Positions 1 to 64,000 of a stretch of 64,000 bases of DNA are shown one piece after another. Made by a program: the position numbers and the translations under genes. The notes beneath the pieces were generated by a model, which was not told where the DNA came from, did no database searches, and saw nothing but the letters and a program-made list of their open reading frames with translations. The number at the start of each line of letters is the position of its first letter. Within the stretch, counting starts at the first letter, position 1. The stretch comes from Sphingorhabdus sp. (GTDB taxonomy: Bacteria > Pseudomonadota > Alphaproteobacteria > Sphingomonadales > Sphingomonadaceae): contig JBOFLS010000083.1 of NCBI GenBank assembly GCA_051657985.1, positions 1,358 through 65,357 on the forward strand. Reading direction: 5' to 3'.

Positions 1-97
1 TCCGGCGTGCGCCTCATTCGACCAATTCAGGGATTTCGAGCATCGCGGCGATACTTTCCGCGAAATCGTCGCATCGTTACGCAATAGGGGGGCGTGA
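1..97 (+). CDS. murD: 3' end of UDP-N-acetylmuramoyl-L-alanine--D-glutamate ligase (partial)
   Basis: Manual translation from nt 2 gives [23 protein letters not shown]..., the MurD C-terminal [13 protein letters not shown] motif. The TGA at 95-97 overlaps the ftsW start. Confidence 0.85.
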
Positions 98-1317
98 TGT
101 TGGATATATTGAAAGGCAATGGACATAGTCTGCCGCAGGGTTTCGGCGGTAAACGCGATCTTTCGAACCGCCTCGGGAGGGGCGACCGCTCGCCTTTGAG
201 CATCTGGTTCTGGGAACTCGACCGCGTGCTCTTGTCGCTGATCCTGGTATTGATAGCCATCGGCCTGATTGCGGTTGCAGCCGGGTCTCCCGCAACAGCG
301 CGCAGGCTTTCGACCGACACCGCGACATTGAGCCCGCTTTATTTCTTCTACAAACAATTGGCGTGGGTCGCTTTTGGCATCCCAGTCATGTTCATCGTCT
401 CGCTCTATCCGCGCGAACAGGCGAAACGGATCGCCATTGGCGGATTTTGTCTGTTCTTGCTGCTGCTGCTGCTGATCCCGGTTTTGGGAAAGGAAGTGAA
501 CGGATCGCAGCGCTGGTTCGGCTTCGGCCCCGCCAGTTTTCAGCCTTCGGAATTTCTAAAGCCCTGCTATGCGGTGACGATGGCCTGGGTTATCAGCTGG
601 CGACAGCGCGATCCGACCTTGCCTGTGCGCACGATCACCATGGCGGTTACCGCATTGATCTGCGGTGCATTGATGCTGCAACCGGATCTGGGGCAGACGA
701 TCCTCTTTTGCGGCGTATGGTTTGCGCTCATGATGGTTTCAGGTGTGCAGGCCAAGCTGCTTTGGTCGAGCATCGTTGGCGGGATTGTCGGTATCGTTGC
801 CGCCTATAATCTCTACTCGGTCGCGCAACAGCGGATCGACGCCTGGATTTTTGGCACCGATGGCATTACGCATGATAAACTAGCGATGGCGACGCTTACC
901 GGTGGCGGGTTCGTCGGCACCGGCCCCGGCCTGGGCAAACGCAAATTCGCACTGCCTGAGGCGCACACCGATTATATCTTTTCGGTGGTGGGCGAGGAGT
1001 TCGGACTGCTTGCGTGCATGGTTATCGCGTTCCTGTTTTTCGCAATCCTGATCCGCGTGGTCGTTCGCATGCTCGATGAACAGGACCAATTCATTCTGCT
1101 GGCGGTGACGGGTTTAGTTACGCAATTTTGTGGGCAGGCAATGATCAACATTTCGGTCAATCTTGGCATTTCCCCCTCAAAAGGCATGACTTTGCCCTTC
1201 ATCAGCTATGGCGGATCATCGACGCTCGCGCTGTGTCTGTGCTGCGGACTGCTGCTCGCATTGACCCGTCGAAATCCCTTTCTTGACCAGTCCCCCTATA
1301 TCGGGAATGGACGCTGA
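94..1317 (+). CDS. ftsW: Peptidoglycan glycosyltransferase FtsW (SEDS family)
   Basis: Polytopic membrane protein with [30 protein letters not shown] and [10 protein letters not shown] motifs; dcw position. Confidence 0.97.
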
Positions 1318-1320
1318 AAT

Positions 1321-2505
1321 ATGAGCGTATCGCGTAACTTTGTATTGGCTGCAGGCGGCACTGGTGGGCATATTATTCCAGCTTATGCGCTGGGTGCCGA
1401 ATTGATACGCCGCGGGCATCAGGTCGCCCTTATTACCGACAATCGCGGCTCCGCCATTTCGGGCTGCCCGGAAGGGATGGAAGCGCATATCATGCCTGCT
1501 GGGCGCGTGGCCGGCGGCCCACGCGGCTGGCTGGCGGCAGCGCGCAACATCTGGCGCGGGCGGGCAATGGCAAAAGCGCTGTTCGCCGAACTTGATCCGA
1601 CGGCGGTGGTCGGTTTTGGCGGCTATCCGGCGCTGCCTGCGTTGCTGGCGGCCTTTTCGCATAGCGTACCAACTATCATTCATGAACAGAACGCCGTGCT
1701 CGGCCGCGTCAACCGGCTGGTCGCAGGTAAGGTCAATGCCATTGCCACAGCCTATCCCGACGTGCAGCGGGTGAAGCCCGGCCATTCTGCCAAGGTCCAT
1801 CTGGTCGGCAATCCGGTGCGTGCGGAAGTGATCGATCTGCGGGACGAGCCTTTCCCCCCTTTTATCGAGGACGGCGTGTTCCGGGTGCTTGTTACCGGGG
1901 GAAGCCAGGGCGCGTCGATCCTTTCGGAAGTGGTGCCCGATGCGCTGGCCCGTTTGCCACTGAATTTGCGGCGTCGCCTGCAGGTCACGCAGCAGTGCCG
2001 TGCTGAGGATCTGGAAAAGGTGCGCAAAACCTACGCCGATCATTCGATCCCGGCGCAGCTCGCGACCTATCTGGAAGATTTTCCGGAAAGGCTTGGTTGG
2101 TCGCATCTGGTGATCGGGCGGGCAGGAGCCTCGACCATTGCCGAACTCACTTGTGCGGGGCGCCCGGCAATCCTGATCCCACTGCCAAGCGCGATGGACA
2201 ACCATCAGGCTTTCAATGTGATCGAGATGGTGAAGGCAGGCGGTGCGCGTGCCATCCATCAAACGGCCTTTACGCCGGTCGAACTTGCCAAACAAATTCA
2301 GAAAATCGCGTTGTCCCCTGAGACTATCGAAAACGCAGCGCGTGCTGCGAAAAGCTGTGGGCGGCCCGATGCGGTGCATGATCTGGCCGATCTGATCGAA
2401 TCCTTCGGCCGCGCGCCGTTGATGCAGACATTGACCACCAAGGAAGACAAAGGCCTCAACCTGGGCGGCGCACAACCGGCGATGGCGAAGGAAGCGGCAA
2501 CATGA
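1321..2505 (+). CDS. murG: Lipid II GlcNAc transferase MurG
   Basis: GGTGGH, GFGGY, HEQN, GGSQGA and GRAGASTIAE motifs. Confidence 0.97.
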   Translation: MSVSRNFVLAAGGTGGHIIPAYALGAELIRRGHQVALITDNRGSAISGCPEGMEAHIMPAGRVAGGPRGWLAAARNIWRGRAMAKALFAELDPTAVVGFGGYPALPALLAAFSHSVPTIIHEQNAVLGRVNRLVAGKVNAIATAYPDVQRVKPGHSAKVHLVGNPVRAEVIDLRDEPFPPFIEDGVFRVLVTGGSQGASILSEVVPDALARLPLNLRRRLQVTQQCRAEDLEKVRKTYADHSIPAQLATYLEDFPERLGWSHLVIGRAGASTIAELTCAGRPAILIPLPSAMDNHQAFNVIEMVKAGGARAIHQTAFTPVELAKQIQKIALSPETIENAARAAKSCGRPDAVHDLADLIESFGRAPLMQTLTTKEDKGLNLGGAQPAMAKEAAT

Positions 2506-2684
2506 AGGCCCTTCGACAAGCGTATTATGATCGGGACACAACTCCTATGAGCACCTTTCCCTTTCCGTTCGTGTCGAGCGAAGACGAGACACCGTACAGG
2601 ACTGCGGGGCCTCTCGTCTATGCTCGAGGCGAACGGATCTGGGGGCTTAAGGCAAAACGGAAAAGCTTTAGAGGTGTCCAATGA
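2502..2684 (+). other. 60-codon open frame bridging the murG stop and the murC start, built around a palindromic repeat
   Basis: ATG 2502 overlaps the murG TGA (ATGA). Its own TGA 2682-2684 overlaps the murC ATG 2681 (ATGA). No recognisable protein family; translation is unproven. Confidence 0.3.
2565..2636. repeat. REP-like palindromic element (CCGTTCG...CGAACGG family)
   Basis: Left arm ccgttcgtgtcgagcgaagacgagac (2565-2590) pairs imperfectly with right arm ctctcgtctatgctcgaggcgaacgg (2611-2636). A truncated arm of the related 4103 family, cccttcgacaagc, lies at 2509-2521. Confidence 0.85.
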
Positions 2685-4090
2685 AAGGTGTGGGCACCGA
2701 TATCGGTACGATCCATTTCGTCGGCATTGGCGGCATCGGCATGTCGGGCATTGCCGAGGTGATGCACAATTTGGGTTATTCGGTGCAGGGCAGCGACATT
2801 GCCGAAGGCTATGTGATCGAGGGCCTGCGCAAGCACGGGATCAAAGTGATGATCGGCCATGACGCCACCAATCTGGGCGATGCGGCGGTGGTGGTAACCT
2901 CGACAGCCGTAAAGCGCGGCAACCCGGAAGTCGAGGCGGCGCTCGAAAAACGCGTGCCGTTGGTGCGCCGGGCGGAAATGCTCGCCGAGCTGATGCGGTT
3001 GAAATACACCGTTGCAGTTGCGGGCACGCATGGCAAGACCACCACGACGTCCCTGATTGCGGCAATGTTAGATGCGGGCGGGCTCGATCCCACGGTGATT
3101 AACGGTGGCATCATCAACAGTTATGGTTCGAACGCGCGGCTGGGCGACAGCGACTGGATGGTGGTTGAGGCCGACGAAAGCGATGGTAGTTTCCTTCGGC
3201 TGGACGGCACCATTGCGGTGGTTACCAATATCGATCCCGAACATCTCGATCATTATGGCGACTTCGATACCGCCAAGGCCGCCTATATCGAGTTTATCGA
3301 GAATGTGCCTTTCTATGGCGTGGCGATCCTGTGCCTCGATCATCCCGAAGTGCAGGCGATCATCCCGCGCATCCGCGATCGGCGGATACTGACCTATGGC
3401 TTTTCGGCCCAGGCCGATGTGCGTGCGGATAATGTGCGGCCCGAACTGGGCGGCAACACCTTTGACGTCGTCATTCGCGCGCGCGACGGTAGCAAGCGCG
3501 AGATCACGGACGTGTTCCTGCCCATGTCGGGCAAGCATAATGTGCAGAACGCGCTGGCCGCCATTGCCGTGGGGCTGGAACGCGGCATGACCGACGAACA
3601 GGTGCAGGCGGGCTTCGCCAAATTCGGCGGGGTCAAACGGCGTTTCACCAAGGTGGGCGAGGTCGATGGCGTGACCATCATCGACGATTATGGCCATCAC
3701 CCGGTTGAGATTCGCGCTGTGCTCTCGGCGGCGCGCGAGGGTGCCAAGGGCCGGGTGATCGCGGTTTGCCAGCCACACCGTTATTCGCGGCTCGGCAATC
3801 TGATGGACGACTTCGCGACCGCCTTCAACGATGCCGATGTCGTTTATATCAGCCCGGTCTATGCAGCGGGTGAAGCTCCGATTGAGGGTGTGTCTAGCGC
3901 CGAACTGGTTGGCAAGATCAAGCGGCGCGGTCACCATAGCGCGCAGGAAATCCAAAGTGCCGAGGCGCTGGCGAAGGAACTGGCAACGACGACGCGCGAA
4001 GGCGATCTTGTGGTCTGCTTGGGCGCGGGCGACATTACCAAATGGGCGGCCGGGTTGGCTGAGGCAATTAAAAGGGCAAAGCTTTCATGA
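2681..4090 (+). CDS. murC: UDP-N-acetylmuramate--L-alanine ligase
   Basis: [26 protein letters not shown] and DDYGHHP motifs. Confidence 0.97.
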
Positions 4091-5070
4091 CTTTTCCTTC
4101 ATCCGTTCGCCCTGAGCCTGTCGAAGGATTGTCTTGCTCTGTGTTGCAGAAAGAAGAACAGGGCTTCGACAAGCTCAGCCCGAACGGAATAAAAGAGATA
4201 AGAGGTAAACTGACGCCCGAGGCACCACTGGCCCCACTTGTATGGTTTAAATCAGGCGGCAGCGCTGAATGGCTGTTCGAGCCAAAGGATGTCGCCGATT
4301 TGCAGGCTTTCCTGCGCAATATCGATCCTGCGGTGCCTGTTATGGCGCTGGGGCTGGGATCGAACCTGATCGTCCGCGATGGTGGCGTTCCGGGCGTGGT
4401 CGTACGGCTGGGCAAGGCTTTTGCAAAGGTTGACAAAGTTGACACCAATATCCTCAACTGCGGGGGTGGGGCTTCCGGCATCCTTGTCTCCTCGACCGCG
4501 CGGGATGCGGGGATTGCAGGTATGGAATTCCTCCGCTCAATTCCCGGCACCGTAGGCGGTTTCGTTCGCATGAATGGCGGAGCCTATGGCGGCGAGGTAA
4601 AGGACATATTGGTCGATTGCGACGTAGTGATGCGCAATGGCGATTTGGTAAAGCTGTCAGTCGCCGACTTACACTACAGCTACCGTCACTCGGAACTGCC
4701 CGATGGCGCAATCGTCGTCGCGGCCCGTTTCCAAGGCCAACCCGGTGAACCCGAAGCCATACAAGCCGAAATGGACCGCATCTCCGCCAGCCGCGAGGCC
4801 TCGCAGCCGCTGCGTTCGAAAACCGGTGGCTCGACCTTCAAGAACCCCGATGGCCAGAAGGCTTGGGCATTGGTTGACGAAGCTGGATGCCGCGGGCTGC
4901 AAATCGGCGGCGCGCAGGTTTCGGAAAAGCACACCAACTTCCTGATCAACACCGGCAATGCCACCAGCGCCGAGATCGAGGAACTGGGCGAAGAAATCCG
5001 CCGCCGTGTGAAGGCGAAGTCGGGCGTCGAACTGCAATGGGAAATCCAGCGGGTGGGGGTTGCAAAGTGA
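4087..5070 (+). CDS. murB: UDP-N-acetylenolpyruvoylglucosamine reductase with a repeat-derived N-terminal insertion
   Basis: [27 protein letters not shown] and VSEKHTNF motifs. The ATG overlaps the murC stop; no other ATG precedes the conserved [12 protein letters not shown]. Confidence 0.95.
4103..4187. repeat. REP-like palindromic element inside the murB 5' coding region
   Basis: ccgttcgccctgagcctgtcgaagg (4103-4127) pairs with gcttcgacaagctcagcccgaacgg (4163-4187). It encodes VRPEPVEG...GFDKLSPNG in frame. Confidence 0.88.
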
Positions 5071-5228
5071 AGTTTCCAATATACCAGCACCGTCACCCTG
5101 AACTTGTTTCACCTTGCGGTGACTTCGTTCCAGGGTCCATTCTGCCTCTCTACCCTTCGGCCTGCGTGGCGCGATGGACCCTGAAACAAGTTCAGGGCGA
5201 CGAGTCTTGGTTGGAGTGCGCACCGTGA
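5067..5228 (+). other. 53-codon open frame bridging the murB stop and the ddl start
   Basis: GTG 5067 overlaps the murB TGA (GTGA). Its TGA 5226-5228 overlaps the ddl GTG 5225 (GTGA). It reads through the 5091-5202 repeat; translation is unproven. Confidence 0.25.
5091..5202. repeat. CGTC-tagged palindromic repeat
   Basis: cgtcaccctgaacttgtttca[ccttgcggtgacttcgttc]cagggtccat pairs with atggaccctgaaacaagttcagggcgacg (5174-5202). The left arm is interrupted by a short insert carrying its own tcacc/ggtga hairpin. Confidence 0.88.
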
Positions 5229-6148
5229 CCAAACCTATCCACGTCGCAGTCCTTATGGGTGGTTGGTCGAACGAGCGTCCTGTCTCACTGATGAGCGGTA
5301 ATGGCGTGGCCGATGCGCTTGAGCGCGTCGGCTATAAGGTCAGCCGGGTCGATATGGACCGCAATGTGGCAGTCTCGCTGGCCGAGCTGAAACCCGATGT
5401 CGTCTTCAACGCGCTCCATGGCGTACCCGGTGAGGATGGCAGCGTGCAGGGTATGCTCGACCTGATGGGGATCAAATATACCCATAGCGGCATGGTCACC
5501 TCGGTGATCGCGATCGACAAGGAACTGACCAAGCAAAGGCTGGTGCCCGCCGGTATCCCAATGCCCAAGGGGACGATGGTTCAGAGCGAAAGCCTGTATG
5601 CGGGCGATCCGCTGCCGCGGCCCTATGTGTTGAAACCGGTCAACGAGGGCAGCTCGGTCGGTGTCGCCATCGTCAAGGCCGACAGCAATTATGGCGATCC
5701 GATTTCCCGTAACGCCAAGGGGCCGTGGCAGGAATTTGACGAACTGCTCGCCGAACCCTTCATCAAGGGCCGCGAGCTGACTGTTGCCGTGCTTGGCGGG
5801 CAGGCGCTATGCGTGACCGAACTCAAGCCCAAAAGCGGCTTTTATGATTTCGATGCCAAATATACCGACGGCCTGACCGATCATATCTGCCCTGCCGAAA
5901 TCCCCAAGGATATCGAAGACTATATGATGGAGCTGGCGCTGAAGGCGCACCGGCTGCTCGGCTGCAAGGGTGCATCGCGCACCGATTTTCGCTGGGACGA
6001 CGAACTGGGCCGCGACGGCGTATTCGTGCTCGAAACCAACACCCAGCCGGGCATGACTCCCTTGAGCCTTGTACCCGAACAGGCCAAGAAGATGGGGATC
6101 AGCTATGAACAGCTGGTCGACATTCTGGTGAAGGAGGCGCTGGCATGA
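5225..6148 (+). CDS. ddl: D-alanine--D-alanine ligase
   Basis: LMGGWSNERPVSL, ALHGVPGEDG, KPVNEGSSVG, YDFDAKY and ETNTQPG motifs. Start placed at GTG 5225 (GGAG at 5213-5216); the upstream ATG 5174 lies inside the repeat. Confidence 0.95.
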   Translation: MTKPIHVAVLMGGWSNERPVSLMSGNGVADALERVGYKVSRVDMDRNVAVSLAELKPDVVFNALHGVPGEDGSVQGMLDLMGIKYTHSGMVTSVIAIDKELTKQRLVPAGIPMPKGTMVQSESLYAGDPLPRPYVLKPVNEGSSVGVAIVKADSNYGDPISRNAKGPWQEFDELLAEPFIKGRELTVAVLGGQALCVTELKPKSGFYDFDAKYTDGLTDHICPAEIPKDIEDYMMELALKAHRLLGCKGASRTDFRWDDELGRDGVFVLETNTQPGMTPLSLVPEQAKKMGISYEQLVDILVKEALA

Positions 6149-7065
6149 AGGCGGCGACCGGGCGCAAGACCACGGCCAAGGCCCGCAAGGCGACACCGCG
6201 TAAAAAAGTGCGGCAGACGGGACTGATCGACCGGTTGCTACGCATATTGCCGTTTACCGAACAGGATATCCAGCGCGTGCTGACCTGGGGTGTGCTGGCC
6301 GTATTGTTGCTGGTCGCGCTGATCATCGCCAACTGGTTCGGTGTTCCGCAGGCGGCCTATCAGCAATATGCGCAAGTTGCGGCGAGGGCCGGGTTTGAGG
6401 TCAAGCGGGTCGAGATCACCGGCATGGATCGGGTAGATCAGCTGAAAGTATATGATATCGTGCTCGCCGAAAAGGATCGGGCGATGCCGCTGGTCGATAT
6501 CGACAAGATCCGTGCCGACCTGATCCGCTATGGCTGGATCAAGGATGTCCGCGTCACGCGCCGTCTGCCCGATACGCTCGTCGTCGACATCACCGAGCGA
6601 AAGCCGACCGCCGTATGGCAGCGCGGCGGGGTCTATTCGCTGATCGACGATCAGGGCACCGAGCTTGAAAAAGTGACGCAAGGCGCAATCGGCAATCTGC
6701 CGGTGATCAACGGCGAAGGGGCCGACCGTCAGGTCGTGGCGCTCGCCGAACTGCTCGATAGTGCGCAATCGCTGAAGGATCAGGTCGCTGGCGCAAGCTG
6801 GGTGGGCAACCGCCGCTGGGATTTGCGCTTCAAGACCGGCGAGACGCTGGCTCTGCCCGAAGGCGAAAAGCTGGCAGCGCAGGCGCTGGTCAATTTCACG
6901 CGGATGGACGGCGTGCACCGGTTGCTGGGACGCGATATGATCCATTTCGACCTGCGCGATCCGGAACGCATTTACATGCGCAAGGCAGCCAAGGACAAGC
7001 CTGTCGAGATCAAGGCCGCGGACAAGCCCTCGGCAAAGGCCGAAAAGGACGGAGAGTCGGCCTGA
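6145..7065 (+). CDS. ftsQ: Cell division protein FtsQ
   Basis: Basic cytoplasmic N-terminus, one TM helix, POTRA region (V.RRLPDTL.V.I.ER.P), RRWDL and DLRDP; between ddl and ftsA. Confidence 0.93.
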   Translation: MKAATGRKTTAKARKATPRKKVRQTGLIDRLLRILPFTEQDIQRVLTWGVLAVLLLVALIIANWFGVPQAAYQQYAQVAARAGFEVKRVEITGMDRVDQLKVYDIVLAEKDRAMPLVDIDKIRADLIRYGWIKDVRVTRRLPDTLVVDITERKPTAVWQRGGVYSLIDDQGTELEKVTQGAIGNLPVINGEGADRQVVALAELLDSAQSLKDQVAGASWVGNRRWDLRFKTGETLALPEGEKLAAQALVNFTRMDGVHRLLGRDMIHFDLRDPERIYMRKAAKDKPVEIKAADKPSAKAEKDGESA

Positions 7066-8321
7066 TGGCGGTGCGCTACGACAAGATCATCTCCACGCTC
7101 GATATCGGATCGTCGAAGGTTTCGGCACTGATCGCCGGTGTCGATGAGGGCGGTGCGATCCATGTGCTGGGTACCGGCCAGCGCGAAAGCAAGGGCGTGG
7201 TTCGTGGCTGCATTTCCGATATGCAGCTCGCCGAATTGTCCGTACGCCATGCTGTCGAGCAGGCGGAACGGATCGCCGGGATCAATATCGACCGCGTATG
7301 GCTCGGCATGTCGGCCGGTGGTCTCGACAGCCTGCTTTCTCCGGTCGAGATTGATCTGGGCGGCGACAAGGTCGAGCAGGCCGATGTCGACGATCTGCTG
7401 ATGGCCGGGCGCGCCAATATCGACACCCGCGGAAAGGTCGTGCTGCATGTTGCACCGACGCTTTATGCGCTCGATGGCAACGCCGGCGTCGTCAATCCGC
7501 TAGGCCTATATGCCGATCGTCTGGGCGTGGAAATCCATGCAGTTCTTGCCGATCCCGCACCGGTGCGCAACCTGGATATGACCGCGCGGGCTTCGCATCT
7601 GGGCGTAGACGCCATTGTTGCCTCTCCCGTGGCCGCGGGGTTGGCCTGTCTCAGTGTCGAAGAACGCGAGCTGGGTGTTGCTCTTGTCGAAATGGGTGCA
7701 GCGGTTACCAATATTTCCGTTTTCATTGGCGGAATGTTGGCAGGACTCGTTACATTGAACCAGGGCGGAGCCGATATTACGGATGAAATAGCTTCGGTCT
7801 TTGGCCTGCGTCGCGCAGAAGCCGAACGGTTGAAATGCTTTCACGGCTCGGCCATAGCATCGCCGCGCGATCATCAGGAAAGCCTCGATGCGACCGCGCC
7901 TGGCGAAACTCCGCAGGCTGAACGCCCCAAAATCACACGCGCGCAGTTGAATGCGATCATCGCTCAGCGGATCGATGCGCTGGTGAGCGACATCGGACGT
8001 GCGCTCAAGGAAATGGGCTTTTCCAACCCCGGCAAGCATCATGTCGTGCTGACAGGCGGTGGAGCGGAGTTGAAGGGGCTGGCCGATCATATGCAGGCGG
8101 CACTTGGCAGGATAGTACGGATCGGACGGCCTACCGAGCTTCCGGGCCTTCCCGACGCGCATTCGGGCCCTGCGTTTTCAACAATGGCCGGTCTGGCTTT
8201 GCATGCTTTTTCAAACCCTTCCGATCTTCGTTTAGGGCTGCAAGGTTCTGATAGCGCACTAAATTCCGCAAATTCAAGCGTGATCTCGCGTATCGTGCAG
8301 GCCATTCGTGAAAACTTTTGA
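7065..8321 (+). CDS. ftsA: Cell division protein FtsA
   Basis: LDIGSSKV, AERLKCFHG and VLTGGGAEL.G motifs; C-terminal amphipathic helix ending ENF. Confidence 0.96.
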   Translation: MAVRYDKIISTLDIGSSKVSALIAGVDEGGAIHVLGTGQRESKGVVRGCISDMQLAELSVRHAVEQAERIAGINIDRVWLGMSAGGLDSLLSPVEIDLGGDKVEQADVDDLLMAGRANIDTRGKVVLHVAPTLYALDGNAGVVNPLGLYADRLGVEIHAVLADPAPVRNLDMTARASHLGVDAIVASPVAAGLACLSVEERELGVALVEMGAAVTNISVFIGGMLAGLVTLNQGGADITDEIASVFGLRRAEAERLKCFHGSAIASPRDHQESLDATAPGETPQAERPKITRAQLNAIIAQRIDALVSDIGRALKEMGFSNPGKHHVVLTGGGAELKGLADHMQAALGRIVRIGRPTELPGLPDAHSGPAFSTMAGLALHAFSNPSDLRLGLQGSDSALNSANSSVISRIVQAIRENF

Positions 8322-8459
8322 TCGCAGCGGCGAACCGCTTTGCGGCCTGTGGGAAACTTTTGCGTGTTTTACGTTGAAAACTGTGCCAGAAGGCTTGGTT
8401 AATAGGGGCTTTTGCAACCAATTATTATTTTTTCAGTCCGGTCAGGGGAGTGAACAAGA

Positions 8460-9959
8460 ATGAGCATCAACATCGGTCCGCCAATCGTCGATGAACTGAA
8501 ACCCAAAATTGCGGTCATCGGTGTCGGCGGGGCAGGGGGCAATGCGATTGCCAACATGATCGGCGCAAGGGTGGAAGGCGTCGATTTCGTTGTCGCCAAC
8601 ACCGACGCGCAGGCATTGAACGCTTCGCCTGCCGAATACCGTATTCAGCTTGGGCCCGATATCACGCAAGGCCTGGGCGCAGGTTCACGTCCCGAGGTCG
8701 GACGTGCGGCGGCTGAGGAAACGCTGGAGCAGGTCAAGAGCGCACTGCAAGGTGCGCATATGTGCTTTATCGCAGCCGGCATGGGCGGCGGCACTGGTAC
8801 GGGTGCGGCTCCAGTTATCGCGCGTGCGGCGCGGGAAATGAATATTCTGACCGTTGGCGTCGTGACCAAGCCCTTCCTGTTCGAAGGATCGCGCCGCATG
8901 CGTTCGGCGGAAACCGGGATTGCCGAACTGCAACAGCATGTCGATACGCTGATCGTCATTCCGAACCAGAACCTGTTCCTGGTCGCCAACCCGAACACCA
9001 CCTTCAAGGAAGCCTTCTCGCTTGCCGACGAGGTGCTGCAGCAAGGCGTGCGCGGGATTACCGACCTGATGGTCATGCCCGGCCTTATCAACCTCGACTT
9101 TGCCGACGTACGTTCGGTGATGCACGAAATGGGCAAGGCTATGATGGGCACCGGTGAAGCCGAAGGCGACGGTCGTGCGCTTGAAGCGGCGGAGAAGGCG
9201 ATCGCCAATCCGCTGCTTGACGGCGTATCGATGCAGGGTGCCAAGGGTGTTATCATCTCGATCACCGGCGGCGACGATATGCGCCTGATGGAGGTCGACG
9301 AGGCCGCCAACCATATCCGTGATCTAGTCGACCCCGATGCGAACATCATCTGGGGTTCGGCGTTCAACGAAAATCTGAACGGCAAGATCCGCGTTTCGGT
9401 GGTCGCAACGGGTATCGATCAGGATGGATCGGCTGCAGCCGCGCCTGCACCGGCACGCGCTTACAGTTTCGACAGTCGTCCTGCAGCACCGATCGGCGGG
9501 TTCGCGGCAGCAGCAGCGGCAGCACCTGCGGTCGCCGAGCCCGAACCATTGGAAGAGGCCGAACCCCTGGATCTTTCCGCATCGGAAATCGAACAAGAGC
9601 CTGTATCGGTCAATATGCTCGACAGTGCCGATCACCCCGATTATGAACAGGCTGCCGGTGAGGATGACAATATTCTCGACCTTGGCGAAGCTGCCAGCCA
9701 CGAATCCGAATTCGAACTTGGTGCAGCCCATGTTACCCGTGATGAAAGCGAAGCGGATAGCGAGTATGGATCGAACCATAGTGAGGCCGGTGTCGATCCG
9801 CTTCCCCCGCCGCCGCGTATCGCAAGCGGTGGAGGCACACTTTTTGAACGTATGTCCAACCTTTCGCGTGGTTTGACCCGCGGCAATGACGAGTCGGAGG
9901 AAGAAAATGACGGGAACGTAAATATTCCGCGTTTTCTCGATCGTCAAAGTAACAACTGA
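8460..9959 (+). CDS. ftsZ: Cell division protein FtsZ
   Basis: [18 protein letters not shown] and NLDFAD motifs, long acidic linker, C-terminal IPRFL peptide. Confidence 0.98.
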
Positions 9960-9967
9960 TATGTTCT

Positions 9968-9995
9968 GGTCGGCGCGCCCAATGGTGCGTCGACC
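9968..9995 (+). terminator. GC-rich hairpin just after ftsZ (3' stabiliser or weak terminator)
   Basis: ggtcggcgcgcc-caat-ggtgcgtcgacc forms a 12-bp stem with two G-U pairs. There is no U-tract. Confidence 0.4.
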
Positions 9996-10055
9996 GCATT
10001 GAAACCAGCGCCGTTCAGATTATGTTATATTGATGCACGGCAGAATAATGGGCCC

Positions 10056-12029
10056 ATGATGGCCATAAAACCGATCCTATCGACCTTATCGTCTCTCCTG
10101 CTCTTTGCCGGCTCATTGTCTGCACAGGATGCCGATGAGAGTGCGCTCGACCAGTTCGACAAATCAAAGCCTGTCCGTACAGCCTATGATTCTCCGGCGT
10201 CGGTCGAATTGCGCGATGCGGTGCGTCGAATGGCAATGCGGCCTAACGATCCGGTAGCTTTAAGCGATGCCGGACAGGCCTCTCTCAAACTTGGCGATGC
10301 TGCCGCCGCGCTCAATTTCTTTACCCGGGCAAACAGTTTGCAACCTGGCAATGCCCGCACGGTCGCTGGGCTTGCTTCGGCTATGGTACGCACTGAAAAC
10401 CCTTTCGAAGCGCTGCGCTATTTCGATGAGGCTATCCGGCTGGGCGCAAATGAGCGAACAATCGCACTCGACAGGGCTTTGGCATTCGATCTCCTAGGTA
10501 ATTTCAGTCGTGCGCAACAGGATTACCAACTTGCGCGTAGTTTTGTGCAGAGTGACGAATTGATCCGTCGTCAGGCTATGTCGATGGCATTGGCGGGAAT
10601 GTTCGATGAAGCCGATGGTTTGCTTGTACCGCTTTTGCAACGGAACGATCCTGAAGCCTGGCGTGCCCGTTCTATGATGTTGGCCACGCGAGGACAGTTG
10701 AAGGAAGCGGTGCAGATTTCACAAGGCTTTCTTTCTGCCGATGCAGCCCGCCGCATGGAGGGCTTTTTGCGACAGATGCCGCGGATGACCGATGCCCAAC
10801 GTGCCGCTGCGATGCATTTTGGTCACTTTCCCGTAAGCCGTATCGGCGAAGATACGCCCGAAATTCGCCAAATTGCCAGTGTCAATCCATCTACCCGTAC
10901 TGCCAGCACTTCAACCGCTACCGGCCAGGGTCGCCTTATCCCATCGGGAACACCACTGGGTTCCGTTGACAAAAAGCCGCTTGCAAAAAAGACCGATGAT
11001 AAGCCGAAGCGCGAAGACCGGCGCTTGGCAAAAGCGGAACCGGCCCCGGGTTTCTCTACGGCAATAGCCCAGAAGAAGTTTGAAGAGGCGGCAAGAGCCA
11101 AACCCGTGGTTATTGCCGCAGCCAAGCTGCCGCCCCCCGATACCGCCCGTGCGCCGGTTAAGATCATTCTGCCTGGCGCTTTGCCGCCGTCCGTTCCTGC
11201 GCCAGCCGTCGTAGTCGCAAGCGCTCCCGCTGCTGAGACTAGGGTAAAACCCGAAACCCCATCGCCTGGGGCTTCGGCACCTTTATCGAGCGGTCCCGTG
11301 CCGCAACAGCAGATCTCCATGAAAGCAGCCACGCAACCCACAAGCGTTGCGACGAGCAGCTCACCCAGTACATCTTCGCAGACGTCGGCGCCTGCTTCTT
11401 CTGTTGCCGCACCATCTTCGCAGATTATCGGTTCGGCTGAAGGCGGTATGGCTTCGACTGCCGCGGTTGCGCCGCAAGGTCCTATGCCGGATGGAGCTGT
11501 GACTTCGGTGGCGCAGCCGTCTGTTTCACCGGATATAGCAACGCCATCGGCTGCGCCGGCACCCGCCGTTACGGTTCAAGAGCCTGCCAAACCGGTTTCG
11601 TTCGATTTGGACGCCGTGGTCAAATCGATCGAGATTCCGGATAGCGAACAGACGCCAAGGGTTGCCGTTGTCGATCTGAAGGCAATCCAACGCACGCAAG
11701 CCAAAGCGGATGCCGAAGCCCGGGAAAAGGGCAAAGTTGACGTCAAGAAGCCTGCGGAACCGGCACGGATCTGGGTGCAGGTCGCTACCGGTGCCGAAGC
11801 GGCTATGGGAGGCGACTACCGCCGGTTGTCGCGAAAATCGCCGGATTTGTTCAAAGGCAAGGAAGGCTGGACGGCAATGTGGGGCAAGTCCGCCCGGTTG
11901 CTCGTCGGTCCTTTTGCCGACAGCAAGGCAGCAAAGAAATGGGAGGCCGAGTTTCGAAAGGAAGGCGGCAATGGCTTCGTCTGGCAAAGCGAGAATGGCG
12001 CGGTCGTAAAGAAGATAGGCGGAAAATAG
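10056..12029 (+). CDS. Exported TPR-repeat / C-terminal SPOR-domain protein
   Basis: Signal peptide (MAIKPIL...SLSA-QDA), TPR-like helices, Pro/Ala/Ser/Thr-rich linker, C-terminal WVQVA...RLLVGPF SPOR-like domain. Start chosen at ATG 10056 rather than TTG 9999. Confidence 0.8.
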   Translation: MMAIKPILSTLSSLLLFAGSLSAQDADESALDQFDKSKPVRTAYDSPASVELRDAVRRMAMRPNDPVALSDAGQASLKLGDAAAALNFFTRANSLQPGNARTVAGLASAMVRTENPFEALRYFDEAIRLGANERTIALDRALAFDLLGNFSRAQQDYQLARSFVQSDELIRRQAMSMALAGMFDEADGLLVPLLQRNDPEAWRARSMMLATRGQLKEAVQISQGFLSADAARRMEGFLRQMPRMTDAQRAAAMHFGHFPVSRIGEDTPEIRQIASVNPSTRTASTSTATGQGRLIPSGTPLGSVDKKPLAKKTDDKPKREDRRLAKAEPAPGFSTAIAQKKFEEAARAKPVVIAAAKLPPPDTARAPVKIILPGALPPSVPAPAVVVASAPAAETRVKPETPSPGASAPLSSGPVPQQQISMKAATQPTSVATSSSPSTSSQTSAPASSVAAPSSQIIGSAEGGMASTAAVAPQGPMPDGAVTSVAQPSVSPDIATPSAAPAPAVTVQEPAKPVSFDLDAVVKSIEIPDSEQTPRVAVVDLKAIQRTQAKADAEAREKGKVDVKKPAEPARIWVQVATGAEAAMGGDYRRLSRKSPDLFKGKEGWTAMWGKSARLLVGPFADSKAAKKWEAEFRKEGGNGFVWQSENGAVVKKIGGK

Positions 12030-12069
12030 CCACTGGCCTTATTCTCTAGGCTAATGCAAAGCCATTCTC

Positions 12070-13212
12070 ATGCAGTTACACGCCCCTTATGCCTGCGATC
12101 CCGGTTTAAGCCGGGGCCGTCTTCACCTTGAACCGAATGGCGAAAGGGGCGGGCCGCGCAACCTATTTCAGCGCGACCGTGATCGGATCATCCATTCGAT
12201 CGCCTTTCGCCGGTTGCGTCACAAAACCCAAGTCTTCATCGCTCCCGATGGCGATCATTACCGCGTCAGGCTGACACACAGTCTGGAGGTAGCGCAGATT
12301 GGGCGTACGATCGCTCGCGCTCTAGGTCTTGACGAAGATCTGACGGAGGCGCTTTGCCTTGCGCATGATATCGGTCACCCGCCCTTCGGTCATGCGGGCG
12401 AAGATGCGCTGGAAGAGGCAATGGAACCCTTTGGCGGTTTCGATCATAACGCCCAGACTTTACGCACGTTGACGACACTTGAGAGCCCCTATCCGCTTTG
12501 GCACGGCCTGAATCTCAGCTGGGAATTACTCGAAGGCCTGGCGAAACATAATGGGCCGGTAAGCACGCCAAGCTGGGCGCTTGCCGAAGTCGACAAGGCC
12601 TTTCCGCTGGATTTGGCGCACCATGCCTCTTTGGAGGCGCAAATCGCGGCAATTTCAGACGATATCGCCTACGATAATCACGATATCGATGATGGTATCC
12701 GCGCGGGTATATTGTCGATGGAGCAACTGTTCGAATTGCCTTTCGTCGAAAGGCGCTGGAGGGATATCTGCGGTCGTTATCCGGATGCGCGATATGAGAC
12801 TTTGGTGCGCGAACTGATCCGCGAACAGATCGGCGTCATGGTCAACGATGTGATCGACAGCACAAGGCAACGGATAAGCGAACTGGGTATAAAATCGGTC
12901 GAGGATGTTCGCACCGCCGGGCAGGCGATAGGTTGTTTTTCACCCGAACTTGCCGAACGCGAACGCGCTTTGAAGGCCTTTATGTATGCCAATCTCTATC
13001 ACCACGAAACACAATTGACCGCCGCCGCCGATGCGCGAAAGGTGATTTCTGAACTGTTTGCAGCCTATGACGGGAATGAAAAGCTCCTACCGATAGAATG
13101 GCTCGATACTCTGCCTGCCGATCAGCCTGAACGGGGCCGTCATATCGGCGACTTTCTGGCAGGAATGACCGACCGTTTTGCGCTCAACCGTCACAAAGAG
13201 ATTTTTGGATAG
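12070..13212 (+). CDS. dgt: Deoxyguanosinetriphosphate triphosphohydrolase-like HD protein
   Basis: [45 protein letters not shown] and DDIAY motifs. Confidence 0.93.
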
Positions 13213-13231
13213 AGCCTAAAGGAGGGGGGAC

Positions 13232-13888
13232 ATGAAGAAAATCGTAATAGCAGGCGCTACAGGCCTGATCGGCAAGCAGGTGATTGCATTGCTTGCGGAT
13301 CGTCAGGACGTCGAGACACATATCCTTGTGCGCCGTCAGCCGGACACCGTTTTTCCGAATATAAAGACGCATGTCGCCGATCCGGCCGACTGGTCGCATA
13401 AAGTTGCCGCAATCGCGCCCGATGTCGCCATTTCCTGTCTGGGAACGACGATGCGAACGGCGGGGTCAAAGGCGGCGTTTCGCGCGGTCGATTTCGACCT
13501 GATCGTCAGTGTTGCCAGAGCCGCCAAGGCGGCCGGAGCGGAGCATATGATTGCGGTGTCATCCACGATGGCGAAGCCCGATAGCAACAATTTCTATCTG
13601 AAAACGAAGGGAGAAACCGAAGCTGCGATCCTGTCGCTCGGTTTCGAGCGCACTGACTTCATGCGGCCTGGTCTGTTGACGGGCGGCAGGCGACCCGACA
13701 GCCGCCCTGGCGAGACTATCGGCATAATGCTAAGCCCGCTTACGGATTTGTTATTAGTGGGCAAGTTGCGCCGATACCGGTCCATACCCTCCGCTATTGT
13801 CGCACGGGCCATCGTCAAATTGGCCCTCGGTGACGGTGAAGGCCAACATATCCACGAAAATGACGCAATCCGCGTGCTCGCCGGTTGA
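13232..13888 (+). CDS. NAD(P)-binding atypical SDR / YraR-like protein
   Basis: GATGLIG Rossmann motif, CLGTT...AF..VD, FYLKTKGE.E, RPGLL.G. Confidence 0.85.
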   Translation: MKKIVIAGATGLIGKQVIALLADRQDVETHILVRRQPDTVFPNIKTHVADPADWSHKVAAIAPDVAISCLGTTMRTAGSKAAFRAVDFDLIVSVARAAKAAGAEHMIAVSSTMAKPDSNNFYLKTKGETEAAILSLGFERTDFMRPGLLTGGRRPDSRPGETIGIMLSPLTDLLLVGKLRRYRSIPSAIVARAIVKLALGDGEGQHIHENDAIRVLAG

Positions 13889-13920
13889 CTCTGACTACAG
13901 GCCCAGCCAGAGCCGAATCA

Positions 13921-14088
13921 GTCGCTGACGAAACGGGAGAGCGCAAGGGAAACCCTGCCGCCGAAGGAGCAACCGCCCCGGAATCTCTCAGGCAGAAGGA
14001 CCGTTTCGGCTTTTGCGACACTCTGGAAAGCGTCTGCCGTCAGGTGGGCCACCGAAGGGGTAAAGCTCTCAGGTATCCGTGACAGAGG
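13921..14088 (+). ncRNA. Tandem glycine riboswitch
   Basis: Aptamer 1 gaaacgggagagc...gccgaaggagcaa...ctctcaggcagaaggaccgtttc (13930-14007) and aptamer 2 ctctggaaagc...caccgaagggg...ctctcaggt...acagag (14021-14088), directly upstream of gcvT. Leader gtcgc pairs with linker gcgac. Confidence 0.95.
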
Positions 14089-14147
14089 GGGCAGTGAATG
14101 GTGTGGATCCGCGCCTTTCGTTGTGACTCTGATTGCGGGAAGACCGA

Positions 14148-15296
14148 ATGGCTGACGATACATCTCCTCTCAAATTGCCGCTCGATGGCTGGCACCGTGC
14201 TAATGGCGCGCGGATGGTGCCGTTTGCGGGCTATGACATGCCGATCCAATATGAAGGCATCATGGCCGAGCATCTGTGGACACGGGAAAAGGCCGGGCTG
14301 TTTGACGTATCGCATATGGGGCAGCTGCAGCTGATCGGCGATAATGTCGCCGAAAAGCTGGAACGGTTGGTGCCCGGCGATATCAGCGCGCTGAAAGTCG
14401 GCAAGATGCGCTATTCGCTGCTCTTGGCGGAAGACGGCGGGGTTCTCGACGATCTGATGATCACGAATATCGGCAGCCACCTTTATGTCGTCGTTAATGG
14501 AGCTGTAAAGCATCAGGATATCGCCTATCTGCGTGCAAAATTACCCGATGTCGATGTGCTGTATGGCGAAGAAGCGGCGCTTCTGGCTTTGCAGGGGCCG
14601 AAGGCCGGGGATGCGCTGGCACGGATCGGCATAAAGCCCGCGCATGAAGGCTGGCCGCTGCCGACCGATCTCTATTTCATGGAGGCTGGGCCATTCATCT
14701 GGAACGGTGTGCCGCTTGGTATCAGCCGGTCGGGTTATACCGGCGAAGATGGCTTTGAAATCTCGGTACCGGCCACCCATGTCGAAGCGCTTGCCGATAT
14801 CTTGTGCGCACAGCCGGAGGTGAAGCCCATCGGCCTTGGCGCACGCGATTCTCTGCGGCTGGAAGCGGGCTTGCCGCTCTATGGGCATGATATGGACCCA
14901 ACCACCGATCCGGTGGAGGCCAATGCCAGCTTCGCCATTTCGAAGCGACGTCGGGAAGAAGGCGGCTTTAACGGTGCGGACAGAATATTAAAGGCGTTGG
15001 CCGATGGTCCATCGCGTAAGCTGGTTGGTTTTTCGGTGGAGGGCAAAATGCCCGTGCGTGAAGGCGCGTCTATCTTTGTAGGCGATAGCCAGGTTGGCGT
15101 TGTGACGTCGGGTGGCTTTGGCCCCAGCGTTAGCGCACCGATCGCAATGGGCTATGTCGCTGCAACGCATAACGCCGTTGGATCCGGATTGGAGGCTGAA
15201 GTGCGGGGGAAGCGCATCGCGCTGACGATCACCGCCATGCCTTTTGTACAGCACAATTATCATCGCAGAGCGATTTCAAGTCAGGCGAAGTCCTGA
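14148..15296 (+). CDS. gcvT: Glycine cleavage system aminomethyltransferase T
   Basis: FAGYDMPIQY, FDVSHMGQ, SRSGYTGEDGFEI and GLGARDSLRLEAG motifs. Start placed at ATG 14148. Confidence 0.96.
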   Translation: MADDTSPLKLPLDGWHRANGARMVPFAGYDMPIQYEGIMAEHLWTREKAGLFDVSHMGQLQLIGDNVAEKLERLVPGDISALKVGKMRYSLLLAEDGGVLDDLMITNIGSHLYVVVNGAVKHQDIAYLRAKLPDVDVLYGEEAALLALQGPKAGDALARIGIKPAHEGWPLPTDLYFMEAGPFIWNGVPLGISRSGYTGEDGFEISVPATHVEALADILCAQPEVKPIGLGARDSLRLEAGLPLYGHDMDPTTDPVEANASFAISKRRREEGGFNGADRILKALADGPSRKLVGFSVEGKMPVREGASIFVGDSQVGVVTSGGFGPSVSAPIAMGYVAATHNAVGSGLEAEVRGKRIALTITAMPFVQHNYHRRAISSQAKS

Positions 15297-15338
15297 CGAC
15301 CCGGAAACCGCGGCGAACAAAAGACGAGGAGCGAGCAA

Positions 15339-15710
15339 ATGACGCGTTATTTTACCGACGAGCATGAATGGATCGAGGTGGATGGCAACAGCGCCACCGT
15401 CGGGATCACCGATTATGCGCAGAGCCAGCTGGGCGATATCGTCTTTGCCGAGGTTCCGGCGGCCGGTGCGAAGCTGACCAAGGGTGGCGATGCGGCGGTT
15501 GTGGAATCGGTGAAAGCGGCTTCTGATGTCTATGCGCCGGTTTCCGGGACGGTTACGGAAGGCAATGATGCACTGGCCGACGATCCGTCGCTGGTGAACA
15601 GCGACCCCGAAGGGGCCGGCTGGTTCTTTAAGCTGGAACTGGACGATCTTGGGCAACTCGACGGGTTGATGGACGAAGCGGCTTATAAGGCTTTTGTGGA
15701 CGGGCTTTGA
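15339..15710 (+). CDS. gcvH: Glycine cleavage system H protein
   Basis: [18 protein letters not shown] and lipoyl site [16 protein letters not shown]. Confidence 0.97.
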
Positions 15711-15715
15711 CATAT

Positions 15716-15844
15716 CCCCTCCCCTTCAGGGGGGGGGCAGTGAGACTTAGCGCCGTCAGGCGCTTAGTCGCAGCGGGGTGGGGTCTTTCACCGCTGCACT
15801 ATGCGGACAGACCCCACCCCAACCCCGCCCCTGAAGGGGAGGGG
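15716..15844. repeat. Nested palindromic REP-like element between gcvH and gcvPA
   Basis: Outer arms cccctccccttcagggggggg / ccccgcccctgaaggggagggg, inner ggggtggggtct / agaccccacccc, and side hairpin gacttagcgcc-gtca-ggcgcttagtc. Confidence 0.88.
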
Positions 15845-15859
15845 CTTGAAAGGAAGAAT

Positions 15860-17215
15860 ATGCGCTATTTACCCCTAACCGATACTGACCGCCAGGCGAT
15901 GCTGGGAGTCATCGGTGCGAAAACTATCGACGATCTGTTCGTCGATGTACCCGAAGAAGCCCGGCAGAGCGGCCCCATTGCCGGCCTGCCGATGCACGCC
16001 AGCGAAATGGCCGTAGAACGGCATTTTGCGGGGCTGGCTCGCAAAAATCTGGCCGCGTCGGACCATCCGTTCTTCCTGGGGGCAGGGGCTTACAAACATC
16101 ATGTGCCAGCGTCGGTCGATCATTTGGTCCAGCGCGGCGAATTTTTGACGGCCTACACGCCCTATCAGCCCGAAATCGCGCAGGGCACGCTGCAAATGCT
16201 GTTCGAATTCCAGACGCAGGTAGCGCGATTGTTCGGTTGCGACGTCGCCAATGCCTCGATGTACGATGGCTCGACGGCTTGTTGGGAAGCGATTGGGATG
16301 GCCGGGCGGATTACCAAGCGGAGAAAGGCTCTGCTTTCATCAGGTTTGCATCCGCATTATGTAAGTGTCGCCAAAACCATGGCGCATTTCACCGGCGATG
16401 CCCTGACGACAGCGCTACCGAATTTTGAGGCGACGGACACACAGCAATTGCTGGATAGCATCGACGGCGAAACCAGTTGTGTGGTCGTCCAGTATCCCGA
16501 TATCTTCGGTCGTATTGAGGACTTAACGGCTATAGCTCAGAAAGCGCATGAGCATGGCGTGCTGTTGATTGCAGTCGTAACGGAGCCGGTTGCGCTTGGA
16601 GCGATCAAATCCCCCGGAGAGATGGGGGCGGATATCGTCGTCGGTGAAGGTCAGTCACTCGGCGTCGGCCTTCAGTTCGGTGGACCTTATGTAGGGCTGT
16701 TCGCCTGCAAGGAAAAATTCGTTCGCCAGATGCCGGGGCGTCTGTGTGGCGAGACCGTCGATGCCGATGGTAAGCGTGGTTTTGTCCTGACACTGTCAAC
16801 ACGTGAACAGCATATTCGTCGTGAAAAGGCCACGAGTAATATTTGTACGAATTCAGGGCTTTGTGCTTTGGCGTTCACAGTTCATATGAGCTTGCTGGGC
16901 GAACGCGGCCTGCGTGATCTTGCGCTGCTGAACCATGCAAAGGCTGTGCAAGCCGCAGAGCGGTTAGCGAAAATAGACGGGGTGTCCGTTGTCAATGATG
17001 AGTTCTTCAACGAATTTACCCTGAAGCTGCCAGTCAATGCCCGCGACGTCGTGCACAAGCTCGCGGCTAAGAAGATATTGGGCGGTGTATCGCTGGGTCG
17101 ATTATATCCGGGTGAAGATCATCTTCAAAATGGCTTGTTAGTTGCTGTCACGGAAGTCGTGAGCGACGATGACATGGAGACATTTGTGGCGAGCTTGAAG
17201 GAAGTGTTGGCATGA
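15860..17215 (+). CDS. gcvPA: Glycine dehydrogenase (decarboxylating) subunit 1
   Basis: MRYLP..., [23 protein letters not shown] and [20 protein letters not shown] motifs. Start at ATG 15860 (AAGGA upstream); the frame is also open back to TTG 15707. Confidence 0.95.
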
Positions 17216-18807
17216 GCATGATCAATCAGAGTGGTTGGAAGCCCACAATGACGGCCAATGACGCCGTGACGTCACCCACATACACCGAAAACCGGGCATT
17301 AATGCTTGAGGAAAAGCTGATTTTCGAGATTGGCGATACGCAAACGACAGGCGTCGATCTGGATGCGCCGCCGCAGGTCCAGTCGCGGCTTGGCGGTTTG
17401 GAACGCAACCGGGAAATCGGCCTGCCGGGCCTGTCGGAGCCGGAGACCGTCCGACACTATACCCGGCTCAGTCGGCAAAATTACGCAATCGACCTCGGCC
17501 TGTTCCCGCTTGGATCATGCACGATGAAGCATAATCCGCGGCTCAACGAAAAAGTTGCGCGTATGAAGGGCTTTGCCGATGTCCATCCGCTGCAGCCCCA
17601 GGAAACCGTGCAGGGCGCTTTGCAGGTTATCAACGAACTGGCCTTCTGGCTGATCGATCTGACCGGCATGCACGGCGTTGCCATGTCCCCCAAGGCTGGC
17701 GCGCATGGCGAGCTTTGCGGCATATTGTGCATCAAGGCGGCGCTGGAGGCGCGGGGCGATCCGCGCTCGGTGATCCTCGTGCCCGAAAGCGCGCATGGCA
17801 CCAATCCGGCAACGGCGGCCTTTGCGGGCTTCGCCGTCGAAAATATTCCCGCCACCCCCGAAGGCCGCGTCGATCTGGCCGCACTCGAGGCGCGGCTAGG
17901 CCCCGATGTGGCGGGGGTGATGATCACCAATCCCAACACCTGCGGTCTGTTCGAACGCGATATGAAACGAATTTCGGATGCGGTGCATGCGGCGGGCGGC
18001 TATGTCTATTGCGACGGGGCGAATTTCAACGCGATCGTCGGCAAGGTCCGCCCCGGCGATCTGGGCATCGATGCGATGCATATCAATTTGCACAAGACTT
18101 TCTCCACCCCGCATGGCGGCGGCGGGCCGGGTTCGGGACCGGTAGTGCTTTCCGAAGCGCTTTCCCCCTTCGGTCCAATTCCCTATGCCGCCAAGATGCC
18201 CGACCCCGGATCGGGGTCCGGGGCAGGCGGCGGTTTCAAGCTGGTCGAGGAAGAGGATGCAGGCGAAATGCACCCGCAGACTTTCGGACGGATGACCGCC
18301 TTTCACGGCCAGATGGGCATGTTCACGCGTGCGCTCTCCTATATCATGAGCCACGGCGCCGATGGTTTGCGCCAGGTTGCCGAGGATGCGGTTCTGAACG
18401 CAAACTATATATTACGCAGTCTGGAAGATCTGCTGGACGCGCCCTTTGCGCATTCAGGCCCTTGTATGCACGAAGCCTTGTTCAGCGATAACGGCATGGC
18501 CGAAGGTTTCTCGACGCTCGATATCGCCAAGGGACTGATCGATGAAGGCTTCCACCCGATGACCGTCTATTTCCCGCTGGTCGTTCACGGCGCGATGCTG
18601 GTCGAGCCGACCGAAACGGAAAGCAAGGCGGCACTCGATCAGTTTATCGGGGCCCTGCGCTCGGTTGCCCAGCGGGCGAAGGCGGGGGACGCATTGCTCA
18701 AATCCGCCCCGCATCACGCGCCGCGTCGTCGCCTTGATGAGACGCAAGCGGCAAGGAAGCCTTTGCTGGTCTGGAAAGAACCGGAGCTGCCGGTAGCGGC
18801 CGAGTGA
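17212..18807 (+). CDS. gcvPB: Glycine dehydrogenase (decarboxylating) subunit 2
   Basis: [21 protein letters not shown] and PLP-lysine motif [16 protein letters not shown]. Confidence 0.96.
18197..18225. repeat. Short palindromic repeat remnant in frame within gcvPB
   Basis: tgcccgaccccggatcggggtccggggca contains ccccgga/tccgggg and gaccccg/cggggtc stems. It encodes PDPGSGSGA. Confidence 0.6.
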
Positions 18808-19448
18808 GCGATCGGTCGGAACCGTTTGTTTTCGATGGGGACGGCGAAGCCAAGCGCTTCGCGCCCGCGACGCAGCGGAACCGGGATGCCATTGCCGAAG
18901 TGTTGCAAGACATCTTGCCGACCCAGGGCGTCGTCGTTGAAATTGCCAGCGGAACCGGCGAGCATATCGTTCATTTCGCTTCCCGGTTCCCAAACCTCGA
19001 TTGGCAACCCAGCGACTATGATGAGGCCAGTTTGGCTTCGATAGCGGTTTGGAGAGACGAAAGCGGCCTTCCGAATATCCGGCCTGCTCTGCGGATTGAT
19101 GCCATCGCCGAAAATTGGCCGATTGAGCGTGCCCATGCCATGATCTGCATCAATATGACTCACATTTCCCCTTGGGCCGCAACCAAAGGGTTATTGGCCG
19201 GTGCAGCGAGGGTGCTGAACGTTGGGGCCCCACTTTACCTTTATGGCCCTTATCGTGAGAGCAACAGGCCAATTGCAGACAGCAACGAAGCTTTCGATCG
19301 ATCGTTGAAATTGCGTAATCCCGAATGGGGTTTGCGTCTGTTGGACGATGTGGTCGAGCTGGCCGCAGCCAATGGTCTGGCCTTTGAAAATCGCATCGCA
19401 ATGCCCGCGAACAATCTCTCTCTGGTGTTTCGCCGCTGCTCGCAATAA
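18804..19448 (+). CDS. DUF938-type SAM-dependent methyltransferase-like protein
   Basis: APAT.RN, EIASGTGEH, WQPSD, HISPW, YGPY, SNEAFD.SL, WGLR and MPANN motifs. Confidence 0.85.
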   Translation: MSDRSEPFVFDGDGEAKRFAPATQRNRDAIAEVLQDILPTQGVVVEIASGTGEHIVHFASRFPNLDWQPSDYDEASLASIAVWRDESGLPNIRPALRIDAIAENWPIERAHAMICINMTHISPWAATKGLLAGAARVLNVGAPLYLYGPYRESNRPIADSNEAFDRSLKLRNPEWGLRLLDDVVELAAANGLAFENRIAMPANNLSLVFRRCSQ

Positions 19449-19487
19449 CCAGTCTATCGCGACTCATTTACAGACAGGAGGTAGAAA

Positions 19488-19739
19488 ATGAACCCGCGCG
19501 CTATGATACAAACAATGATTTCCCTGGCATCCGCATCGCTGGGCCTTGTTGCGGCGTTGGCTTGGAATGAGGCAATCAAGGCCTTGCTGGCAAAACTTAA
19601 CTTGGGGGATGACCTTACAGGGCTGTTTACCTATGCCATCATAGCGACGGTGGTGGCCGTGCTTGTTCTGGTTTGGCTGGGTAAAATGGCATCCCGTATC
19701 GGCGGGGAAGCGGCGTTCGAGCGCGAAGCCGAAGGTTGA
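19488..19739 (+). CDS. Small two-helix membrane protein (DUF5654-like)
   Basis: GLVAALAWNEAIK...LFTYAIIATVVAV pattern; GGAGG RBS. Confidence 0.75.
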   Translation: MNPRAMIQTMISLASASLGLVAALAWNEAIKALLAKLNLGDDLTGLFTYAIIATVVAVLVLVWLGKMASRIGGEAAFEREAEG

Positions 19740-19748
19740 TAAAGCGAT

Positions 19749-19776
19749 AGGCAGGACAGAATATGTCCTGCCTTTT
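19749..19776 (+). terminator. Rho-independent terminator
   Basis: aggcaggaca-gaata-tgtcctgcct followed by a T run, between convergent genes. Confidence 0.8.
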
Positions 19777-19804
19777 CTGCTGATCACACACCTGGGTTCG
19801 ATGG

Positions 19805-21028
19805 TTATTTTATTGTCGTTGCGTCTGCTTTGGGCGATGCGACGAAAGGCTGATCGTAATTTTCCGGCGTGATGTCGATCCGTTCGATCCGGGGCACCGG
19901 TGAGCGCTGCCGTATGCGCGTGCCCGTCACCTCATCCAGATAACGTGCCGTGAATGTATAACGCTCGACCATATAAAACCCCGGTGCTGCCGCTTCGCCC
20001 CGCGATTTCAATGGAGCGTATACGCGCGAATTGATCGAATCGGTCACCAGCTTGGCCCATTTCGTATTGCCTGAGGATCTCAGTATTTCGGTATCGCTAA
20101 CCAAGCCGTTGGCGTTGATCCAAAAACCGACATCGATCCAGCGCTCTTCGATATTTCCTTGGCTGATCGCCAGCACATTGCTGGTATCTTGCAACATACC
20201 CTGGGTATCAGGCATCTTAATGGGTTCGGATGAAAGCAAAATCGGTCGATTGGTACCGCCTTTGTCGGCAAAACGCTTAACGATCGCGGCAGTGGATTCG
20301 TTATTGCCTGCCTTGCGATCAAGACGCGCCAGCGTAACCGCTGCTATCAGACCAAAATCTTCGGCACCTTGTGCGGGTTTGTCTGCGATTTCTCTTAGTC
20401 CGGCCAAGGCCTGGTCCATATCGGCTTTATAGTCCTTTTCATTGGCGATGGCATATTCGAGCAGCAGGCGACGTAGATTGGCATAGGTGCCGACCCTGGC
20501 ATGCCCGGCCATGAAAGCTTTTTCAGCGACGTCCTTATAAATGCGGATTGCTTCCTTGGGATAACCGAGCTTGGAACGGCTGTCGCCCACTTCAATCTGA
20601 GCAACCATGGTTCGTGGATCGTTTGCGGGCAGATTATCACGCAGCGTGTCGCGCATGTCCAATACCGCAAGGCGGAACTGATCGCCTTCGCCAAGATGTT
20701 CCGAAATCCGGCTTGAGGCGCGAAACAGATCCGAGACCTCTATCGGATATTTCTCGCCATGTTTCCGGTTGCGTCCGACCGTTTTATTCAGCGTCGATTT
20801 GGCGTTGCGATAGTCGCCGGTTATGAATTGGTTCTCGGCATGTGCAAGCGCTGCGCGGATTTCTTCATCCGGCGGGCATCCGCGTGCGACACAATCCGCA
20901 AGGGCTTTAGCCGTATCTTTTAAAGATTGACCGATGACAACGATTTCACGGTTTTGTTGTTCTTGGACAGCAATAGCGGCGCTTATCGGCAATGCCATAG
21001 ACAGGGCGAAAACAATATGTTGAAACAT
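19805..21028 (-). CDS. Exported hypothetical protein with helical repeats and a C-terminal TonB_C-like domain
   Basis: Signal peptide from M at 21028, EIVVIG motif after it, and C-terminal WIDVGFWINANG.VSD.EILRSSG pattern typical of TonB C-terminal domains. Confidence 0.6.
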   Translation of the reverse strand: MFQHIVFALSMALPISAAIAVQEQQNREIVVIGQSLKDTAKALADCVARGCPPDEEIRAALAHAENQFITGDYRNAKSTLNKTVGRNRKHGEKYPIEVSDLFRASSRISEHLGEGDQFRLAVLDMRDTLRDNLPANDPRTMVAQIEVGDSRSKLGYPKEAIRIYKDVAEKAFMAGHARVGTYANLRRLLLEYAIANEKDYKADMDQALAGLREIADKPAQGAEDFGLIAAVTLARLDRKAGNNESTAAIVKRFADKGGTNRPILLSSEPIKMPDTQGMLQDTSNVLAISQGNIEERWIDVGFWINANGLVSDTEILRSSGNTKWAKLVTDSINSRVYAPLKSRGEAAAPGFYMVERYTFTARYLDEVTGTRIRQRSPVPRIERIDITPENYDQPFVASPKADATTIK

Positions 21029-21316
21029 GAAGGTCCTTTCGATTTGCACAGCCAACTACCGTAAATGTATCCAAAATCCTGCCCTGTAAGCATGGCATCG
21101 ATAAACGTCGCCGGAGCCTCTGCCAACTGCAACGCTTGCGTGTCGACCGCAGGCTATGGTTCTCTTTAATGCCATCACACCATAGGTCCCGATCCTAGCG
21201 ATTTTATGGATTTGTCCGAACCCGCATTGACTTCATAAAATCAGGGTTCACATCTATCTTGCGATTGAAGCTCGTATATCTGCGCTTTGATCGGATTTTC
21301 TTAGGAGAGGAGAAAT

Positions 21317-22873
21317 ATGACGAACATATCGGATCTTTCGACTTTCGACGAATTTATTCGTCATTGGAGCGTCGAGCGCGCCGATCGTCTTGCCATACAG
21401 GAAGAAGATCGTGCTTATTCCTACGCGGAAGTCGAGGAACGAACGGCGCGCATCGCGAGCGCGCTTTTAGCCATGGGTTTGAAAAAAGGCGATCGGATCG
21501 CCTGGATCGGCAAGAATAGCGATCTTTACTTCACGCTGTTTTACGGCGCAGCACGCGTCGGTATTGTCATTGTACCCATTGGCTGGCGTCTGGCGCCACC
21601 GGAATGGGCGTTTATCGTCAATGATACCAAAGCCAGATTGCTGTTCCTTGGCCCCGGCTTTGAAAATACGGGCCATGCGCTTGACGGAATGCTCGATCAT
21701 GTCGAACATATCTTCACGGCCGATAAGGGAAGAGCGTTGGTCGAAGACACTCCTCGCGTTCGGTTCGAACCTGCAGGGCCCGATGATGCGGTATTGCAGC
21801 TTTATACGTCGGGAACCACAGGCAATCCCAAGGGCGCGGTTATGACAAACCACAATCTGTTCGCATTGCGAAAGCATGCCAACGACGCTGAGCTTGCCTA
21901 TACCAGATGGGACGACGACGAAGTCGTGCTTGTCGCCATGCCGTGCGCGCATATCGGTGGTACGGGGCTTGGGATCATGGCGATCGCTGCGGGTCTGCCC
22001 GCCTATATCCTGTCCGAATTCACGCCCGACGGCTTTTTCGATGCCGTCGAGACGGGTGGGGTGACACGGTTGTTTATCGTACCGGCAGCGCTGCATATAT
22101 TGCTTCAGCATCCGCGCTGCGCGCAGGTGGATTTCAGCCGTCTTAAATATATTCTTTATGGCGCTGCCCCGATACCTCTTGAACTGCTGCGGCAGTGCAT
22201 GGCCATGTTCAAATGCGAATTCATTCAGGCTTACGGGATGACGGAAACGACAGGCACCATTGTTATGTTACCACCCGAAGACCATGATCCCAATGGGCAT
22301 CCCAGGATGCGTAGCGCAGGCAAGGCCTTGCCGGGCGTCGAATTGAAAATCGTCGACGCCAAAGGCGATGAATTGCCGATCGGCGAGGTCGGAGAAGTAT
22401 GGACGCGATCGTCGAACAATATGGTCGGATACTGGAATCTGCCCGACGCAACGCGCAGTACCGTGGTTGAGGGCGGATGGATCCGGACGGGCGATGCGGG
22501 CTATATGGATGAAGACGGTTATCTCTATATTCACGATCGGGTGAAGGACATGATCATATCCGGCGGAGAAAATGTCTATCCGGCGGAGGTCGAAAGCGCG
22601 ATCTACGGACACCCCGATATACTCGAGGTTGCGGTAATAGGCGTTCCCGATGAAAAATGGGGTGAAGCGGTGAAGGCCGTGTGCGTGCCAAAGCCGGGAT
22701 CGTCGATCGATGCCGAAAGCATTATCAACTGGTCGCGGGAACGCATCGCAGGTTTCAAGGTGCCCAAGTCGATCGATATAATCCCCGCGCTCCCCCGCAA
22801 CGCCTCTGGCAAGATTTTGCGCAAGGATTTGCGCGCACCCTATTGGCAGGGATTTGAGCGACAGGTGAATTGA
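21317..22873 (+). CDS. Long-chain fatty-acid--CoA ligase family protein
   Basis: LYTSGTTGNPKG, YGMTE, RTGDAG, DRVKDMIISGGENVYPAEVE and PRNASGK motifs. Confidence 0.92.
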   Translation: MTNISDLSTFDEFIRHWSVERADRLAIQEEDRAYSYAEVEERTARIASALLAMGLKKGDRIAWIGKNSDLYFTLFYGAARVGIVIVPIGWRLAPPEWAFIVNDTKARLLFLGPGFENTGHALDGMLDHVEHIFTADKGRALVEDTPRVRFEPAGPDDAVLQLYTSGTTGNPKGAVMTNHNLFALRKHANDAELAYTRWDDDEVVLVAMPCAHIGGTGLGIMAIAAGLPAYILSEFTPDGFFDAVETGGVTRLFIVPAALHILLQHPRCAQVDFSRLKYILYGAAPIPLELLRQCMAMFKCEFIQAYGMTETTGTIVMLPPEDHDPNGHPRMRSAGKALPGVELKIVDAKGDELPIGEVGEVWTRSSNNMVGYWNLPDATRSTVVEGGWIRTGDAGYMDEDGYLYIHDRVKDMIISGGENVYPAEVESAIYGHPDILEVAVIGVPDEKWGEAVKAVCVPKPGSSIDAESIINWSRERIAGFKVPKSIDIIPALPRNASGKILRKDLRAPYWQGFERQVN

Positions 22874-22951
22874 TTTGCGCGTCGGGACCGTGGAATTTTT
22901 GTAAAGACAATGTCATTTTTTTGGCTTGGCTGATATAAGCCGGAAGATACC

Positions 22952-25249
22952 ATGCCAAAAACGAAAACCCGCCCGGTAAAACCCGATACCGCCACACTCG
23001 AAGCGTTGGACAGCCGCCTGCGCTGGTTATCGTCTTGGATAATTCATAATGCCAACCATATACGGGAAAGCCGTGACGGCCTGAAAGTCGGCGGGCATCA
23101 GGCAAGCTGCGCCTCGATCACGGCGATAATGACGGCGCTCTATTTTCATGCGTTAAGGCCTAATGACAAGGTCGCCGTCAAACCGCATGCCGCGCCCGTG
23201 CTGCATGCCATTCATTATTTGCTGGGTAGTCAAAGTCTGGAAAAATTGCAGGCATTCCGGGCGTTGGGCGGAGCGCAAAGCTATCCCTCACGCACCAAAG
23301 ATACGATCCCGGTCGATTTTTCGACGGGTTCGGTTGGGCTGGGTGTGGCGATCACGGCTTTCGCTTCGTTAATCCAGGATTATCTCATTGCGCATCGTGG
23401 CATGGCCGAGGCCAATGCCGGGCGCATGATCGCGCTAATGGGCGATGCAGAGCTTGATGAGGGCAATATATATGAATGCCTGATCGAGGCTTACAAGCAC
23501 CAGATCCGCAATTGCTGGTGGATCGTCGACTACAACCGGCAGAGCCTCGACAGCACCACGGCCGACCGCATGTTCCGCCGCTTCGACGATATTTTCGAAA
23601 CCTGCGGCTGGCGGGTGGTGACGATCAAATCGGGTAAGCTGCAAAAGGCGGCTTTCAGGGAGCCGGGCGGACAGGCGCTGTCGGACTGGATCGACGAAAC
23701 CCCCAATGCCGAATATGCGGCACTCACCTTTCAGGGTGGCCCGGCTTGGCGCGAGCGGTTGTTGCGTGACATCGGGCATGTGCGCGGTGTCCCCGAACTG
23801 CTGGCCAGGCGCGGCGATAGCGAGCTCGCGGCGCTGATGACCAATCTGGGCGGGCATTGCATCGAAAGCGTGTGCGAGGCTTTCGACAGCGCGCAGGATG
23901 ACAAGCCAACCCTTTTCATCGCCTATACCGTAAAGGGCTATGGACTACCCTTTGCCGGGCACAAGGACAATCATGCCGGGCTGATGACGCCGACGCAGAT
24001 CGAAGGGCTGCGTGCGCAATTGGGAATAGCCGAAGGCGATGAGTGGGAGCCTTGGGCTGGGCTGGGCGACAATATGGCAGCTGCGGCCAAAGCCCTCGCC
24101 GAAAGATCGCCCTTGGTACGCGAAAAGCGCAGCGGTTCAGCCTTTGTCGACGTGCCGGCGATATTGCCGCCCGAAGGTGCGCAGCAATCGACGCAGGCGG
24201 CGTTTGGGAAGATATTGCTCGAGCTTGCCAAGGGTGGCAGCGATCTCGCGGCGCGCATCGTCACCACCTCGCCCGACGTCACGGTTTCCACCAATCTCGG
24301 CGCCTGGGTCAATCAGCGTGGGCTGTTCCGGCGGCAGGAACTGCCCGACGTCTTCCGTACCGCCAAGATTCCCAGCGTGCAGAAATGGGGCGGTTCGGCA
24401 GCGGGGCAGCACATCGAGCTCGGCATTGCCGAAAACAACCTGTTCCTGATGCTCGCCGCGATGGGGCTAGCGGGCGATATCTTTGGCGAACGGCTGATCC
24501 CTATAGGTACCGTCTATGATCCCTTCATCGCGCGCGGCCTCGATGCGCTCAACTATGCCTGTTATCAGGACGCGCGCTTTCTGCTGGTGGCGACCCCTTC
24601 GGGCCTTACGCTGGCGGCTGAGGGCGGCGCGCATCAGTCGATCAACCCGCCGTTGATCGCGATGGGGCAACCGGGGCTTAGGCATTATGAGCCCGCCTTT
24701 GTCGATGAACTCGCGCTGTTTATGGAAGAGGCGTTCCATCAGTTGCAGGCTCCGGACGGGGAAAGCGTGTATTTGCGGCTGACAACACGCGAGATTGAGC
24801 AGCCGGAGCGCGACCGGGCGTGGCAGGCTGATGCCGTCGCTGGCGGCTATTGGTTGAAACCGCCGGGTCCCGATTGTCAGGCAGCGATTGTCGCGATGGG
24901 TGCGGTGATGCCCGAGGCGCTGGAGGCGTGGGAAGCGATGCAGGATGACTTACCGGGACTTGGCCTGTTCAACGTCACTTCGCCCGATCGGCTGCATCAG
25001 GACTGGAGCGCCAATTCGGGTGCATCGCATATCGCGCGGCAATTGAGGCAAGCCTCGTCAGCGGTGCTGGTGACCGTCACCGATGGTTCGCCCGCAGCGC
25101 TTTCCTGGCTGGGTGCGGTGCATGGCCAAAAGGTTGCGCCGCTTGGCACCGACCGCTTTGGCCAGACAGGCGATTTGCCCGATCTCTACCGCGCCTATGG
25201 CCTTGATGCCGATGCAATTATTGCGGCTATGGCTGTGGTGTTGGCGTGA
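22952..25249 (+). CDS. Homodimeric AceE-type 2-oxoacid dehydrogenase E1 / transketolase-like TPP enzyme
   Basis: KVGGHQAS, SYPSR, STGSVGLG, TPP motif GDAELDEGN, HIELGIAENN and EGGAHQS. Confidence 0.85.
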   Translation: MPKTKTRPVKPDTATLEALDSRLRWLSSWIIHNANHIRESRDGLKVGGHQASCASITAIMTALYFHALRPNDKVAVKPHAAPVLHAIHYLLGSQSLEKLQAFRALGGAQSYPSRTKDTIPVDFSTGSVGLGVAITAFASLIQDYLIAHRGMAEANAGRMIALMGDAELDEGNIYECLIEAYKHQIRNCWWIVDYNRQSLDSTTADRMFRRFDDIFETCGWRVVTIKSGKLQKAAFREPGGQALSDWIDETPNAEYAALTFQGGPAWRERLLRDIGHVRGVPELLARRGDSELAALMTNLGGHCIESVCEAFDSAQDDKPTLFIAYTVKGYGLPFAGHKDNHAGLMTPTQIEGLRAQLGIAEGDEWEPWAGLGDNMAAAAKALAERSPLVREKRSGSAFVDVPAILPPEGAQQSTQAAFGKILLELAKGGSDLAARIVTTSPDVTVSTNLGAWVNQRGLFRRQELPDVFRTAKIPSVQKWGGSAAGQHIELGIAENNLFLMLAAMGLAGDIFGERLIPIGTVYDPFIARGLDALNYACYQDARFLLVATPSGLTLAAEGGAHQSINPPLIAMGQPGLRHYEPAFVDELALFMEEAFHQLQAPDGESVYLRLTTREIEQPERDRAWQADAVAGGYWLKPPGPDCQAAIVAMGAVMPEALEAWEAMQDDLPGLGLFNVTSPDRLHQDWSANSGASHIARQLRQASSAVLVTVTDGSPAALSWLGAVHGQKVAPLGTDRFGQTGDLPDLYRAYGLDADAIIAAMAVVLA

Positions 25250-25559
25250 AATTTCGGATTGTGTCGGTTTCGATCCTAACACGCATAATGCCTTGACTTC
25301 GATGTTTGTTCCTGTATTGTTCCAGATTGTTCTTTGAATTTGTCTGTGTTCTTCTCTCATCCGCGATTTCGTGGAGTCCTATGATGCTATTTTGTCGCTT
25401 GATCCAGGGTTGGATTTGCAACCATTAATATGTCAACTTGCACGTAAATCCGCCATTTTGGCGATTGGGAAATTATCCCTGTCCGGCAAGCGGATCTTGC
25501 TGATGCCGGCAAATTTATCGCGTTGGATGGTGCATCCGATTCGATCAGGACTTTGGAAG

Positions 25560-26279
25560 TCACATCGCTTTGAAAACCCGACCCACCAGTTCTTTCCGAC
25601 AGACCAACAGGTCGGGCAGATAGGGGTCGGCATTGTTATAGCGCATCGGTGAACCATCGATACGGCTTACATGCAGTCCCGCGGCCTCAGCCACCGCGAC
25701 AGGAGCGCAATTGTCCCATTCGAACTGGCCGCCGGTGTGGAGGTAGATGTCCGCCTCGCCGCGCACCACGGCCATTGCCTTGGCCCCGGCCGAGCCCATC
25801 GGCAGCAATTCGGCATCTAGCGCTTCCGCAACCTTCACCGCTTCGGCGGCCGGACGGCTACGGCTGACCACCATTTTGAGCGAGGCATGGGCGGGCTGGA
25901 GCAACAGCGGCGTCTGCGTCGACAGCGTCTGACCAAGCCCGGGCAGGGCAACCGCGCCCACAGTTGCAACGCCATCGATCGCCAACGCGACGTGCACTGC
26001 CCAATCGCTCCGTCCCTCGCCATATTCGCGCGTGCCATCGAGCGGGTCGATGATCCACACACGACGGGCGTTCAAACGCAGGCCATCGCAGCGTTCTTCC
26101 TCAGACAGGATAGCGTCCTCAACGCGCCGCATCCGCAACATGCCCATCAGGAAATCGTTGGCAATCCGGTCGCCCTCGTCCCCCAGCTCTTTGCCCGAAA
26201 GCCCGCCGGTTTGCTGCAGGACGAGCAGCATTCGACCGGCTTCCTCGGCCAGGAAATGGGCAAGCTCGCCGTCCGTCAC
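25560..26279 (-). CDS. cysQ: 3'(2'),5'-bisphosphate nucleotidase
   Basis: [24 protein letters not shown] and EWDNCAP inositol-monophosphatase family motifs; follows cysNC. Confidence 0.9.
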
Positions 26280-28207
26280 AAGTCGGGACTCCAGATGCCG
26301 ATGACTTTCTCGACGATCATCTCGGCCGCACTTTCGGGGCTGACTTTTGTCGTGTCGATATGGATTTCCGGTTTATCAGGCGTTTCATAGGGGCTGTCGA
26401 TCCCGGTGAAGTTTTTAAGCGCGCCTGATCGGGCTTTTTTATAGAGGCCTTTCACGTCGCGGGTTTCGGCAACCTCCAGCGGTGTATCGATGAAAATCTC
26501 GATAAACTCGCCCTTGGGCAGCATCGATCGCGCGAGGTCGCGTTCGGCGCGGAAGGGGGAGATGAAGGCGGTGAGGACGATCAATCCGGCATCGGTCATC
26601 AACTTGGCAACCTCACCAATACGCCGAATATTCTCGATGCGGTCGGCATCGGTAAAGCCGAGATCCTTATTCAGCCCATGCCGTACATTGTCGCCATCAA
26701 GCAGGAAGCTGTGCTTGCCCAGCGCATAGAGCTTTTTCTCGACCAGGTTGGCAATCGTCGATTTGCCCGAACCCGAAAGCCCCGTGAACCATAGCAGGCG
26801 CGGTTCCTGGCCCTTTTGCCGTGCATGCGCCTCACGGCTGATATCGACCGCCTGCCAGTGGACATTTTCCGCCCGCCGCAGCGCAAAGTTGAGCATGCCG
26901 GCTGCAACGGTCGCGTTCGACATTTTGTCGATCAGGATGAAGCCGCCCAGCGCGCGGTTTTGCGCATAGGGTTCGAACACCAGCTGGCGGTCGGTGGTGA
27001 CGACTGCGGCCCCGATTGCGTTCAGCTCCAGCGTTTTGGCCGCGAGCTGCTCCCCGGAACTACCGACGGCGTTGACGTTCACCTGATATTTGGGTTGCTG
27101 CACCGTTGCCGAAACCATCTGGGTGCCGAGCTTCAGCCAATAGGCGCGGCCGGGAATCAACGGTTCGTCGGCCATCCAGACAAGACTGGCCTCGAACTGG
27201 TCGGCGGCTTGCGGTGGGTTGTCGGCGGCGGCGATCACATTGCCGCGCGAACAATCGATCTCATCGGCAAGGCACAGCGTGACCGATTGCCCAGCCAGAG
27301 CCTCATCGAGATCGCCGTCGAAAGCTGCAATCCGGCTGACTGTGCTGGTCTTGCCGGAGGGTAATATGCGCACGGTATCGCCGGGTTTTACGCTGCCGCT
27401 TGCAATCTGCCCGGCAAAGCCGCGGAAATCGAGATTGGGGCGGTTGACCCATTGTACGGGCAGGCGGAAAGGCTTGGCCTGGTCGACATCGCCGTCGATC
27501 TCGACCGTTTCCAGCTCCTCGATCAGCGTCGGCCCGCCATACCAGGGCGTGTGCTCTGACCGTGTCGCGATATTGTCGCCGGCCAGCCCCGAGATTGGAA
27601 TGCAGGTAAAGTCGTCGATGCCGATCTGGCGTGCAAAGGCGCGGTAATCGTCGCAAATCGCATTGTACCTGTCCGGATCGAAGCCGATCAGGTCCATCTT
27701 GTTCACCGCAAGCACAATGTGCCGCACGCCGACAAGCTGCGCCAAATAGCTGTGCCGCCGGGTTTGGGTCAGCACGCCCTTGCGCGCGTCGATCAGGATC
27801 ACGGCCAAATCGGCCGTTGACGCCCCCGTGACCATATTGCGCGTATATTGCTCATGCCCCGGGCAGTCGGCGACGATGAACTTACGCTTTTCGGTCGCGA
27901 AAAAGCGATAGGCAACGTCAATGGTGATTCCCTGTTCGCGCTCGGCAGCAAGGCCGTCGACGAGCAGGGCAAAGTCGATCTCCTGACCCTGCGTGCCGAC
28001 ACGCTTGCTATCGTTTTCGAGAGCCGCGAGCTGATCCTCAAAGATCATCTTGCTGTCATAGAGCAGCCGCCCGATCAGCGTCGACTTGCCATCGTCGACA
28101 CTGCCGCAGGTGATGAAGCGCAGCATCGACTTGTGTTGGTGTTGATCGAGATAGGCGTTGATATCCTCGGCAATCAGGGCGTCGGTTTCGTAAACGGGGT
28201 GGGTCAT
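26276..28207 (-). CDS. cysNC: Bifunctional sulfate adenylyltransferase subunit 1 / APS kinase (CysN-CysC, NodQ-like)
   Basis: [22 protein letters not shown] and DCPGHEQY GTPase motifs fused to [19 protein letters not shown] and [13 protein letters not shown] kinase motifs. Confidence 0.96.
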
Positions 28208-29121
28208 CAGAAATAACCCTCCTGCTTCTTCTTCTCCATCGATGCATCGCCGCCATCCTTGTCGATGATGCGGCCCTGCCGTTCGCTGGTGGTGGTCAGC
28301 AGCATTTCCTGGATCACGTCAGACAGCGTCGCCGCTTCACTCTCGACCGCCCCGGTCAGCGGAAAGCATCCCAGGGTACGGAAACGGATTGAACGTATCT
28401 GCGTTTCGATCTTGCGCCCGAGTACCTGTTCAAGCCGCTCCGGATCGTCGGCCATGAACAGTTGCCCATCCTGTTCATAGGTCGGGCGCGGTGCGCTGAA
28501 ATAGAGCGGCACAATCTTGATATTGTTCAGATGGATATATTGCCAGATATCAAGCTCGGTCCAGTTCGAGATCGGGAAGACGCGAATGCTCTCCCCCTTC
28601 TTCTTGCGGGCATTGTATAGGTTCCACAACTCGGGCCGCTGGTTCTTCGGATCCCAGCCATGATTGACGTTACGGAAAGAAAATATACGTTCCTTCGCGC
28701 GGCTCTTTTCCTCATCGCGCCGCGCGCCGCCAAAGGCCGCATCGAAGCCATAATGGTCGAGCGCTTGTTTCAGCCCTTCGGTCTTCCACATATCGGTATG
28801 CAGCGGGCCATGATCGAACGGGTTGATGCCCTGTTCACGCGCCTCCGGATTTTGCCAGACAAGCAATTCCATGCCTGCATCTGCAGCGGATTTTTCGCGC
28901 AGCGCATACATGTCCTTGAACTTCCATGTCGTATCGACATGCAACAGCGGGAAGGGCGGCGGGGCGGGGTGAAAGGCTTTCCTGGCCAAGTGCAGCATCA
29001 CCGCGCTGTCCTTGCCAATGCTGTAAAGCATGACCGGCTTTCCCGCCTCAGCCACCACTTCACGCATGATGTGGATCGCCTCGGCCTCCAGCCTTTCGAG
29101 ATGAGTTAGTATGCGGGACAT
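28207..29121 (-). CDS. cysD: Sulfate adenylyltransferase subunit 2
   Basis: [22 protein letters not shown] and RFRTLGC motifs. Start placed at ATG 29121. Confidence 0.96.
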
Positions 29122-29196
29122 GGGCTGCTCATTTGGCCAATGCACGTCGCGCCGCAAGCATTTATGCCTTTGCCTCGGGCAAGCTGTACTTTTGCA

Positions 29197-30501
29197 TCAG
29201 CGTCCGACGCTGAAATAGTCGAAGCCGGCTTTGACACCTTCTTCCGGTCGGTAAATGTTACGCAGGTCGACCAGCACATCGCCCTTCATCGCTCTCTTCA
29301 GCTTGGCAAGGTCTAGCGCGCGATAGGCATCCCATTCGGTAACAATGGCGACTGCGTCAGCGCCGTCCGCGGCGGCATAGGCGCTGTTGGTCATCTCAAC
29401 CTCAGGCAGGATTTTCGATGCTTCCTCCATGCCTTCAGGGTCATGCGCTGCAATCTTGGCCCCCGCATCGATCAGCGTTTGCACAATGGCGATCGAGGGT
29501 GCGTCGCGCATATCATCAGTATTGGGTTTGAAGGTCAGGCCGAGCAGCGCGACTTTCTTCCCCCGTGCATCGCCGCCCAGCGCATTGACGATCTTGCGAC
29601 CCATCGCCCGCTTGCGCAGGTCGTTCGCCTGCACCACCGCCTCGACGATCCGCACCGGCGTATCGTTATCTTGCGCGGTCTTGAGCAGCGCGAGCGTATC
29701 CTTCGGAAAACAGCTCCCCCCATAGCCCGGCCCTGCGTGCAGGAACTTCGCTCCGATCCGGTTGTCGAGACCTATGCCGCGCGAAACGTCCTGCACATTG
29801 GCGCCCAGCTTTTCGCACAGATCGGCCATTTCGTTGATGAAGGTAATTTTGGTCGCAAGGAATGCATTGGCCGCATATTTGATAAGCTCCGATGAACGGC
29901 GGCTGGTGAACAGGATCGGCGATTCGTTAAGGAAAAGCGGGCGATAGACCGCGCGCATAACCTCACGCGCCCATTCGACATCGGTGCCGACAACGATCCG
30001 GTCGGGCCGTTTAAAATCGCCGATAGCAGCGCCTTCGCGGAGGAATTCCGGATTTGAGACCACTTCGAATTCCAGGTCGGGGCGCACCTCGCGAATGATC
30101 CGCTCGACTTCGTCGCCAGTGCCTACGGGAACGGTCGATTTGGTGACGACAACGGTTTTCGGGCCAATAGCCAGGCCAATCTCTTTCGAGGCAGCATAGA
30201 CATAGCTCAGATCCGCATGGCCATCGCCGCGTCGCGAAGGGGTTCCAACGGCAATGAACACAGCGTTGCAACCTTCAACCGATCCAGCAAGGTCTGTCGA
30301 GAAACTCAATCGTCCGGCATCGACATTTGATTTGACGAGTGCATCAAGCCCTGGTTCGTAAATCGGCATGACATTGGCGTTCAGCCGGTCGATTTTGCTT
30401 TGATCCTTATCGACGCAGATTACTTCATGACCGAAATCGGCAAAGCAAGCCCCCGAAACCAGACCTACATAGCCGGAACCAATCATCGCGATTTTCATCA
30501 A
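29197..30501 (-). CDS. ugd: UDP-glucose 6-dehydrogenase
   Basis: GSGYVGLV, SNPEFLREG, KYAANAFLA, GYGGSCFPKD and FKPNTDD.R motifs. Confidence 0.95.
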   Translation of the reverse strand: MMKIAMIGSGYVGLVSGACFADFGHEVICVDKDQSKIDRLNANVMPIYEPGLDALVKSNVDAGRLSFSTDLAGSVEGCNAVFIAVGTPSRRGDGHADLSYVYAASKEIGLAIGPKTVVVTKSTVPVGTGDEVERIIREVRPDLEFEVVSNPEFLREGAAIGDFKRPDRIVVGTDVEWAREVMRAVYRPLFLNESPILFTSRRSSELIKYAANAFLATKITFINEMADLCEKLGANVQDVSRGIGLDNRIGAKFLHAGPGYGGSCFPKDTLALLKTAQDNDTPVRIVEAVVQANDLRKRAMGRKIVNALGGDARGKKVALLGLTFKPNTDDMRDAPSIAIVQTLIDAGAKIAAHDPEGMEEASKILPEVEMTNSAYAAADGADAVAIVTEWDAYRALDLAKLKRAMKGDVLVDLRNIYRPEEGVKAGFDYFSVGR

Positions 30502-30570
30502 TATTATCCTATTATTCTTTGCATGAAATGCCCCGTAGTTGGCGCGTAGAAAGTTACAATCGCGATTGTA

Positions 30571-31869
30571 TCAACTTACCAAGCGAACTGCAAAAGGGCT
30601 GTTAGGAGCTGAAGGCTGATCAGGCCATATCCCACGCGTATCGTAGACCATTTTATCCCTACGTTCGGCAAGCGGAATTGCCTTGAAAGCGTCATGATCG
30701 ACCAGCGGGATCAATATCTCGCAGTCGAGTAGCGCACTGTCTATATCAATCAGTCTTGCCTCGGTTGCATCGAATTCCACTGGAAGGGCTGTCGCATAAG
30801 GTTCTACGATGCGAACAGATGAACCGAATTTTTCGGCTAGTGCAGCAGCAACCTTCTTAGCCGGACTTTCACGAAAATCGTCGATATTGGCTTTGAAAGC
30901 GAGACCTAAAAGCGCGACCATCTTGCCAGGATTGGCTTCAATAAGTGCAGTCGCACACGACACGACATGATCGACTTTGCGATCATTGACTTCACGCGCG
31001 GTGCGGATCAGCGGCGTATGTTCGGGTGCCCCGTGGACAATGAACCAAGGATCGACTGCAATACAATGCCCGCCGACGCCGGGGCCGGGCTGCAGAATAT
31101 TGACACGCGGATGACGGTTGGCGAGACGAATGACTTCCCAGACATCCAAACCCATATGGTCGGCAACGATCGACAATTCGTTGGCAAACGCAATGTTAAC
31201 GTCGCGAAAGGCATTCTCGACAAGTTTGGTCATTTCCGCCGAGCGCGCATCGGTGGTTACGCACTCGCCGCGTACGAAACGTTTATAGAAAGAGAGGGCC
31301 TTGCGCGCGCATCGTGGGGTAATGCCTCCGATCGAACGATCGTTCGATATCAGTTCTTCGAGAATCTTGCCGGGTAATACCCGCTCTGGGCAATAGGCTA
31401 TCGCGACATCTGGAGTTTCGGCGGTTACGCCTGGAACCTTTAGGTCTGGACGCAGTCGCGCAATCAAGTCCTTTACCCTATCGGTGGTACCGACCGGTGA
31501 AGTTGACTCGACGATTACCGTATCACCTGTCTTCAGCACGGCAGCGATGCTGGTTGCAGCAGCAAGAACATAACTCACATCGGGTATATGGTTCTCACCG
31601 AACGGAGTCGGTACTGCAATTACAAAAACGTCGGCGGGTTCCACCATTATCGAAGCCCGCAGCAGTTTGCGTTGAACAACGCCTTGCACCAGGCCGTCAA
31701 GATCGACTTCCTCGATATGGATTTCACCCCGATTGATCGTATCGACCACATGGGTGCTTACATCCACGCCCAGGACTTGGCAGCCCGAACGGGCAATTAC
31801 CGCAGCGGTGGGCAAGCCGATATAGCCAAGCCCCATTACGCAAACATCGGGTTTCTTATCGGCAAGCAT
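30571..31869 (-). CDS. wecC: UDP-N-acetyl-D-mannosamine dehydrogenase
   Basis: GLGYIGLP, YCPERVLPG, KLVENAFRDVNIAFAN and GVGGHCIAVDP motifs; follows wecB. Confidence 0.92.
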   Translation of the reverse strand: MLADKKPDVCVMGLGYIGLPTAAVIARSGCQVLGVDVSTHVVDTINRGEIHIEEVDLDGLVQGVVQRKLLRASIMVEPADVFVIAVPTPFGENHIPDVSYVLAAATSIAAVLKTGDTVIVESTSPVGTTDRVKDLIARLRPDLKVPGVTAETPDVAIAYCPERVLPGKILEELISNDRSIGGITPRCARKALSFYKRFVRGECVTTDARSAEMTKLVENAFRDVNIAFANELSIVADHMGLDVWEVIRLANRHPRVNILQPGPGVGGHCIAVDPWFIVHGAPEHTPLIRTAREVNDRKVDHVVSCATALIEANPGKMVALLGLAFKANIDDFRESPAKKVAAALAEKFGSSVRIVEPYATALPVEFDATEARLIDIDSALLDCEILIPLVDHDAFKAIPLAERRDKMVYDTRGIWPDQPSAPNSPFAVRLVS

Positions 31870-32986
31870 TGGCTACCAGTCCTGATATTCTTATCGCAGC
31901 GTTGCCATCCCCGAAGGGATTGTGCGCGCGTGCCATTTGCGAATAGGCCGCTTCATCATCCAAAAGCGTAAATATTTCGGAAACTATACGGTTTTTGTCC
32001 GTGCCGACAAGCTTTGCCGTACCCGCTGTCACGCCCTCAGGCCGTTCGGTTGTGTCCCGCATCACCAATACGGGCTTGCCAAGGGCGGGCGCTTCTTCCT
32101 GTACACCGCCACTGTCTGTTAGCATGATATGGCTTATTGAGAGCAACCTTCCGAAGTGGGGATAATCGAGCGGTTCGATCATGGCGATCCTGGGATGGTT
32201 GCCAAGCCTAGCCTCCATCACTTTGCGAACATTCGGGTTTAAGTGAACAGGGAAGATAATGGCGACATCTTCTCGTGCTGCAATCTCATTCAGTGCGGAG
32301 GCTATGTTTTCCATTCCATCACCGAAATTTTCCCGCCGATGGGTCGTAACACCAATAATGCGCTTACCGGCAAATTCCTTTTCGATTTCGGCAAGTTTTG
32401 CGGCCAATTCAGGCTGTCGTTCGAGTTTCGCAGTTACCCAATGCAATGCATCGATCACGGTATTGCCAGTTATGAATATTCTTTCTTCTGGTATTGCCTC
32501 GGCCTGCAAGGCACTCGCGGACACTTCCGTCGGGGCAAAATGCTGATCCGCTATCGTACCAATGATCTTGCGGTTAACTTCTTCTGGCCAAGGCTGATAG
32601 ATATTGCGACTGCGCAAGCCCGCCTCGACATGGCTTACCGGAATTTTGCGGTAATAGGCTGCAAGGGCGCCAACCATAGCGGTCGCAGTATCGCCTTGAA
32701 CAATGACCCGTGAAGGTTTTTCCATATCCATGATTTCGCCGATGCCCGTTAAAAGCCTTGCTGTCAGCGTATCAAGTGTTTGATCGGGAACCATCACATC
32801 GAGATCATAGTCGGGCGTGATCTCGCCAATCTGTAGGACCTGATCGAGCATCTGCCTATGCTGTCCTGTTACCAAGACCCGGGTTACTAATGCGGGCTGC
32901 TGTCGAAGCGCATGCACAACAGGAAACAGTTTAATCGCCTCGGGACGAGTCCCAAAAACGACAAGAGTGGAAGGATCGGTCGACAT
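31856..32986 (-). CDS. wecB: UDP-N-acetylglucosamine 2-epimerase (non-hydrolysing)
   Basis: FGTRPEAIK, QGDT, HVEAGLR, HRREN, DSGGVQEEAP and NPFGDG motifs. Confidence 0.96.
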   Translation of the reverse strand: MSTDPSTLVVFGTRPEAIKLFPVVHALRQQPALVTRVLVTGQHRQMLDQVLQIGEITPDYDLDVMVPDQTLDTLTARLLTGIGEIMDMEKPSRVIVQGDTATAMVGALAAYYRKIPVSHVEAGLRSRNIYQPWPEEVNRKIIGTIADQHFAPTEVSASALQAEAIPEERIFITGNTVIDALHWVTAKLERQPELAAKLAEIEKEFAGKRIIGVTTHRRENFGDGMENIASALNEIAAREDVAIIFPVHLNPNVRKVMEARLGNHPRIAMIEPLDYPHFGRLLSISHIMLTDSGGVQEEAPALGKPVLVMRDTTERPEGVTAGTAKLVGTDKNRIVSEIFTLLDDEAAYSQMARAHNPFGDGNAAIRISGLVANACR

Positions 32987-33132
32987 GTCAGCGCCTTAAT
33001 CGCAATCCTGTTAATTTGAAACTAAAGCTAACATTCATACTTACTATCGTAGATTTTGACAAAATCGCACTGGAACCAGTTGGCGGCATCGTCTAGCAGG
33101 TCTTCAAAACCAGTTTCGGAAAACGAAAAAAT

Positions 33133-33846
33133 ATGAAGAATATTGTTCTGTCAGTTATCGCCTTGTCGTTTTTATCGGCTTGCGCAGGGTCTAATGCGCT
33201 TGGTGGTGCCTCCAATATAAATGTTATCCAAGGCAGCGAATTGCCTCCACCAGACCGTTCCGATCTTTTGGGCGAGGCACGACCCTATCTGATTGGTCCT
33301 TTTGACAAGTTGACGATCGATGTTTTCGGAATAGAGGAACTGAGCGAAAAAGAGGTGCAAACGGATGCTAGCGGACGCATATCTTTTCCTTTAGCCGGGA
33401 TCATCGAAGCGGCCGGCAAGACGCCTGGCGAGATCGAGGATGAAATTGAGGATCGCTTGCGTTCGCGCTATGTGCGTAGCCCCCAGGTTACGGTCAATCT
33501 GAAGGAAACGGTCAGCCAGGTTATCACCGTGGATGGGCAGGTGAAGAAGCCTGGTCTTTATCCCGTGATCGGCAAAATGACACTTATGCGTGCAGTGGCG
33601 ACGGCAGAAGGAGTCGCAGAATTCGCAAAGCTGAATGACGTAGTCATATTTCGCACCGTAAAGGGACAACAGCTTGCCGCGCTTTACGATCTGAAAGCCA
33701 TTCGTCGGGGTAATTATTCAGATCCCGAAGTGTTTGCGAACGATGTTGTGGTAGTAGGCGACTCACAAGCGCGGCGCTTGTTCCGTGATGCGTTGCAGGT
33801 CGTGCCGCTATTGACCACACCGCTGATCATCGCGTTGCAAAATTGA
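33133..33846 (+). CDS. Polysaccharide export outer-membrane lipoprotein (Wza/OPX family, short form)
   Basis: Lipobox FLSAC, Poly_export domain (Y.IGPFDKL.IDVFG, G.ISFPLAG.I.AAGKT), SLBB domain (V.GQVKKPGLYP). Confidence 0.88.
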   Translation: MKNIVLSVIALSFLSACAGSNALGGASNINVIQGSELPPPDRSDLLGEARPYLIGPFDKLTIDVFGIEELSEKEVQTDASGRISFPLAGIIEAAGKTPGEIEDEIEDRLRSRYVRSPQVTVNLKETVSQVITVDGQVKKPGLYPVIGKMTLMRAVATAEGVAEFAKLNDVVIFRTVKGQQLAALYDLKAIRRGNYSDPEVFANDVVVVGDSQARRLFRDALQVVPLLTTPLIIALQN

Positions 33847-33863
33847 TCGGGTTCTAGGCTTGA

Positions 33864-34556
33864 TTAAGCTGTGGGCATTTCCAGTGCATAGCCTGCGGAA
33901 CGTACTGTACGGATCAGGTCTGCTGTTCCAGGCAAGTTGATCGCTTTCCTCAGGCGCCGAATATGCACGTCGACGGTGCGCAGATCTATGGCACTGTCAA
34001 AGCCCCAGACCGCGTCCAACAGTTGATCACGCGACAAGACCCGGTTCGGACGTTCGAGAAAATGTTTGAGAAGGCGAAATTCGGTCGGACCAAGATGAAC
34101 CGGTTCGCCGCAACGTTTTACACGATAGGAAACAGGGTCCAGCTCAAGATCCGCAAAGACCATGACATTATTTGACAGCGCCGGTCGGCTTCTGCGTAGC
34201 ACCGCTTCTGCGCGAGCGAGTAATTCGCGCGGCGAAAAAGGTTTTGTAATATAATCGTCCGCGCCGGTTTTCAGACCGCGAATTCGATCTTCTTCCTCCC
34301 CCCGGGCTGTCAGCATGACGATAGGGACCGATGCGGTTTCGCTCTGCTTGCGCAGCTGGCGACATATTTCGATGCCCGATACGTTTTCGATCATCCAGTC
34401 GAGAATTATCAAATCGGGCAGCTGCTCCTGAACCATGACCAGTGCCTCTTCGCCATCGCCGGTCTGGCGGACGTCATACTCTTCCTTGTTGAAAGTCCAC
34501 ACGAGCAATTCAGCAATGGCGGCTTCATCTTCGACGATCAGGACTGAGGGTTTCAC
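33864..34556 (-). CDS. phoB: Phosphate regulon response regulator PhoB
   Basis: Receiver domain (LDWM, GADDYITKPFS) plus OmpR wHTH (RTVDVHIRRLRK); follows phoU. Confidence 0.95.
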   Translation of the reverse strand: MKPSVLIVEDEAAIAELLVWTFNKEEYDVRQTGDGEEALVMVQEQLPDLIILDWMIENVSGIEICRQLRKQSETASVPIVMLTARGEEEDRIRGLKTGADDYITKPFSPRELLARAEAVLRRSRPALSNNVMVFADLELDPVSYRVKRCGEPVHLGPTEFRLLKHFLERPNRVLSRDQLLDAVWGFDSAIDLRTVDVHIRRLRKAINLPGTADLIRTVRSAGYALEMPTA

Positions 34557-34573
34557 CCTTTGACAACTCCTTC

Positions 34574-35245
34574 TTACACACTGTCTTGTTCGGAATGATA
34601 CATGCCCGTCGCGGCAAAATAGACCATTTCGGCGACGTTGGTTGCATGATCGCCGATACGTTCGAGGTTGCGAGCGACGAACAGAAGTTGGGCTGCGCTG
34701 CTGATCGTGGCCGGGTTTTCCATCATGTGTGCCACGAGATTGCGAAAGATGCTGTTATAGAAATTGTCAACTTTCTCATCGCGGTCGATCACCTGTACAG
34801 CCAGCGCGGAGTCCCGCGAACCATAGGCATTCAGCACATCGCGTACCATCGACTGGGAAATTTCCGCCATTGCCGGAATCAACGTCAGGGGCTCGAATTT
34901 CGAGGCCCGTTCCATCTGGGCGACGCGTTTGGCGATATTTTTCGCATAGTCTCCGATCCGTTCGACGACGCCGGAAATCTTCAGTGCCGCGATGACATCA
35001 CGCAGATCGTCGGCCATCGGCGCGCGCAAGGCGATGATGCGGATGGCAAGACGATCAACCTCCGCCTCAAGCGCATCAAGCTTTGCATCATTTACTACGA
35101 CCTGTTTTGCCTTATCATGATCGTGGCGGATCAGCGCCTCGATCGCATCGGCGATCGCTACCTCGGCCAAACCGCCCATTTCGGCGATAAGCCCGCGCAA
35201 CTGACCTATATCGGTGTCAAAGGCCTTGACGGTATGTTCAGACAT
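34574..35245 (-). CDS. phoU: Phosphate signalling protein PhoU
   Basis: P.A.DLR, ERIGDYAKNIA and LERIGDHATNVAE repeats. Confidence 0.96.
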   Translation of the reverse strand: MSEHTVKAFDTDIGQLRGLIAEMGGLAEVAIADAIEALIRHDHDKAKQVVVNDAKLDALEAEVDRLAIRIIALRAPMADDLRDVIAALKISGVVERIGDYAKNIAKRVAQMERASKFEPLTLIPAMAEISQSMVRDVLNAYGSRDSALAVQVIDRDEKVDNFYNSIFRNLVAHMMENPATISSAAQLLFVARNLERIGDHATNVAEMVYFAATGMYHSEQDSV

Positions 35246-35256
35246 GGAGGAAATCC

Positions 35257-36021
35257 TTATCCATAGCGACCGGTAATATAGTCCTTGGTACGCTCTTCGC
35301 GCGGATTGGTGAAGATTGTCGATGTATCGTCATATTCCACAATCTTTCCCAAATGAAAGAAAGCGGTTTTCTGCGAAACGCGCGCGGCCTGCTGCATGGA
35401 ATGGGTCACGATGACAAGAGCGTAGCGACTCTTCAGTTCGTCGATCAATTCCTCGATCCGCGCCGTGGCGATAGGATCAAGTGCGGAGCAGGGTTCGTCC
35501 ATCAGGATGACTTCAGGACTTACGGCAATTGCGCGGGCGATGCAAAGACGCTGTTGCTGCCCTCCTGAAAGCGCGGTACCCGCCTCGTTAAGACGGTCCT
35601 TCACCTCCTCCCACAATCCCGCTCGGCGCAGAGATTTTTCTACAATCGCGTCCATATCGGCTTTTGTCGGTGCAAGGCCATGGATGCGCGGACCATAAGC
35701 GACATTTTCGTAGATCGATTTGGGAAAGGGATTTGGTTTCTGAAACACCATGCCAACGCGTGCGCGCAGTTGCACCACATCCATCCGGTCGCCATAGATG
35801 TCTTCGCCGTCAAGCTCGATATCACCGGTTACGCGGCAGCCGGGAATGGTATCGTTCATGCGGTTCAGGGTACGTAAAAAAGTCGATTTGCCGCAGCCCG
35901 ATGGACCGATGAAAGCCGTCACGTTTTCGGTTGCGATGTCGATCGATACATTGTCGATCGCTTGCTTGGCCCCATAGAACACGTCTACACCACGCGCTGC
36001 GATTTTAAGGACTTCGGTCAT
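35257..36021 (-). CDS. pstB: Phosphate ABC transporter ATPase
   Basis: [25 protein letters not shown] and DEPCSALDP motifs. Start placed at ATG 36021. Confidence 0.96.
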
Positions 36022-36025
36022 AGGT

Positions 36026-36907
36026 CTACCAACGTGTTTCGAACTTGTTGCGCAAATAGATCGCAAGGCCGTTCATAGCGAGAAGGAATGCAAGAAGGAC
36101 GATGATCGCTGCCGATGTATTTTGCACGAAACCCTGATCGATTTCATCGGACCAGAGGAAAATCTGCATCGGAAGAACGGTAGCCGCATCGGTTACGCCC
36201 TCCGGCGGGGCAGCGGCGAACATGCGCATGCCGATGATAAGCAACGGTGCGGTCTCACCCAGTGCACGGGCCATTCCGATAATCGTACCGGTAAGGATGC
36301 CGGGCAGGGCAAGGGGAAGCACATGATGAAAGACCGTTTGAACTTTGCTCGCTCCGATGGCGAGTGCCGCATCGCGGATCGAAGGCGGTACGGCATTGAT
36401 TGCGTTACGGCCGGAAATGACAATCACCGGCATTGTCATCAACGCCAGCGTCATACCGCCTACAAGCGAAGAAGAGCGCGGTAACCCCATGAATTGAATA
36501 AAGATCGCCAAGCCGAGCAACCCGAAGATGATTGAGGGCACGGCAGCCAGATTGTTGATCGAAACCTCGACCCATTCCACCCAGCGTTTCTTGGGAGCAA
36601 ATTCTTCCAGATAGATGGCAGCGAGTACACCCATGGGAAATGACAGGGTAAGGGTTACCGTCATTGTCAAAAGCGAGCCTTTAAACGCACCCCAGACACC
36701 CGCATTGGCCGGATCGGTCGAATCCGAACCGGTCAGAAAGGCCCAGTCAATGCCAACGATGCCGTTGCGGACCATTACAAAAAGCAGAAACGCTAAAAAA
36801 CCAAGCGAAAGGGCAATGGCCGCGATCCCAACCGCCTTGAATCGTTTCTCAGCCGCATAACGACGTTTTAGCCGTGCGCTTGCTTCGGGCGATTGCCAAT
36901 TACTCAT
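36026..36907 (-). CDS. pstA: Phosphate ABC transporter permease PstA
   Basis: [12 protein letters not shown] and [10 protein letters not shown] motifs; operon position. Confidence 0.94.
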
Positions 36908-38279
36908 AAGCCTCCCGGAAACGCTTTACGACACGCAACGCGACGATGTTGAGAATCAGGGTTACGACGAACAGCACCAAGCCAAGTGCAAAAGCGGAAA
37001 GCGTAGCGGGATGATCGAAATCCCCATCCCCTGTCAGCAGCCTTGCGATCTGATAGGTAACCGTAGTCATGCTCGCGAAAGGATTGGCCGAAAGATTTGC
37101 CGCCGCACCTGCCGCCATATAAACGATCATCGTTTCGCCGATAGCACGGCTGATTGCCAGCATGATCCCCGCGACGATGCCGGGCAGGGCGGCAGGAATC
37201 ATCACCTTTTTGATCGTTTCGGATGGCGTCGCCCCCATTGCAAGCGAACCGTCGCGCATCGATTGAGGCACTGCGGCGATACTGTCGTCTGCCATTGAGG
37301 AGACGAAAGGAATGATCATGATTCCCATAACCAATCCTGCCGCCAGTGCGCTTTCGGTCGTAGGATTGTCGATACCGATAAAGCCTGCAAAATCGCGCAC
37401 CATGGGCGCAACGGTAAGCGCGGCGAAATAGCCGTAAACGACCGTTGGCACTCCGGCGAGGATCTCAAGCAGGGGCTTGGCCCATCTGCGAAACTGCGCC
37501 GAAGCATATTGACTTAGATAGATCGCACTCATCAGACCGAACGGAATGGCGACGATCATCGCGATGACGGCACCGATGAAGAGCGTACCCCAGAAAAGCG
37601 GAACCGCACCCAGCTTTTCACCCATTTCGGGCGTTACCGGAGCGAACGGATCGGGGTTCCAGTTAAGGCCAAAGAGGAAATCGATAGGGCTGACATAGCT
37701 GAAGAAACGTATCGTTTCGAATATAAGCGAACCGATAATTCCGATCGTCGTCAATATCGCAACAAAGGATGCAAGCAGAAGAATCGCCAAAACGCCGCGT
37801 TCGACCTTGGTCCTTGCCGGAAAATCGGCTTTGATACGCGTATAACCATAGGCCCCACCTGCCAGGGCAAGAACAAAAACAAGCGCTGCCCCGATCCAGT
37901 TGAATCGCCACAACATCGCCTGGATCGGTTTGACCAGCCCAGCGGATTCAGGGCGGAAGGCACCCATGCCATCGTTAAGCGCTGCATTCCATGCCTCGTC
38001 GATGATGGCGGCACGTTCCATATCCATCGCAGGAAGGTTTGCCGCTGCCGGATCCGACAGGATTGCTGCGTGGATCAAGCCAGGCGTCACGGCATTCCAG
38101 ATCAACCAGCCGATCAGCGCCGGAATGACCACCCAAAGCGCCATATGCCACCCGTGCTGATTGGGCAGGGCCCGCAAAGAGCCCCGGCCCGTGAAAAGCG
38201 CCTGTGCTTTCGCACGGGCGCTCCACCATGCAATGGCACCAAGCGCCAACAACAGGAGAGATGTTATCGTTGGTGCCAC
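36900..38279 (-). CDS. pstC: Phosphate ABC transporter permease PstC
   Basis: LAGVPTVVYG and SRAIGETM motifs, N-terminal extension; operon position. Confidence 0.94.
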   Translation of the reverse strand: MAPTITSLLLLALGAIAWWSARAKAQALFTGRGSLRALPNQHGWHMALWVVIPALIGWLIWNAVTPGLIHAAILSDPAAANLPAMDMERAAIIDEAWNAALNDGMGAFRPESAGLVKPIQAMLWRFNWIGAALVFVLALAGGAYGYTRIKADFPARTKVERGVLAILLLASFVAILTTIGIIGSLIFETIRFFSYVSPIDFLFGLNWNPDPFAPVTPEMGEKLGAVPLFWGTLFIGAVIAMIVAIPFGLMSAIYLSQYASAQFRRWAKPLLEILAGVPTVVYGYFAALTVAPMVRDFAGFIGIDNPTTESALAAGLVMGIMIIPFVSSMADDSIAAVPQSMRDGSLAMGATPSETIKKVMIPAALPGIVAGIMLAISRAIGETMIVYMAAGAAANLSANPFASMTTVTYQIARLLTGDGDFDHPATLSAFALGLVLFVVTLILNIVALRVVKRFREAYE

Positions 38280-38288
38280 CGGTCGGGC

Positions 38289-39329
38289 TTATTTCAAGCT
38301 AGCAGGATCCATCAACGTCATTGACGCGACGATCTCTTCGTTCTTCCTACGAACATCGTCAGGAGCGATGACCATGCCTTTTTTCTTCAATGCGCCATCC
38401 GGACCCCACATTTTGGGCCATTGGGCAACGAATTCCTTGAGACCCTTTACCGCGTTCAAATGCGCTTGCTTCACATAGATATAGAGGGGGCGGGCACCGG
38501 GATAGCTGAAATCCGAAATTGCCGCATAGGTCGGCGCAACACCTGACATTGGAATGCCTTTCAGGACATTCATATTCTCTTCAAGGTAGGAAAAGCCGAA
38601 AACGCCGATGGCTTTGGGATTGGCGGAAATTTTCTGCACAATCAGATTATCCGCCTCGCCTGAATCGACATAGGCTCCATCCTCACGGACGCCGGTGCAG
38701 ATTTTCTTGTGCTCGTCCTTGTTGCTGTCCTTTAGAGCTTTCATCGCCGGATCGCTTTCGCAACCCTTGGTCAGGATCAGTTCGGCCAGCGCATCGCGCG
38801 TACCGCTGGTCGAGGGCGGACCATAGACAAGGATCGGAATGGCGGGAAGCGCAGGGTTTACGTCGTTCCAGTTTTTCGCGGTTTGCGGTTTGCCGAACGG
38901 ATTTGCGGCAAGTGCCTTGTACACATCTTCGGGGGTCAGTTTCATGTCCGGCCCGCCCTTGGCTTCGGCAAAAGCGATACCATCAAGACCCACTTGAATT
39001 TCGATGATCTTGTCAACTCCCGACTTTACGCAATCCTCATGCTCGGATTTCTTCATCCGGCGTGATGCATTGGCGATGTCTGGATGCTGCGACCCGATGC
39101 CGGCACAGAACAGTTTCATGCCCGCACCGGTGCCGTTCTGCTCGACCTTTGGAGCCTTTACGCCGGTCTTCGCCGTTTCTTCGGCAACTGCCGCGGCGAA
39201 ATGATAGACAGTGGATGATCCGACCGCCCAAGCATTGTCACGCCCGCCGCCAGAACCACCGCCGCTGCCACAGGCTGCAAGCGCAAGGCTTGAAATTGCC
39301 GTTATGGCGAAAACTTTAACTGAACGCAT
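38289..39329 (-). CDS. pstS: Phosphate-binding lipoprotein PstS
   Basis: Lipobox LAAC, GSSTV, GTGAG, ASRRMK, SGTRD and YPGARPLYIY motifs. Confidence 0.93.
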   Translation of the reverse strand: MRSVKVFAITAISSLALAACGSGGGSGGGRDNAWAVGSSTVYHFAAAVAEETAKTGVKAPKVEQNGTGAGMKLFCAGIGSQHPDIANASRRMKKSEHEDCVKSGVDKIIEIQVGLDGIAFAEAKGGPDMKLTPEDVYKALAANPFGKPQTAKNWNDVNPALPAIPILVYGPPSTSGTRDALAELILTKGCESDPAMKALKDSNKDEHKKICTGVREDGAYVDSGEADNLIVQKISANPKAIGVFGFSYLEENMNVLKGIPMSGVAPTYAAISDFSYPGARPLYIYVKQAHLNAVKGLKEFVAQWPKMWGPDGALKKKGMVIAPDDVRRKNEEIVASMTLMDPASLK

Positions 39330-39365
39330 ATTCGCACCCCTCTTTGCATGAGATATGGAGCCGCT

Positions 39366-39394
39366 ACGTCAGTTTCGTGACGCTTTTGTGACAA
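39366..39394 (-). promoter_or_regulatory. Pho box upstream of pstS
   Basis: Minus strand TTGTCAC-aaaa-GCGTCAC-gaaa-CTGACGT: three 7-mers at 11-nt period resembling CTGTCAT, 36 nt upstream of the pstS start. Confidence 0.8.
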
Positions 39395-39502
39395 AAGCTC
39401 AAGCGTTAAATCAGCTATCCGGAACTCTGGGCAAGCAAGACCTGTCAAATAGGCTTTCGACACAACAGAATGATAACGAGATCGGAAGAAAAATCTTTTA
39501 TT

Positions 39503-40687
39503 TCAACTTTGAATTCCCACAGCGCCATCGGCGATCATTTTCTCGATCAGGTAATCGGGATAGCCAAGATCATTCAGTATCGATAGGGAATCCTGCCCCG
39601 CCACAGGAAGCGAAACGGAAGCGTTCGGTCTTGTATCACCAAAGACAAGCGGCAGGCATGGCAGCATTGTTTTGCTACCATTTGATAGCGTAACGGGTTC
39701 CAAACCCTTCGATACAGCCAGATGCGGATCTTCAAACAGCTCTTCAGGCTTACCGATAGGGGCAAAGGGCAGTCCCGTTCCTTCAAGTTTGGCAATGATT
39801 TCGGCGCTGGTATAATCCGCAATCAGTTTGCGGATCGGCGGTAAGATGCGTTCGCGGGCCAGGACGCGATCGTTATTCTTACGAATGCTCTGATCGGCCC
39901 ACAGATCGTCCAGACCGAAAAGCACGCAGAATTTTTCCCACAGGGAATCGGTGACGACACCGATGAAGACCGGATCGTCCTTTGTTTCAAAAACATCGTA
40001 GATTGCCCAAGCTGAGATGCGCGCCGGCATTGGTGCAGCCGCTTTGCCGGTAACGGCGTATTGCGCCATATGCTGACCGACAAGATACACGGTGGTTTCG
40101 AACAGGGAGGCAATGACTTTCTGCCCCTTGCCGGTCCGGTGGCGTTCCTCAAGCGCGGCAAGAATGCCGATTACGCCGAACATACCGCCGGTAACGTCGA
40201 TAACGCTCGCACCCGCGCGCAGGGGTTTGCCTGGTGGCCCGGTCATGTACGCAAGTCCACCCATCATCTGCGCGACTTCGTCCAGCGCCGTGCGCTCTTC
40301 ATAGGGGCCAGGCAAAAAGCCTTTTTCCGAACAATAGATCAGGCGAGGATTGGCTGCGCTGAGTGTCTCGTAATCGAGGCCCAACCGATCGAGCGCGCCA
40401 GGGCGGAAATTTTCAACAAGGATATCGGCACGCGCGCATAATTTATGTGCAACATCGATCCCCCCTTCGGATTTCAGATCGAGGCAGATCGATTGTTTAT
40501 GCCGGTTATACATGGGGAAATAGCCTGCACCCGATCCAAGCAGGCGTCGGGTCTGATCGCCGCCGATCGGTTCGATACGGATCACCTCAGCCCCAAGGCT
40601 GGCCAATATATGCCCAACGGCCGGACCCATCACCATATGGGTGAATTCGACAACGCGTAGGCCTGAAAGGGGGGTGGGCAGGGTCAT
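39503..40687 (-). CDS. Class III (CaiB/BaiF) CoA-transferase
   Basis: LSGLRVVEF..MVMGP, ENFRPG, NPRLIYCS and catalytic Asp in ALDEVAQMMGG. Confidence 0.92.
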   Translation of the reverse strand: MTLPTPLSGLRVVEFTHMVMGPAVGHILASLGAEVIRIEPIGGDQTRRLLGSGAGYFPMYNRHKQSICLDLKSEGGIDVAHKLCARADILVENFRPGALDRLGLDYETLSAANPRLIYCSEKGFLPGPYEERTALDEVAQMMGGLAYMTGPPGKPLRAGASVIDVTGGMFGVIGILAALEERHRTGKGQKVIASLFETTVYLVGQHMAQYAVTGKAAAPMPARISAWAIYDVFETKDDPVFIGVVTDSLWEKFCVLFGLDDLWADQSIRKNNDRVLARERILPPIRKLIADYTSAEIIAKLEGTGLPFAPIGKPEELFEDPHLAVSKGLEPVTLSNGSKTMLPCLPLVFGDTRPNASVSLPVAGQDSLSILNDLGYPDYLIEKMIADGAVGIQS

Positions 40688-41586
40688 GAAGCAAACCCCA
40701 AAGGAAGCCCGGCATCGGGGGTGAAGCCATATAACGGTTCGCCCGGTAAGGCCGCGGCAAGGATTTCCCGAACTTTCAGCAATCTCGGCAGGTCGATACC
40801 CGTTTCGATTCCCATCGCCTGCAGCATGAAAACGAGATCCTCCGTCACGATGTTTCCCGATGCCCCGGGCGCAAAAGGACAGCCGCCGATCCCTCCGAGC
40901 GATGCATCGAGTGTCGTGATGCCTTCTTCCAGCCCGGCGAGCGCATTGGCGAGGCCAAGGCCCCGTGTATTATGCAGATGAAGCGTGGTCATCTTATTCG
41001 CACCGACCGCTGCTTTCACCTTGCGGACTAGCCGTTTGACCTGCGCCGGATTGGCATAGCCGGTGGTGTCCGAAAGGCTGAATTCCTGTGCGCCCGCTTC
41101 CGCCGCCGCATCGGCAAGACGCACGACCTGGTCCTCGTTGATCGGTCCTTCCATGGTGCATCCGAAAGCCGTCGACAGCCCAACGGCAAAATGAATTCCT
41201 GCGTCCTTCGCGATCTGTGCCGCCGCGCGGATTTCCTGGAGCATCGCCGAATGGTCCTTGCGCACATTCTTGATGCTGTGCGTTTCCGACATGGAAAAGG
41301 GCATTGACATGCCGTCTACGCCAGCGTCCACCGCGCGCAGCGCGCCCTTTGCATTTGGAATCAAGGTGACCACGGTCAGACCGGGTAATGTCTTGGCAAA
41401 GGCCACAATGTCTGCGGTATCCGCCATTTGCGGAAGCAACGAAGGTGGCACGAAGCTTCCGACCTCAATCTCTCGCACCCCTGCTTCAGCTTCGGCCCTG
41501 ACCCACGCCTTTTTCGCCTCCAGCGGCATGATCCGCTGCGTCGATTGCAGACCATCGCGCGGGCCGACTTCGGAAATCAGAATCAT
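40684..41586 (-). CDS. HMG-CoA lyase family (DRE-TIM) acyl-CoA lyase
   Basis: EVGPRDGLQ, LSDTTG, HLHNTRG and GGCPFAPGASGN motifs. The start ATG 41586 overlaps the upstream stop. Confidence 0.9.
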   Translation of the reverse strand: MILISEVGPRDGLQSTQRIMPLEAKKAWVRAEAEAGVREIEVGSFVPPSLLPQMADTADIVAFAKTLPGLTVVTLIPNAKGALRAVDAGVDGMSMPFSMSETHSIKNVRKDHSAMLQEIRAAAQIAKDAGIHFAVGLSTAFGCTMEGPINEDQVVRLADAAAEAGAQEFSLSDTTGYANPAQVKRLVRKVKAAVGANKMTTLHLHNTRGLGLANALAGLEEGITTLDASLGGIGGCPFAPGASGNIVTEDLVFMLQAMGIETGIDLPRLLKVREILAAALPGEPLYGFTPDAGLPLGFAS

Positions 41587-42164
41587 AGATACACCCATGG
41601 GCGCTTTGCCGTGTCTTGCGCTTGCCAAGCGGAGATGGCGTCACGGTGTTTAAGGGTCAAGTCGACAGCATCAAGGCCCTCGAGCAGCATTAATTTCGTT
41701 TCAGCCTCTATGTCGAAATGAGGATCGTCCACCTTTTGCTTGTTCAGATCAACCGTGACGATGGCGCCTATGATCGAACGGATTGCCTTTTTGCCAAGCA
41801 CAACCGGCAACAGGCCGTTGCGAATGCAATTGTTGTAGAAGATAGGCGCGAAGCTTTCGGCGATCACGCAGTCGATACCATATTCCCTGAGCGCCCAGAC
41901 GGCATGCTCGCGACTTGATCCGCAACCAAAATTCGCGCCGGACAGCAATATGCGGGCTTCGACAAAGTCACGCCGATTCAGAATGAATTCGGGATTGCGC
42001 ACGCGTGTATCGACGTCGGTATAGCGCCAGGGCGCGAACAGACCGTCGGCGAGGCCGGTCTTGCCAGTCGACTTCATCTCGCGCGAGGGGATGATTGTGT
42101 CGGTATCGATATTGTCGAGGATCAGCGGTGCGGCGACGCTGGTGAGAGTGGCGAACGGTTTCAT
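41583..42164 (-). CDS. LeuD-like hydratase/isomerase small subunit
   Basis: NIDTDTIIP, NFGCGSSREHAVWAL and FAPIFYNNC..NG motifs. Confidence 0.92.
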   Translation of the reverse strand: MKPFATLTSVAAPLILDNIDTDTIIPSREMKSTGKTGLADGLFAPWRYTDVDTRVRNPEFILNRRDFVEARILLSGANFGCGSSREHAVWALREYGIDCVIAESFAPIFYNNCIRNGLLPVVLGKKAIRSIIGAIVTVDLNKQKVDDPHFDIEAETKLMLLEGLDAVDLTLKHRDAISAWQAQDTAKRPWVYL

Positions 42165-43525
42165 GGTGCGGTAATTCTGCCTGCAATGGCGCTGGCCGCA
42201 ACAACCTCGGGGCTGGCAATGTGCGTGCGAATGCCCGGACCCTGTCGTCCTTCGAAATTGCGGTTGGTGGAGGAGATTACCCGGCTTCCGGGCGGGAAAC
42301 TTTCACCGCCTGCATAGAAGCACAGCGAGCAGCCGCTTTCCCGCCATTGAAAGCCGGCATCGATGAAAATACGATCCAGCCCTTCGGATTCTGCCGCGCG
42401 CTTGACCGCAGTGGAGCCGGGGACAACCAACGCCAAAATGCCTTCCGCGATCTTCCTGCCCTTCACGATTTCAGCCGCACGGCGAAGATCGGAAACGCGG
42501 CTGTTGGTGCAACTGCCGATAAAAGCGACGTCGATCGGCAACCCGGCAAGGGGCTGACCGGCTTGCAAACCCATATATTCAACAGCGCGAAGGACTGTCC
42601 CTTTGGGGACAGTCCCCAAAGGGACAGTCCCTAAGATTGGGATGCTTTGTTCGGGCGAGGTGCCCCAACTGACCATAGGCGTAAGCTTACCGGCATCGAT
42701 GACAATTTCCCGATCGAAAACGGCGTCTTCATCGGTAGCAAGATCGTCCCAGTCGGGCAGGGGGTCGGGTGCGTAACGTCGACCTTTGAGATAAGCGAGG
42801 GTCTTGGCATCGGGCGCGATGATCCCGCTAAAGGCGCTGAATTCGGTCGCCATATTGCACAGCGTCATCCGTGCTTCCATGTCTAGCGCCCGGACGGCTC
42901 CGCCTGCGAACTCAAGAATATGTCCCTTGCCGCCACCTGCACCTTCTTGTGCAATCAGCGTCAGGATCATATCCTTGGCGGTGACGCCCCCGGGCAGAAT
43001 ACCATCGAACATGACACGCATCGTTCTTGGCTTTGTCACCCGCAACGTCCCGGTCGCCATCGCATGTTCGGCCTCAGACGACCCAATCCCCCAGGCAAGC
43101 GCGCCAAACGCACCTTGCGTACACGTATGACTGTCGGGCGCAATCAGGGTAAGCCCTGGTAACACGATGCCCAGTTCGGGCGAAATGACATGGGTTATGC
43201 CCTGATCGGGATCGTTCACATCGAACAAAGTGATCCCCGCCTGATGGCAGGCGGCGCGGGTTTCGGTAATAAAGGCTTCGCCGCCCTGCATCGGGGTATC
43301 ATCCCCGCGACCGGGCCTGGTATCGACGATATGATCCATGACGGCAAAGACCCGCGCCGGATCGACGACCTTGCGACCGGCTTCCGCCATCGATTTCAGC
43401 GCCGCCGCCCCGGTGCGTTCGTGTAGGAAGATGCGGTCGATCGCGATCAACGCATTTTCCTGCCCCAGGTCGGCAACGACATGGGTATCCCAGATTTTAT
43501 CGAAAAGGGTGCGCGGAAAATTCAG
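42161..43525 (-). CDS. LeuC-like [4Fe-4S] hydratase/isomerase large subunit, probably CTG-initiated
   Basis: DSHTCT.GAFG, FIGSCTN, GCSLC and STNRNFEGRQG motifs. The frame extends upstream of the ORF-track start through conserved PRTLFDKIWDTHVV. The only plausible start is CTG 43525, 6 nt after GGAGG. Confidence 0.88.
   Translation of the reverse strand: MNFPRTLFDKIWDTHVVADLGQENALIAIDRIFLHERTGAAALKSMAEAGRKVVDPARVFAVMDHIVDTRPGRGDDTPMQGGEAFITETRAACHQAGITLFDVNDPDQGITHVISPELGIVLPGLTLIAPDSHTCTQGAFGALAWGIGSSEAEHAMATGTLRVTKPRTMRVMFDGILPGGVTAKDMILTLIAQEGAGGGKGHILEFAGGAVRALDMEARMTLCNMATEFSAFSGIIAPDAKTLAYLKGRRYAPDPLPDWDDLATDEDAVFDREIVIDAGKLTPMVSWGTSPEQSIPILGTVPLGTVPKGTVLRAVEYMGLQAGQPLAGLPIDVAFIGSCTNSRVSDLRRAAEIVKGRKIAEGILALVVPGSTAVKRAAESEGLDRIFIDAGFQWRESGCSLCFYAGGESFPPGSRVISSTNRNFEGRQGPGIRTHIASPEVVAASAIAGRITAP
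42592..42630. repeat. Perfect 39-nt palindrome inside the LeuC-like gene
   Basis: ggactgtccctttggggac-a-gtccccaaagggacagtcc has 19-bp perfect arms. It encodes the GTVP-L-GTVP-K-GTV triplication. Confidence 0.9.
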
Positions 43526-43526
43526 A

Positions 43527-44015
43527 TCAGGCCTCCAGACTGCGCCAGTCTCTACTCACAAGCGTTTCCTGGATTGCGGTGCGCGTTTCGAGCTTGCCGT
43601 TCCTGATCCAGTGCCAGGTGCGGCAGCGGCTTTGCCCATCATCGGCAAGCTGGATCATCTCGTACAGATAAAGCGACGGATCGCCCTGCCGCTGCCAGTA
43701 GAGCATCACGGTGCGGTTATATTCGTCCAGCCCAACTTCTGCGGCCCAGCCGACGATCAACTCGTTATCCCACCATATCCGCTTGTCTCTATATTCGGCT
43801 GGAAAATCGCGGATGTCGGTGCGGCCGTCATCCCATGTGTAGTGATTGGTCTGGTGATAGGGGTGGGGTCCGCTATCAGGAAAGCGGCAGAACAAGCGCG
43901 ATTTATGCTGATCGATCTGTTCGTCCTTATCGTTGAAATAGGTATAGACGCCGTCCCAGACACCTTCATGGCGGGCAAGCAGCGGCATATCTTCGCGGAT
44001 CGACATGATGTTCAT
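43527..44015 (-). CDS. Hypothetical aromatic-rich beta-barrel-like protein (DUF3598/lipocalin-like, tentative)
   Basis: Translationally coupled in the operon; HEG.W.G.Y N-terminus, many Trp/Tyr and alternating strand pattern. The family name is from recall only. Confidence 0.6.
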   Translation of the reverse strand: MNIMSIREDMPLLARHEGVWDGVYTYFNDKDEQIDQHKSRLFCRFPDSGPHPYHQTNHYTWDDGRTDIRDFPAEYRDKRIWWDNELIVGWAAEVGLDEYNRTVMLYWQRQGDPSLYLYEMIQLADDGQSRCRTWHWIRNGKLETRTAIQETLVSRDWRSLEA

Positions 44016-45391
44016 TCTCCTCGGGTGCTAAGGGCAATATGAAAGGCTTTGGCTGCCGTCGCCTTGAGCAGCGCGCGGTGCTCGCGGGCGAGCCTTTCGG
44101 CAGTAATCATCGCAGGATCGAAATCGATCGCATGCTCTGCATCGGCTTCGTACCAGGGGGCAAAGAAATGACGCGCGCGAACGATATTCCATGCCTTGTT
44201 CAAATAGGTCCCATGCCGATTTGGCGAAAGGTCTGGAAAAAGTAAGGAAGGGTCGCCTTGGTGGTGATGTTGTTCAATCACTATGGCGGTTGAACCCCTT
44301 TCCTTGGCAACAACGTCAAAAACGGCTTGCCATGCGTGCCAATCTGTTGGTGCTTTACCGTTCCAATCATCAGACAGGCCATGACCTGGCGGATCCATGA
44401 CAAAAGCCGATTGTTCGAACATATCTAACGAGCGTCCTGGCGCGGGGATATGCATCGTCTCGCCGCCGCTTGAGCCGCGCCAATGGATAAGGCCGTCGAA
44501 GAGATCGGTCTGTACATGGAGAAATTGCGAATCTTGATCCTCGGCAAAGACTGCAACTTCCGGTCCGGCATGGGCCTTTAAAAAAGCGCGGCTCCGCTCT
44601 TCCAATTCCTGGGGCGTCGCCACTTTACACGCTTCCCAGTTTGCAGGCATTTGACCTAGCCGGTCGATATGCGCTTGCAGCGGATCGCCATCATAAGCGC
44701 TGATCATCACCGGCGGCGTCCTGGCACCAGCTAGAGGAATGTCGCGTGACGCGCGCAAGACCGCGCCATAGCCAAGCCGATAGGCATCGCCACTGTCGAG
44801 CATTTCCATAACGATCGCGTGCACCTTTGCCGGATCGGCATGAGGATGCGATAACCGTGCAGCCGGTCTTATATCGAACCACGGGAAAAACCAGCTTTGT
44901 TCCAGGATACGGTTCCACAGCCAAGTCAGATGTTCGCCATAAAGCGATGGCTGGAAAGGCGGCAGATAGGCTTCACCGAAGATCGCCATTTCCTCCGGCG
45001 TCCAGATCGCATAGCCTCCGACGGCAAGGCCGGTGAACAGTTCCGGATGGCGCTTCAAGGCGGTTACCAGAATGATCCCGCCCGAATGGAAGCCGTAAGC
45101 CAAGGTTCGTTCGATTCTGATCGCACGGACGAATTCGACAACCGCATCGGCATAGTCGTTTATGTCGGGATCGGCTCCATTGGCTTTTGAGGGCAGCGGA
45201 TGCGATTGGCCAAAGCCCGGCGTGTCGGGCGCAATGCAAGTGAAATGTTCGCCCCATTCCAGCATAAGCATGGCATATTCGGCTGATGATCGTGGACTTT
45301 GGTGTACCATGATCAACGGCGGTCCCTTGCCGCAGCGGCGGTAATGGACTTGTCGGCCATCAATTGTCAGATAGTGACGCGTAATCTGCAT
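44012..45391 (-). CDS. Alpha/beta-hydrolase-fold protein, two-domain, non-canonical elbow
   Basis: VHYRRCG.G.PL..VHQSP and APDTPGFGQS motifs, elbow YGFHSGG, and a degenerate second domain with MDPPGHGLSD. Start placed at ATG 45391. Confidence 0.8.
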   Translation of the reverse strand: MQITRHYLTIDGRQVHYRRCGKGPPLIMVHQSPRSSAEYAMLMLEWGEHFTCIAPDTPGFGQSHPLPSKANGADPDINDYADAVVEFVRAIRIERTLAYGFHSGGIILVTALKRHPELFTGLAVGGYAIWTPEEMAIFGEAYLPPFQPSLYGEHLTWLWNRILEQSWFFPWFDIRPAARLSHPHADPAKVHAIVMEMLDSGDAYRLGYGAVLRASRDIPLAGARTPPVMISAYDGDPLQAHIDRLGQMPANWEACKVATPQELEERSRAFLKAHAGPEVAVFAEDQDSQFLHVQTDLFDGLIHWRGSSGGETMHIPAPGRSLDMFEQSAFVMDPPGHGLSDDWNGKAPTDWHAWQAVFDVVAKERGSTAIVIEQHHHQGDPSLLFPDLSPNRHGTYLNKAWNIVRARHFFAPWYEADAEHAIDFDPAMITAERLAREHRALLKATAAKAFHIALSTRGE

Positions 45392-45397
45392 GCTGCG

Positions 45398-45417
45398 AAA
45401 GTTGTCCGGACAAATTT
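45398..45417. promoter_or_regulatory. Palindromic operator, copy 1
   Basis: aaagTTGTCCGGACAAattt in the 84-bp divergent promoter region between the hydrolase and isochorismatase operons. Confidence 0.8.
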
Positions 45418-45475
45418 TGCTCGACAAGCCTGTACGTCCAAGTCAAAAGCGATGCAAGCTATGGAAGGAAAATTA

Positions 45476-46156
45476 ATGAACGTCGTCGGTACCAAAATGG
45501 TCAGCGATGGAAAGACCGCCAGGCAGATATTCGAGGAAGTGATAGCCAATCCGGCGCGCAAAAAGTTCGGGTTCGGAGAAAAACTGGCGATCATCAATGT
45601 CGATTTCCAGCAGGCCTATACGCGGACGGACATGTTCGTGACCGCCTATGAAACCGATCCGCGGCAGATCGAATATGCCAATAGCATCTCCCGATTGGCG
45701 CGGGCAAAAGGCATGCCGGTAGTCTGGACTCGTGTTGCTTATATGGACAATGCGGATGACGCCGGTGTTTGGGGAACGCGCACCAATATGCCCGATAGCC
45801 TGCAGAATATCAAATACGGGTCCGACCGCCATGCTTATGATCCGCGATGCGAGATCGATGCGAACGATCTGCAATATACCAAACGCATGCCGAGCGCGTT
45901 TTTCGAAACGCAGTTGGCGAGCTATCTGGTTTGGCACAAGGTCGATACCGTCGTGGTGACCGGTGGCAGCACGTCGGGCTGCGTTCGTGCAACCGCAGTG
46001 GATGCTCTCTCGCATGGCTATCGCACGATTGTGCCGATCGAAACCTGCGCAGACAAGCATGAGAGCTACCATTTCGCCAATCTGACCGACCTGCAGTTAA
46101 AATATGCCGATGTCGAACCGGTGCAAGCAGTGATCGACTGGCTGGAGGCGCGCTGA
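45476..46156 (+). CDS. Isochorismatase-family cysteine amidohydrolase (NicF / N-carbamoylsarcosine amidase-like)
   Basis: Asp-Lys-Cys triad in INVDFQ, YTKRMPSAF and GSTSGCVRAT. Start ATG 45476 with GGAAGGA RBS. Confidence 0.88.
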   Translation: MNVVGTKMVSDGKTARQIFEEVIANPARKKFGFGEKLAIINVDFQQAYTRTDMFVTAYETDPRQIEYANSISRLARAKGMPVVWTRVAYMDNADDAGVWGTRTNMPDSLQNIKYGSDRHAYDPRCEIDANDLQYTKRMPSAFFETQLASYLVWHKVDTVVVTGGSTSGCVRATAVDALSHGYRTIVPIETCADKHESYHFANLTDLQLKYADVEPVQAVIDWLEAR

Positions 46157-47031
46157 TGCAGGAGCGCAGCGCCGACCCCGGACTATATGATTATTCTTCC
46201 TATCGTGGTCGCAAGAAAATCACTTGGCCAGGCGGAAAGGCTGTTGCTGTCTGGATTGCGCCAAATCTGGAATATTATGAAATCAATCCCCCCGCGCATC
46301 CCAAGCGAAAGGCCTGGGGGCGTCCGCATCCCGATGTCGTAGGTTGGTCGCATCGCGATCATTCGAACCGGGTTTCGCATTGGCGGATGGCCGATGTTAT
46401 GACCAGGCATGGCTTTCCGGGATCGGTTTCGCTTTCGGTCGCGCTTTGCCAACATCATCCAGAAGTGGTTGCCGATGCCGATGCCCGTGGCTGGGAATTC
46501 TTCAGTCATGGTATCTATAATACGCGTTATGCTTATGATATGTCGGAGGAACAGGAGCGGTCGATTATTGAAGATTCGATCGCAACGGTGCGTGAATGCA
46601 CCGGCCAGACAATCCGTGGCTGGCTTGCCCCCGCGCTGACGCACACCCCGCGCACGCTCGATCTGATCGCTGAATATGGTCTCGATTATACCTGCGATCT
46701 GTATCATGACGATCAAGTGCAGTCGGTAAAGACCAAGTCGGGCGAGCTGGTTTCGATCCCCTACAGTCTGGAAGTCAACGACCACTACGGCTTCTTCGTC
46801 TACAACATGTCGGGCCGCGAATATGCCGACACGCTGATCCGGCAATTCGAACGACTGGCAACCGAGGGTGAGGCTTCGGGCACGGTCATGTGCATCCCGC
46901 TGCATGCCTATCTTATCGGGCAGCCGCACCGCATCGGCCCGTTCGAGCAGGCCCTGAAGCATATCGCCGCCGATGGTCGTGCCTGGATTGCGACGGCAGG
47001 GCAAATCGTCGATGCGTGGAAGGCACAGTAA
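46156..47031 (+). CDS. Polysaccharide-deacetylase-fold hydrolase 1 (PuuE-like)
   Basis: ITWPGGKAVAVW..PNLEY, RD.SNRV, SHG and RGWLAP motifs; IPYSLEVND; HAYLIGQPHRI. Confidence 0.82.
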   Translation: MQERSADPGLYDYSSYRGRKKITWPGGKAVAVWIAPNLEYYEINPPAHPKRKAWGRPHPDVVGWSHRDHSNRVSHWRMADVMTRHGFPGSVSLSVALCQHHPEVVADADARGWEFFSHGIYNTRYAYDMSEEQERSIIEDSIATVRECTGQTIRGWLAPALTHTPRTLDLIAEYGLDYTCDLYHDDQVQSVKTKSGELVSIPYSLEVNDHYGFFVYNMSGREYADTLIRQFERLATEGEASGTVMCIPLHAYLIGQPHRIGPFEQALKHIAADGRAWIATAGQIVDAWKAQ

Positions 47032-47936
47032 TGACGCTCGATCCCACCTATCTTCAATATTCCAACCGCCGCCATGGGTACGATCACGACCTGTTCGAAT
47101 GGACGGCAATCCACGATCGCAAACCCGTCGTCTGGCCCGGCGGGAAGTCGGTCGCAATATGGCTGTGCGTCAGTCTAGAATGGTTCCCTATCACTCCTAA
47201 CGATACACCCTTTCGCGCGCCGGGGCATATGCAGACCGCCTATCCCGATTATCGTCATTACACCGCACGCGATTATGGCAACCGGGTGGGTGTCTATCGG
47301 CTGCTCGATGCCTTCGCAAAAGTCGGAACCAAGGCAAGTTTCGCCACCAACAGCGCGATTGCGGAACGCTACCCTGCACTGATTGCCGACATTGTGCATG
47401 ACGGTCATGAAATTATCGCGCATTCGACCGATATGAACGGGACGATTGCGACCGGCATAGCTGTCGAGGAGGAGCGCAGGCTGATCGGCAGTTCGCTTGA
47501 CACATTTGAAAGTATAACGGGCAAGCGCCCCCAGGGCTGGTTGTCGATCGCCCGATCGCAAAGCTGGAATACGCCTGATCTGCTTAAAAAGGCCGGAGTG
47601 CGCTATTGCTGCGACTGGGTGAATGATGAACTGCCCTGGCGTTTCAAAAATGGCTTGATCAACCTGCCCTTGAACCACGAACTGAGCGATCGACAGATCA
47701 TCACCGTGCAGCAGCAATCGGCGGACAGCTATGCGCAATCGATGCGCGATGCGTTCGACTGGCTGGCCGGCGAAGCGACCGGTAGAATATTGCCGATGCA
47801 CCTGACGCCTTACATCATGGCCTTACCTTACCGTATCGATGCGCTTGAGGATTTGCTGGTGGATCTAGCCGGTCGTCAACAGGCTTGGGTCGCAACCGGG
47901 GCCGATATCGTCGATGCGTGGGAGGCGCAAATATGA
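47031..47936 (+). CDS. Polysaccharide-deacetylase-fold hydrolase 2 (PuuE-like paralogue)
   Basis: VVWPGGKSVAIW...SLEW, RDYGNRVG and GWLS motifs; LPLNHELSD; HLTPYIM..PYRI. The start ATG 47031 overlaps the upstream TAA. Confidence 0.82.
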   Translation: MTLDPTYLQYSNRRHGYDHDLFEWTAIHDRKPVVWPGGKSVAIWLCVSLEWFPITPNDTPFRAPGHMQTAYPDYRHYTARDYGNRVGVYRLLDAFAKVGTKASFATNSAIAERYPALIADIVHDGHEIIAHSTDMNGTIATGIAVEEERRLIGSSLDTFESITGKRPQGWLSIARSQSWNTPDLLKKAGVRYCCDWVNDELPWRFKNGLINLPLNHELSDRQIITVQQQSADSYAQSMRDAFDWLAGEATGRILPMHLTPYIMALPYRIDALEDLLVDLAGRQQAWVATGADIVDAWEAQI

Positions 47937-49354
47937 AGGTTCGAAACCCCCGTACCGGCGAATATGATTATGAAATCAAGCCTGCGGGTGCAGAGGATGT
48001 CGCGGCGACTGCACAGCGCCTGCGCGCTGCGCAACCCGCTTGGCAAAGCCTTGGTCCCCAAGGACGGGCCGATGTGCTTGAACGCTTTGCACAGGCGATC
48101 GAGCGTCATGCGCAGACGATCGTTGATTCGCTTACTATCGATACCGGCCGCCGGTCGGTGTCCTGGATCGAAGTCGAAGGGTTGCCGCGTACGATCCGCC
48201 GCTGGGCCGCGCGCGGGCAGGAGCTTATGAATGCGTTCGATGCGACCGAACGGCCATCGGCAACGCCGGGCATCATGCTTAAAGAGGAATACATTCCCTA
48301 TTCGCTGTTTGGAGCGATTGCGCCTTGGAACTTTCCGGTCATCCTTAGCCATATCGATGCCATTCCGGCATTGATGGCGGGCTGTGCGGCACTGGTAAAG
48401 CCAAGCGAGGTTACGCCGCGCTTCATTGCGCCGATGCGCGCCGCGCTTGCCGAGGTGCCCGAACTCGAGGCCGTCTTCGCCTATGTTGAGGGCGGTGCGG
48501 AAACCGGACAGGCGTTGATCGAAGCTGTCGATTATGTCTGCTTCACGGGTTCGACCGATACCGGGCGCAAGGTGGCCGAGGCTGCAGCTCGTGCATTGAT
48601 CCCCGCCAATCTGGAACTGGGCGGCAAAGATCCGATGATTATCCTTTCCAGTGCCGATCCTATCCAGGCCGCGCAAGTGGCTTTGCGGGCAAGCGTCGTT
48701 GCCACAGGCCAAGCCTGCCAGTCGATCGAGCGCATCTATGTGGCGCGCGAAATTGCTGCGCTATTTATGGACGCGCTGGTGCATGCCGCATCCGAAGTGC
48801 GTCTGACCTACCCCGATATCGGATCGGGCGATCTTGGGCCCTTTATCTTTGCAGCCCAAGCCGACAAGATTGCCGAGCAGTTGAACGACGCCGTCGCCAA
48901 GGGCGCACGCATTCTGACGGGCGGTAGTGTCGAAACACTTGGCGGCGGCAGATATCTACGCCCTACCGTCATCGTCGATGTAAAGCCCGACATGGCGTTG
49001 ATTGCCGAGGAGACATTCGGCCCGATCCTTCCGGTGACGATATTCGACAATGTCGACGAGGCTGTAATGCTGGCCAATGACAGTCGCTATGGCCTGTCTG
49101 CTGCGGTGCTGGCGGGAACGCTTGAAGAGGCGGAGGCGGTGGGCGTGCGCCTGGAAGCGGGTGCGGTATCGCTGAATGACGGCGCGCTGACCTCGATGGT
49201 ATGGGATGCAACCAACAGTTCGATGAAGGCATCGGGGTTAGGGCCTTCGCGGATGGGCGATGAGGGGATGCTGCGTTTCTTTCGGCGGCAGGCACTGATC
49301 AAGCAAACCGGACAGCCCCTGCCGCTCGCGGCCTATGCGGAAAGAGTGACATGA
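47933..49354 (+). CDS. Aldehyde dehydrogenase
   Basis: PWNFP, KPSE.TP, FTGST.TG, LELGGKDP, catalytic GQAC and EETFGP motifs. Start placed at ATG 47933. Confidence 0.93.
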   Translation: MKVRNPRTGEYDYEIKPAGAEDVAATAQRLRAAQPAWQSLGPQGRADVLERFAQAIERHAQTIVDSLTIDTGRRSVSWIEVEGLPRTIRRWAARGQELMNAFDATERPSATPGIMLKEEYIPYSLFGAIAPWNFPVILSHIDAIPALMAGCAALVKPSEVTPRFIAPMRAALAEVPELEAVFAYVEGGAETGQALIEAVDYVCFTGSTDTGRKVAEAAARALIPANLELGGKDPMIILSSADPIQAAQVALRASVVATGQACQSIERIYVAREIAALFMDALVHAASEVRLTYPDIGSGDLGPFIFAAQADKIAEQLNDAVAKGARILTGGSVETLGGGRYLRPTVIVDVKPDMALIAEETFGPILPVTIFDNVDEAVMLANDSRYGLSAAVLAGTLEEAEAVGVRLEAGAVSLNDGALTSMVWDATNSSMKASGLGPSRMGDEGMLRFFRRQALIKQTGQPLPLAAYAERVT

Positions 49355-49932
49355 AACCCTTCATAGCCTTCGTAGCTTTTGCGCTGGCAGCCTGTGCGAT
49401 CCCTGCCGAGCGCCCGCAGGTCGCCGTTTCTTCCCCTGGGGTTGAAAAGCCCGTCGAAAAACTGCCGACCGACATTCGCCGTGTTACGATGATCGTACGT
49501 AATATGGAGAACAGCCTTAAACTCTACCGCGATGTCATGGGACTGAAGGTCAATTATGATACCGTGCTGCCGATGTCGGGCGTTGCGCTTCCGGCTGGGG
49601 AGCCGGGCGCGAAGGCTCGGTTGGTATTATTGAACGGAAACGATCCCTTTATCGGCTGGATCGGCCTGATGGAATGGCTCGATCCGCGGCTGCCCGACCC
49701 CGGTCCCTACCCAAAACATATGGGAATAGGCGGGCATATCATTGTGACTCAGACCGACGATATCGACCGCCGCTGCGCCGAGGCGGCAAGGCTGCCCGGT
49801 ATTACCGTCACGGCTCTGCCACGCGATCAAAGCTATCCCGGGCGCAACGGCGCGCCGCCGATCAAGGTGCGCGGGTGCAACTTCTTCGATCCCGACGGTA
49901 CGCTGATCGAACTCAATCAATTGATCGGATGA
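49351..49932 (+). CDS. VOC / glyoxalase-superfamily protein with lipoprotein signal
   Basis: N-terminal lipobox LAAC; V..ME.SL..YRDV.GL and FFDPDGTLIELNQ VOC motifs. Confidence 0.8.
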   Translation: MKPFIAFVAFALAACAIPAERPQVAVSSPGVEKPVEKLPTDIRRVTMIVRNMENSLKLYRDVMGLKVNYDTVLPMSGVALPAGEPGAKARLVLLNGNDPFIGWIGLMEWLDPRLPDPGPYPKHMGIGGHIIVTQTDDIDRRCAEAARLPGITVTALPRDQSYPGRNGAPPIKVRGCNFFDPDGTLIELNQLIG

Positions 49933-49936
49933 AGGC

Positions 49937-50959
49937 ATGAAGGCTTACGGCATAGGACCGCAATCGGGTATCGAAGGGCTGCATCTCTTTGCAGCCGCCG
50001 AACCGGTGATCGAACCGGGCAAGATCGTCGTTCGCGTTACCGCTGCAGGGCTCAATTATCGCGATCTCATGCTATTGCGCGGGCAATATGGCGCGGCGCA
50101 ACCGGAAAAGCGGATACCCTTGTCCGATGGCGTCGGCATTGTCGAGGCAATCGGGGACGATGTAACAGGATTTCAAATTGGCGACCGCGTGATTGCCCCG
50201 CATTTTTTGGGTTGGGCTGATGGGCCGTTTTCGATGGCTGCCTTCGGCCAGGATATGGGCGTTACCGCCGATGGCTGGTTGGCTGAAAAAATCGCTTTTC
50301 CGGCGACCGCCGCGATCAAGCTTCCTGGCGCGATATCCGATGCCACCGCCGCTACATTGGCAGTCGCCGGTGCCACGGTATGGCATGCAATGGTCGCTTT
50401 CGGACAGGTGAAGCCAGGCGAATTGGTTCTGGCGCAGGGGACGGGGGGCGTGGCTATTTTCGCTCTGCTGCTCGCCAAGGCGCTTGGTGCTCGGTTTGCA
50501 ATCACGTCTTCGAGCGATGCGAAGCTTGAAAGATGCAAGGCCATGGGTGCGGACTTTGTCGGGAATTACCAAACGCAACCCGATTGGCCCTCGGCTCTAT
50601 TGGCGCAAACCGGGGGGCAGGGGGCTGATGTCATCATCGATACGCTCGGCTTTCCGGCATTCACCCAAACGATCCAGGCAGCGGCGGTTAATGGCCGGAT
50701 CGGCACTCTGGGGGCGCTTTCGGGTAGTCCACAGGATGCAGCCACGGGCAGCCAGGGTTTGATCATAGCAAAAAACTTGACAATTAAGGGCATTGCTTCG
50801 GGCAGTCGTGCGATGCTTCAGGCCGTTCTCGAGATTGTGGCGCGGCATGGCATCGAAATGCCCATCGATCGCGCATTCGATTTCTCCGATACGCCAGCCG
50901 CCTTTACCCATCTCAACAGCGGGACGCATTTGGGGAAAGTGTTAATTAGGATTAACTAG
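49937..50959 (+). CDS. MDR-family NAD(P)H oxidoreductase (zinc-independent, quinone-reductase-like)
   Basis: GLNYRD, IP.SDGVG.V, QGTGGVA.F and HLGKV motifs. Confidence 0.88.
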   Translation: MKAYGIGPQSGIEGLHLFAAAEPVIEPGKIVVRVTAAGLNYRDLMLLRGQYGAAQPEKRIPLSDGVGIVEAIGDDVTGFQIGDRVIAPHFLGWADGPFSMAAFGQDMGVTADGWLAEKIAFPATAAIKLPGAISDATAATLAVAGATVWHAMVAFGQVKPGELVLAQGTGGVAIFALLLAKALGARFAITSSSDAKLERCKAMGADFVGNYQTQPDWPSALLAQTGGQGADVIIDTLGFPAFTQTIQAAAVNGRIGTLGALSGSPQDAATGSQGLIIAKNLTIKGIASGSRAMLQAVLEIVARHGIEMPIDRAFDFSDTPAAFTHLNSGTHLGKVLIRIN

Positions 50960-51675
50960 CGCTTTAGCTCGACCAGTTCATACCAGGTCATCATATAACC
51001 GCCCACTCCGCCTTTTAGGAAAATGGCGTCTTCATCATTGGTAATCCACAGGTCATAGGGTGGATGCGCGCCTGCCATGCCTGCGCTACCATCGTCAACG
51101 AACTGGAAATGCCGCGCATTGAAAGTACCTGCTTGAACGGTTACTTCCTCCTGGCCTAGAAAGATGCCGTCGATCTTCACTTGCGCGATCATCGGTGGGG
51201 TCGCGCCGCGATGGTCGGGGCTGGGAAGGTAGCAATTGAACTTGTGCCGCTCGCCCTCATGGCTCCAGCGATGCATGCCCAGCATATAGCCATCGGCTAC
51301 GATCGGGTGCGTACCGAAACCGTCCAGAGGAAGTTCCGCCTCCACGCGCTGCGAAAGCCGGCCGATCGATGGACCGAAGCTTTCGCATTCGATCGTCTGG
51401 CCATCGAAGCGCAGCCAACCCGATCCCATAAAAGCATCGCCGACGGTCAAACGCACATGCAGATCTATGGGTTGGCCATGCTCGTCCAGGCTATAGATGA
51501 CGTCTCGCATAACGGTAGGTGCCGGTTCTTCGATCTCGCAATGCGCACGCAGAGTGACCTTGCCGTCGCTATGGCGGGTGAACAGGAAAGTTTCAAAACC
51601 GCGTGGTTCATCGAGGCGTTCGGGCTTTTTCGAGGTGTAGGCGATCCGGCCTTCGATGCTGCGATGCTGCATCAC
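50956..51675 (-). CDS. Hypothetical beta-rich protein
   Basis: 239 aa, coupled to the upstream gene by ATGA overlap. No family recognised. Confidence 0.7.
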   Translation of the reverse strand: MMQHRSIEGRIAYTSKKPERLDEPRGFETFLFTRHSDGKVTLRAHCEIEEPAPTVMRDVIYSLDEHGQPIDLHVRLTVGDAFMGSGWLRFDGQTIECESFGPSIGRLSQRVEAELPLDGFGTHPIVADGYMLGMHRWSHEGERHKFNCYLPSPDHRGATPPMIAQVKIDGIFLGQEEVTVQAGTFNARHFQFVDDGSAGMAGAHPPYDLWITNDEDAIFLKGGVGGYMMTWYELVELKR

Positions 51676-52034
51676 ATTTCCCGCAATGTTTTTGAAAGCT
51701 CCTCGACACTAGGCTCGGCCAATTCCTCCAGCGCTTCCATATCCTGCTGCACGCCGCGCATGATGCGGGCGATATATTCGCGGGTTTGCATCCCACGTTC
51801 GTTCCCCGCTGCGCGATCGGGCGTATAGGCTTCGATATCGGCACGGCTGATCGTACCTTTGGCTTCAAGCAATCGTTCGATGGTATCGAGCCGTTCGCGC
51901 AGCACCGAAACCTCACCGGCCAGGGCCATTACGATAGAAAGCGTACGATCGATCGCCGGATCGTCGAAATAGTGTGGCCGCTTGCCTTTGGCTTTGGCCC
52001 CGGCGCGAGCGATCCAGTCTATGTCATCGTTCAT
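51672..52034 (-). CDS. Small hypothetical helical/coiled-coil protein
   Basis: 120 aa, coupled on both sides; heptad segment LAGEVSVLRERLDTIERLL. Confidence 0.7.
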   Translation of the reverse strand: MNDDIDWIARAGAKAKGKRPHYFDDPAIDRTLSIVMALAGEVSVLRERLDTIERLLEAKGTISRADIEAYTPDRAAGNERGMQTREYIARIMRGVQQDMEALEELAEPSVEELSKTLREM

Positions 52035-53233
52035 GCAGCCGGTTTCCAGGCGCCATAGGCGTTCCAGCTAGCGGCGCGACCATGGTCTTCGCCTTCGCCC
52101 TGGCGCTGTTTGGGGAACACGGTTTCGTCGACCACCGCGGTTACTCCGGTTACGAACTGGCAATCGTGCGGCAGACCCTTTTCGGCCATTATGCCCTTGA
52201 GGTCGAGCGCATGCATAGACGACCAGAAGGGTTCGTTGTTGTTGAACGCATCCCAATCGCGGATGAACTGCTCGTAAAGTGGCATCGCGTCGGAATATTG
52301 CGGCTGTTCCAGATGCAGCATCAGCCCACCGGGCGCAAGTATGCGCGCGCTTTCCCCGATGATACGGGGAAGCGCGGAACCGGATAGCTCGTGCAGATAC
52401 ATCGTCGTTTGCACCCAATCGAAGCTTTCATCCTCGAACGCGTTCATATCCTCGGCATTCATCTGGATAAATTTCAGGTTGTGCGCGCCAAGCGCCTGCG
52501 CGCGCGCATGACCGTAGCGAAGAGACGGGGCAGCGGTATCGATCGCGATCACTTCCGTATCCGGAAAGGCGAGCGCCAGCGGCACGACGTTATGGCCGAT
52601 CGTACAGCCAAGGTCGAGAATGCGCCGTGGCACCCAGCCGGGGCGCTCCTTTTTGATCCATTCGACCAGCGCTTGTCCCCCACCATCCGACAAAGCGCCA
52701 AGGCCGCCGCCGGTGGTTGCGAAGATGCCGCAGTCGTAATTCGCACCCGCAGAAACGTCGCCCGGACGTTCCTCGCCATGATAGCTGCCGGGCATGCAGT
52801 GAATGTCGATTGCTGCCTGATAGCGCGGCACCTGCACCGAGGGATCAAGCCGCAACGTATCGCGGCCCTCGTTATACTGCCGCGCCTTGGCATCGAGTTC
52901 GTCCAACTGGCGCAACACCATCGACCGACCGTTCTGCTGGCGCATTTCCATCGAGTTGCGCTTCAATGCCGACCAGAAGCGGTGCCAGGAATCCTTGTTC
53001 ATCGCATGACGGATCTCGAACCGGTCCTTGGGCTCGCGGCCCTGTTCTTTCATAAAAGTGGGCAGCACGCGTTTGTCATAGGCAAGCTTGTTTCCAGGGC
53101 CTAGCGCGGACGCCATATATTTGTTGAAGTTTGCCAGAAAATTGAACCGCGCCGCTTCGTCATGGCTGGGTGTGGGAAACACCGCATGGCGGGTGACGGC
53201 AGTGTAGGGTGGTGGGATTTCAGGCTTGCTCAT
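52031..53233 (-). CDS. Class I SAM-dependent methyltransferase-fold protein with N-terminal extension
   Basis: ILDLGCTIG motif I variant, IDTA, NAEDM..F.DESFD.V...MYLHE and LAPGG. Confidence 0.82.
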   Translation of the reverse strand: MSKPEIPPPYTAVTRHAVFPTPSHDEAARFNFLANFNKYMASALGPGNKLAYDKRVLPTFMKEQGREPKDRFEIRHAMNKDSWHRFWSALKRNSMEMRQQNGRSMVLRQLDELDAKARQYNEGRDTLRLDPSVQVPRYQAAIDIHCMPGSYHGEERPGDVSAGANYDCGIFATTGGGLGALSDGGGQALVEWIKKERPGWVPRRILDLGCTIGHNVVPLALAFPDTEVIAIDTAAPSLRYGHARAQALGAHNLKFIQMNAEDMNAFEDESFDWVQTTMYLHELSGSALPRIIGESARILAPGGLMLHLEQPQYSDAMPLYEQFIRDWDAFNNNEPFWSSMHALDLKGIMAEKGLPHDCQFVTGVTAVVDETVFPKQRQGEGEDHGRAASWNAYGAWKPAA

Positions 53234-54360
53234 ATCAGTCCATCCTTGGCCAAACGGGCAATGGTTTCTTCGCTGATACGCTTGAAATGGTCACGGCCAG
53301 GGGTTTTGACAACACCATTTTCAAGCAGGCTGTCGGCGTGTTGATGCGTATCCGCGGCATAGGTTGCGGCGAACAGGGCATTGCGCTGGCGGGACAATGT
53401 GTTCGTCATTCCAGGCTTGCGCCGAGCGGCGCGAAGAGCGGCCAGATCGAGATCGGCAAAAGCGGTAAACGTTTCGCCACTGTTCGACTGCGCAAGGATA
53501 TTGCCTTTCCAGTCGATCACCATCGAATTGCCGTCGGCAGACGCCTCGGGAAGCGGGGTGTCGGTAATGCCGGCGGTGTTGGCGGAGATGACATAAGCCA
53601 GATTTTCGAAGGCCCGAGCTCGCTTGGCGATCATTTTGGGGGTCGCCATCGGGGAACCGATTTCGGACGAGCTATGCACGAAAATTTCCGCACCGCGCAG
53701 TGCGTGCGCGCGGGCGATTTCCGGATAGAGAATTTCTTCTGACGCGATTGCCGCCAGATTGCCGATTTCGGTCCGCGCAACGGGAAACGCGCCGTCAAGA
53801 CCATAGATATCCAGATATTTCGACCAGACATCATGCGGTGTAGGCGCAAACATCGAGTTTAAACGGCGATAGCGCAGTACGACATTGCCGTTGGGTGCGA
53901 TAACGAAGCTTGCCTGAAAATAAAGGCCGGGGAAGTGGCGGTCGGCCTCGTAAGCGTTGCCGGCAAGGAACAGTTTTTGTTCCTGCGCGATTTGGCTCAG
54001 CGCTTCATATTCAGGGCCGTCGACTTCCAGCGCGGCCTTATCGGTGAATTCCGGTATCGAAATGGCTCCCGGATAGCTGGTAAGAATATATTCGGGCAAT
54101 ACGGCAAGGCGCACGCGTGTGCCGCTATATTGATTGATGAACTTGGTGGCCGCACGAATCTTGGGATCGAGTGCAGCAATGGTCTCCAGCATCTGCTTGC
54201 GCGCGGCAGCCTTATCGGGCGTTCGCTCGATCGAACGAGCGGCGAACTGCAACGCCACGGCAGCATAGTTTTTTGGATCAGCCATTCCTTGTGCCCCTAC
54301 CGGCAGGGGCAGTGCGCCTGCCATTATTACTGCCAAAGCATCCCGTCTTCTCATCTTCAT
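53230..54360 (-). CDS. Nitrilase/CN-hydrolase-fold protein with variant triad and possible Tat signal
   Basis: VLPEY (Glu), YRRL where YRK is expected, IASEEILYPE where ICYD/E..FPE is expected, and N-terminal RRRDAL...VGA. Confidence 0.8.
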   Translation of the reverse strand: MKMRRRDALAVIMAGALPLPVGAQGMADPKNYAAVALQFAARSIERTPDKAAARKQMLETIAALDPKIRAATKFINQYSGTRVRLAVLPEYILTSYPGAISIPEFTDKAALEVDGPEYEALSQIAQEQKLFLAGNAYEADRHFPGLYFQASFVIAPNGNVVLRYRRLNSMFAPTPHDVWSKYLDIYGLDGAFPVARTEIGNLAAIASEEILYPEIARAHALRGAEIFVHSSSEIGSPMATPKMIAKRARAFENLAYVISANTAGITDTPLPEASADGNSMVIDWKGNILAQSNSGETFTAFADLDLAALRAARRKPGMTNTLSRQRNALFAATYAADTHQHADSLLENGVVKTPGRDHFKRISEETIARLAKDGLI

Positions 54361-54371
54361 CGGTCATGCCT

Positions 54372-55916
54372 CTATAGACCCAGCGCGCCAGGGTTCATCA
54401 AGCCCCTGGGGTCGATATTCGCTTTGACCGCCTGCAAAATTTGCCAGCCGCGCGGATCGCTGCGTTCCTTGATTGGATAGGTGCGGCCCAGCTGAAAATG
54501 AATGCCGTCCATGCGTCCGAAAATAGCAATCACTTCGCGCCGCAATTTTTCGACCAGCGCACGCGCCGCTTCGTTGCGCGGGTGGATCGGCAGCTTTTTG
54601 AAATGTGCATCCTCGATGAAATGCTTGTGAATTTCCCACTGCTCGTCGGGCCAGTAAAAGCAGGGCTCGATCAGGAAGCCGGTAGTACCGACCACAAGGA
54701 ACATATAGCCTGCGCCCACCCCTAACCGCTCCATTTCGGCAGCGTTCGTTTCAAACAAGGCGGTCAGTGTGTCGATCGTTTCCAACGCTTTGGAATGACG
54801 GACGATGCCATGTACCGGTGCCCAGCGTTCGCCTTCGGGGCCAGCCATCGAATTGGGCGGGAGGAAGGGGTTGGCACGCAATATTTTGGGAATGGTGTTT
54901 TCCACGATGCGTCCGCCATTCGCGGCAACGATCGCCTCGACTGCGGCCATATCGGCATCGACAGCGGCTTGAGATCGGCCTTCGCAGATCAGATGGATCG
55001 AAAAGGCGCAATCATCAAGGAAGGAACGACCGGCAGCGACCACCTTTGCCCCCTCCTTCAATCCTTTCCAGAACCCGCCTTGCGACTTGACCATATTGAC
55101 CAGCGATTTCGTATCGGAAACCAGACTGTCGCGCTTCATCCGTTGCGCTTGCAGGAATGGATCGAACCCGAAGGCTTCGGATGCCAGTCCGCGCCGTCCG
55201 ATCTCGCTCATCGCGGCGCAATATTGCTTGGGTGCATCGAAGGCGAAGCTGCCATAAGCGAAAGCTTCGCCATCATGGATCAGGGGCAGGGTAATCGTTG
55301 CTTTTACCCCAAATGCGCCGGCATCTGCGCCGAAAAGGCCCGTCAGGTCGGGGCCAAAGGGACGTAAAAAATCGCTTCCGGTTTTGACGATCGAACCGTT
55401 AGCGAGTACGATTTCAGCGCAGATGATGTTCGGGGCGATCGTGCCGTCGCGTCCGCCCCAGAACAAACCGTTCTGGCTCATTCCGCCTCCGATGCTGGCA
55501 TAGAGGCCCGAAAGCGTGCCCCATAGAGGCGTGCGCAATCCCTTGGGACGGAGCGCTTCGTAAAGCGCATGCCAGGTGCAGCCCGCTTCGACGGTAGCCG
55601 TCATATCGACCATATTGATATCGAGAATGCGCTGCATCCGCCCCATATCGACAATCAGAGCACCTGCCTCAGGAGCAACATAGCCGCTCGTATAGCTCAT
55701 CCCGCCACCGCGCGGTACGATCGCGATTCCGGCTGCGGTCGCTAGGCCGATGCCATGGGCCAGTTCTTCCTTGTTTCCCGGCCGGAACACCGCAATCGGC
55801 GCAGGACCTTTGGTGAAGATATCCTGTGCATAAAGCGCACATTGCGCCGGATCGGTGATCAACGCCTCGGTTGCAATGCCGTTCAACGGGTGATCGGTTC
55901 GAAGCTGCGTTGCCAT
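54372..55916 (-). CDS. FAD-binding oxidoreductase (VAO/PCMH, GlcD-like)
   Basis: P.AVFRP, VPRGGG.S...G, V.AG, ASIGG and DLTGLF..G.FGV motifs. Confidence 0.88.
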   Translation of the reverse strand: MATQLRTDHPLNGIATEALITDPAQCALYAQDIFTKGPAPIAVFRPGNKEELAHGIGLATAAGIAIVPRGGGMSYTSGYVAPEAGALIVDMGRMQRILDINMVDMTATVEAGCTWHALYEALRPKGLRTPLWGTLSGLYASIGGGMSQNGLFWGGRDGTIAPNIICAEIVLANGSIVKTGSDFLRPFGPDLTGLFGADAGAFGVKATITLPLIHDGEAFAYGSFAFDAPKQYCAAMSEIGRRGLASEAFGFDPFLQAQRMKRDSLVSDTKSLVNMVKSQGGFWKGLKEGAKVVAAGRSFLDDCAFSIHLICEGRSQAAVDADMAAVEAIVAANGGRIVENTIPKILRANPFLPPNSMAGPEGERWAPVHGIVRHSKALETIDTLTALFETNAAEMERLGVGAGYMFLVVGTTGFLIEPCFYWPDEQWEIHKHFIEDAHFKKLPIHPRNEAARALVEKLRREVIAIFGRMDGIHFQLGRTYPIKERSDPRGWQILQAVKANIDPRGLMNPGALGL

Positions 55917-55919
55917 GTT

Positions 55920-57173
55920 TCAAGCCTTTTGCTGATCGGGATAGCGCCCAAGCGCCAACAACATTGCCCCCCCAATCACGAACATCGCTGCTGCCGCCAT
56001 CAGCATGCCGTCATAGCTGCCCGTGTTTACACGAACCGTACCGTAAATGACCGGCGAGATTGCCGACATCAGTCCGAAAGGCATGTACAGCATACCGTAT
56101 ATCCGCCCGAAATGCGCCATGCCGAAATAGCGTGCAGCCAAGAATGCAATGAGGTCGCTTTCCGCACCCGCCGCAAAACCCAAGAAAAAAGCGGCGGTGG
56201 AGATGGCGGGCATTGCACTATCGGTACCAAGCAATAGATAGCATGCGACCGCGGGCAAGCACAGCACGGGAAAGGCAATTGCCGGGCCCCAGACCTTGTC
56301 AAGCATGTAGCCAACACCAATACGGCCGCAAAGCAGGCCGATGCCAACAATCCCCATGATTCTGGCGGCAGTGTCCCGATCAATGCCATGATCGCCGACG
56401 ATTGCGGGTAAGTGGATATGGGCGCCGCCATAGGCGCTGGCGATCAAAAAGATCGAGAACCATAACACCCAGAACTGGCGGGTCCTTACCGCCTGCTTGA
56501 AAGTCATCCCCGCCAGCTCGCCAGTCATGGTAGAAAGCGCGGCAGGCCGTTCGTCGGCGCGAGGTTCGCGAAAAAAGGCGATCGTCGCTGGTAAGGCAAT
56601 CAGCAGCGGCAGCAATGCCACAATCGGAAACATCGCCCGCCAACCGAAATTATCACTACTCCAAACGGCAAGGCTTGGAACGATAAAGGCAGCCGCACTC
56701 GTACCGACCAACATTATGCCCAATGCCAGTCCGCGCTGTCGTACGAACCACAGGCTTAGGCCTCTGCTCCATGTGACCGGAGTGGATCCGATACCGATCA
56801 TACCCACGAGCAGCCAAAGAAAATAAAAGCCAATCAAGGTGGGCGGGGTAAAATAAAGCGAGGAAAAGGCAAGAATGAAGCCGACGAGCGACCAGATACC
56901 CACTTTACGCACGCCATAACGATCCGCTAGCCAGCCGAAAAAAGGGGCAAGCAGCGATGCCGTAATGCCGAATACCGTTATACCGATGCTAACCTGTTGG
57001 ACGTTCCAACCATATTCGGCCTCAAGCGGCGTGAACAGGAAGCCCAGAACATTGAAAGGGAGGGGCGATGCACCGCACATCGTGCCCAAAAAACCGGCAA
57101 GCAAAACTTTCCAGCCGAGTTTAAATTCCGATTGCTGCGCGTTCAGAGCCTCTACACTTTTTGATGCTATCAT
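55920..57173 (-). CDS. MFS transporter
   Basis: About 12 hydrophobic segments; GWLADRYGVRK MFS motif A; GYMLDK in the second half. Confidence 0.9.
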   Translation of the reverse strand: MIASKSVEALNAQQSEFKLGWKVLLAGFLGTMCGASPLPFNVLGFLFTPLEAEYGWNVQQVSIGITVFGITASLLAPFFGWLADRYGVRKVGIWSLVGFILAFSSLYFTPPTLIGFYFLWLLVGMIGIGSTPVTWSRGLSLWFVRQRGLALGIMLVGTSAAAFIVPSLAVWSSDNFGWRAMFPIVALLPLLIALPATIAFFREPRADERPAALSTMTGELAGMTFKQAVRTRQFWVLWFSIFLIASAYGGAHIHLPAIVGDHGIDRDTAARIMGIVGIGLLCGRIGVGYMLDKVWGPAIAFPVLCLPAVACYLLLGTDSAMPAISTAAFFLGFAAGAESDLIAFLAARYFGMAHFGRIYGMLYMPFGLMSAISPVIYGTVRVNTGSYDGMLMAAAAMFVIGGAMLLALGRYPDQQKA

Positions 57174-57204
57174 ATGAGGTTAAAGCTTTCGCGCTATAAT
57201 GGGC

Positions 57205-57229
57205 AAAAAACGGGATCTTTCGACCCCGT
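57205..57229 (-). terminator. Rho-independent terminator after the TonB-dependent receptor gene
   Basis: Minus strand acggggtc-gaaa-gatcccgt followed by a T run. Confidence 0.7.
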
Positions 57230-57241
57230 CCAATTTACATA

Positions 57242-59749
57242 TCAGAATTTATATTTTGCCCTAACTGTCCATTCCATCGGTCGATTTAAATAGGAGTAAT
57301 TGGCCAATGTCGATTGTACGAAACTTTCGTTGAAGCAATTGGTACAATCGACTGAAAGCGACCATTTGTTATCGGGGCCTTTGAGTGCGAGGCCGGCGTT
57401 CACCAACCAAGCCGCCTCGCTGAAGGATCCGACAATGAACCGACCATTGTTCAGATTTGCGGGAAAAGTGCCATTTGTCCCGGTTACCGAACCGCTGTAG
57501 ATCGTAAGATTGCTGGTACCGGTTTCCTGATCCGATCGATAGGTGGCGTTAACCGACGGAACGATCGCCAAGTCATTGCCGATTTCTGCGCGATAACTTC
57601 CTCCGATGGCCAACGACCATTTAGGTGTACGCACTGGGGTCGAGATATTGCCTTGCGGATTGACAATTCCCTGTCCGCAAGATGCTGTTCCCGGACCTCC
57701 TGCGATATTCCCTGCAGCAAGAGCTGCACGACATTGAGCCTGTAGGCCCGCTGAAGTCGGAATTCCATAAATGTCGATAAGAGGAGCGCCATTTGGGATG
57801 ATATAGCGGTCATCTTGATAACCGACGTTGGCGTATAGATTCAGGCCATCGACTGGTTGAAAGCTCAGTTCCGCTTCGATCCCCTTGTTCCTGTAGTCGG
57901 CAAAATTCTGGGTAATGAATACCGGAGCACCGACCGGGGGAAGGAAAGCCGAAGGCGTTTGTAGATTTTTCACATCCATCCAGAAAAACGTCACATTTGC
58001 CCGAACCCGGCGATCGAAGAGATCGGACTTAATGCCGGCTTCATAAGACCAGACCTTTTCCGGCGCGAAAGGCGTCAGTAAGGTAGCTGAGGTTGCCCGT
58101 GCATTCCACCCGCCCGATTTGAACCCGCGCGTTGCCGAAGCAAAAAGCAGGACGTCTTCGTTGGGTTTGAAGTTGATCGCAAAACGCGGCGTCCATAATT
58201 TTGCGGTTTGCGAGCGAGGAATGGCTCGTCCGCTTGGAGAGACAAGCAAGCTATTGTCAAGACATGTGGCCTCAATGCTGCCATCGTTGCAGGAAGCCCG
58301 ATTATCTGCGATACTGAAAGTCTTCTTTTCATCAGTGTAACGAATACCCGCCGTCAGTTTGATCTGCTCTGTAATGTTGAAATCCGCTTGAGCATAGCCT
58401 GCAAGTGCTGTCGTTTTATTCCGAAGGATGCGATCTCCGAGCAACAATGAAAACCCGCCCGGCACAACCGTAAACGGAGGGAAGGGCAATGCGTTTAGCG
58501 AAAATATATCGGCAAAATCGGTGCGGTTGCGCTCATCCAGATAATAACCACCGGCTACGAAATCCACAAAACCATCGCCAAAACTTCCTGCAATTTTGAT
58601 TTCCTGTGAAAACTGCTCGTGCTGGCCATCGTTTAAGATGGTAAATCCGCCGCGTGTAAATCCGCGAACTACGGGATTTGGTGTGCTTATGCTTGGAGCG
58701 CCTCGACCATCAAAGAAGTCGAGCGCGAATTTTTGGCTCACATTGACATAGCCTGTAATGAGGCTGAGCGTTATGTCGCTTGAAAGGTCTATATCGAGAT
58801 TGGAGGTAATAAGGTCGGTTGCAGAACGGTTCCCTTGCAGATAATTCGCCTTTTCTCCGCGTATTACCAAAGGCGCATAAGTTGACGTTGATACCGTATT
58901 GCCAACCTGAAGGCCTGTTGTTGCAAACCGGCCCTTGCAATCATCGGAATCGGCTGGATTACAATCAAAATTCAGGATGTTTTCGCCATTGGCTTCAAGA
59001 TGCGCATAAGCTGCTTTCCAGCGAGCGCCGCCAAGATCGCCTGACAAGCCAAGCCGAACCCCCCAGCCATCATCGTCGTTCATACGCTGGCCTGTCGTGA
59101 CGTTTTTCACATATCCGTCATCGTTCTGCCAATAGCCACTAATTTTCGCCCCAAAACTGGGAGCCAGCGGGATATCAACCGATGCACGGGCAATCTTGCG
59201 ATCGTAGCGGCCATAACCGATCTCCGCATAGCCGCCGAAATCAGGGCCAGGTTCCCGCATGACCACGCTTACGGCACCGCCGGTTGTATTACGTCCGAAT
59301 AGCGTACCCTGGGGTCCACGCAAAACCTCTATGCGTTCGACATCGAACAGAGAAAGATTGTTCGCATTCTGGCGACTGAGATAGATATCATCTACATAAG
59401 TGCCCACCGGAGGATCAAAGGTCGCGATGGTCTCGGTATTGCCCAATCCTCTCAAAAAATAGGCATTAGCCGAGCCTATTCCGGTATTGTTCTGGGCTGT
59501 CATATTGGGAATAAACTGACCCAGCTGCAAAGCATTCGAAACACCCTGAGCCTCAAGCTGTTCAGACGAAAAAGCCGAAATCGCGATGGGTACATCTTGA
59601 ACATTTTCATTGCGGCGCTGCGCGGTAACGACGATTTCCTCGATCCCGCCCTGTTCGGCAGCATCATCGCCAGCGTCTTGAGCAAAGCTTGGAAAAGCAG
59701 TGATCATTACGGCAACCGCCGTTCCGCTTTTCAACATAGTGCGTAACAT
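57242..59749 (-). CDS. TonB-dependent receptor
   Basis: Signal peptide, TonB box EEIVVTAQRR, plug motif RIEVLRGPQGTLFGRNTTGGA, C-terminal aromatic strand ending YKF. Confidence 0.95.
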   Translation of the reverse strand: MLRTMLKSGTAVAVMITAFPSFAQDAGDDAAEQGGIEEIVVTAQRRNENVQDVPIAISAFSSEQLEAQGVSNALQLGQFIPNMTAQNNTGIGSANAYFLRGLGNTETIATFDPPVGTYVDDIYLSRQNANNLSLFDVERIEVLRGPQGTLFGRNTTGGAVSVVMREPGPDFGGYAEIGYGRYDRKIARASVDIPLAPSFGAKISGYWQNDDGYVKNVTTGQRMNDDDGWGVRLGLSGDLGGARWKAAYAHLEANGENILNFDCNPADSDDCKGRFATTGLQVGNTVSTSTYAPLVIRGEKANYLQGNRSATDLITSNLDIDLSSDITLSLITGYVNVSQKFALDFFDGRGAPSISTPNPVVRGFTRGGFTILNDGQHEQFSQEIKIAGSFGDGFVDFVAGGYYLDERNRTDFADIFSLNALPFPPFTVVPGGFSLLLGDRILRNKTTALAGYAQADFNITEQIKLTAGIRYTDEKKTFSIADNRASCNDGSIEATCLDNSLLVSPSGRAIPRSQTAKLWTPRFAINFKPNEDVLLFASATRGFKSGGWNARATSATLLTPFAPEKVWSYEAGIKSDLFDRRVRANVTFFWMDVKNLQTPSAFLPPVGAPVFITQNFADYRNKGIEAELSFQPVDGLNLYANVGYQDDRYIIPNGAPLIDIYGIPTSAGLQAQCRAALAAGNIAGGPGTASCGQGIVNPQGNISTPVRTPKWSLAIGGSYRAEIGNDLAIVPSVNATYRSDQETGTSNLTIYSGSVTGTNGTFPANLNNGRFIVGSFSEAAWLVNAGLALKGPDNKWSLSVDCTNCFNESFVQSTLANYSYLNRPMEWTVRAKYKF

Positions 59750-59798
59750 TCACATCCTCCTCTGAAAAACTTAATCTTGCTCAACCCCGCAATTTATG

Positions 59799-59816
59799 AT
59801 TTGTCCGGACAACTTT
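59799..59816. promoter_or_regulatory. Palindromic operator, copy 2
   Basis: atTTGTCCGGACAActtt in the divergent region between the receptor and the membrane protein. Its reverse complement is identical over 18 nt to 45398-45415. Confidence 0.8.
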
Positions 59817-59862
59817 GATGGATTCGATGCGTCTGTCAAGCATGTAAAAATACGGGGGTGCC

Positions 59863-60543
59863 ATGGTTCTAGCCGATTATGCCTATCCGACGCTAGTGTA
59901 TGTTCATCTGCTTCTGTTCGTGTTGTGGCTGGGTGCCGACGTCGGAGTGTTCTTGCTCGGCCAGCATTTTCGCAAGCGTCATGTCTATTCTCTCGACCAA
60001 CGTATTGCACTGCTGAAACTGCTTGTGATCGTCGATCTGACGCCGCGTACCGCCTGGGCGCTCATGGTGCCGCTTTCGTTGACCGTCAGTTCTATGGGCG
60101 GCTGGTGGGAGGTTCCCGCTTTGCTGGTCTGGGGATCTTGGGCAGTGGCCGCTTTTTGGCTTTGGCTCGTCTTCGATGCGCATGCGCACGACATGACCCC
60201 ACGGGCCGCACGCGATCGGCGGTGGGAAGGTTGGCTGCGTTATCTGTTGTGCGCTGCCTATTTATGGCTGGGGCTGCAGTCGGTGCTGACCGGTAACCCG
60301 ATCGCCCCTGGATGGCTGGCATGGAAGGCGCTGCTCTTTGGACTGATCTTTGCTGCAGCGATCATGATCGATGTGACGTTCAAGCCCGTAGGTGCGCAGC
60401 TTGGCCGCTTGCTCTCCGAGGGATCATCCGACGAAACCGAAATTCCGCTTTTGCAGACAATGAATCGTACGCGGCTGTGGGTCTGGTGCGTCTACGCACT
60501 ACTGGTTGCCACCTCTTGGCTCGGCGTAGTGAAACCTACATGA
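59863..60543 (+). CDS. Hypothetical integral membrane protein
   Basis: 226 aa, about 5-6 hydrophobic segments, His in the first helix (VHLLLFVLWLG). No family recognised. Confidence 0.75.
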   Translation: MVLADYAYPTLVYVHLLLFVLWLGADVGVFLLGQHFRKRHVYSLDQRIALLKLLVIVDLTPRTAWALMVPLSLTVSSMGGWWEVPALLVWGSWAVAAFWLWLVFDAHAHDMTPRAARDRRWEGWLRYLLCAAYLWLGLQSVLTGNPIAPGWLAWKALLFGLIFAAAIMIDVTFKPVGAQLGRLLSEGSSDETEIPLLQTMNRTRLWVWCVYALLVATSWLGVVKPT

Positions 60544-60560
60544 AACAAAAAAGGCTTGAC

Positions 60561-60582
60561 TAAAGTTGTCCGGACAACTTTA
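60561..60582. promoter_or_regulatory. Palindromic operator, copy 3 (perfect 22-mer) abutting a -35-like hexamer
   Basis: TAAAGTTGTCCGGACAACTTTA, starting at the last base of TTGACT (60556-60561), 18 nt upstream of the CitE-like start. Confidence 0.85.
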
Positions 60583-60600
60583 CAGAAAGTCGTGATCGCA

Positions 60601-61410
60601 ATGCAATCCATACTCTTCGTTCCCGGCAATCGGCCGGAGCGTTTCGCTAAAGCGTTGGCAAGCGGGGCGGATTGCGTATGCATCGATCTGGAAGATGCGG
60701 TTCCCGCTGCCAATAAGGCGAGTGCAAGGGATGCAGCGCTTGCCGCCATTACCGATGATGCGCGTCTGGCGCTTCGGATCAACGCCGTCTCAACCCGTGC
60801 CGGACTAGCCGATATTCTTGCCCTTACCGAGACTGGAAAGCGACCGTCGCTGCTGTTCCTGCCAATGGTCGAAGCCGCTGCCGAGGTCGCAATCGTACGT
60901 TCGCTGCTTGCCGATGCGGACATAGGTTTCGTACCGCTGATTGAAACCGTCGCAGGGCTGCGCAACGCCGATGCGATCGCGGCGGAGCCTAATGTAGCAT
61001 CGATCATGCTGGGTGGGGCGGATTTTTCGGCACAGCTCGGCGTCACGCTAAGTTGGGAACCCTTGTTATTTGCGCGAAGTCAATTGGTGATGGCGGCGGC
61101 CGGCGCGGGGAAATCGGTAATCGATGTGCCGTATATCCATCTCGATGACGAAGCCGGGCTGATCGAAGAGGCGCAGAAAGCAAAGGCGCTTGGTTTTTCG
61201 GCAAAGGCTGCAATTCATCCTGCACAGATTGCACCAATCCATTCGGTTTTCCGTCCGATTGCCAGCGAAATTGCCGAAGCCAAGGAAGCAGAGGATGCTT
61301 TTGCCTCGGCAAATGGTGCCGCGGTGCGTTTCAGAGGCCGGATGCTCGAAGCGCCCGTGATGGCACGCTATCGACAGATACTTTCTTTGAAGGACAGGAT
61401 AGATGCGTGA
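60601..61410 (+). CDS. CitE/HpcH-family acyl-CoA lyase (citryl/citramalyl/malyl-CoA lyase-like)
   Basis: SILFVPG, DLEDAV, LRIN, LIET..GL, G.ADF and AIHPAQI motifs. Start placed at ATG 60601. Confidence 0.9.
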   Translation: MQSILFVPGNRPERFAKALASGADCVCIDLEDAVPAANKASARDAALAAITDDARLALRINAVSTRAGLADILALTETGKRPSLLFLPMVEAAAEVAIVRSLLADADIGFVPLIETVAGLRNADAIAAEPNVASIMLGGADFSAQLGVTLSWEPLLFARSQLVMAAAGAGKSVIDVPYIHLDDEAGLIEEAQKAKALGFSAKAAIHPAQIAPIHSVFRPIASEIAEAKEAEDAFASANGAAVRFRGRMLEAPVMARYRQILSLKDRIDA

Positions 61411-61912
61411 AGCCGTGAAGGAAGTCGCACCAGGGCGTTTCCGTGAAGTACAAGGTCGTTTTTTTGAAGATTTCGAAGTTGGCCATATTTATGAACACCG
61501 CCCTGGACGGACTATCACCGATGCCGACAACGTCTGGTTCACGCTTCTGACGATGAATACCCACCCGGCGCATTTCGACTATGAATTTTCGAAGAAGACC
61601 GAATTTGGCAAGCCTCTTGTCGTCAGCCCGCTGACGATTGCGCTGATGACAGGCATGAGCGTTTCAGACACCAGCGGCAAGGCGATCGCCAATCTTGGTT
61701 GGGACGAAGTACGGATGGTGCATCCACTGTTCGTTGGCGATACACTCTATTGCGAGAGCGAAGTGCTTGAAAAACGCGAAAGCAAGAGCCGACCCGATCA
61801 GGGAATCGTCACCTTCAAGACGATCGGCAAAAATCAGGAAGGGATCATTGTGAGCCATTACAAGCGCACCGTGCTTGTATGGAAGAAGGGTTGCGGCCCG
61901 GTAGATGATTAA
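61403..61912 (+). CDS. MaoC-family (hotdog-fold) acyl-CoA hydratase
   Basis: GRFFEDF.VG, RTITDADN..F..LTMNTHP.HFD and ANLG.DEV...HP.FVGDT motifs. Confidence 0.9.
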   Translation: MREAVKEVAPGRFREVQGRFFEDFEVGHIYEHRPGRTITDADNVWFTLLTMNTHPAHFDYEFSKKTEFGKPLVVSPLTIALMTGMSVSDTSGKAIANLGWDEVRMVHPLFVGDTLYCESEVLEKRESKSRPDQGIVTFKTIGKNQEGIIVSHYKRTVLVWKKGCGPVDD

Positions 61913-61923
61913 GGAGCTCCGAT

Positions 61924-63102
61924 ATGGCAACCGCCCCCAATCTTAGTTCGGCGCCAATGAGCGCCGATGAAGAAACAGCATTGCTCGACGCGATTCAGAA
62001 ATGGATCGACAGGGAGGTCGCGCCCAATGTGCAGAAATATGATCATGACGATATCTGGCCGGAAGAGATCGTCCAGCAGATGACCGAGATGGGCTTGTTC
62101 GGAGCTACTATCGGCCAGCAATATGGTGGGCTGGGTCTTTCTGCGGTAACATATGCGAAGATCGTTGCGCTGATATCGTCCTATTGGATGGCCATTACCG
62201 GCATCTTCAATTCCCACCTAATTATGGCCTGTGCAGTCGAACGTTTTGGAACGCCAGCACAAAAAGCGAAATGGCTGCCCAAATTCGCGAGCGGTGAGAT
62301 TCGCGGCGGTCTGGCGCTTACAGAACCAAATGCAGGCACCGATCTTCAAGCGATCCGCACTGTCGCGGAAAGAGACGGCGACGATTATGTGATCAATGGA
62401 ACCAAGACCTGGATTTCCAATGGGATCAACGGCAGCTGTTTCGCGCTGCTGGCAAAGACCGATTCCAAGGCGGAGCCGCGCTACAAAGGGATGAGCTTTT
62501 TTATCGCGCCCAAACAGGAAGGCTTCACTACGGGAAAGAAATTCAAAAAACTGGGCTATAACTGCATTGATAGCGCCGAATTGATCTTCGACAATTATCG
62601 CATCCCGGCCGAAAATCTGATTGGCGGTGTCGAAGGGCAAGGCTTCTTTCAGGCCACCGGAGGGCTCGAACTTGGGCGTATCAACGTTGCTGCGCGCGGC
62701 GTCGGGCTTTCGGAAGGGGCCTTGCGGATGGCAACCGAATATGCGCAGCTTCGCCAGACGATGGGCAAGCCGATCAGCGAGCACCAAGCAATCCAGCTTT
62801 ATCTCGGTGAAATGGTTACGCGTGCTCGCGCGGCGCGCTTGCTCACTTTCGATGCAGCCGAAGCTTACGACCGCGGCGAACGCTGTGACATGCAGGCGGG
62901 CATGGCAAAATATTTCGCCTCCGAAGCCGCCGTCGAAAATAGCCAGACCGCGATGCGTATATTCGGCGGTTACAGCTATTCGAAGGAATATGACATCGAA
63001 CGGTTGTACCGGGATTCGATGCTGATGTGCATCGGCGAGGGGACCAACGAGATGCAGCGCATGATTATTTCCAAACAATGGATTGCCAGGAACAAGATTT
63101 GA
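61924..63102 (+). CDS. Acyl-CoA dehydrogenase
   Basis: LALTEPNAGTD, INGTKTWISNG, GRINVAA, MAKYFASE, FGGYSY and IGEGTNE motifs. Confidence 0.93.
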   Translation: MATAPNLSSAPMSADEETALLDAIQKWIDREVAPNVQKYDHDDIWPEEIVQQMTEMGLFGATIGQQYGGLGLSAVTYAKIVALISSYWMAITGIFNSHLIMACAVERFGTPAQKAKWLPKFASGEIRGGLALTEPNAGTDLQAIRTVAERDGDDYVINGTKTWISNGINGSCFALLAKTDSKAEPRYKGMSFFIAPKQEGFTTGKKFKKLGYNCIDSAELIFDNYRIPAENLIGGVEGQGFFQATGGLELGRINVAARGVGLSEGALRMATEYAQLRQTMGKPISEHQAIQLYLGEMVTRARAARLLTFDAAEAYDRGERCDMQAGMAKYFASEAAVENSQTAMRIFGGYSYSKEYDIERLYRDSMLMCIGEGTNEMQRMIISKQWIARNKI

Positions 63103-64000
63103 GCGTTCGCCTCCCCTTAAAAGGCTTTCGCATCATCAGCGCGGAACAATATGGTGCCGGTCCTTACGGCACGCTCTTTCTGGCGCAGATGGGGGCGGAG
63201 GTTATCAAGATCGAGCCGCCAAAAGGCGGGGATACCGCGCGCAGCGTTGGTCCGCATTTCTTACGTGAGGGCGAAAGCCTGTATTTCCAGACCTTTAATC
63301 TAAATAAGCGTTCGTTGACTTTGGACTTGATGACAGAGCAAGGCCAAGAGGTGCTGCACCGACTGGTGAAAGACGCGCATGTCGTCGCCAACAATCTGCG
63401 TGGTGACGTTCCTGCAAAAGCGGGGCTGACCTACGAACAGCTGAAGATTGTCAATCCAGCTATAGTCTGTGCTCATGCCTCTGCCTATGGTCGCGATAAC
63501 GACCGCGCGAAATGGCCGGGGTATGACTATCTGATGCAGGCCGAGGCTGGGTTCTGCGCATTGACTGGCGAACCGGATGGTCCTCCCGCGCGCATGGGGC
63601 TGTCGATGGTCGATTTTGCCACCGGTACGCAAATGGCGGTTGGCTTGCTTGCAGCTTTGCTCGATGCACAACGGACGGGCGTCGGCTGCGATATCGACGT
63701 CGATCTGTTGTCGAGCGCGCTGCATCAAATGACCTATCCCGCGATCTGGTATATGAACGAGGGCGACGTGACCCAGCGGGTAGAACGATCGGCGCATCCC
63801 TCGGCTACCCCCAGCCAGATGTTCCGCGCCGCCGATGGGTGGATGTTCGTGATGGCACAGATCCCGAAATTCTGGCCAATTCTCTGCGAACGGATTGGTT
63901 ATCGCGAATTGATCGACGACGCGCGCTTCGCGAATTCCAAGGCGCGATTGGCGAACCGATCCGTTTTGACCGAAATTCTAGATGCGATCTTTGTATCCCA
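63099..64000 (+). CDS. Second class III (CaiB/BaiF) CoA-transferase, runs off the window end
   Basis: Absent from the ORF track. Manual translation from TTG 63099 (overlapping the upstream TGA) gives MSVRLPLKGFRIISAEQYGAGPYGT..LAQMGAEVIKIEP...NLNKRSLTLDL and later GYDYLMQAEAG. Confidence 0.88.
   Translation, partial: MSVRLPLKGFRIISAEQYGAGPYGTLFLAQMGAEVIKIEPPKGGDTARSVGPHFLREGESLYFQTFNLNKRSLTLDLMTEQGQEVLHRLVKDAHVVANNLRGDVPAKAGLTYEQLKIVNPAIVCAHASAYGRDNDRAKWPGYDYLMQAEAGFCALTGEPDGPPARMGLSMVDFATGTQMAVGLLAALLDAQRTGVGCDIDVDLLSSALHQMTYPAIWYMNEGDVTQRVERSAHPSATPSQMFRAADGWMFVMAQIPKFWPILCERIGYRELIDDARFANSKARLANRSVLTEILDAIFVS

Follow-up and report, generated by a model that had tools for sequence, protein, structure and literature searches.

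A palindrome at the promoters of a sphingomonad catabolic island as a probable operator of a HutC-type regulator

The HutC subfamily of GntR-family regulators is separated from the FadR, MocR and YtrA subfamilies by its UTRA (chorismate-lyase-fold) effector domain. NagR/YvoA of Bacillus subtilis and DasR of Streptomyces coelicolor, both built of a GntR wHTH and UTRA, control amino-sugar use from sites overlapping promoters, with repression relieved by ligand. Their operator dre, AGTGGTCTAGACCACT, is palindromic over 16 bp; 4 nt separate its GT from its AC, and TA is in the centre. HutC, the histidine-utilisation repressor (TIGR02018), and PhnF (TIGR02325) are local repressors of catabolic operons, and their inducer is a pathway intermediate. 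HutC operators were described as NyGTMTAKACNy, again with 4 nt between GT and AC (PMC4494728). In NagR, Arg48 reads G-4, Arg38 reads G-5 and the wing Gly69 reads G-7 (PMC4333415). MscA (Ms5630, MSMEG_5630) of Mycolicibacterium smegmatis, 245 aa long, is listed in the same subfamily (PMC2018728). It was studied by EMSA and lacZ fusions with box deletions and described as an activator of an 'antioxidant' cluster that is inactivated by Cu2+ oxidation; its main box (box2) is TTGTCCGGACAA, and the promoter contains a second, different box (PMC11711680).

The 12-mer of the MscA box is also found in the window, by which we mean the whole stretch of 64,000 nucleotides of Sphingorhabdus sp. DNA analysed here. 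Its exact copies lie at 45402-45413, 59801-59812 and 60566-60577, all three in intergenic regions; shuffling gives an expectation of 0.01 for the window, and three or more matches occurred in none of 100 shuffles. The first-pass annotation of this DNA had noticed the three copies and seen none elsewhere. The scan of the whole draft genome (3,475,656 bases, 3.48 Mb), for which base composition predicts about 0.2 exact copies, agrees with this, as it yields only the same three. The internal structure of the copies was also described correctly: copy 1 and the reverse complement of copy 2 have the common 18-mer AAAGTTGTCCGGACAAAT, and copy 3 is the perfect 22-bp palindrome TAAAGTTGTCCGGACAACTTTA. 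The candidate operators are the following.

45398..45417: operator 1, AAAGTTGTCCGGACAAATTT, core 45402-45413, in the divergent abh459/isochorismatase promoter gap, 36.0 bits
59798..59815: operator 2, GATTTGTCCGGACAACTT, core 59801-59812, in the divergent TonB-receptor/u226 gap, 31.6 bits
60561..60582: operator 3, the perfect 22-bp palindrome, core 60566-60577, between u226 and the CitE-like gene, 34.9 bits

The genome-wide search with a matrix 22 nt wide and a threshold of 12 bits produced five hits, all on one joined island scaffold, and no hit at this threshold outside it. The two additional hits, at C247:12216 and C247:8375, are degenerate and belong to a contig continuing the same island. 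The first-pass annotation had assigned to the regulon both divergent operon pairs and the CitE operon; the sites at these units stand, but the set is incomplete, as at least two more operators lie outside the window. REP elements or mobile repeats would be present in many dispersed copies regardless of gene function, whereas here three exact and two degenerate copies are confined to one island, and the motif is absent from 24 of the other 36 genomes in the genus. A dedicated operator, not a generic repeat, is supported by these scans.

The sites in the window are associated with the following transcription units.

39503..45391, minus strand: operon A, behind operator 1; abh459 (a two-domain alpha/beta-hydrolase), u162, LeuC-like, LeuD-like, HMG-CoA-lyase-like, CoA-transferase III (Pfam, NCBIfam)
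45476..50959, plus strand: operon B, behind operator 1; isochorismatase-like hydrolase, two PuuE-like deacetylases, aldehyde dehydrogenase, VOC/glyoxalase, Zn-dehydrogenase (Pfam, NCBIfam)
50956..59749, minus strand: operon C, behind operator 2; TonB-dependent receptor, MFS transporter, FAD oxidase, nitrilase-fold protein, SAM methyltransferase, u120, u239 (Pfam, synteny with relatives)
59863..60543, plus strand: u226, a membrane protein without a family match, between operators 2 and 3
60601..64000, plus strand: operon E, behind operator 3; CitE/RipC-like lyase, MaoC/RipB-like hydratase, acyl-CoA dehydrogenase, CoA-transferase b, cut at the window end (Pfam)

The gene order of operon A is kept in the relatives G011, G018 and G024. 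Beyond the window, operon E continues with a second CoA-transferase gene followed by a convergent GntR/HutC regulator gene, and this order recurs in G011, G024 and Sphingorhabdus contaminans. In many genomes the u226 homologues have a site on each side, about 760-790 bp apart. Operon E resembles the itaconate clusters (RipABC of Yersinia, Ict/Ich/Ccl of Pseudomonas), since it combines a RipC/Ccl-like lyase (224 bits) and a RipB/Ich-like hydratase (239 bits) with an acyl-CoA dehydrogenase and class III CoA-transferases. However, neither NCBIfam score reaches its equivalog cut-off (375 and 340), and the corresponding module is only one part of an island of about 30 genes. The known itaconate clusters have LysR-type regulators, not HutC-type ones.

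Copy 1 is situated in a gap of 84 bp between the abh459 ATG at 45391 (minus) and the ATG of the isochorismatase gene at 45476 (plus), copy 2 in a gap of 113 bp between the starts of the TonB receptor gene at 59749 (minus) and of u226 at 59863 (plus), and copy 3 in a gap of 57 bp between the u226 stop at 60543 and the ATG of the CitE-like gene at 60601. At these regions, a scan with the E. coli-type sigma-70 consensus detects no full, canonical promoter. Hence the promoter status, ascribed earlier to all three, rests on -35-like hexamers and their conservation in relatives.

60556..60561, plus strand: -35-like TTGACT of the CitE promoter, with a 17-nt spacer filled by the operator; kept in G018 and G024
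59834..59839, minus strand: -35-like TTGACA of the TonB-receptor promoter; the core starts 21 nt downstream, over the -10 region
45422..45427, minus strand: -35-like TTGTCG, 8 nt upstream of operator 1 on the abh459 side; conserved

The former two hexamers had been pointed out in the first-pass annotation, together with a TTGACT at 45446-45441 (minus), which is present but, unlike TTGTCG, not conserved. TTGACT lies 4-6 nt upstream of the operator 3 core in G000, G018 and G024. G018 and G024 also retain operator 2; on its receptor side the core is preceded, at 20-21 nt, by TTGACA or TTGCAT, and in G018 both TTGACA and the spacing are identical. The third hexamer aligns as cTTGTCgag in G000 and G018 and as TTGTCT in G024, while G011 retains only TCGAG. 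The centre of operator 1 is 16.5 nt before the abh459 ATG (13.5-16.5 nt in five of five genomes, the start codon being conserved), and at CitE in G000 the distance is 29.5 nt. The operators thus appear to overlap core promoters, and this geometry fits repression, as had been suggested.

A GntR/FadR gene was expected just beyond nt 64000. A GntR-family gene is indeed situated there, at C59:53-778 (window-equivalent 65382-66107, minus strand), about 1.4 kb past the window end, but it is of the HutC subfamily, not FadR. The contigs are probably joined in the order C83, rcC59, rcC133, rcC247, judging by overlaps of exactly 139 nt and synteny. The protein has 241 aa with a GntR domain (PF00392, residues 7-68, E 7.1e-17, 61.3 bits at a cut-off of 27) and a UTRA domain (PF07702, residues 94-231, E 4.6e-17, 62.6 bits at a cut-off of 23.8). 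It scores 59-85 bits against the named NCBIfam equivalogs (HutC, PhnF, Rv0792c/MoyR, TreR), reaching none of the cut-offs of 157-400; even the best, HutC and PhnF at 85 and 81 bits, are far below their thresholds of 220 and 157, and the operators and regulons of these two differ from those described here. On these scores we place the protein in an unnamed branch of the HutC subfamily. Among the island genes scanned with Pfam there is no other recognisable regulator or DNA-binding domain.

The best matches with solved structures are NagR (2wv0/4u0v, 3e-15) and DasR (3e-8), although the identity is only about 25-30%; the alignments to NagR and to 2ra5 cover the full length. Arg42 and Gly63 correspond to Arg48 and Gly69 of NagR and are invariant in seven homologues, so that the Arg opening the recognition helix and the Gly in the wing turn are both retained. 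The operator agrees with this, as its G-4 is invariant; position -7 is G or T. In contrast, NagR Arg38 is replaced by Ser32, and position -5 is T here and G in dre. Similarly, the palindrome centre is TA with a neighbouring Met in NagR and DasR, but CG with Phe here. The core here, GTCCGGAC, conforms to the HutC operator form, the 12-mer reading GT-CCGG-AC with M = C and K = G and only the central TA being changed to CG, and AGTTGTCCGGACAACT matches dre as written above at 12 of 16 positions. The regulon is different, CoA-dependent organic-acid and amide catabolism with TonB uptake instead of amino-sugar use. The regulator also differs from NagR and DasR in not being autoregulated in this genus.

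The footprinting proposed earlier gives a clear result: the 12-mer core is 100% identical at the same promoters in relatives, while the flanks are only 23-43% identical, and operator 1 is the same at the same promoter in G011, G018 and G024. Regulator orthologues with at least 55% identity are present only in five of 37 genomes of the genus, with three motif copies in G000, four in G011, one in G017, six in G018 and seven in G024. Across the Sphingomonadales, 80 orthologue loci (1.33 Mb) contain 151 sites by the matrix and 126 exact copies of the 12-mer; reversed-sequence controls of these loci have 0. A site is found within 250 nt upstream of 62 of 63 CitE homologues, and upstream of TBDR (29/29), u226 (49/49), DUF1838 (19/20) and abh459 (5/5); for isochorismatase homologues it is 68-78 nt upstream in five of five. 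The PrpD-like genes, whose operon adjoins the regulator and has no site, provide an internal negative (0/77). Cultured carriers are Sphingorhabdus contaminans KCTC 32445, Sphingobium jiangsuense DSM 26189, Sphingomonas cavernae K2R01-6, Sandarakinorhabdus cyanobacteriorum TH057 and Steroidobacter agaridevorans SA29-B. These distributions support the regulator and the sites travelling together across the order.

We consider it probable that AAKTTGTCCGGACAAMTT serves as operator for a repressor of the GntR family and HutC subfamily, a dimer encoded some 1.4 kb after the window end; both its binding and its mode of action, repression and not activation, we infer from sequence. A protein-independent origin of the palindrome, as a REP/MITE remnant, a restriction/modification target or an RNA/DNA hairpin acting as a terminator or attenuator, is very improbable. 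A perfect inverted repeat could in principle form an 8-bp stem with a CCGG loop. Yet the copies are unscattered, all five being at promoters of one island, and they occur in both orientations upstream of start codons, not after genes, with no T-tract following the palindrome. Moreover, the would-be loop is invariant, while 65 of 98 unique sites have non-complementary bases at +/-7, and hence there is no covariation.

That a different protein reads the palindrome, encoded elsewhere or being one of u120, u239 and u162, while the GntR/HutC gene controls something else, seems unlikely. The regulator gene of G000 has no site of its own, such sites are absent upstream of it throughout the genus, and only one of 82 orthologues has one. 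Therefore what links it to the sites is proximity (the distance to operator 3 is about 5 kb in G000, likewise in some 60 loci) and co-occurrence; both are confounded with the presence of the whole island, and co-occurrence cannot tell the regulator from other island genes. In another family, the same palindrome adjoins phaA/phaB-like genes; there the closest GntR homologue has only 30-32% identity and is some 30 kb distant. On the other hand, in two distant genomes, G058 and G050, the site is directly upstream of the gene of a 33-34% identical regulator homologue, and a HutC protein is in keeping both with the GT-N4-AC spacing and with the way residues and bases correspond to those of NagR (PMC4494728, PMC4333415). 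This genome has no site outside the island, which makes a global factor unlikely. The proteins u120, u239 and u162 are conceivable as DNA binders, since no family is matched with confidence (for u162 there is only a DUF3598 hit below threshold), but none has a helix-turn-helix domain at E of 0.1 or below. We similarly regard as improbable that the GntR/HutC protein binds the palindromes but activates, or acts as a dual regulator. The model for this would be MscA, which binds a promoter with the identical 12-mer and raises expression (PMC11711680, PMC2018728); this actinobacterial protein, a reported activator, is the one HutC protein with this 12-mer that has been studied by experiment. The promoters here are poor relative to the sigma-70 consensus, as activator-dependent ones often are, and the u226 site may sit upstream of its promoter. 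However, with operator centres so near the start codons of abh459 and CitE, the site must cover the -10 region or the start of transcription, wherever the latter lies, and the characterised HutC-subfamily proteins NagR, DasR, HutC, PhnF and TreR are repressors (PMC4333415, PMC4918961).

Under the repressor model, an effector-free dimer would occupy five operators, of which the window contains three and the next contigs two, covering the spacer between -35 and -10, the -10 element or the start of transcription. It would keep RNA polymerase off the abh459, isochorismatase and TonB-receptor/MFS operons, u226 and the CitE operon, and likewise off a second TonB receptor with DUF1330, and DUF1838. 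The effector, as we infer, would be a small molecule of the pathway that binds the UTRA domain and releases the protein. Such a switch would be of a known kind, in which a local GntR/HutC repressor acts through palindromic operators placed over promoters.

Our broader suggestion is tentative: the sites may outline a coherent, horizontally mobile regulon of about 30 genes for an undescribed catabolic pathway, conserved across the Sphingomonadales, with at least one transfer to a gammaproteobacterium (Steroidobacter). In that case the pathway would join TonB-dependent uptake, several amide- or imide-type hydrolases and two CoA-lyase modules, HMG-CoA-lyase-like with LeuCD-like and CitE/MaoC-like, which would be stereochemically complementary.

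The invariant 12-mer marks transcription units that belong together in a large, order-wide island. The replacement of the NagR Arg by Ser together with that of the dre G by T is an additional data point for predicting GntR specificity; if the Ser/Phe pair indeed reads T-5 and the CG centre, this would be a new HutC specificity rule, possibly common to the mycobacterial MscA. The regulator offers a handle on the substrate of the island, through ligand screening or a reporter with the 22-bp operator, a core-mutated variant of which would be TTCTCCGGAGAA. Several island proteins belong to no family, and the pathway in sphingomonads appears large, conserved and undescribed. If the regulon of about 30 genes is real, the ligand of its HutC-type regulator would name the pathway substrate.

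The palindrome TTGTCCGGACAA occurs in the window at 45402, 59801 and 60566 (putative operators 1, 2 and 3, respectively) and has no other exact copy there; shuffling the window gives 0.01 expected matches, and none of 100 shuffles contained three or more. Allowing at most two mismatches adds three window matches, which is in the chance range. The whole draft genome (G000; 3.48 Mb, 282 contigs, the window being C83:1358–65357) has the same three exact copies only, with about 0.2 predicted from composition, and hence the statement of the first-pass annotation that there are three copies and none elsewhere holds for the draft as well. Its other observations agree with a direct reading of the sequence: copy 1 matches copy 2, read as its reverse complement, over 18 nt, copy 3 is a perfect 22-bp palindrome (60561–60582), TTGAC(T/A) hexamers are found at 60556–60561 (plus strand), 45441–45446 and 59834–59839 (minus strand), and all three copies are intergenic, in short gaps. 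The Pfam and NCBIfam scans define five transcription units here.

45391 down to 39503, minus strand: operon A, two-domain alpha/beta-hydrolase (abh459), u162, LeuC-like, LeuD-like and HMG-CoA-lyase-like (HMGL) proteins, class III CoA-transferase
45476–50959, plus strand: operon B, isochorismatase-like hydrolase, two PuuE-like deacetylases, aldehyde dehydrogenase, VOC protein, Zn-dehydrogenase
59749 down to 50956, minus strand: operon C, TonB-dependent receptor, MFS transporter, FAD oxidase, nitrilase-fold protein, methyltransferase, u120, u239
59863–60543, plus strand: u226, membrane protein
from 60601, plus strand: operon E, CitE/RipC-like lyase, MaoC/RipB-like hydratase, acyl-CoA dehydrogenase (ACAD), CoA-transferase (CoAT) cut by the window end

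Operon E resembles the itaconate degradation genes, although the RipC and RipB scores are below the cut-off. The u239 and u120 proteins (50956–52034) are conserved in relatives and have no Pfam match at E ≤ 0.1; u162 (43527–44015), also conserved, has only a sub-threshold match to DUF3598_N (E = 0.01; 16.7 bits, where the cut-off is 22). Within the window, the island genes encode no helix-turn-helix protein according to these scans.

The first-pass annotation had proposed scanning the genome for the motif. A 22-nt matrix built from 19 sites of the genus, applied at a threshold of at least 12 bits, finds five places in G000, namely the three window sites and two sites on contig C247, all of them on one island joined from several contigs.

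operator as a 22-mer: TAAAGTTGTCCGGACAACTTTA
C247:12216: additional operator AATTTGTCCAGACAAATT, gap separating DUF1330 from the second TonB receptor
C247:8375: additional operator, upstream of DUF1838
C59:53–778 (window-equivalent 65382–66107), minus strand: regulator gene, 241 aa

Contig C83 ends 168 nt past the window. The contig ends share exact 139-nt overlaps, which yield a unique chain rcC69-C83-rcC59-rcC133-rcC247-rcC57-C136 (rc, reverse complement) of about 110 kb, and the island runs more than 17 kb beyond the window end. Across the first joint, C83/rcC59, the CoA-transferase reading frame is uninterrupted (421 aa); it is followed by a second CoA-transferase (360 aa) and the convergent regulator gene. 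The joins are supported by the order CitE, MaoC, ACAD, CoAT, CoAT, regulator, PrpD-like genes, which is the same in the related genomes G011 (a single contig) and G024 and in Sphingorhabdus contaminans KCTC 32445. The rest of the joined island encodes two PrpD/MmgE proteins, a PaaK-like ligase, an amidase, VOC proteins, DUF1330, the second TonB receptor and DUF1838, as well as enoyl-CoA hydratase-like and quinone oxidoreductase-like proteins read by eye only; no other regulator is recognisable there among the scanned genes.

The regulator contains GntR (7e-17) and UTRA (5e-17) domains and therefore belongs to the HutC subfamily. Thus, of the GntR/FadR gene anticipated just past position 64000, the GntR assignment and the location stand, whereas the FadR one does not. 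The best relatives of solved structure are NagR/YvoA and DasR, and none of the named NCBIfam equivalogs is reached. Three other genes were considered for this role. The gene of about 310 aa situated beside CitE between two operators in G011 and G024 encodes a secreted DUF1838 protein; the LysR-type gene of G024 (L025:5029–5898) has no conserved copy in other islands; and the OmpR-type response regulator at 33864–34556 adjoins the pst genes, outside the island. All three were rejected.

Regulator and palindrome occur together. Among 37 genomes of the genus, G000 included, orthologs of the regulator with at least 55% identity are present only in G000, G011, G017, G018 and G024, which carry 3, 4, 1, 6 and 7 exact 12-mers, respectively; the other 32 have 0–2 copies each, of which the checked ones fall within coding sequence. 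Footprinting in relatives, another proposal of the first-pass annotation, places the 12-mer of G011, G018 and G024 at the same promoters (abh459/deacetylase, CitE, TonB receptor, MFS, u239/u226), with core identity of 100% against 23–43% in the ungapped flanks. Order-wide, GTDB species genomes yielded at least 594 related loci, of which the best 80 (54–76% identical, mostly Sphingomonadales) were used; their taxonomy puts the source organism of the window close to Sphingorhabdus. The 1.33 Mb within 10 kb of the regulator genes of these 80 loci contain 151 matrix sites and 126 exact 12-mers, against none in the reversed-sequence controls. Nearly all of the 18 loci lacking a site are on contigs too short for the CitE promoter. 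In this set, a site is found at most 250 nt upstream of CitE in 62 of 63 cases, TonB receptor in 29/29, u226 in 49/49, DUF1838 in 19/20, abh459 in 5/5 and isochorismatase in 5/5, as opposed to 0/77 for the PrpD-like genes and 1/82 for the regulator gene itself. Naive ORF calling assigns 55 of the 126 sites to the interior of long ORFs, an outcome probably explained by ORFs that are extended or on the wrong strand; abh459 in the window, for instance, was called with a TTG extension. The ORF figures were used only for the enrichment, 56% of sites being intergenic against 12% of bases.

Hence the predicted regulon of two divergent operon pairs and the CitE operon is retained, with sites upstream of the orthologs, but has to be amended by the two operators outside the window and by the fact that in G000 neither the regulator gene nor the PrpD-like operon has an operator. 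The latter operon (66140–71212 in window-equivalent numbering, on rcC133), formed by two MmgE/PrpD proteins, the PaaK-like ligase and the amidase, is divergent from the regulator gene with a gap of about 30 bp; since no PrpD-like gene of the 77 has an operator, it seems to be outside the regulon despite its position.

In two genomes from other families, G058 and G050, a homolog of the regulator (33–34% identity) has a site directly upstream of its own gene, and the remaining copies precede homologs of LeuC, u239, TonB receptor/u226 and HMGL/CoAT. The gammaproteobacterium Steroidobacter agaridevorans SA29-B (NZ_BLJO01000003.1) has the whole block regulator, CoAT, CoAT, ACAD, MaoC, CitE, TonB receptor, MFS, with two operators and a regulator of 54% identity, which suggests horizontal transfer of the regulator together with its operators. 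In MAG P01_A01_bin.136, the regulator ortholog is retained, one CoA-transferase (CoAT_b), LeuC and HMGL are truncated, CitE is absent, and there is no operator in 20 kb; this island looks decayed. Four loci from another family of the same order (L003–L006; genomes G038, G060, G054, G047) contain one copy each of the same extended palindrome, at about position 1501, e.g. AAAAATTTGTCCGGACAACTTTT, adjoining phaA, phaB and phaC-like genes; there, the closest homolog of the GntR protein is only 30–32% identical and about 30 kb distant.

The extended consensus of 98 unique sites is AAKTTGTCCGGACAAMTT. HutC operators follow the pattern NyGTMTAKACNy with GT and AC 4 nt apart (PMC4494728), to which GTCCGGAC conforms everywhere but at the central CG. 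In the NagR–DNA structure, Arg48 contacts G-4, Arg38 contacts G-5, and the wing residue Gly69 contacts G-7 (PMC4333415). The regulator retains the equivalents of the first and the last, Arg42 and Gly63, with invariant G at operator position -4 and G or T at -7, whereas Arg38 is replaced by Ser32 and position -5 is T; Arg at this helix-turn-helix position prefers G/C and avoids A/T (PMC4494728). Further, a correlation is reported between the central operator bases and the residue that follows the recognition Arg (PMC4494728); this residue is Met in NagR but Phe or Tyr in the regulator branch. The only relevant match in a literature search for the 12-mer was MscA (Ms5630) of M. smegmatis, which binds a promoter whose main box, TTGTCCGGACAA, is identical (PMC11711680); MSMEG_5630 has been assigned to the HutC subfamily (PMC2018728). 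However, MscA is a reported activator, in contrast to the repressor geometry of the island. The system is a HutC-subfamily regulator–operator pair of the NagR/DasR kind, the pairing itself being predicted. Its centre and -5 base differ, the protein branch is unnamed and the regulon undescribed; literature searches yielded no description of a regulator of this cluster.

The HutC proteins that have been characterised act as repressors, and a ligand bound by the UTRA domain releases them. As a scan with the sigma-70 consensus, which is that of E. coli, gave no promoter in either region, the argument about geometry relies on conserved -35-like hexamers and start-codon distances. In five genomes the abh459 operator is centred 13.5–16.5 nt ahead of the conserved ATG, and hence, wherever transcription begins, it overlies the -10 region or +1. 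The TTGACT at 45441–45446, the hexamer initially noted close to operator 1, is not conserved in relatives, whereas a TTGTCG lying 8 nt ahead of the core is, from which a near-leaderless abh459 mRNA is predicted. At CitE, conserved TTGACT precedes the core by 4–6 nt, so that operator 3 fills the spacer; at the TonB receptor, TTGACA is 21 nt ahead of the core, and thus operator 2 covers the -10 region. These distances fit the repressor geometry initially suggested, with sites in the spacer or just downstream of the promoter, and repression of abh459, CitE and the TonB receptor is predicted. The ATG follows the core by 10 nt in abh459 and 23 nt in CitE (45389–45401 and 60578–60603), and since neither start has a recognisable Shine–Dalgarno sequence, leaderless or very short-leader mRNAs are expected.

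The palindrome might also be read as a hairpin, but the flanking ±7 pair does not covary. As this pair is non-complementary in 65 of the 98 unique sites, the symmetry reflects two protein half-sites. In eight loci, mostly of the Erythrobacter type (L113, L115, L116, L117, L121, L122, L129, L130), the CitE and u226 promoters have paired operators 39–42 bp apart, about four helical turns, suggesting that binding may be cooperative or tetrameric in these lineages. The G000 operators are single sites, without pairs.

With the amendments given above, the first reading is supported; the pathway substrate or an intermediate would be the candidate effector. The switch is ordinary, yet it delimits a widespread catabolic system and provides a direct experimental handle on it.

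Follow-up and report, generated by a model that had tools for sequence, protein, structure and literature searches.

The window analyzed here, a stretch of 64,000 nucleotides of Sphingorhabdus DNA, carries on its reverse strand an operon whose first gene encodes a TonB-dependent receptor (positions 57242–59749; 57/80 loci). It is followed by genes for an MFS transporter resembling monocarboxylate and lactate transporters (55920–57173; 73/80 loci), an oxidase of the FAD_binding_4 (VAO/GlcD) type without signal peptide (54372–55916), and the nitrilase-fold protein of 376 amino acids on which we focus (53230–54360), to which the oxidase gene is the upstream neighbor in 67/80 loci. Downstream lie the genes of a 400-aa protein with a class I SAM-methyltransferase fold (52031–53233), the start of which overlaps the stop of the nitrilase-fold gene, of a 120-aa protein that always stands 3' of the methyltransferase (51672–52034; both in 77/80 loci), and of a 239-aa beta-barrel protein with a DUF1849-like fold (50956–51675; 56/80 loci). 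A good Shine-Dalgarno site precedes Met1 of the nitrilase-fold protein: The start ATG lies 8 nucleotides downstream of an AGAGG, which shares bases with the TAG of the preceding gene. The FAD oxidase is closest to D-lactate and D-2-hydroxyacid dehydrogenases, and its matches were solely enzymes of the D-lactate/glycolate oxidase type, which give no narrower function. Generic class I methyltransferases were the sole matches of the methyltransferase-fold protein, which bears an N-terminal extension of ca. 190 residues without assigned function, and profile searches returned no family match for the 120-aa protein. Synteny is conserved in 80 loci, and by this sequence comparison the genes form a conserved accessory catabolic operon of the Sphingomonadales, set in an island with many dicarboxylate and CoA enzymes. 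Literature searches found neither published accounts of the operon nor usable leads to a maleimide- or pyridine-type pathway.

A Pfam search assigned the 376-aa protein to the nitrilase superfamily (PF00795, CN_hydrolase; residues 61–314, 2.3e-32, 112.8 bits, cut-off 23.2), covering profile positions 11–256 of 256. Its AlphaFold2 model (pLDDT 91.5) and the Foldseek comparison agree on the alpha-beta-beta-alpha sandwich whose nucleophile elbow joins a strand to a helix. The top 50 PDB matches were nitrilase-superfamily enzymes throughout; the best of them, with E values of about 1e-22 to 1e-20, were the aliphatic amidase 2uxy and formamidases. Judged from sequence and model, the fold is nearest to that of aliphatic amidases and formamidases, and the protein misses the NCBIfam equivalogs that we scored (NF009802 and NF009803), with 53.9 vs 427 bits for aliphatic amidase and 71.8 vs 406 bits for formamidase.

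The Glu-Lys-Cys triad is taken to define the nitrilase superfamily and to be invariant in it, and exchanging its Cys for Ser is the standard laboratory kill. The protein studied here departs from this triad, or tetrad if the second Glu is counted, at every position except the first. We derived residue equivalences from phmmer alignments to the Bacillus cereus formamidase 5g3o, mouse Nit2 (2w1v), and the Pyrococcus amidase 7ovg/6ypa and checked the codons by eye. Glu90 (GAA, 54091–54093) is the retained catalytic Glu of an LPEY motif; all four solved relatives concordantly place Arg166 (CGT, 53863–53865; the second Arg of RYRR) on the catalytic Lys and Ser207 (TCA, 53740–53742; IASEEILYPE) on the catalytic Cys, and the formamidase alignment places Asp177 (GAT, 53830–53832; PHDVW) on the second Glu of the amidases (PVEPW). 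Glu90 and Arg166 directly follow strands 83–87 and 160–165 in the model, and Ser207 is located between strand 200–206 and helix 207–211, so that all three would occupy the canonical topological positions with Ser207 as the predicted nucleophile elbow. Pfam, the four alignments to solved relatives, and the modeled topology thereby bear out the initial annotation, which had read Glu-Arg-Ser in place of Glu-Lys-Cys; the third change, from the second Glu to Asp177, had gone unmentioned there. The entire sequence contains no Cys, so none could be recruited from elsewhere in the protein, and this candidate explanation is ruled out. Other CN_hydrolases of the same genome (L001 and L002) keep the YRK/YDK and ICWD/ICYD motifs.

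Arg and Ser do not vary within the clade: Of 311 aligned domains, 133 show the E-R-D-S combination, among them 120/120 clusters of close homologues, none of which keeps Lys and Cys. A scan for the clade motifs LRYRRL[NT]SM and [AE]PTPHDVW, with relatives of the gene confirmed by tblastn, detected them in at least 589 species genomes, mostly of Sphingomonadales. The reading frame is intact in the 80 loci, and comparison with 12 orthologues yielded dN/dS values of 0.06–0.19. Strong selection maintains the variant across hundreds of genomes of Sphingomonadales; it is therefore, as far as sequence comparison can tell, a real subfamily and not a broken gene, as had been proposed when the substitutions were first noticed. 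Glu90, Arg166, Asp177, Glu209, Glu214, Arg217, Glu225, and Asn253 are invariant in the clade, as is Ser207 across 36 rows of members that are only 40–50% identical. Orthologues in Sphingomonadales encode this residue, always Ser, with TCN codons in 82 cases and with AGC in 5 (L048, L070, L074, L078, and L010). Since Ser207 is invariant at such divergence and was kept through a switch of codon family, the comparison indicates that Ser is specifically required at this position. One single-step path between the TCN and AGC codon families leads via Cys.

The tree orders these active sites as EKDC, then ERDC, then ERDS, the change of the second Glu to Asp being common to the entire wider family. 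Ten E-R-D-C proteins branch below the E-R-D-S clade; Lys-to-Arg therefore preceded Cys-to-Ser, and the two substitutions were not paired as initially assumed. Judging by this order, Arg and Cys function side by side in extant relatives. Elsewhere in the wider family, the aligned domains and the tree reveal repeated loss of the nucleophile (EKDA 9, EKDS 5, QKDA 3, and also EKDG), and tandem proteins contain degenerate N-domains. This recurrence shows, at the level of sequence, that members lacking a nucleophile can persist. Where Ala or Gly replaces the nucleophile, all other conserved residues are retained, and the sister lineage on the Lys side in which Cys became Ala additionally drifts from Glu to Gln (QKDA), unlike the E-R-D-S clade.

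The N-terminus of the protein reads MKMRRRDALAVIMAGALPLPVGA-QG, and its residues 1–23 (MKMRRRDALAVIMAGALPLPVGA; 54292–54360) form a twin-arginine-like leader with an RR pair, a short hydrophobic stretch, and VGA, which the model renders with low confidence and leaves unpacked. Tat features (a twin-Arg motif of the type RR-x-hydrophobic-hydrophobic, a hydrophobic stretch, and an A-x-A-type cleavage site) can be recognized by eye in RRDALAVIMAGALPLPVGA-QG as well as in the RRQFIA or RRHFLA of orthologues, among which RR-x-hydrophobic is conserved while the hydrophobic and cleavage-site regions vary. The TAT profiles of NCBIfam and Pfam gave sub-threshold matches at most when applied to seven N-termini: PF10518 matched a single orthologue (E 0.087, 13.3 bits vs a cut-off of 22.7), and TIGR01409 had zero matches among the N-termini scanned. 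The leader is kept in 43/79 orthologues and was lost at least seven times within identical operons, with leaderless forms starting in overlap with the stop of the upstream gene; among Sphingomonadales orthologues it looks ancestral. The Tat-like N-terminus noted initially is thus present as a sequence feature, with TAT profile scores staying below threshold. Because of this leader, a periplasmic working place had been proposed; with about half of the orthologues leaderless in identical operons and the profiles below threshold, periplasmic action is only weakly suggested for the leader-bearing protein here and is not general, and many leaderless orthologues must, by their N-termini, be cytoplasmic. 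Zero Cys were counted in 62/65 leader-bearing orthologues and one Cys in 25/28 clearly leaderless ones, a difference that is confounded by phylogeny, for which reason we set Cys depletion aside as evidence of export. We likewise set aside co-export of the signal-less FAD oxidase as a Tat hitch-hiker, given that leaderless orthologues retain the oxidase and the leader-bearing loci L037 and L052 have none.

More distant E-R-D-S members, which are found without the methyltransferase and 120-aa partners, stand in varied surroundings. At L010, the gene is flanked by an aldehyde dehydrogenase (ALDH) gene and, directly 3', by homologues of the beta-barrel protein and of an alpha/beta-fold protein, each of these genes being homologous to one of the island; a homologue of the TonB receptor is present there as well. 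The order at L097 is MFS, ALDH, E-R-D-S gene, with the MFS gene homologous to that of the operon. The P0176 locus comprises two Amidase genes, Amidohydro_2, a TonB receptor, and a set of ACAD, CoA-transferase, and MaoC genes, and L009 reads CoA ligase, NMO, E-R-D-S gene, MBL, MaoC, thioesterase. As an SSADH-like aldehyde dehydrogenase and the MFS transporter recur as partners in distant lineages, this context suggests that the product of the E-R-D-S protein, or the product one step on, is an aldehyde-acid.

We consider it about an even bet (a probability of roughly 0.5) that the protein is a functional nitrilase-superfamily hydrolase with Ser207 as its nucleophile, serving as the hydrolase step of this accessory catabolic operon of Sphingomonadales. 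Its catalytic tetrad would have been remodeled stepwise from Glu-Lys-Glu-Cys to Glu90-Arg166-Asp177-Ser207. In such an enzyme, Glu90 would take the proton from Ser207, which would attack a small amide (or perhaps an ester) at its carbonyl to form an acyl-O-Ser intermediate, with Arg166 and the backbone NH that follows the elbow stabilizing the oxyanion and with Asp177 positioning the leaving group and the hydrolytic water. The surrounding island might open a small nitrogen-containing acid and pass it to C4/C5-dicarboxyl-CoA lyase modules; in this genome, the protein may act in the periplasm, after uptake through the outer membrane and before import by the MFS transporter. Literature searches found no paper on natural Ser variants of the nitrilase superfamily. 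The nitrilase fold is normally cytoplasmic and oxidation-sensitive, and we propose, somewhat more tentatively than the hydrolase function itself, that the E-R-D-S clade comprises the first natural enzymes of this superfamily that combine a Ser nucleophile with Arg, that they originated stepwise, and that their thiol-free site perhaps permits Tat export in Sphingomonadales. A less likely variant, drawn by analogy with BioC/BioH, is that the Ser form switched from amides to esters and forms a methyl-ester protection/deprotection pair with the adjacent methyltransferase-fold protein.

That the gene is an ordinary amidase whose copy here is idiosyncratic, decaying, or wrongly annotated can be dismissed with near certainty: Nothing beyond the prior expectation of an invariant Glu-Lys-Cys speaks for it, and it is rejected by the presence of E-R-D-S in all 120 close clusters and of the same motifs in at least 589 genomes, by a dN/dS of 0.06–0.19, by an intact frame with a model pLDDT of 91.5, and by conserved synteny. 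A more serious but still unlikely alternative is a pseudoenzyme in which the nitrilase fold has become a ligand-binding or scaffolding subunit, for example one that presents the substrate to its neighbors, the methyltransferase-fold protein or the FAD oxidase, with Ser207 kept for binding or folding and not for catalysis. The wider family indeed tolerates loss of the nucleophile (the EKDA, EKDS, and QKDA proteins and the degenerate tandem N-domains), engineered Cys-to-Ser mutants of the superfamily are inactive, and the 400-aa methyltransferase-fold and 120-aa genes follow directly 3' in 77/80 loci with stop and start overlapping. However, these partners are absent beside distant E-R-D-S members, and a leader would part its bearers from partners in the cytoplasm. 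A mere scaffold would also have to account for a Ser that stays unchanged among deeply diverged members, even when its codon family switches, and for the invariance of Glu90, Arg166, Asp177, and other pocket motifs, whereas the nucleophile-less EKDA lineage also loses its Glu (QKDA).

The strictness of Ser207 equally bears on the rather improbable reading, to which we give less credence than to a pseudoenzyme, that the protein is an active enzyme without a covalent Ser intermediate. Water would then be activated by Glu90/Asp177 with Arg166 polarizing the carbonyl, or the chemistry might not concern C-N bonds at all, such as hydration, isomerization, or decarboxylation of an unsaturated dicarboxylate-type intermediate. 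The abundance of dicarboxylate and CoA enzymes in the island would suit such reactions, as would the L009 and L097 contexts, which lack obvious nitrogen chemistry, and the members in which Ala or Gly takes the place of the nucleophile while every other conserved residue is kept. A residue that is never Ala, Gly, or Thr in the clade nevertheless argues for a specific role of the hydroxyl, the P0176 context is rich in amidases, and we know of no precedent for non-covalent or non-C-N chemistry in the nitrilase fold.

From the sequence record, this natural Ser/Arg version of a textbook active site appears real. A large natural clade with Glu plus Arg, Asp, and Ser, accompanied by living E-R-D-C intermediates, constitutes a ready-made evolutionary series that lets one ask how a thiol hydrolase becomes a hydroxyl hydrolase, or a pseudoenzyme. 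It also flags a widespread, uncharacterized catabolic island of Sphingomonadales whose nitrilase-fold proteins annotation pipelines label as “predicted amidohydrolase” or “carbon-nitrogen hydrolase” without mention of their differing catalytic residues.

Among known systems, the aliphatic amidase/formamidase branch (AmiE and AmiF; 2uxy, 2plq, 2dyu/2e2k, and 5g3o) provides the best structural and sequence matches (phmmer 3.4e-13). The E-R-D-S protein shares with it a similar overall length (ca. 340 residues) with a C-terminal tail, the Glu of LPEY, an acid two residues past the nucleophile, the YPE motif, and a Pro-x-acid-x-Trp motif with the second acidic residue. It differs in being only ca. 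20% identical, in its changes of Lys to Arg, Cys to Ser, and the second Glu to Asp, and in the export leader of some members. Nit2/omega-amidase (2w1v; phmmer 2.5e-12), a half-amidase of dicarboxylate monoamides, has the same fold and may plausibly offer an analogous role, namely deamidation of a dicarboxylate monoamide beside an enzyme oxidizing 2-hydroxyacids or aldehydes. Nit2 is not an ortholog, however; it has the canonical Glu-Lys-Cys and, four residues past its Cys, the Arg of CYDMR that presumably binds the substrate carboxylate, where the E-R-D-S protein reads S-E-E-I-L. That Ser-Glu chemistry is feasible is illustrated by sedolisin-type Ser-Glu-Asp proteases, in which Glu activates a Ser nucleophile with assistance by Asp; this analogy is mechanistic only, as sedolisins have an unrelated fold and no sequence or structural kinship with the E-R-D-S protein. 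The closest counterparts at the elbow are man-made: Nitrilase-superfamily enzymes engineered from Cys to Ser lose all or nearly all activity and serve as substrate traps, and two of them, AmiF C166S (2e2l) and CPA C158S (5h8k/5h8l), were among the Foldseek matches. They carry Ser at the nucleophile elbow just as the natural protein does, but these catalytically dead mutants retain Lys and the second Glu, whereas the natural clade has the extra changes Arg166, Asp177, Ala206, and Glu208 and is under purifying selection.

The minus-strand open reading frame at 53230..54360 encodes a nitrilase-fold protein of 376 aa. An AGAGG, which shares bases with the TAG stop of the FAD-oxidase gene upstream, precedes its ATG with an 8-nt spacer. 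The protein covers nearly the full Pfam CN_hydrolase profile (E 2.3e-32), and its matches to NCBIfam models (formamidase, aliphatic amidase, AguB, and others) are all far below threshold. In phmmer alignments to PDB chains (B. cereus formamidase, mouse Nit2, and Pyrococcus amidases), the catalytic Glu is retained as E90 (LPEY), and in all 4 printed alignments R166, the second Arg of RYRR, falls on the catalytic Lys and S207, the Ser of IASEEILYPE, on the catalytic Cys. An AlphaFold2 model built from a 94-sequence alignment (pLDDT 91.5, pTM 0.88) predicts E90 and R166 at canonical strand ends and S207 at the strand–helix elbow; with E values of about 1e-22 to 1e-20, Foldseek ranks aliphatic amidase 2uxy and formamidases as its closest PDB structures. 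The Glu-Arg-Ser active site proposed in the initial annotation thus holds in every detail, and there is one additional change: in the formamidase alignment the second Glu (Lys+8, within P-V-E-P-W) is matched by D177 of P-H-D-V-W. The full sequence contains no cysteine, and two further CN_hydrolases of the same genome retain Lys and Cys.

This set of residues (E-R-D-S at the catalytic Glu, Lys, second-Glu, and Cys positions) is widely conserved. A word-indexed search returned 4,902 homologues, of which the best 120 clusters (73–89% identity) all keep E-R-D-S when aligned, Arg and Ser included, and HMMER, run exhaustively over 1.84 billion cluster representatives, yielded 135 proteins at E<=1e-30. 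Scanning GTDB species genomes for two motifs specific to the clade, LRYRRL[NT]SM and [AE]PTPHDVW, confirmed at least 589 loci, with nearly all of the matches listed in Sphingomonadales and one in Steroidobacteraceae. Pairwise dN/dS against 12 orthologues was 0.06–0.19, with dS saturated. The cluster alignment, the genome scan, and dN/dS together rule out an idiosyncratic copy and bear out the earlier suggestion of a conserved subfamily rather than decay. Counting the genome of the window itself, only 4 of 25 from the genus carry the gene, as do 3 of 16 other sampled genomes of the order, and the surrounding catabolic island is accessory and patchily distributed. Two contigs carrying a Sphingomonadales-type island (L016 and L075) are filed under MAGs of Synechococcus sp. 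UW140 and Hydrogenophaga intermedia; they are likely mis-binned because their tree neighbours are Sphingosinicellaceae and Blastomonas sequences.

We reconstructed the order of the active-site changes from a maximum-likelihood tree of the family, computed from 94 full-length proteins after the four active-site positions were taken out. On its Lys side, EKDA, EKDS, EKDG, and QKDA proteins are scattered among EKDC; its Arg side comprises 51 rows (SH-aLRT 93). There an E-R-D-S clade of 36 rows (97) sits above ten E-R-D-C proteins that branch off one after another, and its sister is itself E-R-D-C (P0137), so that Lys-to-Arg was the earlier change and Cys-to-Ser the later one. The substitutions, initially described as paired, were therefore sequential according to this tree, and Arg at the Lys position coexists with Cys in living E-R-D-C proteins. 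Asp177 is common to the whole family, as are P193, V194, T197, G200, E214, R217, E225, N253, R310, and R313. Across 311 aligned domains, the four sites read ERDS in 133, EKDC in 32, EKSC in 20, ERDC in 13, EKDA in 9, EKDS in 5, and QKDA in 3. Several nucleophile losses lie on the Lys side, where one Ala clade has also lost the Glu (QKDA). Seven Lys-side proteins with Ala at the nucleophile position (P0177, P0182, P0183, P0201, P0209, P0237, and P0251), two of them with Gln for the catalytic Glu, form a clade that looks like true pseudoenzymes; one of their genes is flanked by Amidohydro_2 and SBP_bac_5 genes. Many relatives of 580–750 aa (P0132, P0134, P0139–P0140, P0144, P0147–P0149, and others) carry tandem nitrilase-fold domains, commonly one degenerate (for instance -KDG, -KEG, or AQWG, with Gly at the nucleophile position) and one E-K-S-C, and in a few cases both E-K-D-C.

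The initial annotation had also noted a Tat-like leader and a possible periplasmic role. The window's copy does have a twin-arginine-like leader, and residues 1–27 of the model are of low confidence, as a leader would give. Of the 79 genomic orthologues, 43 begin with an extension of 23–40 aa, as do 65 of the 120 close clusters. It has a conserved core, (D/E)RR(Q/H)x-hydrophobic, followed by variable hydrophobic and cleavage-site regions and an A-x-A-like end (RRQFIAS..AAA or RRHFLAG..AMA, for example); matches to TAT HMMs were sub-threshold only. Export of this copy is probable, but periplasmic action cannot be essential, since the remaining orthologues begin 2–12 residues ahead of the first strand and one such start overlaps the oxidase gene's stop (locus L006), which indicates that short forms are truly leaderless. 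In a tree rooted on distant E-R-D-S proteins, basal Sphingomonadales lineages have the leader, and higher up there are at least 7 changes of state (parsimony counts 11). This pattern suggests a leader that was present in the ancestor of this group of orthologues and was lost repeatedly. The more distant E-R-D-S proteins have no leader, so Cys-to-Ser predates export and was not caused by it, although an active site without a thiol may have allowed the protein to tolerate export. An E-R-D-A protein of a different sub-branch, P0181, has a textbook twin-arginine leader (MRHTRRDFAVMAAGLAVAQPAPAQA), so that leaders have been attached to the family more than once.

The nitrilase-fold gene stands fourth in a compact minus-strand operon that begins with a TonB-dependent receptor (59749..57242; in 57 of 80 related loci, many absences in these counts being contig ends), an MFS transporter (57173..55920; 73/80), and the FAD_binding_4 oxidase (55916..54372; 67/80). 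Directly after it, with overlapping stops and starts, follow genes for a 400-aa methyltransferase-fold protein (53233..52031) and a 120-aa protein (together 51672-53233; each in 77/80); the arrangement may reflect a complex or coupled reactions. Catabolic operons do not usually include a methyltransferase, and the first roughly 190 aa of this one had no match. The operon also encodes a 239-aa protein (50956-51675, minus strand; 56/80) without a family match, which is modelled as a beta-barrel (pLDDT 90.4), with the Brucella DUF1849 protein 6ntr as sole clear structural relative. The island further conserves an SSADH-like aldehyde dehydrogenase (53/80), an isochorismatase-like amidase, two PuuE-like deacetylase-fold proteins, a LeuCD-like hydratase, HMG-CoA-lyase-like and CitE-like lyases, MaoC, ACAD, and CoA-transferases. 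Orthologous operons L037, L052, L067, L074, L083, L085, and L088–L090 lack the oxidase, with the MFS gene directly preceding the nitrilase-fold gene, so the oxidase is not obligatory for its function.

Among distant E-R-D-S loci, L010 has the order aldehyde dehydrogenase, E-R-D-S gene, 246-aa protein (homologous to the window's 239-aa protein), and 462-aa alpha/beta-fold protein, next to a TonB receptor, SDR, and MFS; the first, third, and fourth are 47%, 31%, and 33% identical to island proteins. Locus L097 reads MFS, aldehyde dehydrogenase, E-R-D-S gene, with proteins 42% and 47% identical to those of the window. At the P0176 locus a pair of Amidase genes is accompanied by Amidohydro_2, a TonB receptor, and a set of ACAD, CoA-transferase, and MaoC genes, and L009 reads CoA ligase, NMO, E-R-D-S gene, MBL, MaoC, thioesterase. 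The recurring partners are thus the window-type MFS and aldehyde dehydrogenase, and the methyltransferase-fold and 120-aa pair is a Sphingomonadales addition. The island's 471-aa alpha/beta-hydrolase-fold protein (44012-45427, minus strand) has His for the usual elbow Ser (YGFHSGG), as does its 33%-identical homologue at L010:8968-10356 (YGYHTGA), in one operon with the E-R-D-S gene; two atypical "hydrolases" therefore travel together.

S207 is invariant in the E-R-D-S clade down to 40–45% identity, with TCN codons at 82 loci and AGC at 5, 4 of which (L048, L070, L074, and L078) are nested within TCN-using Sphingomonadales orthologues. These serine codon families lie two substitutions apart, and one single-step route passes through Cys (TGC). 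Keeping Ser across this switch argues that this position requires a hydroxyl or, more generally, a nucleophile, short of proving catalysis. The best-supported reading, with a probability of about 0.5, is a hydrolase that is active through Ser207 and whose substrate would be a small amide, or possibly an ester, of the catabolic pathway; in it Glu90 would serve as base for Ser207, Arg166 and the backbone would stabilise the oxyanion, and Asp177 would act as second acid. Counting against this reading, Cys-to-Ser mutants made in the laboratory in this superfamily are inactive, and the wider family tolerates nucleophile loss.

A pseudoenzyme with a binding or scaffolding role is a rather unlikely alternative; relaxed catalytic constraint looks like the QKDA pattern, which is absent from the E-R-D-S clade. 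Non-covalent or non-C-N chemistry seems less probable still, decay is refuted, and the leftover probability belongs to roles outside these. No account of a natural Ser/Arg nitrilase variant turned up in the searchable literature, which covered few subscription-journal papers. The variant is of real interest to enzymologists for its natural and easily tested EKDC, ERDC, and ERDS series, and by itself it overturns nothing until activity is demonstrated. Compared with known systems, the protein has the profile and fold of the nitrilase superfamily but lacks its defining triad, and it is not an equivalog of AmiE or AmiF.

Follow-up and report, generated by a model that had tools for sequence, protein, structure and literature searches.

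A conserved operon of aquatic sphingomonads with a predicted role in the breakdown of saturated, substituted succinates

The four genes that close the analysed window, a 64,000-nucleotide stretch of a Sphingorhabdus sp. genome, are a conserved branch off an extensive putative catabolic pathway in aquatic sphingomonads. We consider it fairly likely that they head an operon of about 15 genes, under a repressor common to the rest of the surrounding cluster, by which a saturated, substituted succinate is processed in six steps. Under this scheme, an amidase, deacetylase-fold or lactam hydrolases would convert a succinimide, succinamate or lactam into the diacid, and a downstream MmgE/PrpD protein (PrpD1) would epimerize the free acid. 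One or both class III CoA-transferases would then form the CoA ester, which the acyl-CoA dehydrogenase (ACAD) would convert to a fumaryl- or mesaconyl-type ester. Hydration by the MaoC protein would give an (S)-citramalyl-type ester, enantiomeric to the product expected from LeuCD and module 1 (Table 1), and the CitE-like protein would either cleave that ester or hydrolyse its thioester. Reactions, stereochemistry and substrate are inferred from the genes, the operon, the operator, conservation, residues and co-occurrence. The substrate is probably a ring-derived, more substituted relative of itaconate or methylsuccinate and not either plain compound, and the module (hereafter module 2) probably acts on a saturated and branched diacid that comes from the breakdown of a ring containing nitrogen.

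Table 1. Features of the window, with positions counted from its first nucleotide
Feature	Position	Strand	Remarks
Module 1: LeuC, LeuD, HMG-CoA-lyase-family protein, class III CoA-transferase	39503..43525	-	presumed maleate-type route
DUF3598-like 10-stranded beta-barrel	43527..44015	-	fold common to BFA1, CpeS bilin lyase, nitrobindins, OlmO
Operator copy 1	45402..45413		between module-1 operon and amidase/imide-hydrolase operon
Isochorismatase-like amidase and two PuuE-allantoinase-like hydrolases	45476..47936	+	amidase assigned from motif and homology; would presumably open the ring and remove nitrogen
Operator copy 2	59801..59812		between TonB receptor operon and 226-aa gene
All-helical conserved protein (226 aa)	59863..60543	+	upstream of module 2, behind operator copy 2
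Operator copy 3, palindrome TTGTCCGGACAA	60566..60577		downstream of -35-like TTGACT
CitE/RipC-like TIM-barrel	60601..61410	+	PF03328, 269 aa; beta-hydroxyacyl-CoA lyase or thioesterase
Single-domain MaoC enoyl-CoA hydratase, RipB-like	61403..61912	+	PF01575/PF19315
ACAD, FadE3-like clade	61924..63102	+	best PDB match 4IV6
Class III CoA-transferase, cut by window end	63099..64000	+	PF02515; rest on contig C59

That the four genes form an operon behind the third operator copy, as originally predicted, is borne out by the reading frames, their tight junctions and the palindrome itself. The citE-like and maoC genes overlap by 8 nt, an 11-nt gap containing AGGAG separates maoC from the ACAD gene, and the latter overlaps the transferase gene by 4 nt (TTGA). 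The palindrome TTGTCCGGACAA occurs exactly three times in the 3.48-Mb genome (at 45402, 59801 and 60566), every copy inside the cluster; shuffled sequence yields 0.19 matches at no more than one mismatch. In 69 of 73 related loci, no more than 150 nt separate its core motif from the first gene of the module. The TTGACT hexamer (60556-60561) immediately precedes the palindrome; it was spotted by eye, and a promoter scan at the operator returned no canonical sigma-70 site. The contig ends C83-C59-C133-C247 are joined by 139-nt overlaps and carry the remainder of the operon: a second class III CoA-transferase, the repressor, two MmgE/PrpD proteins, a ligase, an amidase and a deacetylase-fold hydrolase. 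The palindrome is likely the binding site of this GntR/UTRA repressor, encoded on C59. All four genes have dN/dS ratios of 0.04-0.15 where dS, which is close to saturation, could be computed, and GC content (0.51-0.60 against 0.567) gives no foreign signature for the region.

The module had been likened to Yersinia RipABC and to the Pseudomonas Ict/Ich/Ccl plus dehydrogenase set, a resemblance that holds for enzyme families and is not supported as orthology. On the RipC equivalog model NF038242 the CitE-like protein scores 224 bits against a cut-off of 375, and another CitE-like gene of the genome scores 265, also below it; the MaoC protein scores 239 bits on the RipB equivalog NF038241 (cut-off 340). 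Both module transferases belong to PF02515 and not to the acetyl-CoA hydrolase/transferase family of RipA. The catalytic Asp is invariant in both, while identity to Ict is only 33%, against 45% for a gene on contig C193. The MaoC protein shares 60% identity with an annotated RipB, and its 169 residues gave no BLAST match at E 1e-3 to Pseudomonas Ich (about 275 aa). The ACAD is 35% identical to PA0879 and falls in a separate clade (support 100/100); its motif IGEGTNE carries Glu372, where PA0879 has VAPISTN. Elsewhere the genome holds a closer Pseudomonas-type triplet: a dehydrogenase 67% identical to PA0879 (contig C193), an Ict-like transferase (45%) and an Ich-like hydratase (42%). An ordinary itaconate/methylsuccinate operon of mosaic origin, in this cluster by chance, would accord with the RipB-like MaoC protein, the match of five functions and the few relatives that carry the core alone. 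Given that triplet, the other dehydrogenase clade, the operator identical to that of the ring-hydrolase operons and the predicted co-transcription with ligase, amidase and hydrolase genes, such a chance placement appears improbable.

A succinate-type route, which the original prediction proposed, gains support from PrpD1 and from the co-occurrence and common operator with the LeuCD/HMG-CoA-lyase module. PrpD1 keeps His102, Tyr148, Lys202 and Lys266 of Msi in 53 of 53 loci. Against the proposed pathway, PrpD1 shares only 33% identity with Msi and has Asn in place of His88, some relatives hold the core alone, and these enzyme families, to which the steps are assigned by sequence, have a wide substrate range. 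The second protein, PrpD2, is without the Msi Tyr, His152 and Lys202; clusters that lack the ACAD contain it as well, and it was rejected as a module member. The operon crotonase, considered as a module-specific epimerizing partner, is widespread (54 of 121 genomes), leaving that role unsupported. The proposed contrast between an (R)- and an (S)-specific route stands at the level of a family stereochemical rule and goes no further. The module-1 lyase does belong to the HMG-CoA lyase family (273.5 bits on PRK05692, cut-off 246); its (S)-HMG-CoA or (R)-citramalyl-CoA specificity would follow from the family rule, with the CIP equivalence being our own reasoning.

Among 121 sampled Sphingomonadales, the module-1 lyase has an orthologue in 21 and the module-2 ACAD in six, all six being among the 21. 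Therefore, module 2 appears to be an accessory branch; these counts include related genomes that are kin, not independent. As 15 of the 21 are without module 2, a single parent compound need not require both modules. The cluster methyltransferase is found in five of the six ACAD-bearing genomes. The same ACAD clade adjoins MaoC, CitE-like, CoA-transferase and GntR genes in Azospirillum, Pseudosulfitobacter, Variovorax and Aminobacter, with PrpD and dicarboxylate TRAP transporters adjoining in two of these cases. Amide or ring hydrolases recur near the module: the amidase and PuuE-like proteins here, hydantoinase A/B in two other genomes (G360, G318), an amidase in Azospirillum and a deacetylase in Tistrella. 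Some relatives (G004, G422 and loci L006 and L008) keep the core with no ring-hydrolase genes nearby, and the queries used found none in the whole of G004, which indicates that the module can stand alone.

The CitE-like protein retains, wherever aligned, the catalytic Arg59 and Mg-binding Glu115 and Asp141 of (S)-citramalyl-CoA lyases. Its lid residue is Glu250 (codon GAA at 61348), aligned with the catalytic Asp of RipC, PA0883, CLYBL and Deinococcus CitE. The whole superfamily keeps the lid Asp, the one exception being the malyl-CoA thioesterases with their Glu (PMC3832036). Glu250 is present in 66 of 66 loci, and the 120 closest CitE-like homologues carry 103 Glu and 17 Asp. Three Asp-bearing orthologues were checked, and all sit in the same operon slot. 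Glu250 was accordingly dropped as proof of thioesterase function. We give an even chance to the prediction that the protein cleaves an (S)-citramalyl-type ester to an acyl-CoA and a 2-oxoacid. That it mainly hydrolyses the thioester for release or repair, with cleavage falling to a different enzyme, for instance the HMG-CoA-lyase-family protein, is a lesser prospect, though a real one.

The two modules could be parallel routes, each complete in itself, whose true lyases have opposite handedness and which take the unsaturated and the saturated diacid of a single parent compound, a conceivable if somewhat doubtful reading. The family stereochemical rule and the common operator would suit such routes, as would the closest solved relatives, the lyases RipC (3QLL, the best PDB match) and PA0883, with which the automatic JGI label for close homologues, (S)-citramalyl-CoA lyase, agrees. 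So would the Asp orthologues and the Asp-type Ccl-clade genes that accompany this ACAD clade in Pseudosulfitobacter, Variovorax and Aminobacter. Against them stand the uniform Glu250, the many module-1 genomes without module 2, and the loss of the citE-like gene from at least seven loci and from two of the six ACAD-bearing genomes, where the module is otherwise complete. Alternatively, the modules may act in series, the CitE-like protein being a thioesterase, module 2 yielding a hydroxy acid and the module-1 HMG-CoA-lyase-family enzyme performing the single cleavage. The Glu lid and the nesting of module 2 within module-1 carriers point this way, as do four related MAGs without the citE-like gene, in which a Glu-bearing paralogue inside the upper cluster groups (support 100/98) with putative Rhodobacteraceae Mcl2. 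This replacement concerns one lineage, and the Mcl2 label derives from motif, copy number and context and not from the reference sequence, the annotated names being generic. In the same tree, a hand-picked, midpoint-rooted subset that includes no Mcl2 reference sequence, the window protein lies with RipC-like sequences, apart from the putative Mcl2. We regard a series arrangement as unlikely, since the association of Glu with thioesterase function is correlative and involves one characterized enzyme, Asp orthologues occupy the same slot, and no enzyme to invert the hydroxy acid was identified, the crotonase being too widespread.

A tentative suggestion concerns the ring that feeds the favoured succinate pathway. 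The regulon might be an undescribed bacterial route for the products of tetrapyrrole breakdown (bilins or fragments of chlorophyll or haem), a reading we hold to be rather unlikely, in which module 1 would take 2,3-disubstituted maleimides and module 2 the succinimides of reduced pigment rings. It is suggested by the several imide, amide and lactam hydrolases alongside enzymes suited to disubstituted maleates, by the DUF3598 barrels, with folds that match those of bilin lyase, haem-binding nitrobindins and other proteins, and by a report of maleimides and hematinic acid from leaves and lake sediments (PMC7318184). Other N-heterocycles may be the source. The 226-aa protein, present in 55-58 of 80 loci, fell in no known family, a fold search giving generic helical bundles only (Z at most 10.6); an atlas search with the 120-aa gene yielded no informative match, and the FAD oxidoreductase and alpha/beta-hydrolase have distant PDB matches only. 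In Sphingorhabdus contaminans, a cultured carrier as are Blastomonas natatoria and Glacieibacterium frigidum, the cluster has in addition a second LeuCD, amidase and ICL-family lyase. Searches for the cluster, DUF3598/DUF1838/HapK and bacterial bilin or maleimide catabolism returned nothing relevant from a literature in which subscription papers were mostly outside coverage.

This is thus a large conserved regulon for which the literature searched gave no published function, and the nitrogen ring eaten by common freshwater and marine sphingomonads is now directly testable. If the ring came from pigment fragments, the regulon would account for a microbial sink of chlorophyll and bilin carbon that has so far been missing. 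Since one operon slot is naturally filled by either Asp or Glu orthologues, it is likewise directly testable whether an Asp-to-Glu change in the CitE lid turns a lyase into a thioesterase, and the automatic annotation as (S)-citramalyl-CoA lyase may mislead for this clade.

Among known systems, the itaconate-methylsuccinate cluster of Pseudomonas aeruginosa (PA0878-PA0883) and Cupriavidus necator consists of Ich, Mcd, Msi, Ict and Ccl (PMC12290011). All five functions have family counterparts here, including the class III transferase and a PrpD1 with the catalytic His, Tyr and Lys of Msi. However, identities are only 33-37%, the hydratase is of the single-domain RipB type and not Ich, transferases and PrpD proteins are each two in number, control is by GntR/UTRA instead of LysR, the lid residue is Glu, and the module is embedded in a ring-amide cluster. 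The order ripC-like then ripB-like is that of Yersinia-type RipABC, to which a dehydrogenase and an epimerase are added here and in which the lid has Asp for our Glu. The Rhodobacter sphaeroides malyl-CoA thioesterase Mcl2 (PMC3832036) has a CitE fold with a lid Glu, but in the tree the window protein is placed among RipC-like sequences, and Asp returns in one subclade.

Two further CitE-like enzymes, Rv2498c of Mycobacterium tuberculosis and human CLYBL, act on CoA esters of the (S)-citramalyl or (S)-malyl type and are reported to have lyase as well as thioesterase activity; they carry a lid Asp, show identities in the range of about 30% and lie in another gene context. In nicotinate fermentation, the 2,3-dimethylmaleate route uses DmdAB and Dml, a LeuCD-type hydratase and a lyase for disubstituted maleates, and cyclic-imide catabolism proceeds by imide and half-amide hydrolysis. 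The cluster resembles both in the predicted functions of its enzymes but differs in its aerobic host and CoA-dependent cleavage. Judged from sequence, this is chemistry of a familiar type, assembled however from predicted enzymes that are not orthologous to those of the known systems.

The CitE-like, MaoC, acyl-CoA dehydrogenase (ACAD) and class III CoA-transferase genes (module 2) lie tightly packed on one strand behind the third operator copy, as the original prediction had it. In 69 of 73 related loci the palindrome core stands upstream of the module, and purifying selection acts on each of the four genes. The operon runs past the window edge, as contigs C83, C59, C133 and C247 join successively by 139-nt overlaps. 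Its gene order is shared by most of 80 sphingomonad loci picked by ACAD similarity, with MaoC in 76, the first transferase in 74, the CitE-like gene in 66, the second transferase in 62 and PrpD1, one of two downstream MmgE/PrpD proteins, in 53, counts partly limited by contig ends.

Features of module 2, its operon and regulon, and related genes of the same genome
Feature	Location	Strand	Remarks
Palindrome TTGTCCGGACAA	60566		three exact copies in genome, every one inside the cluster
CitE-like gene	60601-61410	+	
MaoC gene	61403-61912	+	
ACAD gene	61924-63102	+	
Class III CoA-transferase gene	from 63099	+	3' end on C59/C133/C247
Second class III transferase	C59/C133/C247		
GntR/UTRA repressor	C59/C133/C247	opposite	
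Two MmgE/PrpD proteins, PaaK-like ligase, amidase, HapK	C59/C133/C247		
SDR, third deacetylase-fold hydrolase, crotonase	C59/C133/C247		
TonB receptors, MFS carrier, three PuuE-like hydrolases, isochorismatase-like amidase, signature amidase, nitrilase-fold protein			regulon
Hydantoinase A/B	separate contig		regulon
Second LeuCD with ICL-family lyase			extra in S. contaminans regulon
Mcd-Ict-Ich-like triplet	L132:1045-4186 (C193:63044-66185)		separate, Pseudomonas-type
RipC-like gene	L127:11107-11925		lid Asp; ~7 kb from C193 triplet

Opposite the repressor gene an open frame spans its whole length (L124:20-790, on C59), likewise in S. contaminans. On C247, a one-mismatch operator, TTGTCCAGACAA, at L126:12221, flanked by genes for a TonB receptor and a DUF1330 protein and with a DUF1838 gene close by, is likely a fourth regulon site. 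An all-helical protein (window 59863-60543) has invariant His15, Asp26 and Asp58, and another part of the cluster encodes a paralogue of 26% identity (L081:18981-19682); attempted family and fold assignment yielded none. The left cluster border (window 33864-39329) is an ordinary pstSCAB-phoU-phoB operon.

The CitE-like protein keeps its catalytic Arg and Mg ligands and has roughly an even chance of acting mainly as a lyase. Its residue 250 is Glu, where the aligned lid residue is Asp in RipC, PA0883 (P. aeruginosa Ccl), CLYBL and Deinococcus CitE; the CLYBL variant D320A is reported to lack catalytic activity. The lid Asp is conserved superfamily-wide and gives way to Glu solely in the malyl-CoA thioesterase group (PMC3832036); a main role as thioesterase is a credible if less probable reading. 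Gene loss points the same way: the CitE-like gene is absent from at least 7 loci, the operator lying directly upstream of maoC in 5 of these, and four related MAGs without it carry a different Glu-bearing paralogue, which closes the upper-cluster operon and groups in the tree with putative Rhodobacteraceae Mcl2. However, an Asp subclade makes up 17 of the 120 closest CitE-like homologues and holds the same operon slot in the three checked, Asp-type Ccl-clade genes accompany the module's ACAD clade elsewhere, and bifunctionality is frequent among related enzymes, all of which cautions against making too much of the lid Glu and the gene loss. Asp-bearing relatives of the window's CitE-like clade were found in other families (L096-L099).

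When LeuCD-type enzymes hydrate citraconate, the product is the (R) acid. The substrates cleaved by PA0883 and Rv2498c are (R)-HMG-CoA and (S)-citramalyl-CoA, whereas PA2011, of the HMG-CoA-lyase family, is specific for (S)-HMG-CoA (PMC6689899). By CIP priorities, we reason, (R)-citramalyl is the spatial counterpart of (S)-HMG. Together these make the (R)/(S) contrast between module 2 and module 1 (LeuC, LeuD, an HMG-CoA-lyase-family protein and a class III CoA-transferase) sound for the enzyme families and a prediction for the present proteins.

Module 2 would work like the Pseudomonas methylsuccinate route. His102, Tyr148, Lys202 and Lys266 of methylsuccinate isomerase (PMC12290011) are all retained in PrpD1 at 53 of 53 loci; in PrpD2 the Tyr and one of the Lys residues are missing. 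In Variovorax, Aminobacter, Pseudosulfitobacter and Azospirillum, genes of the ACAD clade (60-70% identity) adjoin MaoC, a CitE-like gene, transferases and GntR; Pseudosulfitobacter and Azospirillum add PrpD and dicarboxylate TRAP transporters. A Gly precedes the ACAD catalytic Glu, as in isovaleryl-CoA dehydrogenase, which suggests a substrate branched at the beta carbon.

Among 121 Sphingomonadales, the ACAD orthologue was present in 6, the module-1 lyase orthologue (at least 60% identity) in 21 and the cluster methyltransferase in 13, counts that are not independent since the sampled relatives are kin. The ACAD-bearing genomes (5/6 with the methyltransferase) all fall within the carriers of the module-1 lyase (6/6), and by this nesting module 2 is an accessory branch. 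The module core also occurs without the rest in a few genomes. Reduced modules (maoC, ACAD and transferase(s), or ACAD and two transferases) at L056, L015 and L006 have no ring-hydrolase genes adjoining. The mobilisable plasmid pJE1 of Sphingomonas sp. JE1 (L122) bears the upper cluster together with module 1, PrpD2, HapK and hydantoinase; the ACAD module is absent from the 41 kb inspected.

Ring/amide hydrolases adjoin module 2 in differing layouts, suggesting as the likely substrate a diacid set free by opening of an imide, a half-amide or a lactam, and the regulon's enzymes would suit several maleimides and succinimides of differing substitution. Tetrapyrrole fragments are the leading named candidate, a doubtful one. 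Structural matches of the DUF3598 barrel encoded in the module-1 operon are BFA1 (Z 17.0), a Nostoc DUF3598 protein (Z 15.2), CpeS bilin lyase and OlmO (Z 13.7 each) and nitrobindins (Z 13.1-13.6), a fold likeness that proves no function. A block on C201 (L180:6749-12386), with a second HMG-CoA-lyase-family gene, a class III transferase and hydantoinase/oxoprolinase A and B 78-79% identical to the pJE1 copies, is probably a further arm of the same pathway. In S. contaminans, L083:7110-13636 holds an aldehyde dehydrogenase, a cytochrome c, the second LeuCD, a second isochorismatase-like gene and the ICL/PrpB-family lyase, and a copy of the operator lies close to this extra block.

The proposed resemblance to Yersinia RipABC and the Pseudomonas Ict/Ich/Ccl set holds for the route logic, in PrpD1 residues and ACAD context, but does not extend to an orthologous set. 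Against itaconate-set profiles the CitE-like protein scores 224 bits (cut-off 375) and MaoC 239 (cut-off 340). Compared with the actual P. aeruginosa cluster, proteins of the module operon share 37% identity with Ccl, 35% with Mcd, 33% with Ict and 33% with Msi, and none matches Ich. The module's ACAD forms a separate clade with the motif IGEGTNE, unlike the VAPISTN of PA0879 (Mcd). The C193 triplet is nearer to Pseudomonas (Mcd 67%, Ict 45%, Ich 42%), a closeness suggesting that methylsuccinate or itaconate use in plain form is better assigned there than to module 2. A second PA0879-like ACAD lies on C249. Although not the known itaconate set, module 2 is a conserved variant of known CoA-dependent dicarboxylate chemistry.
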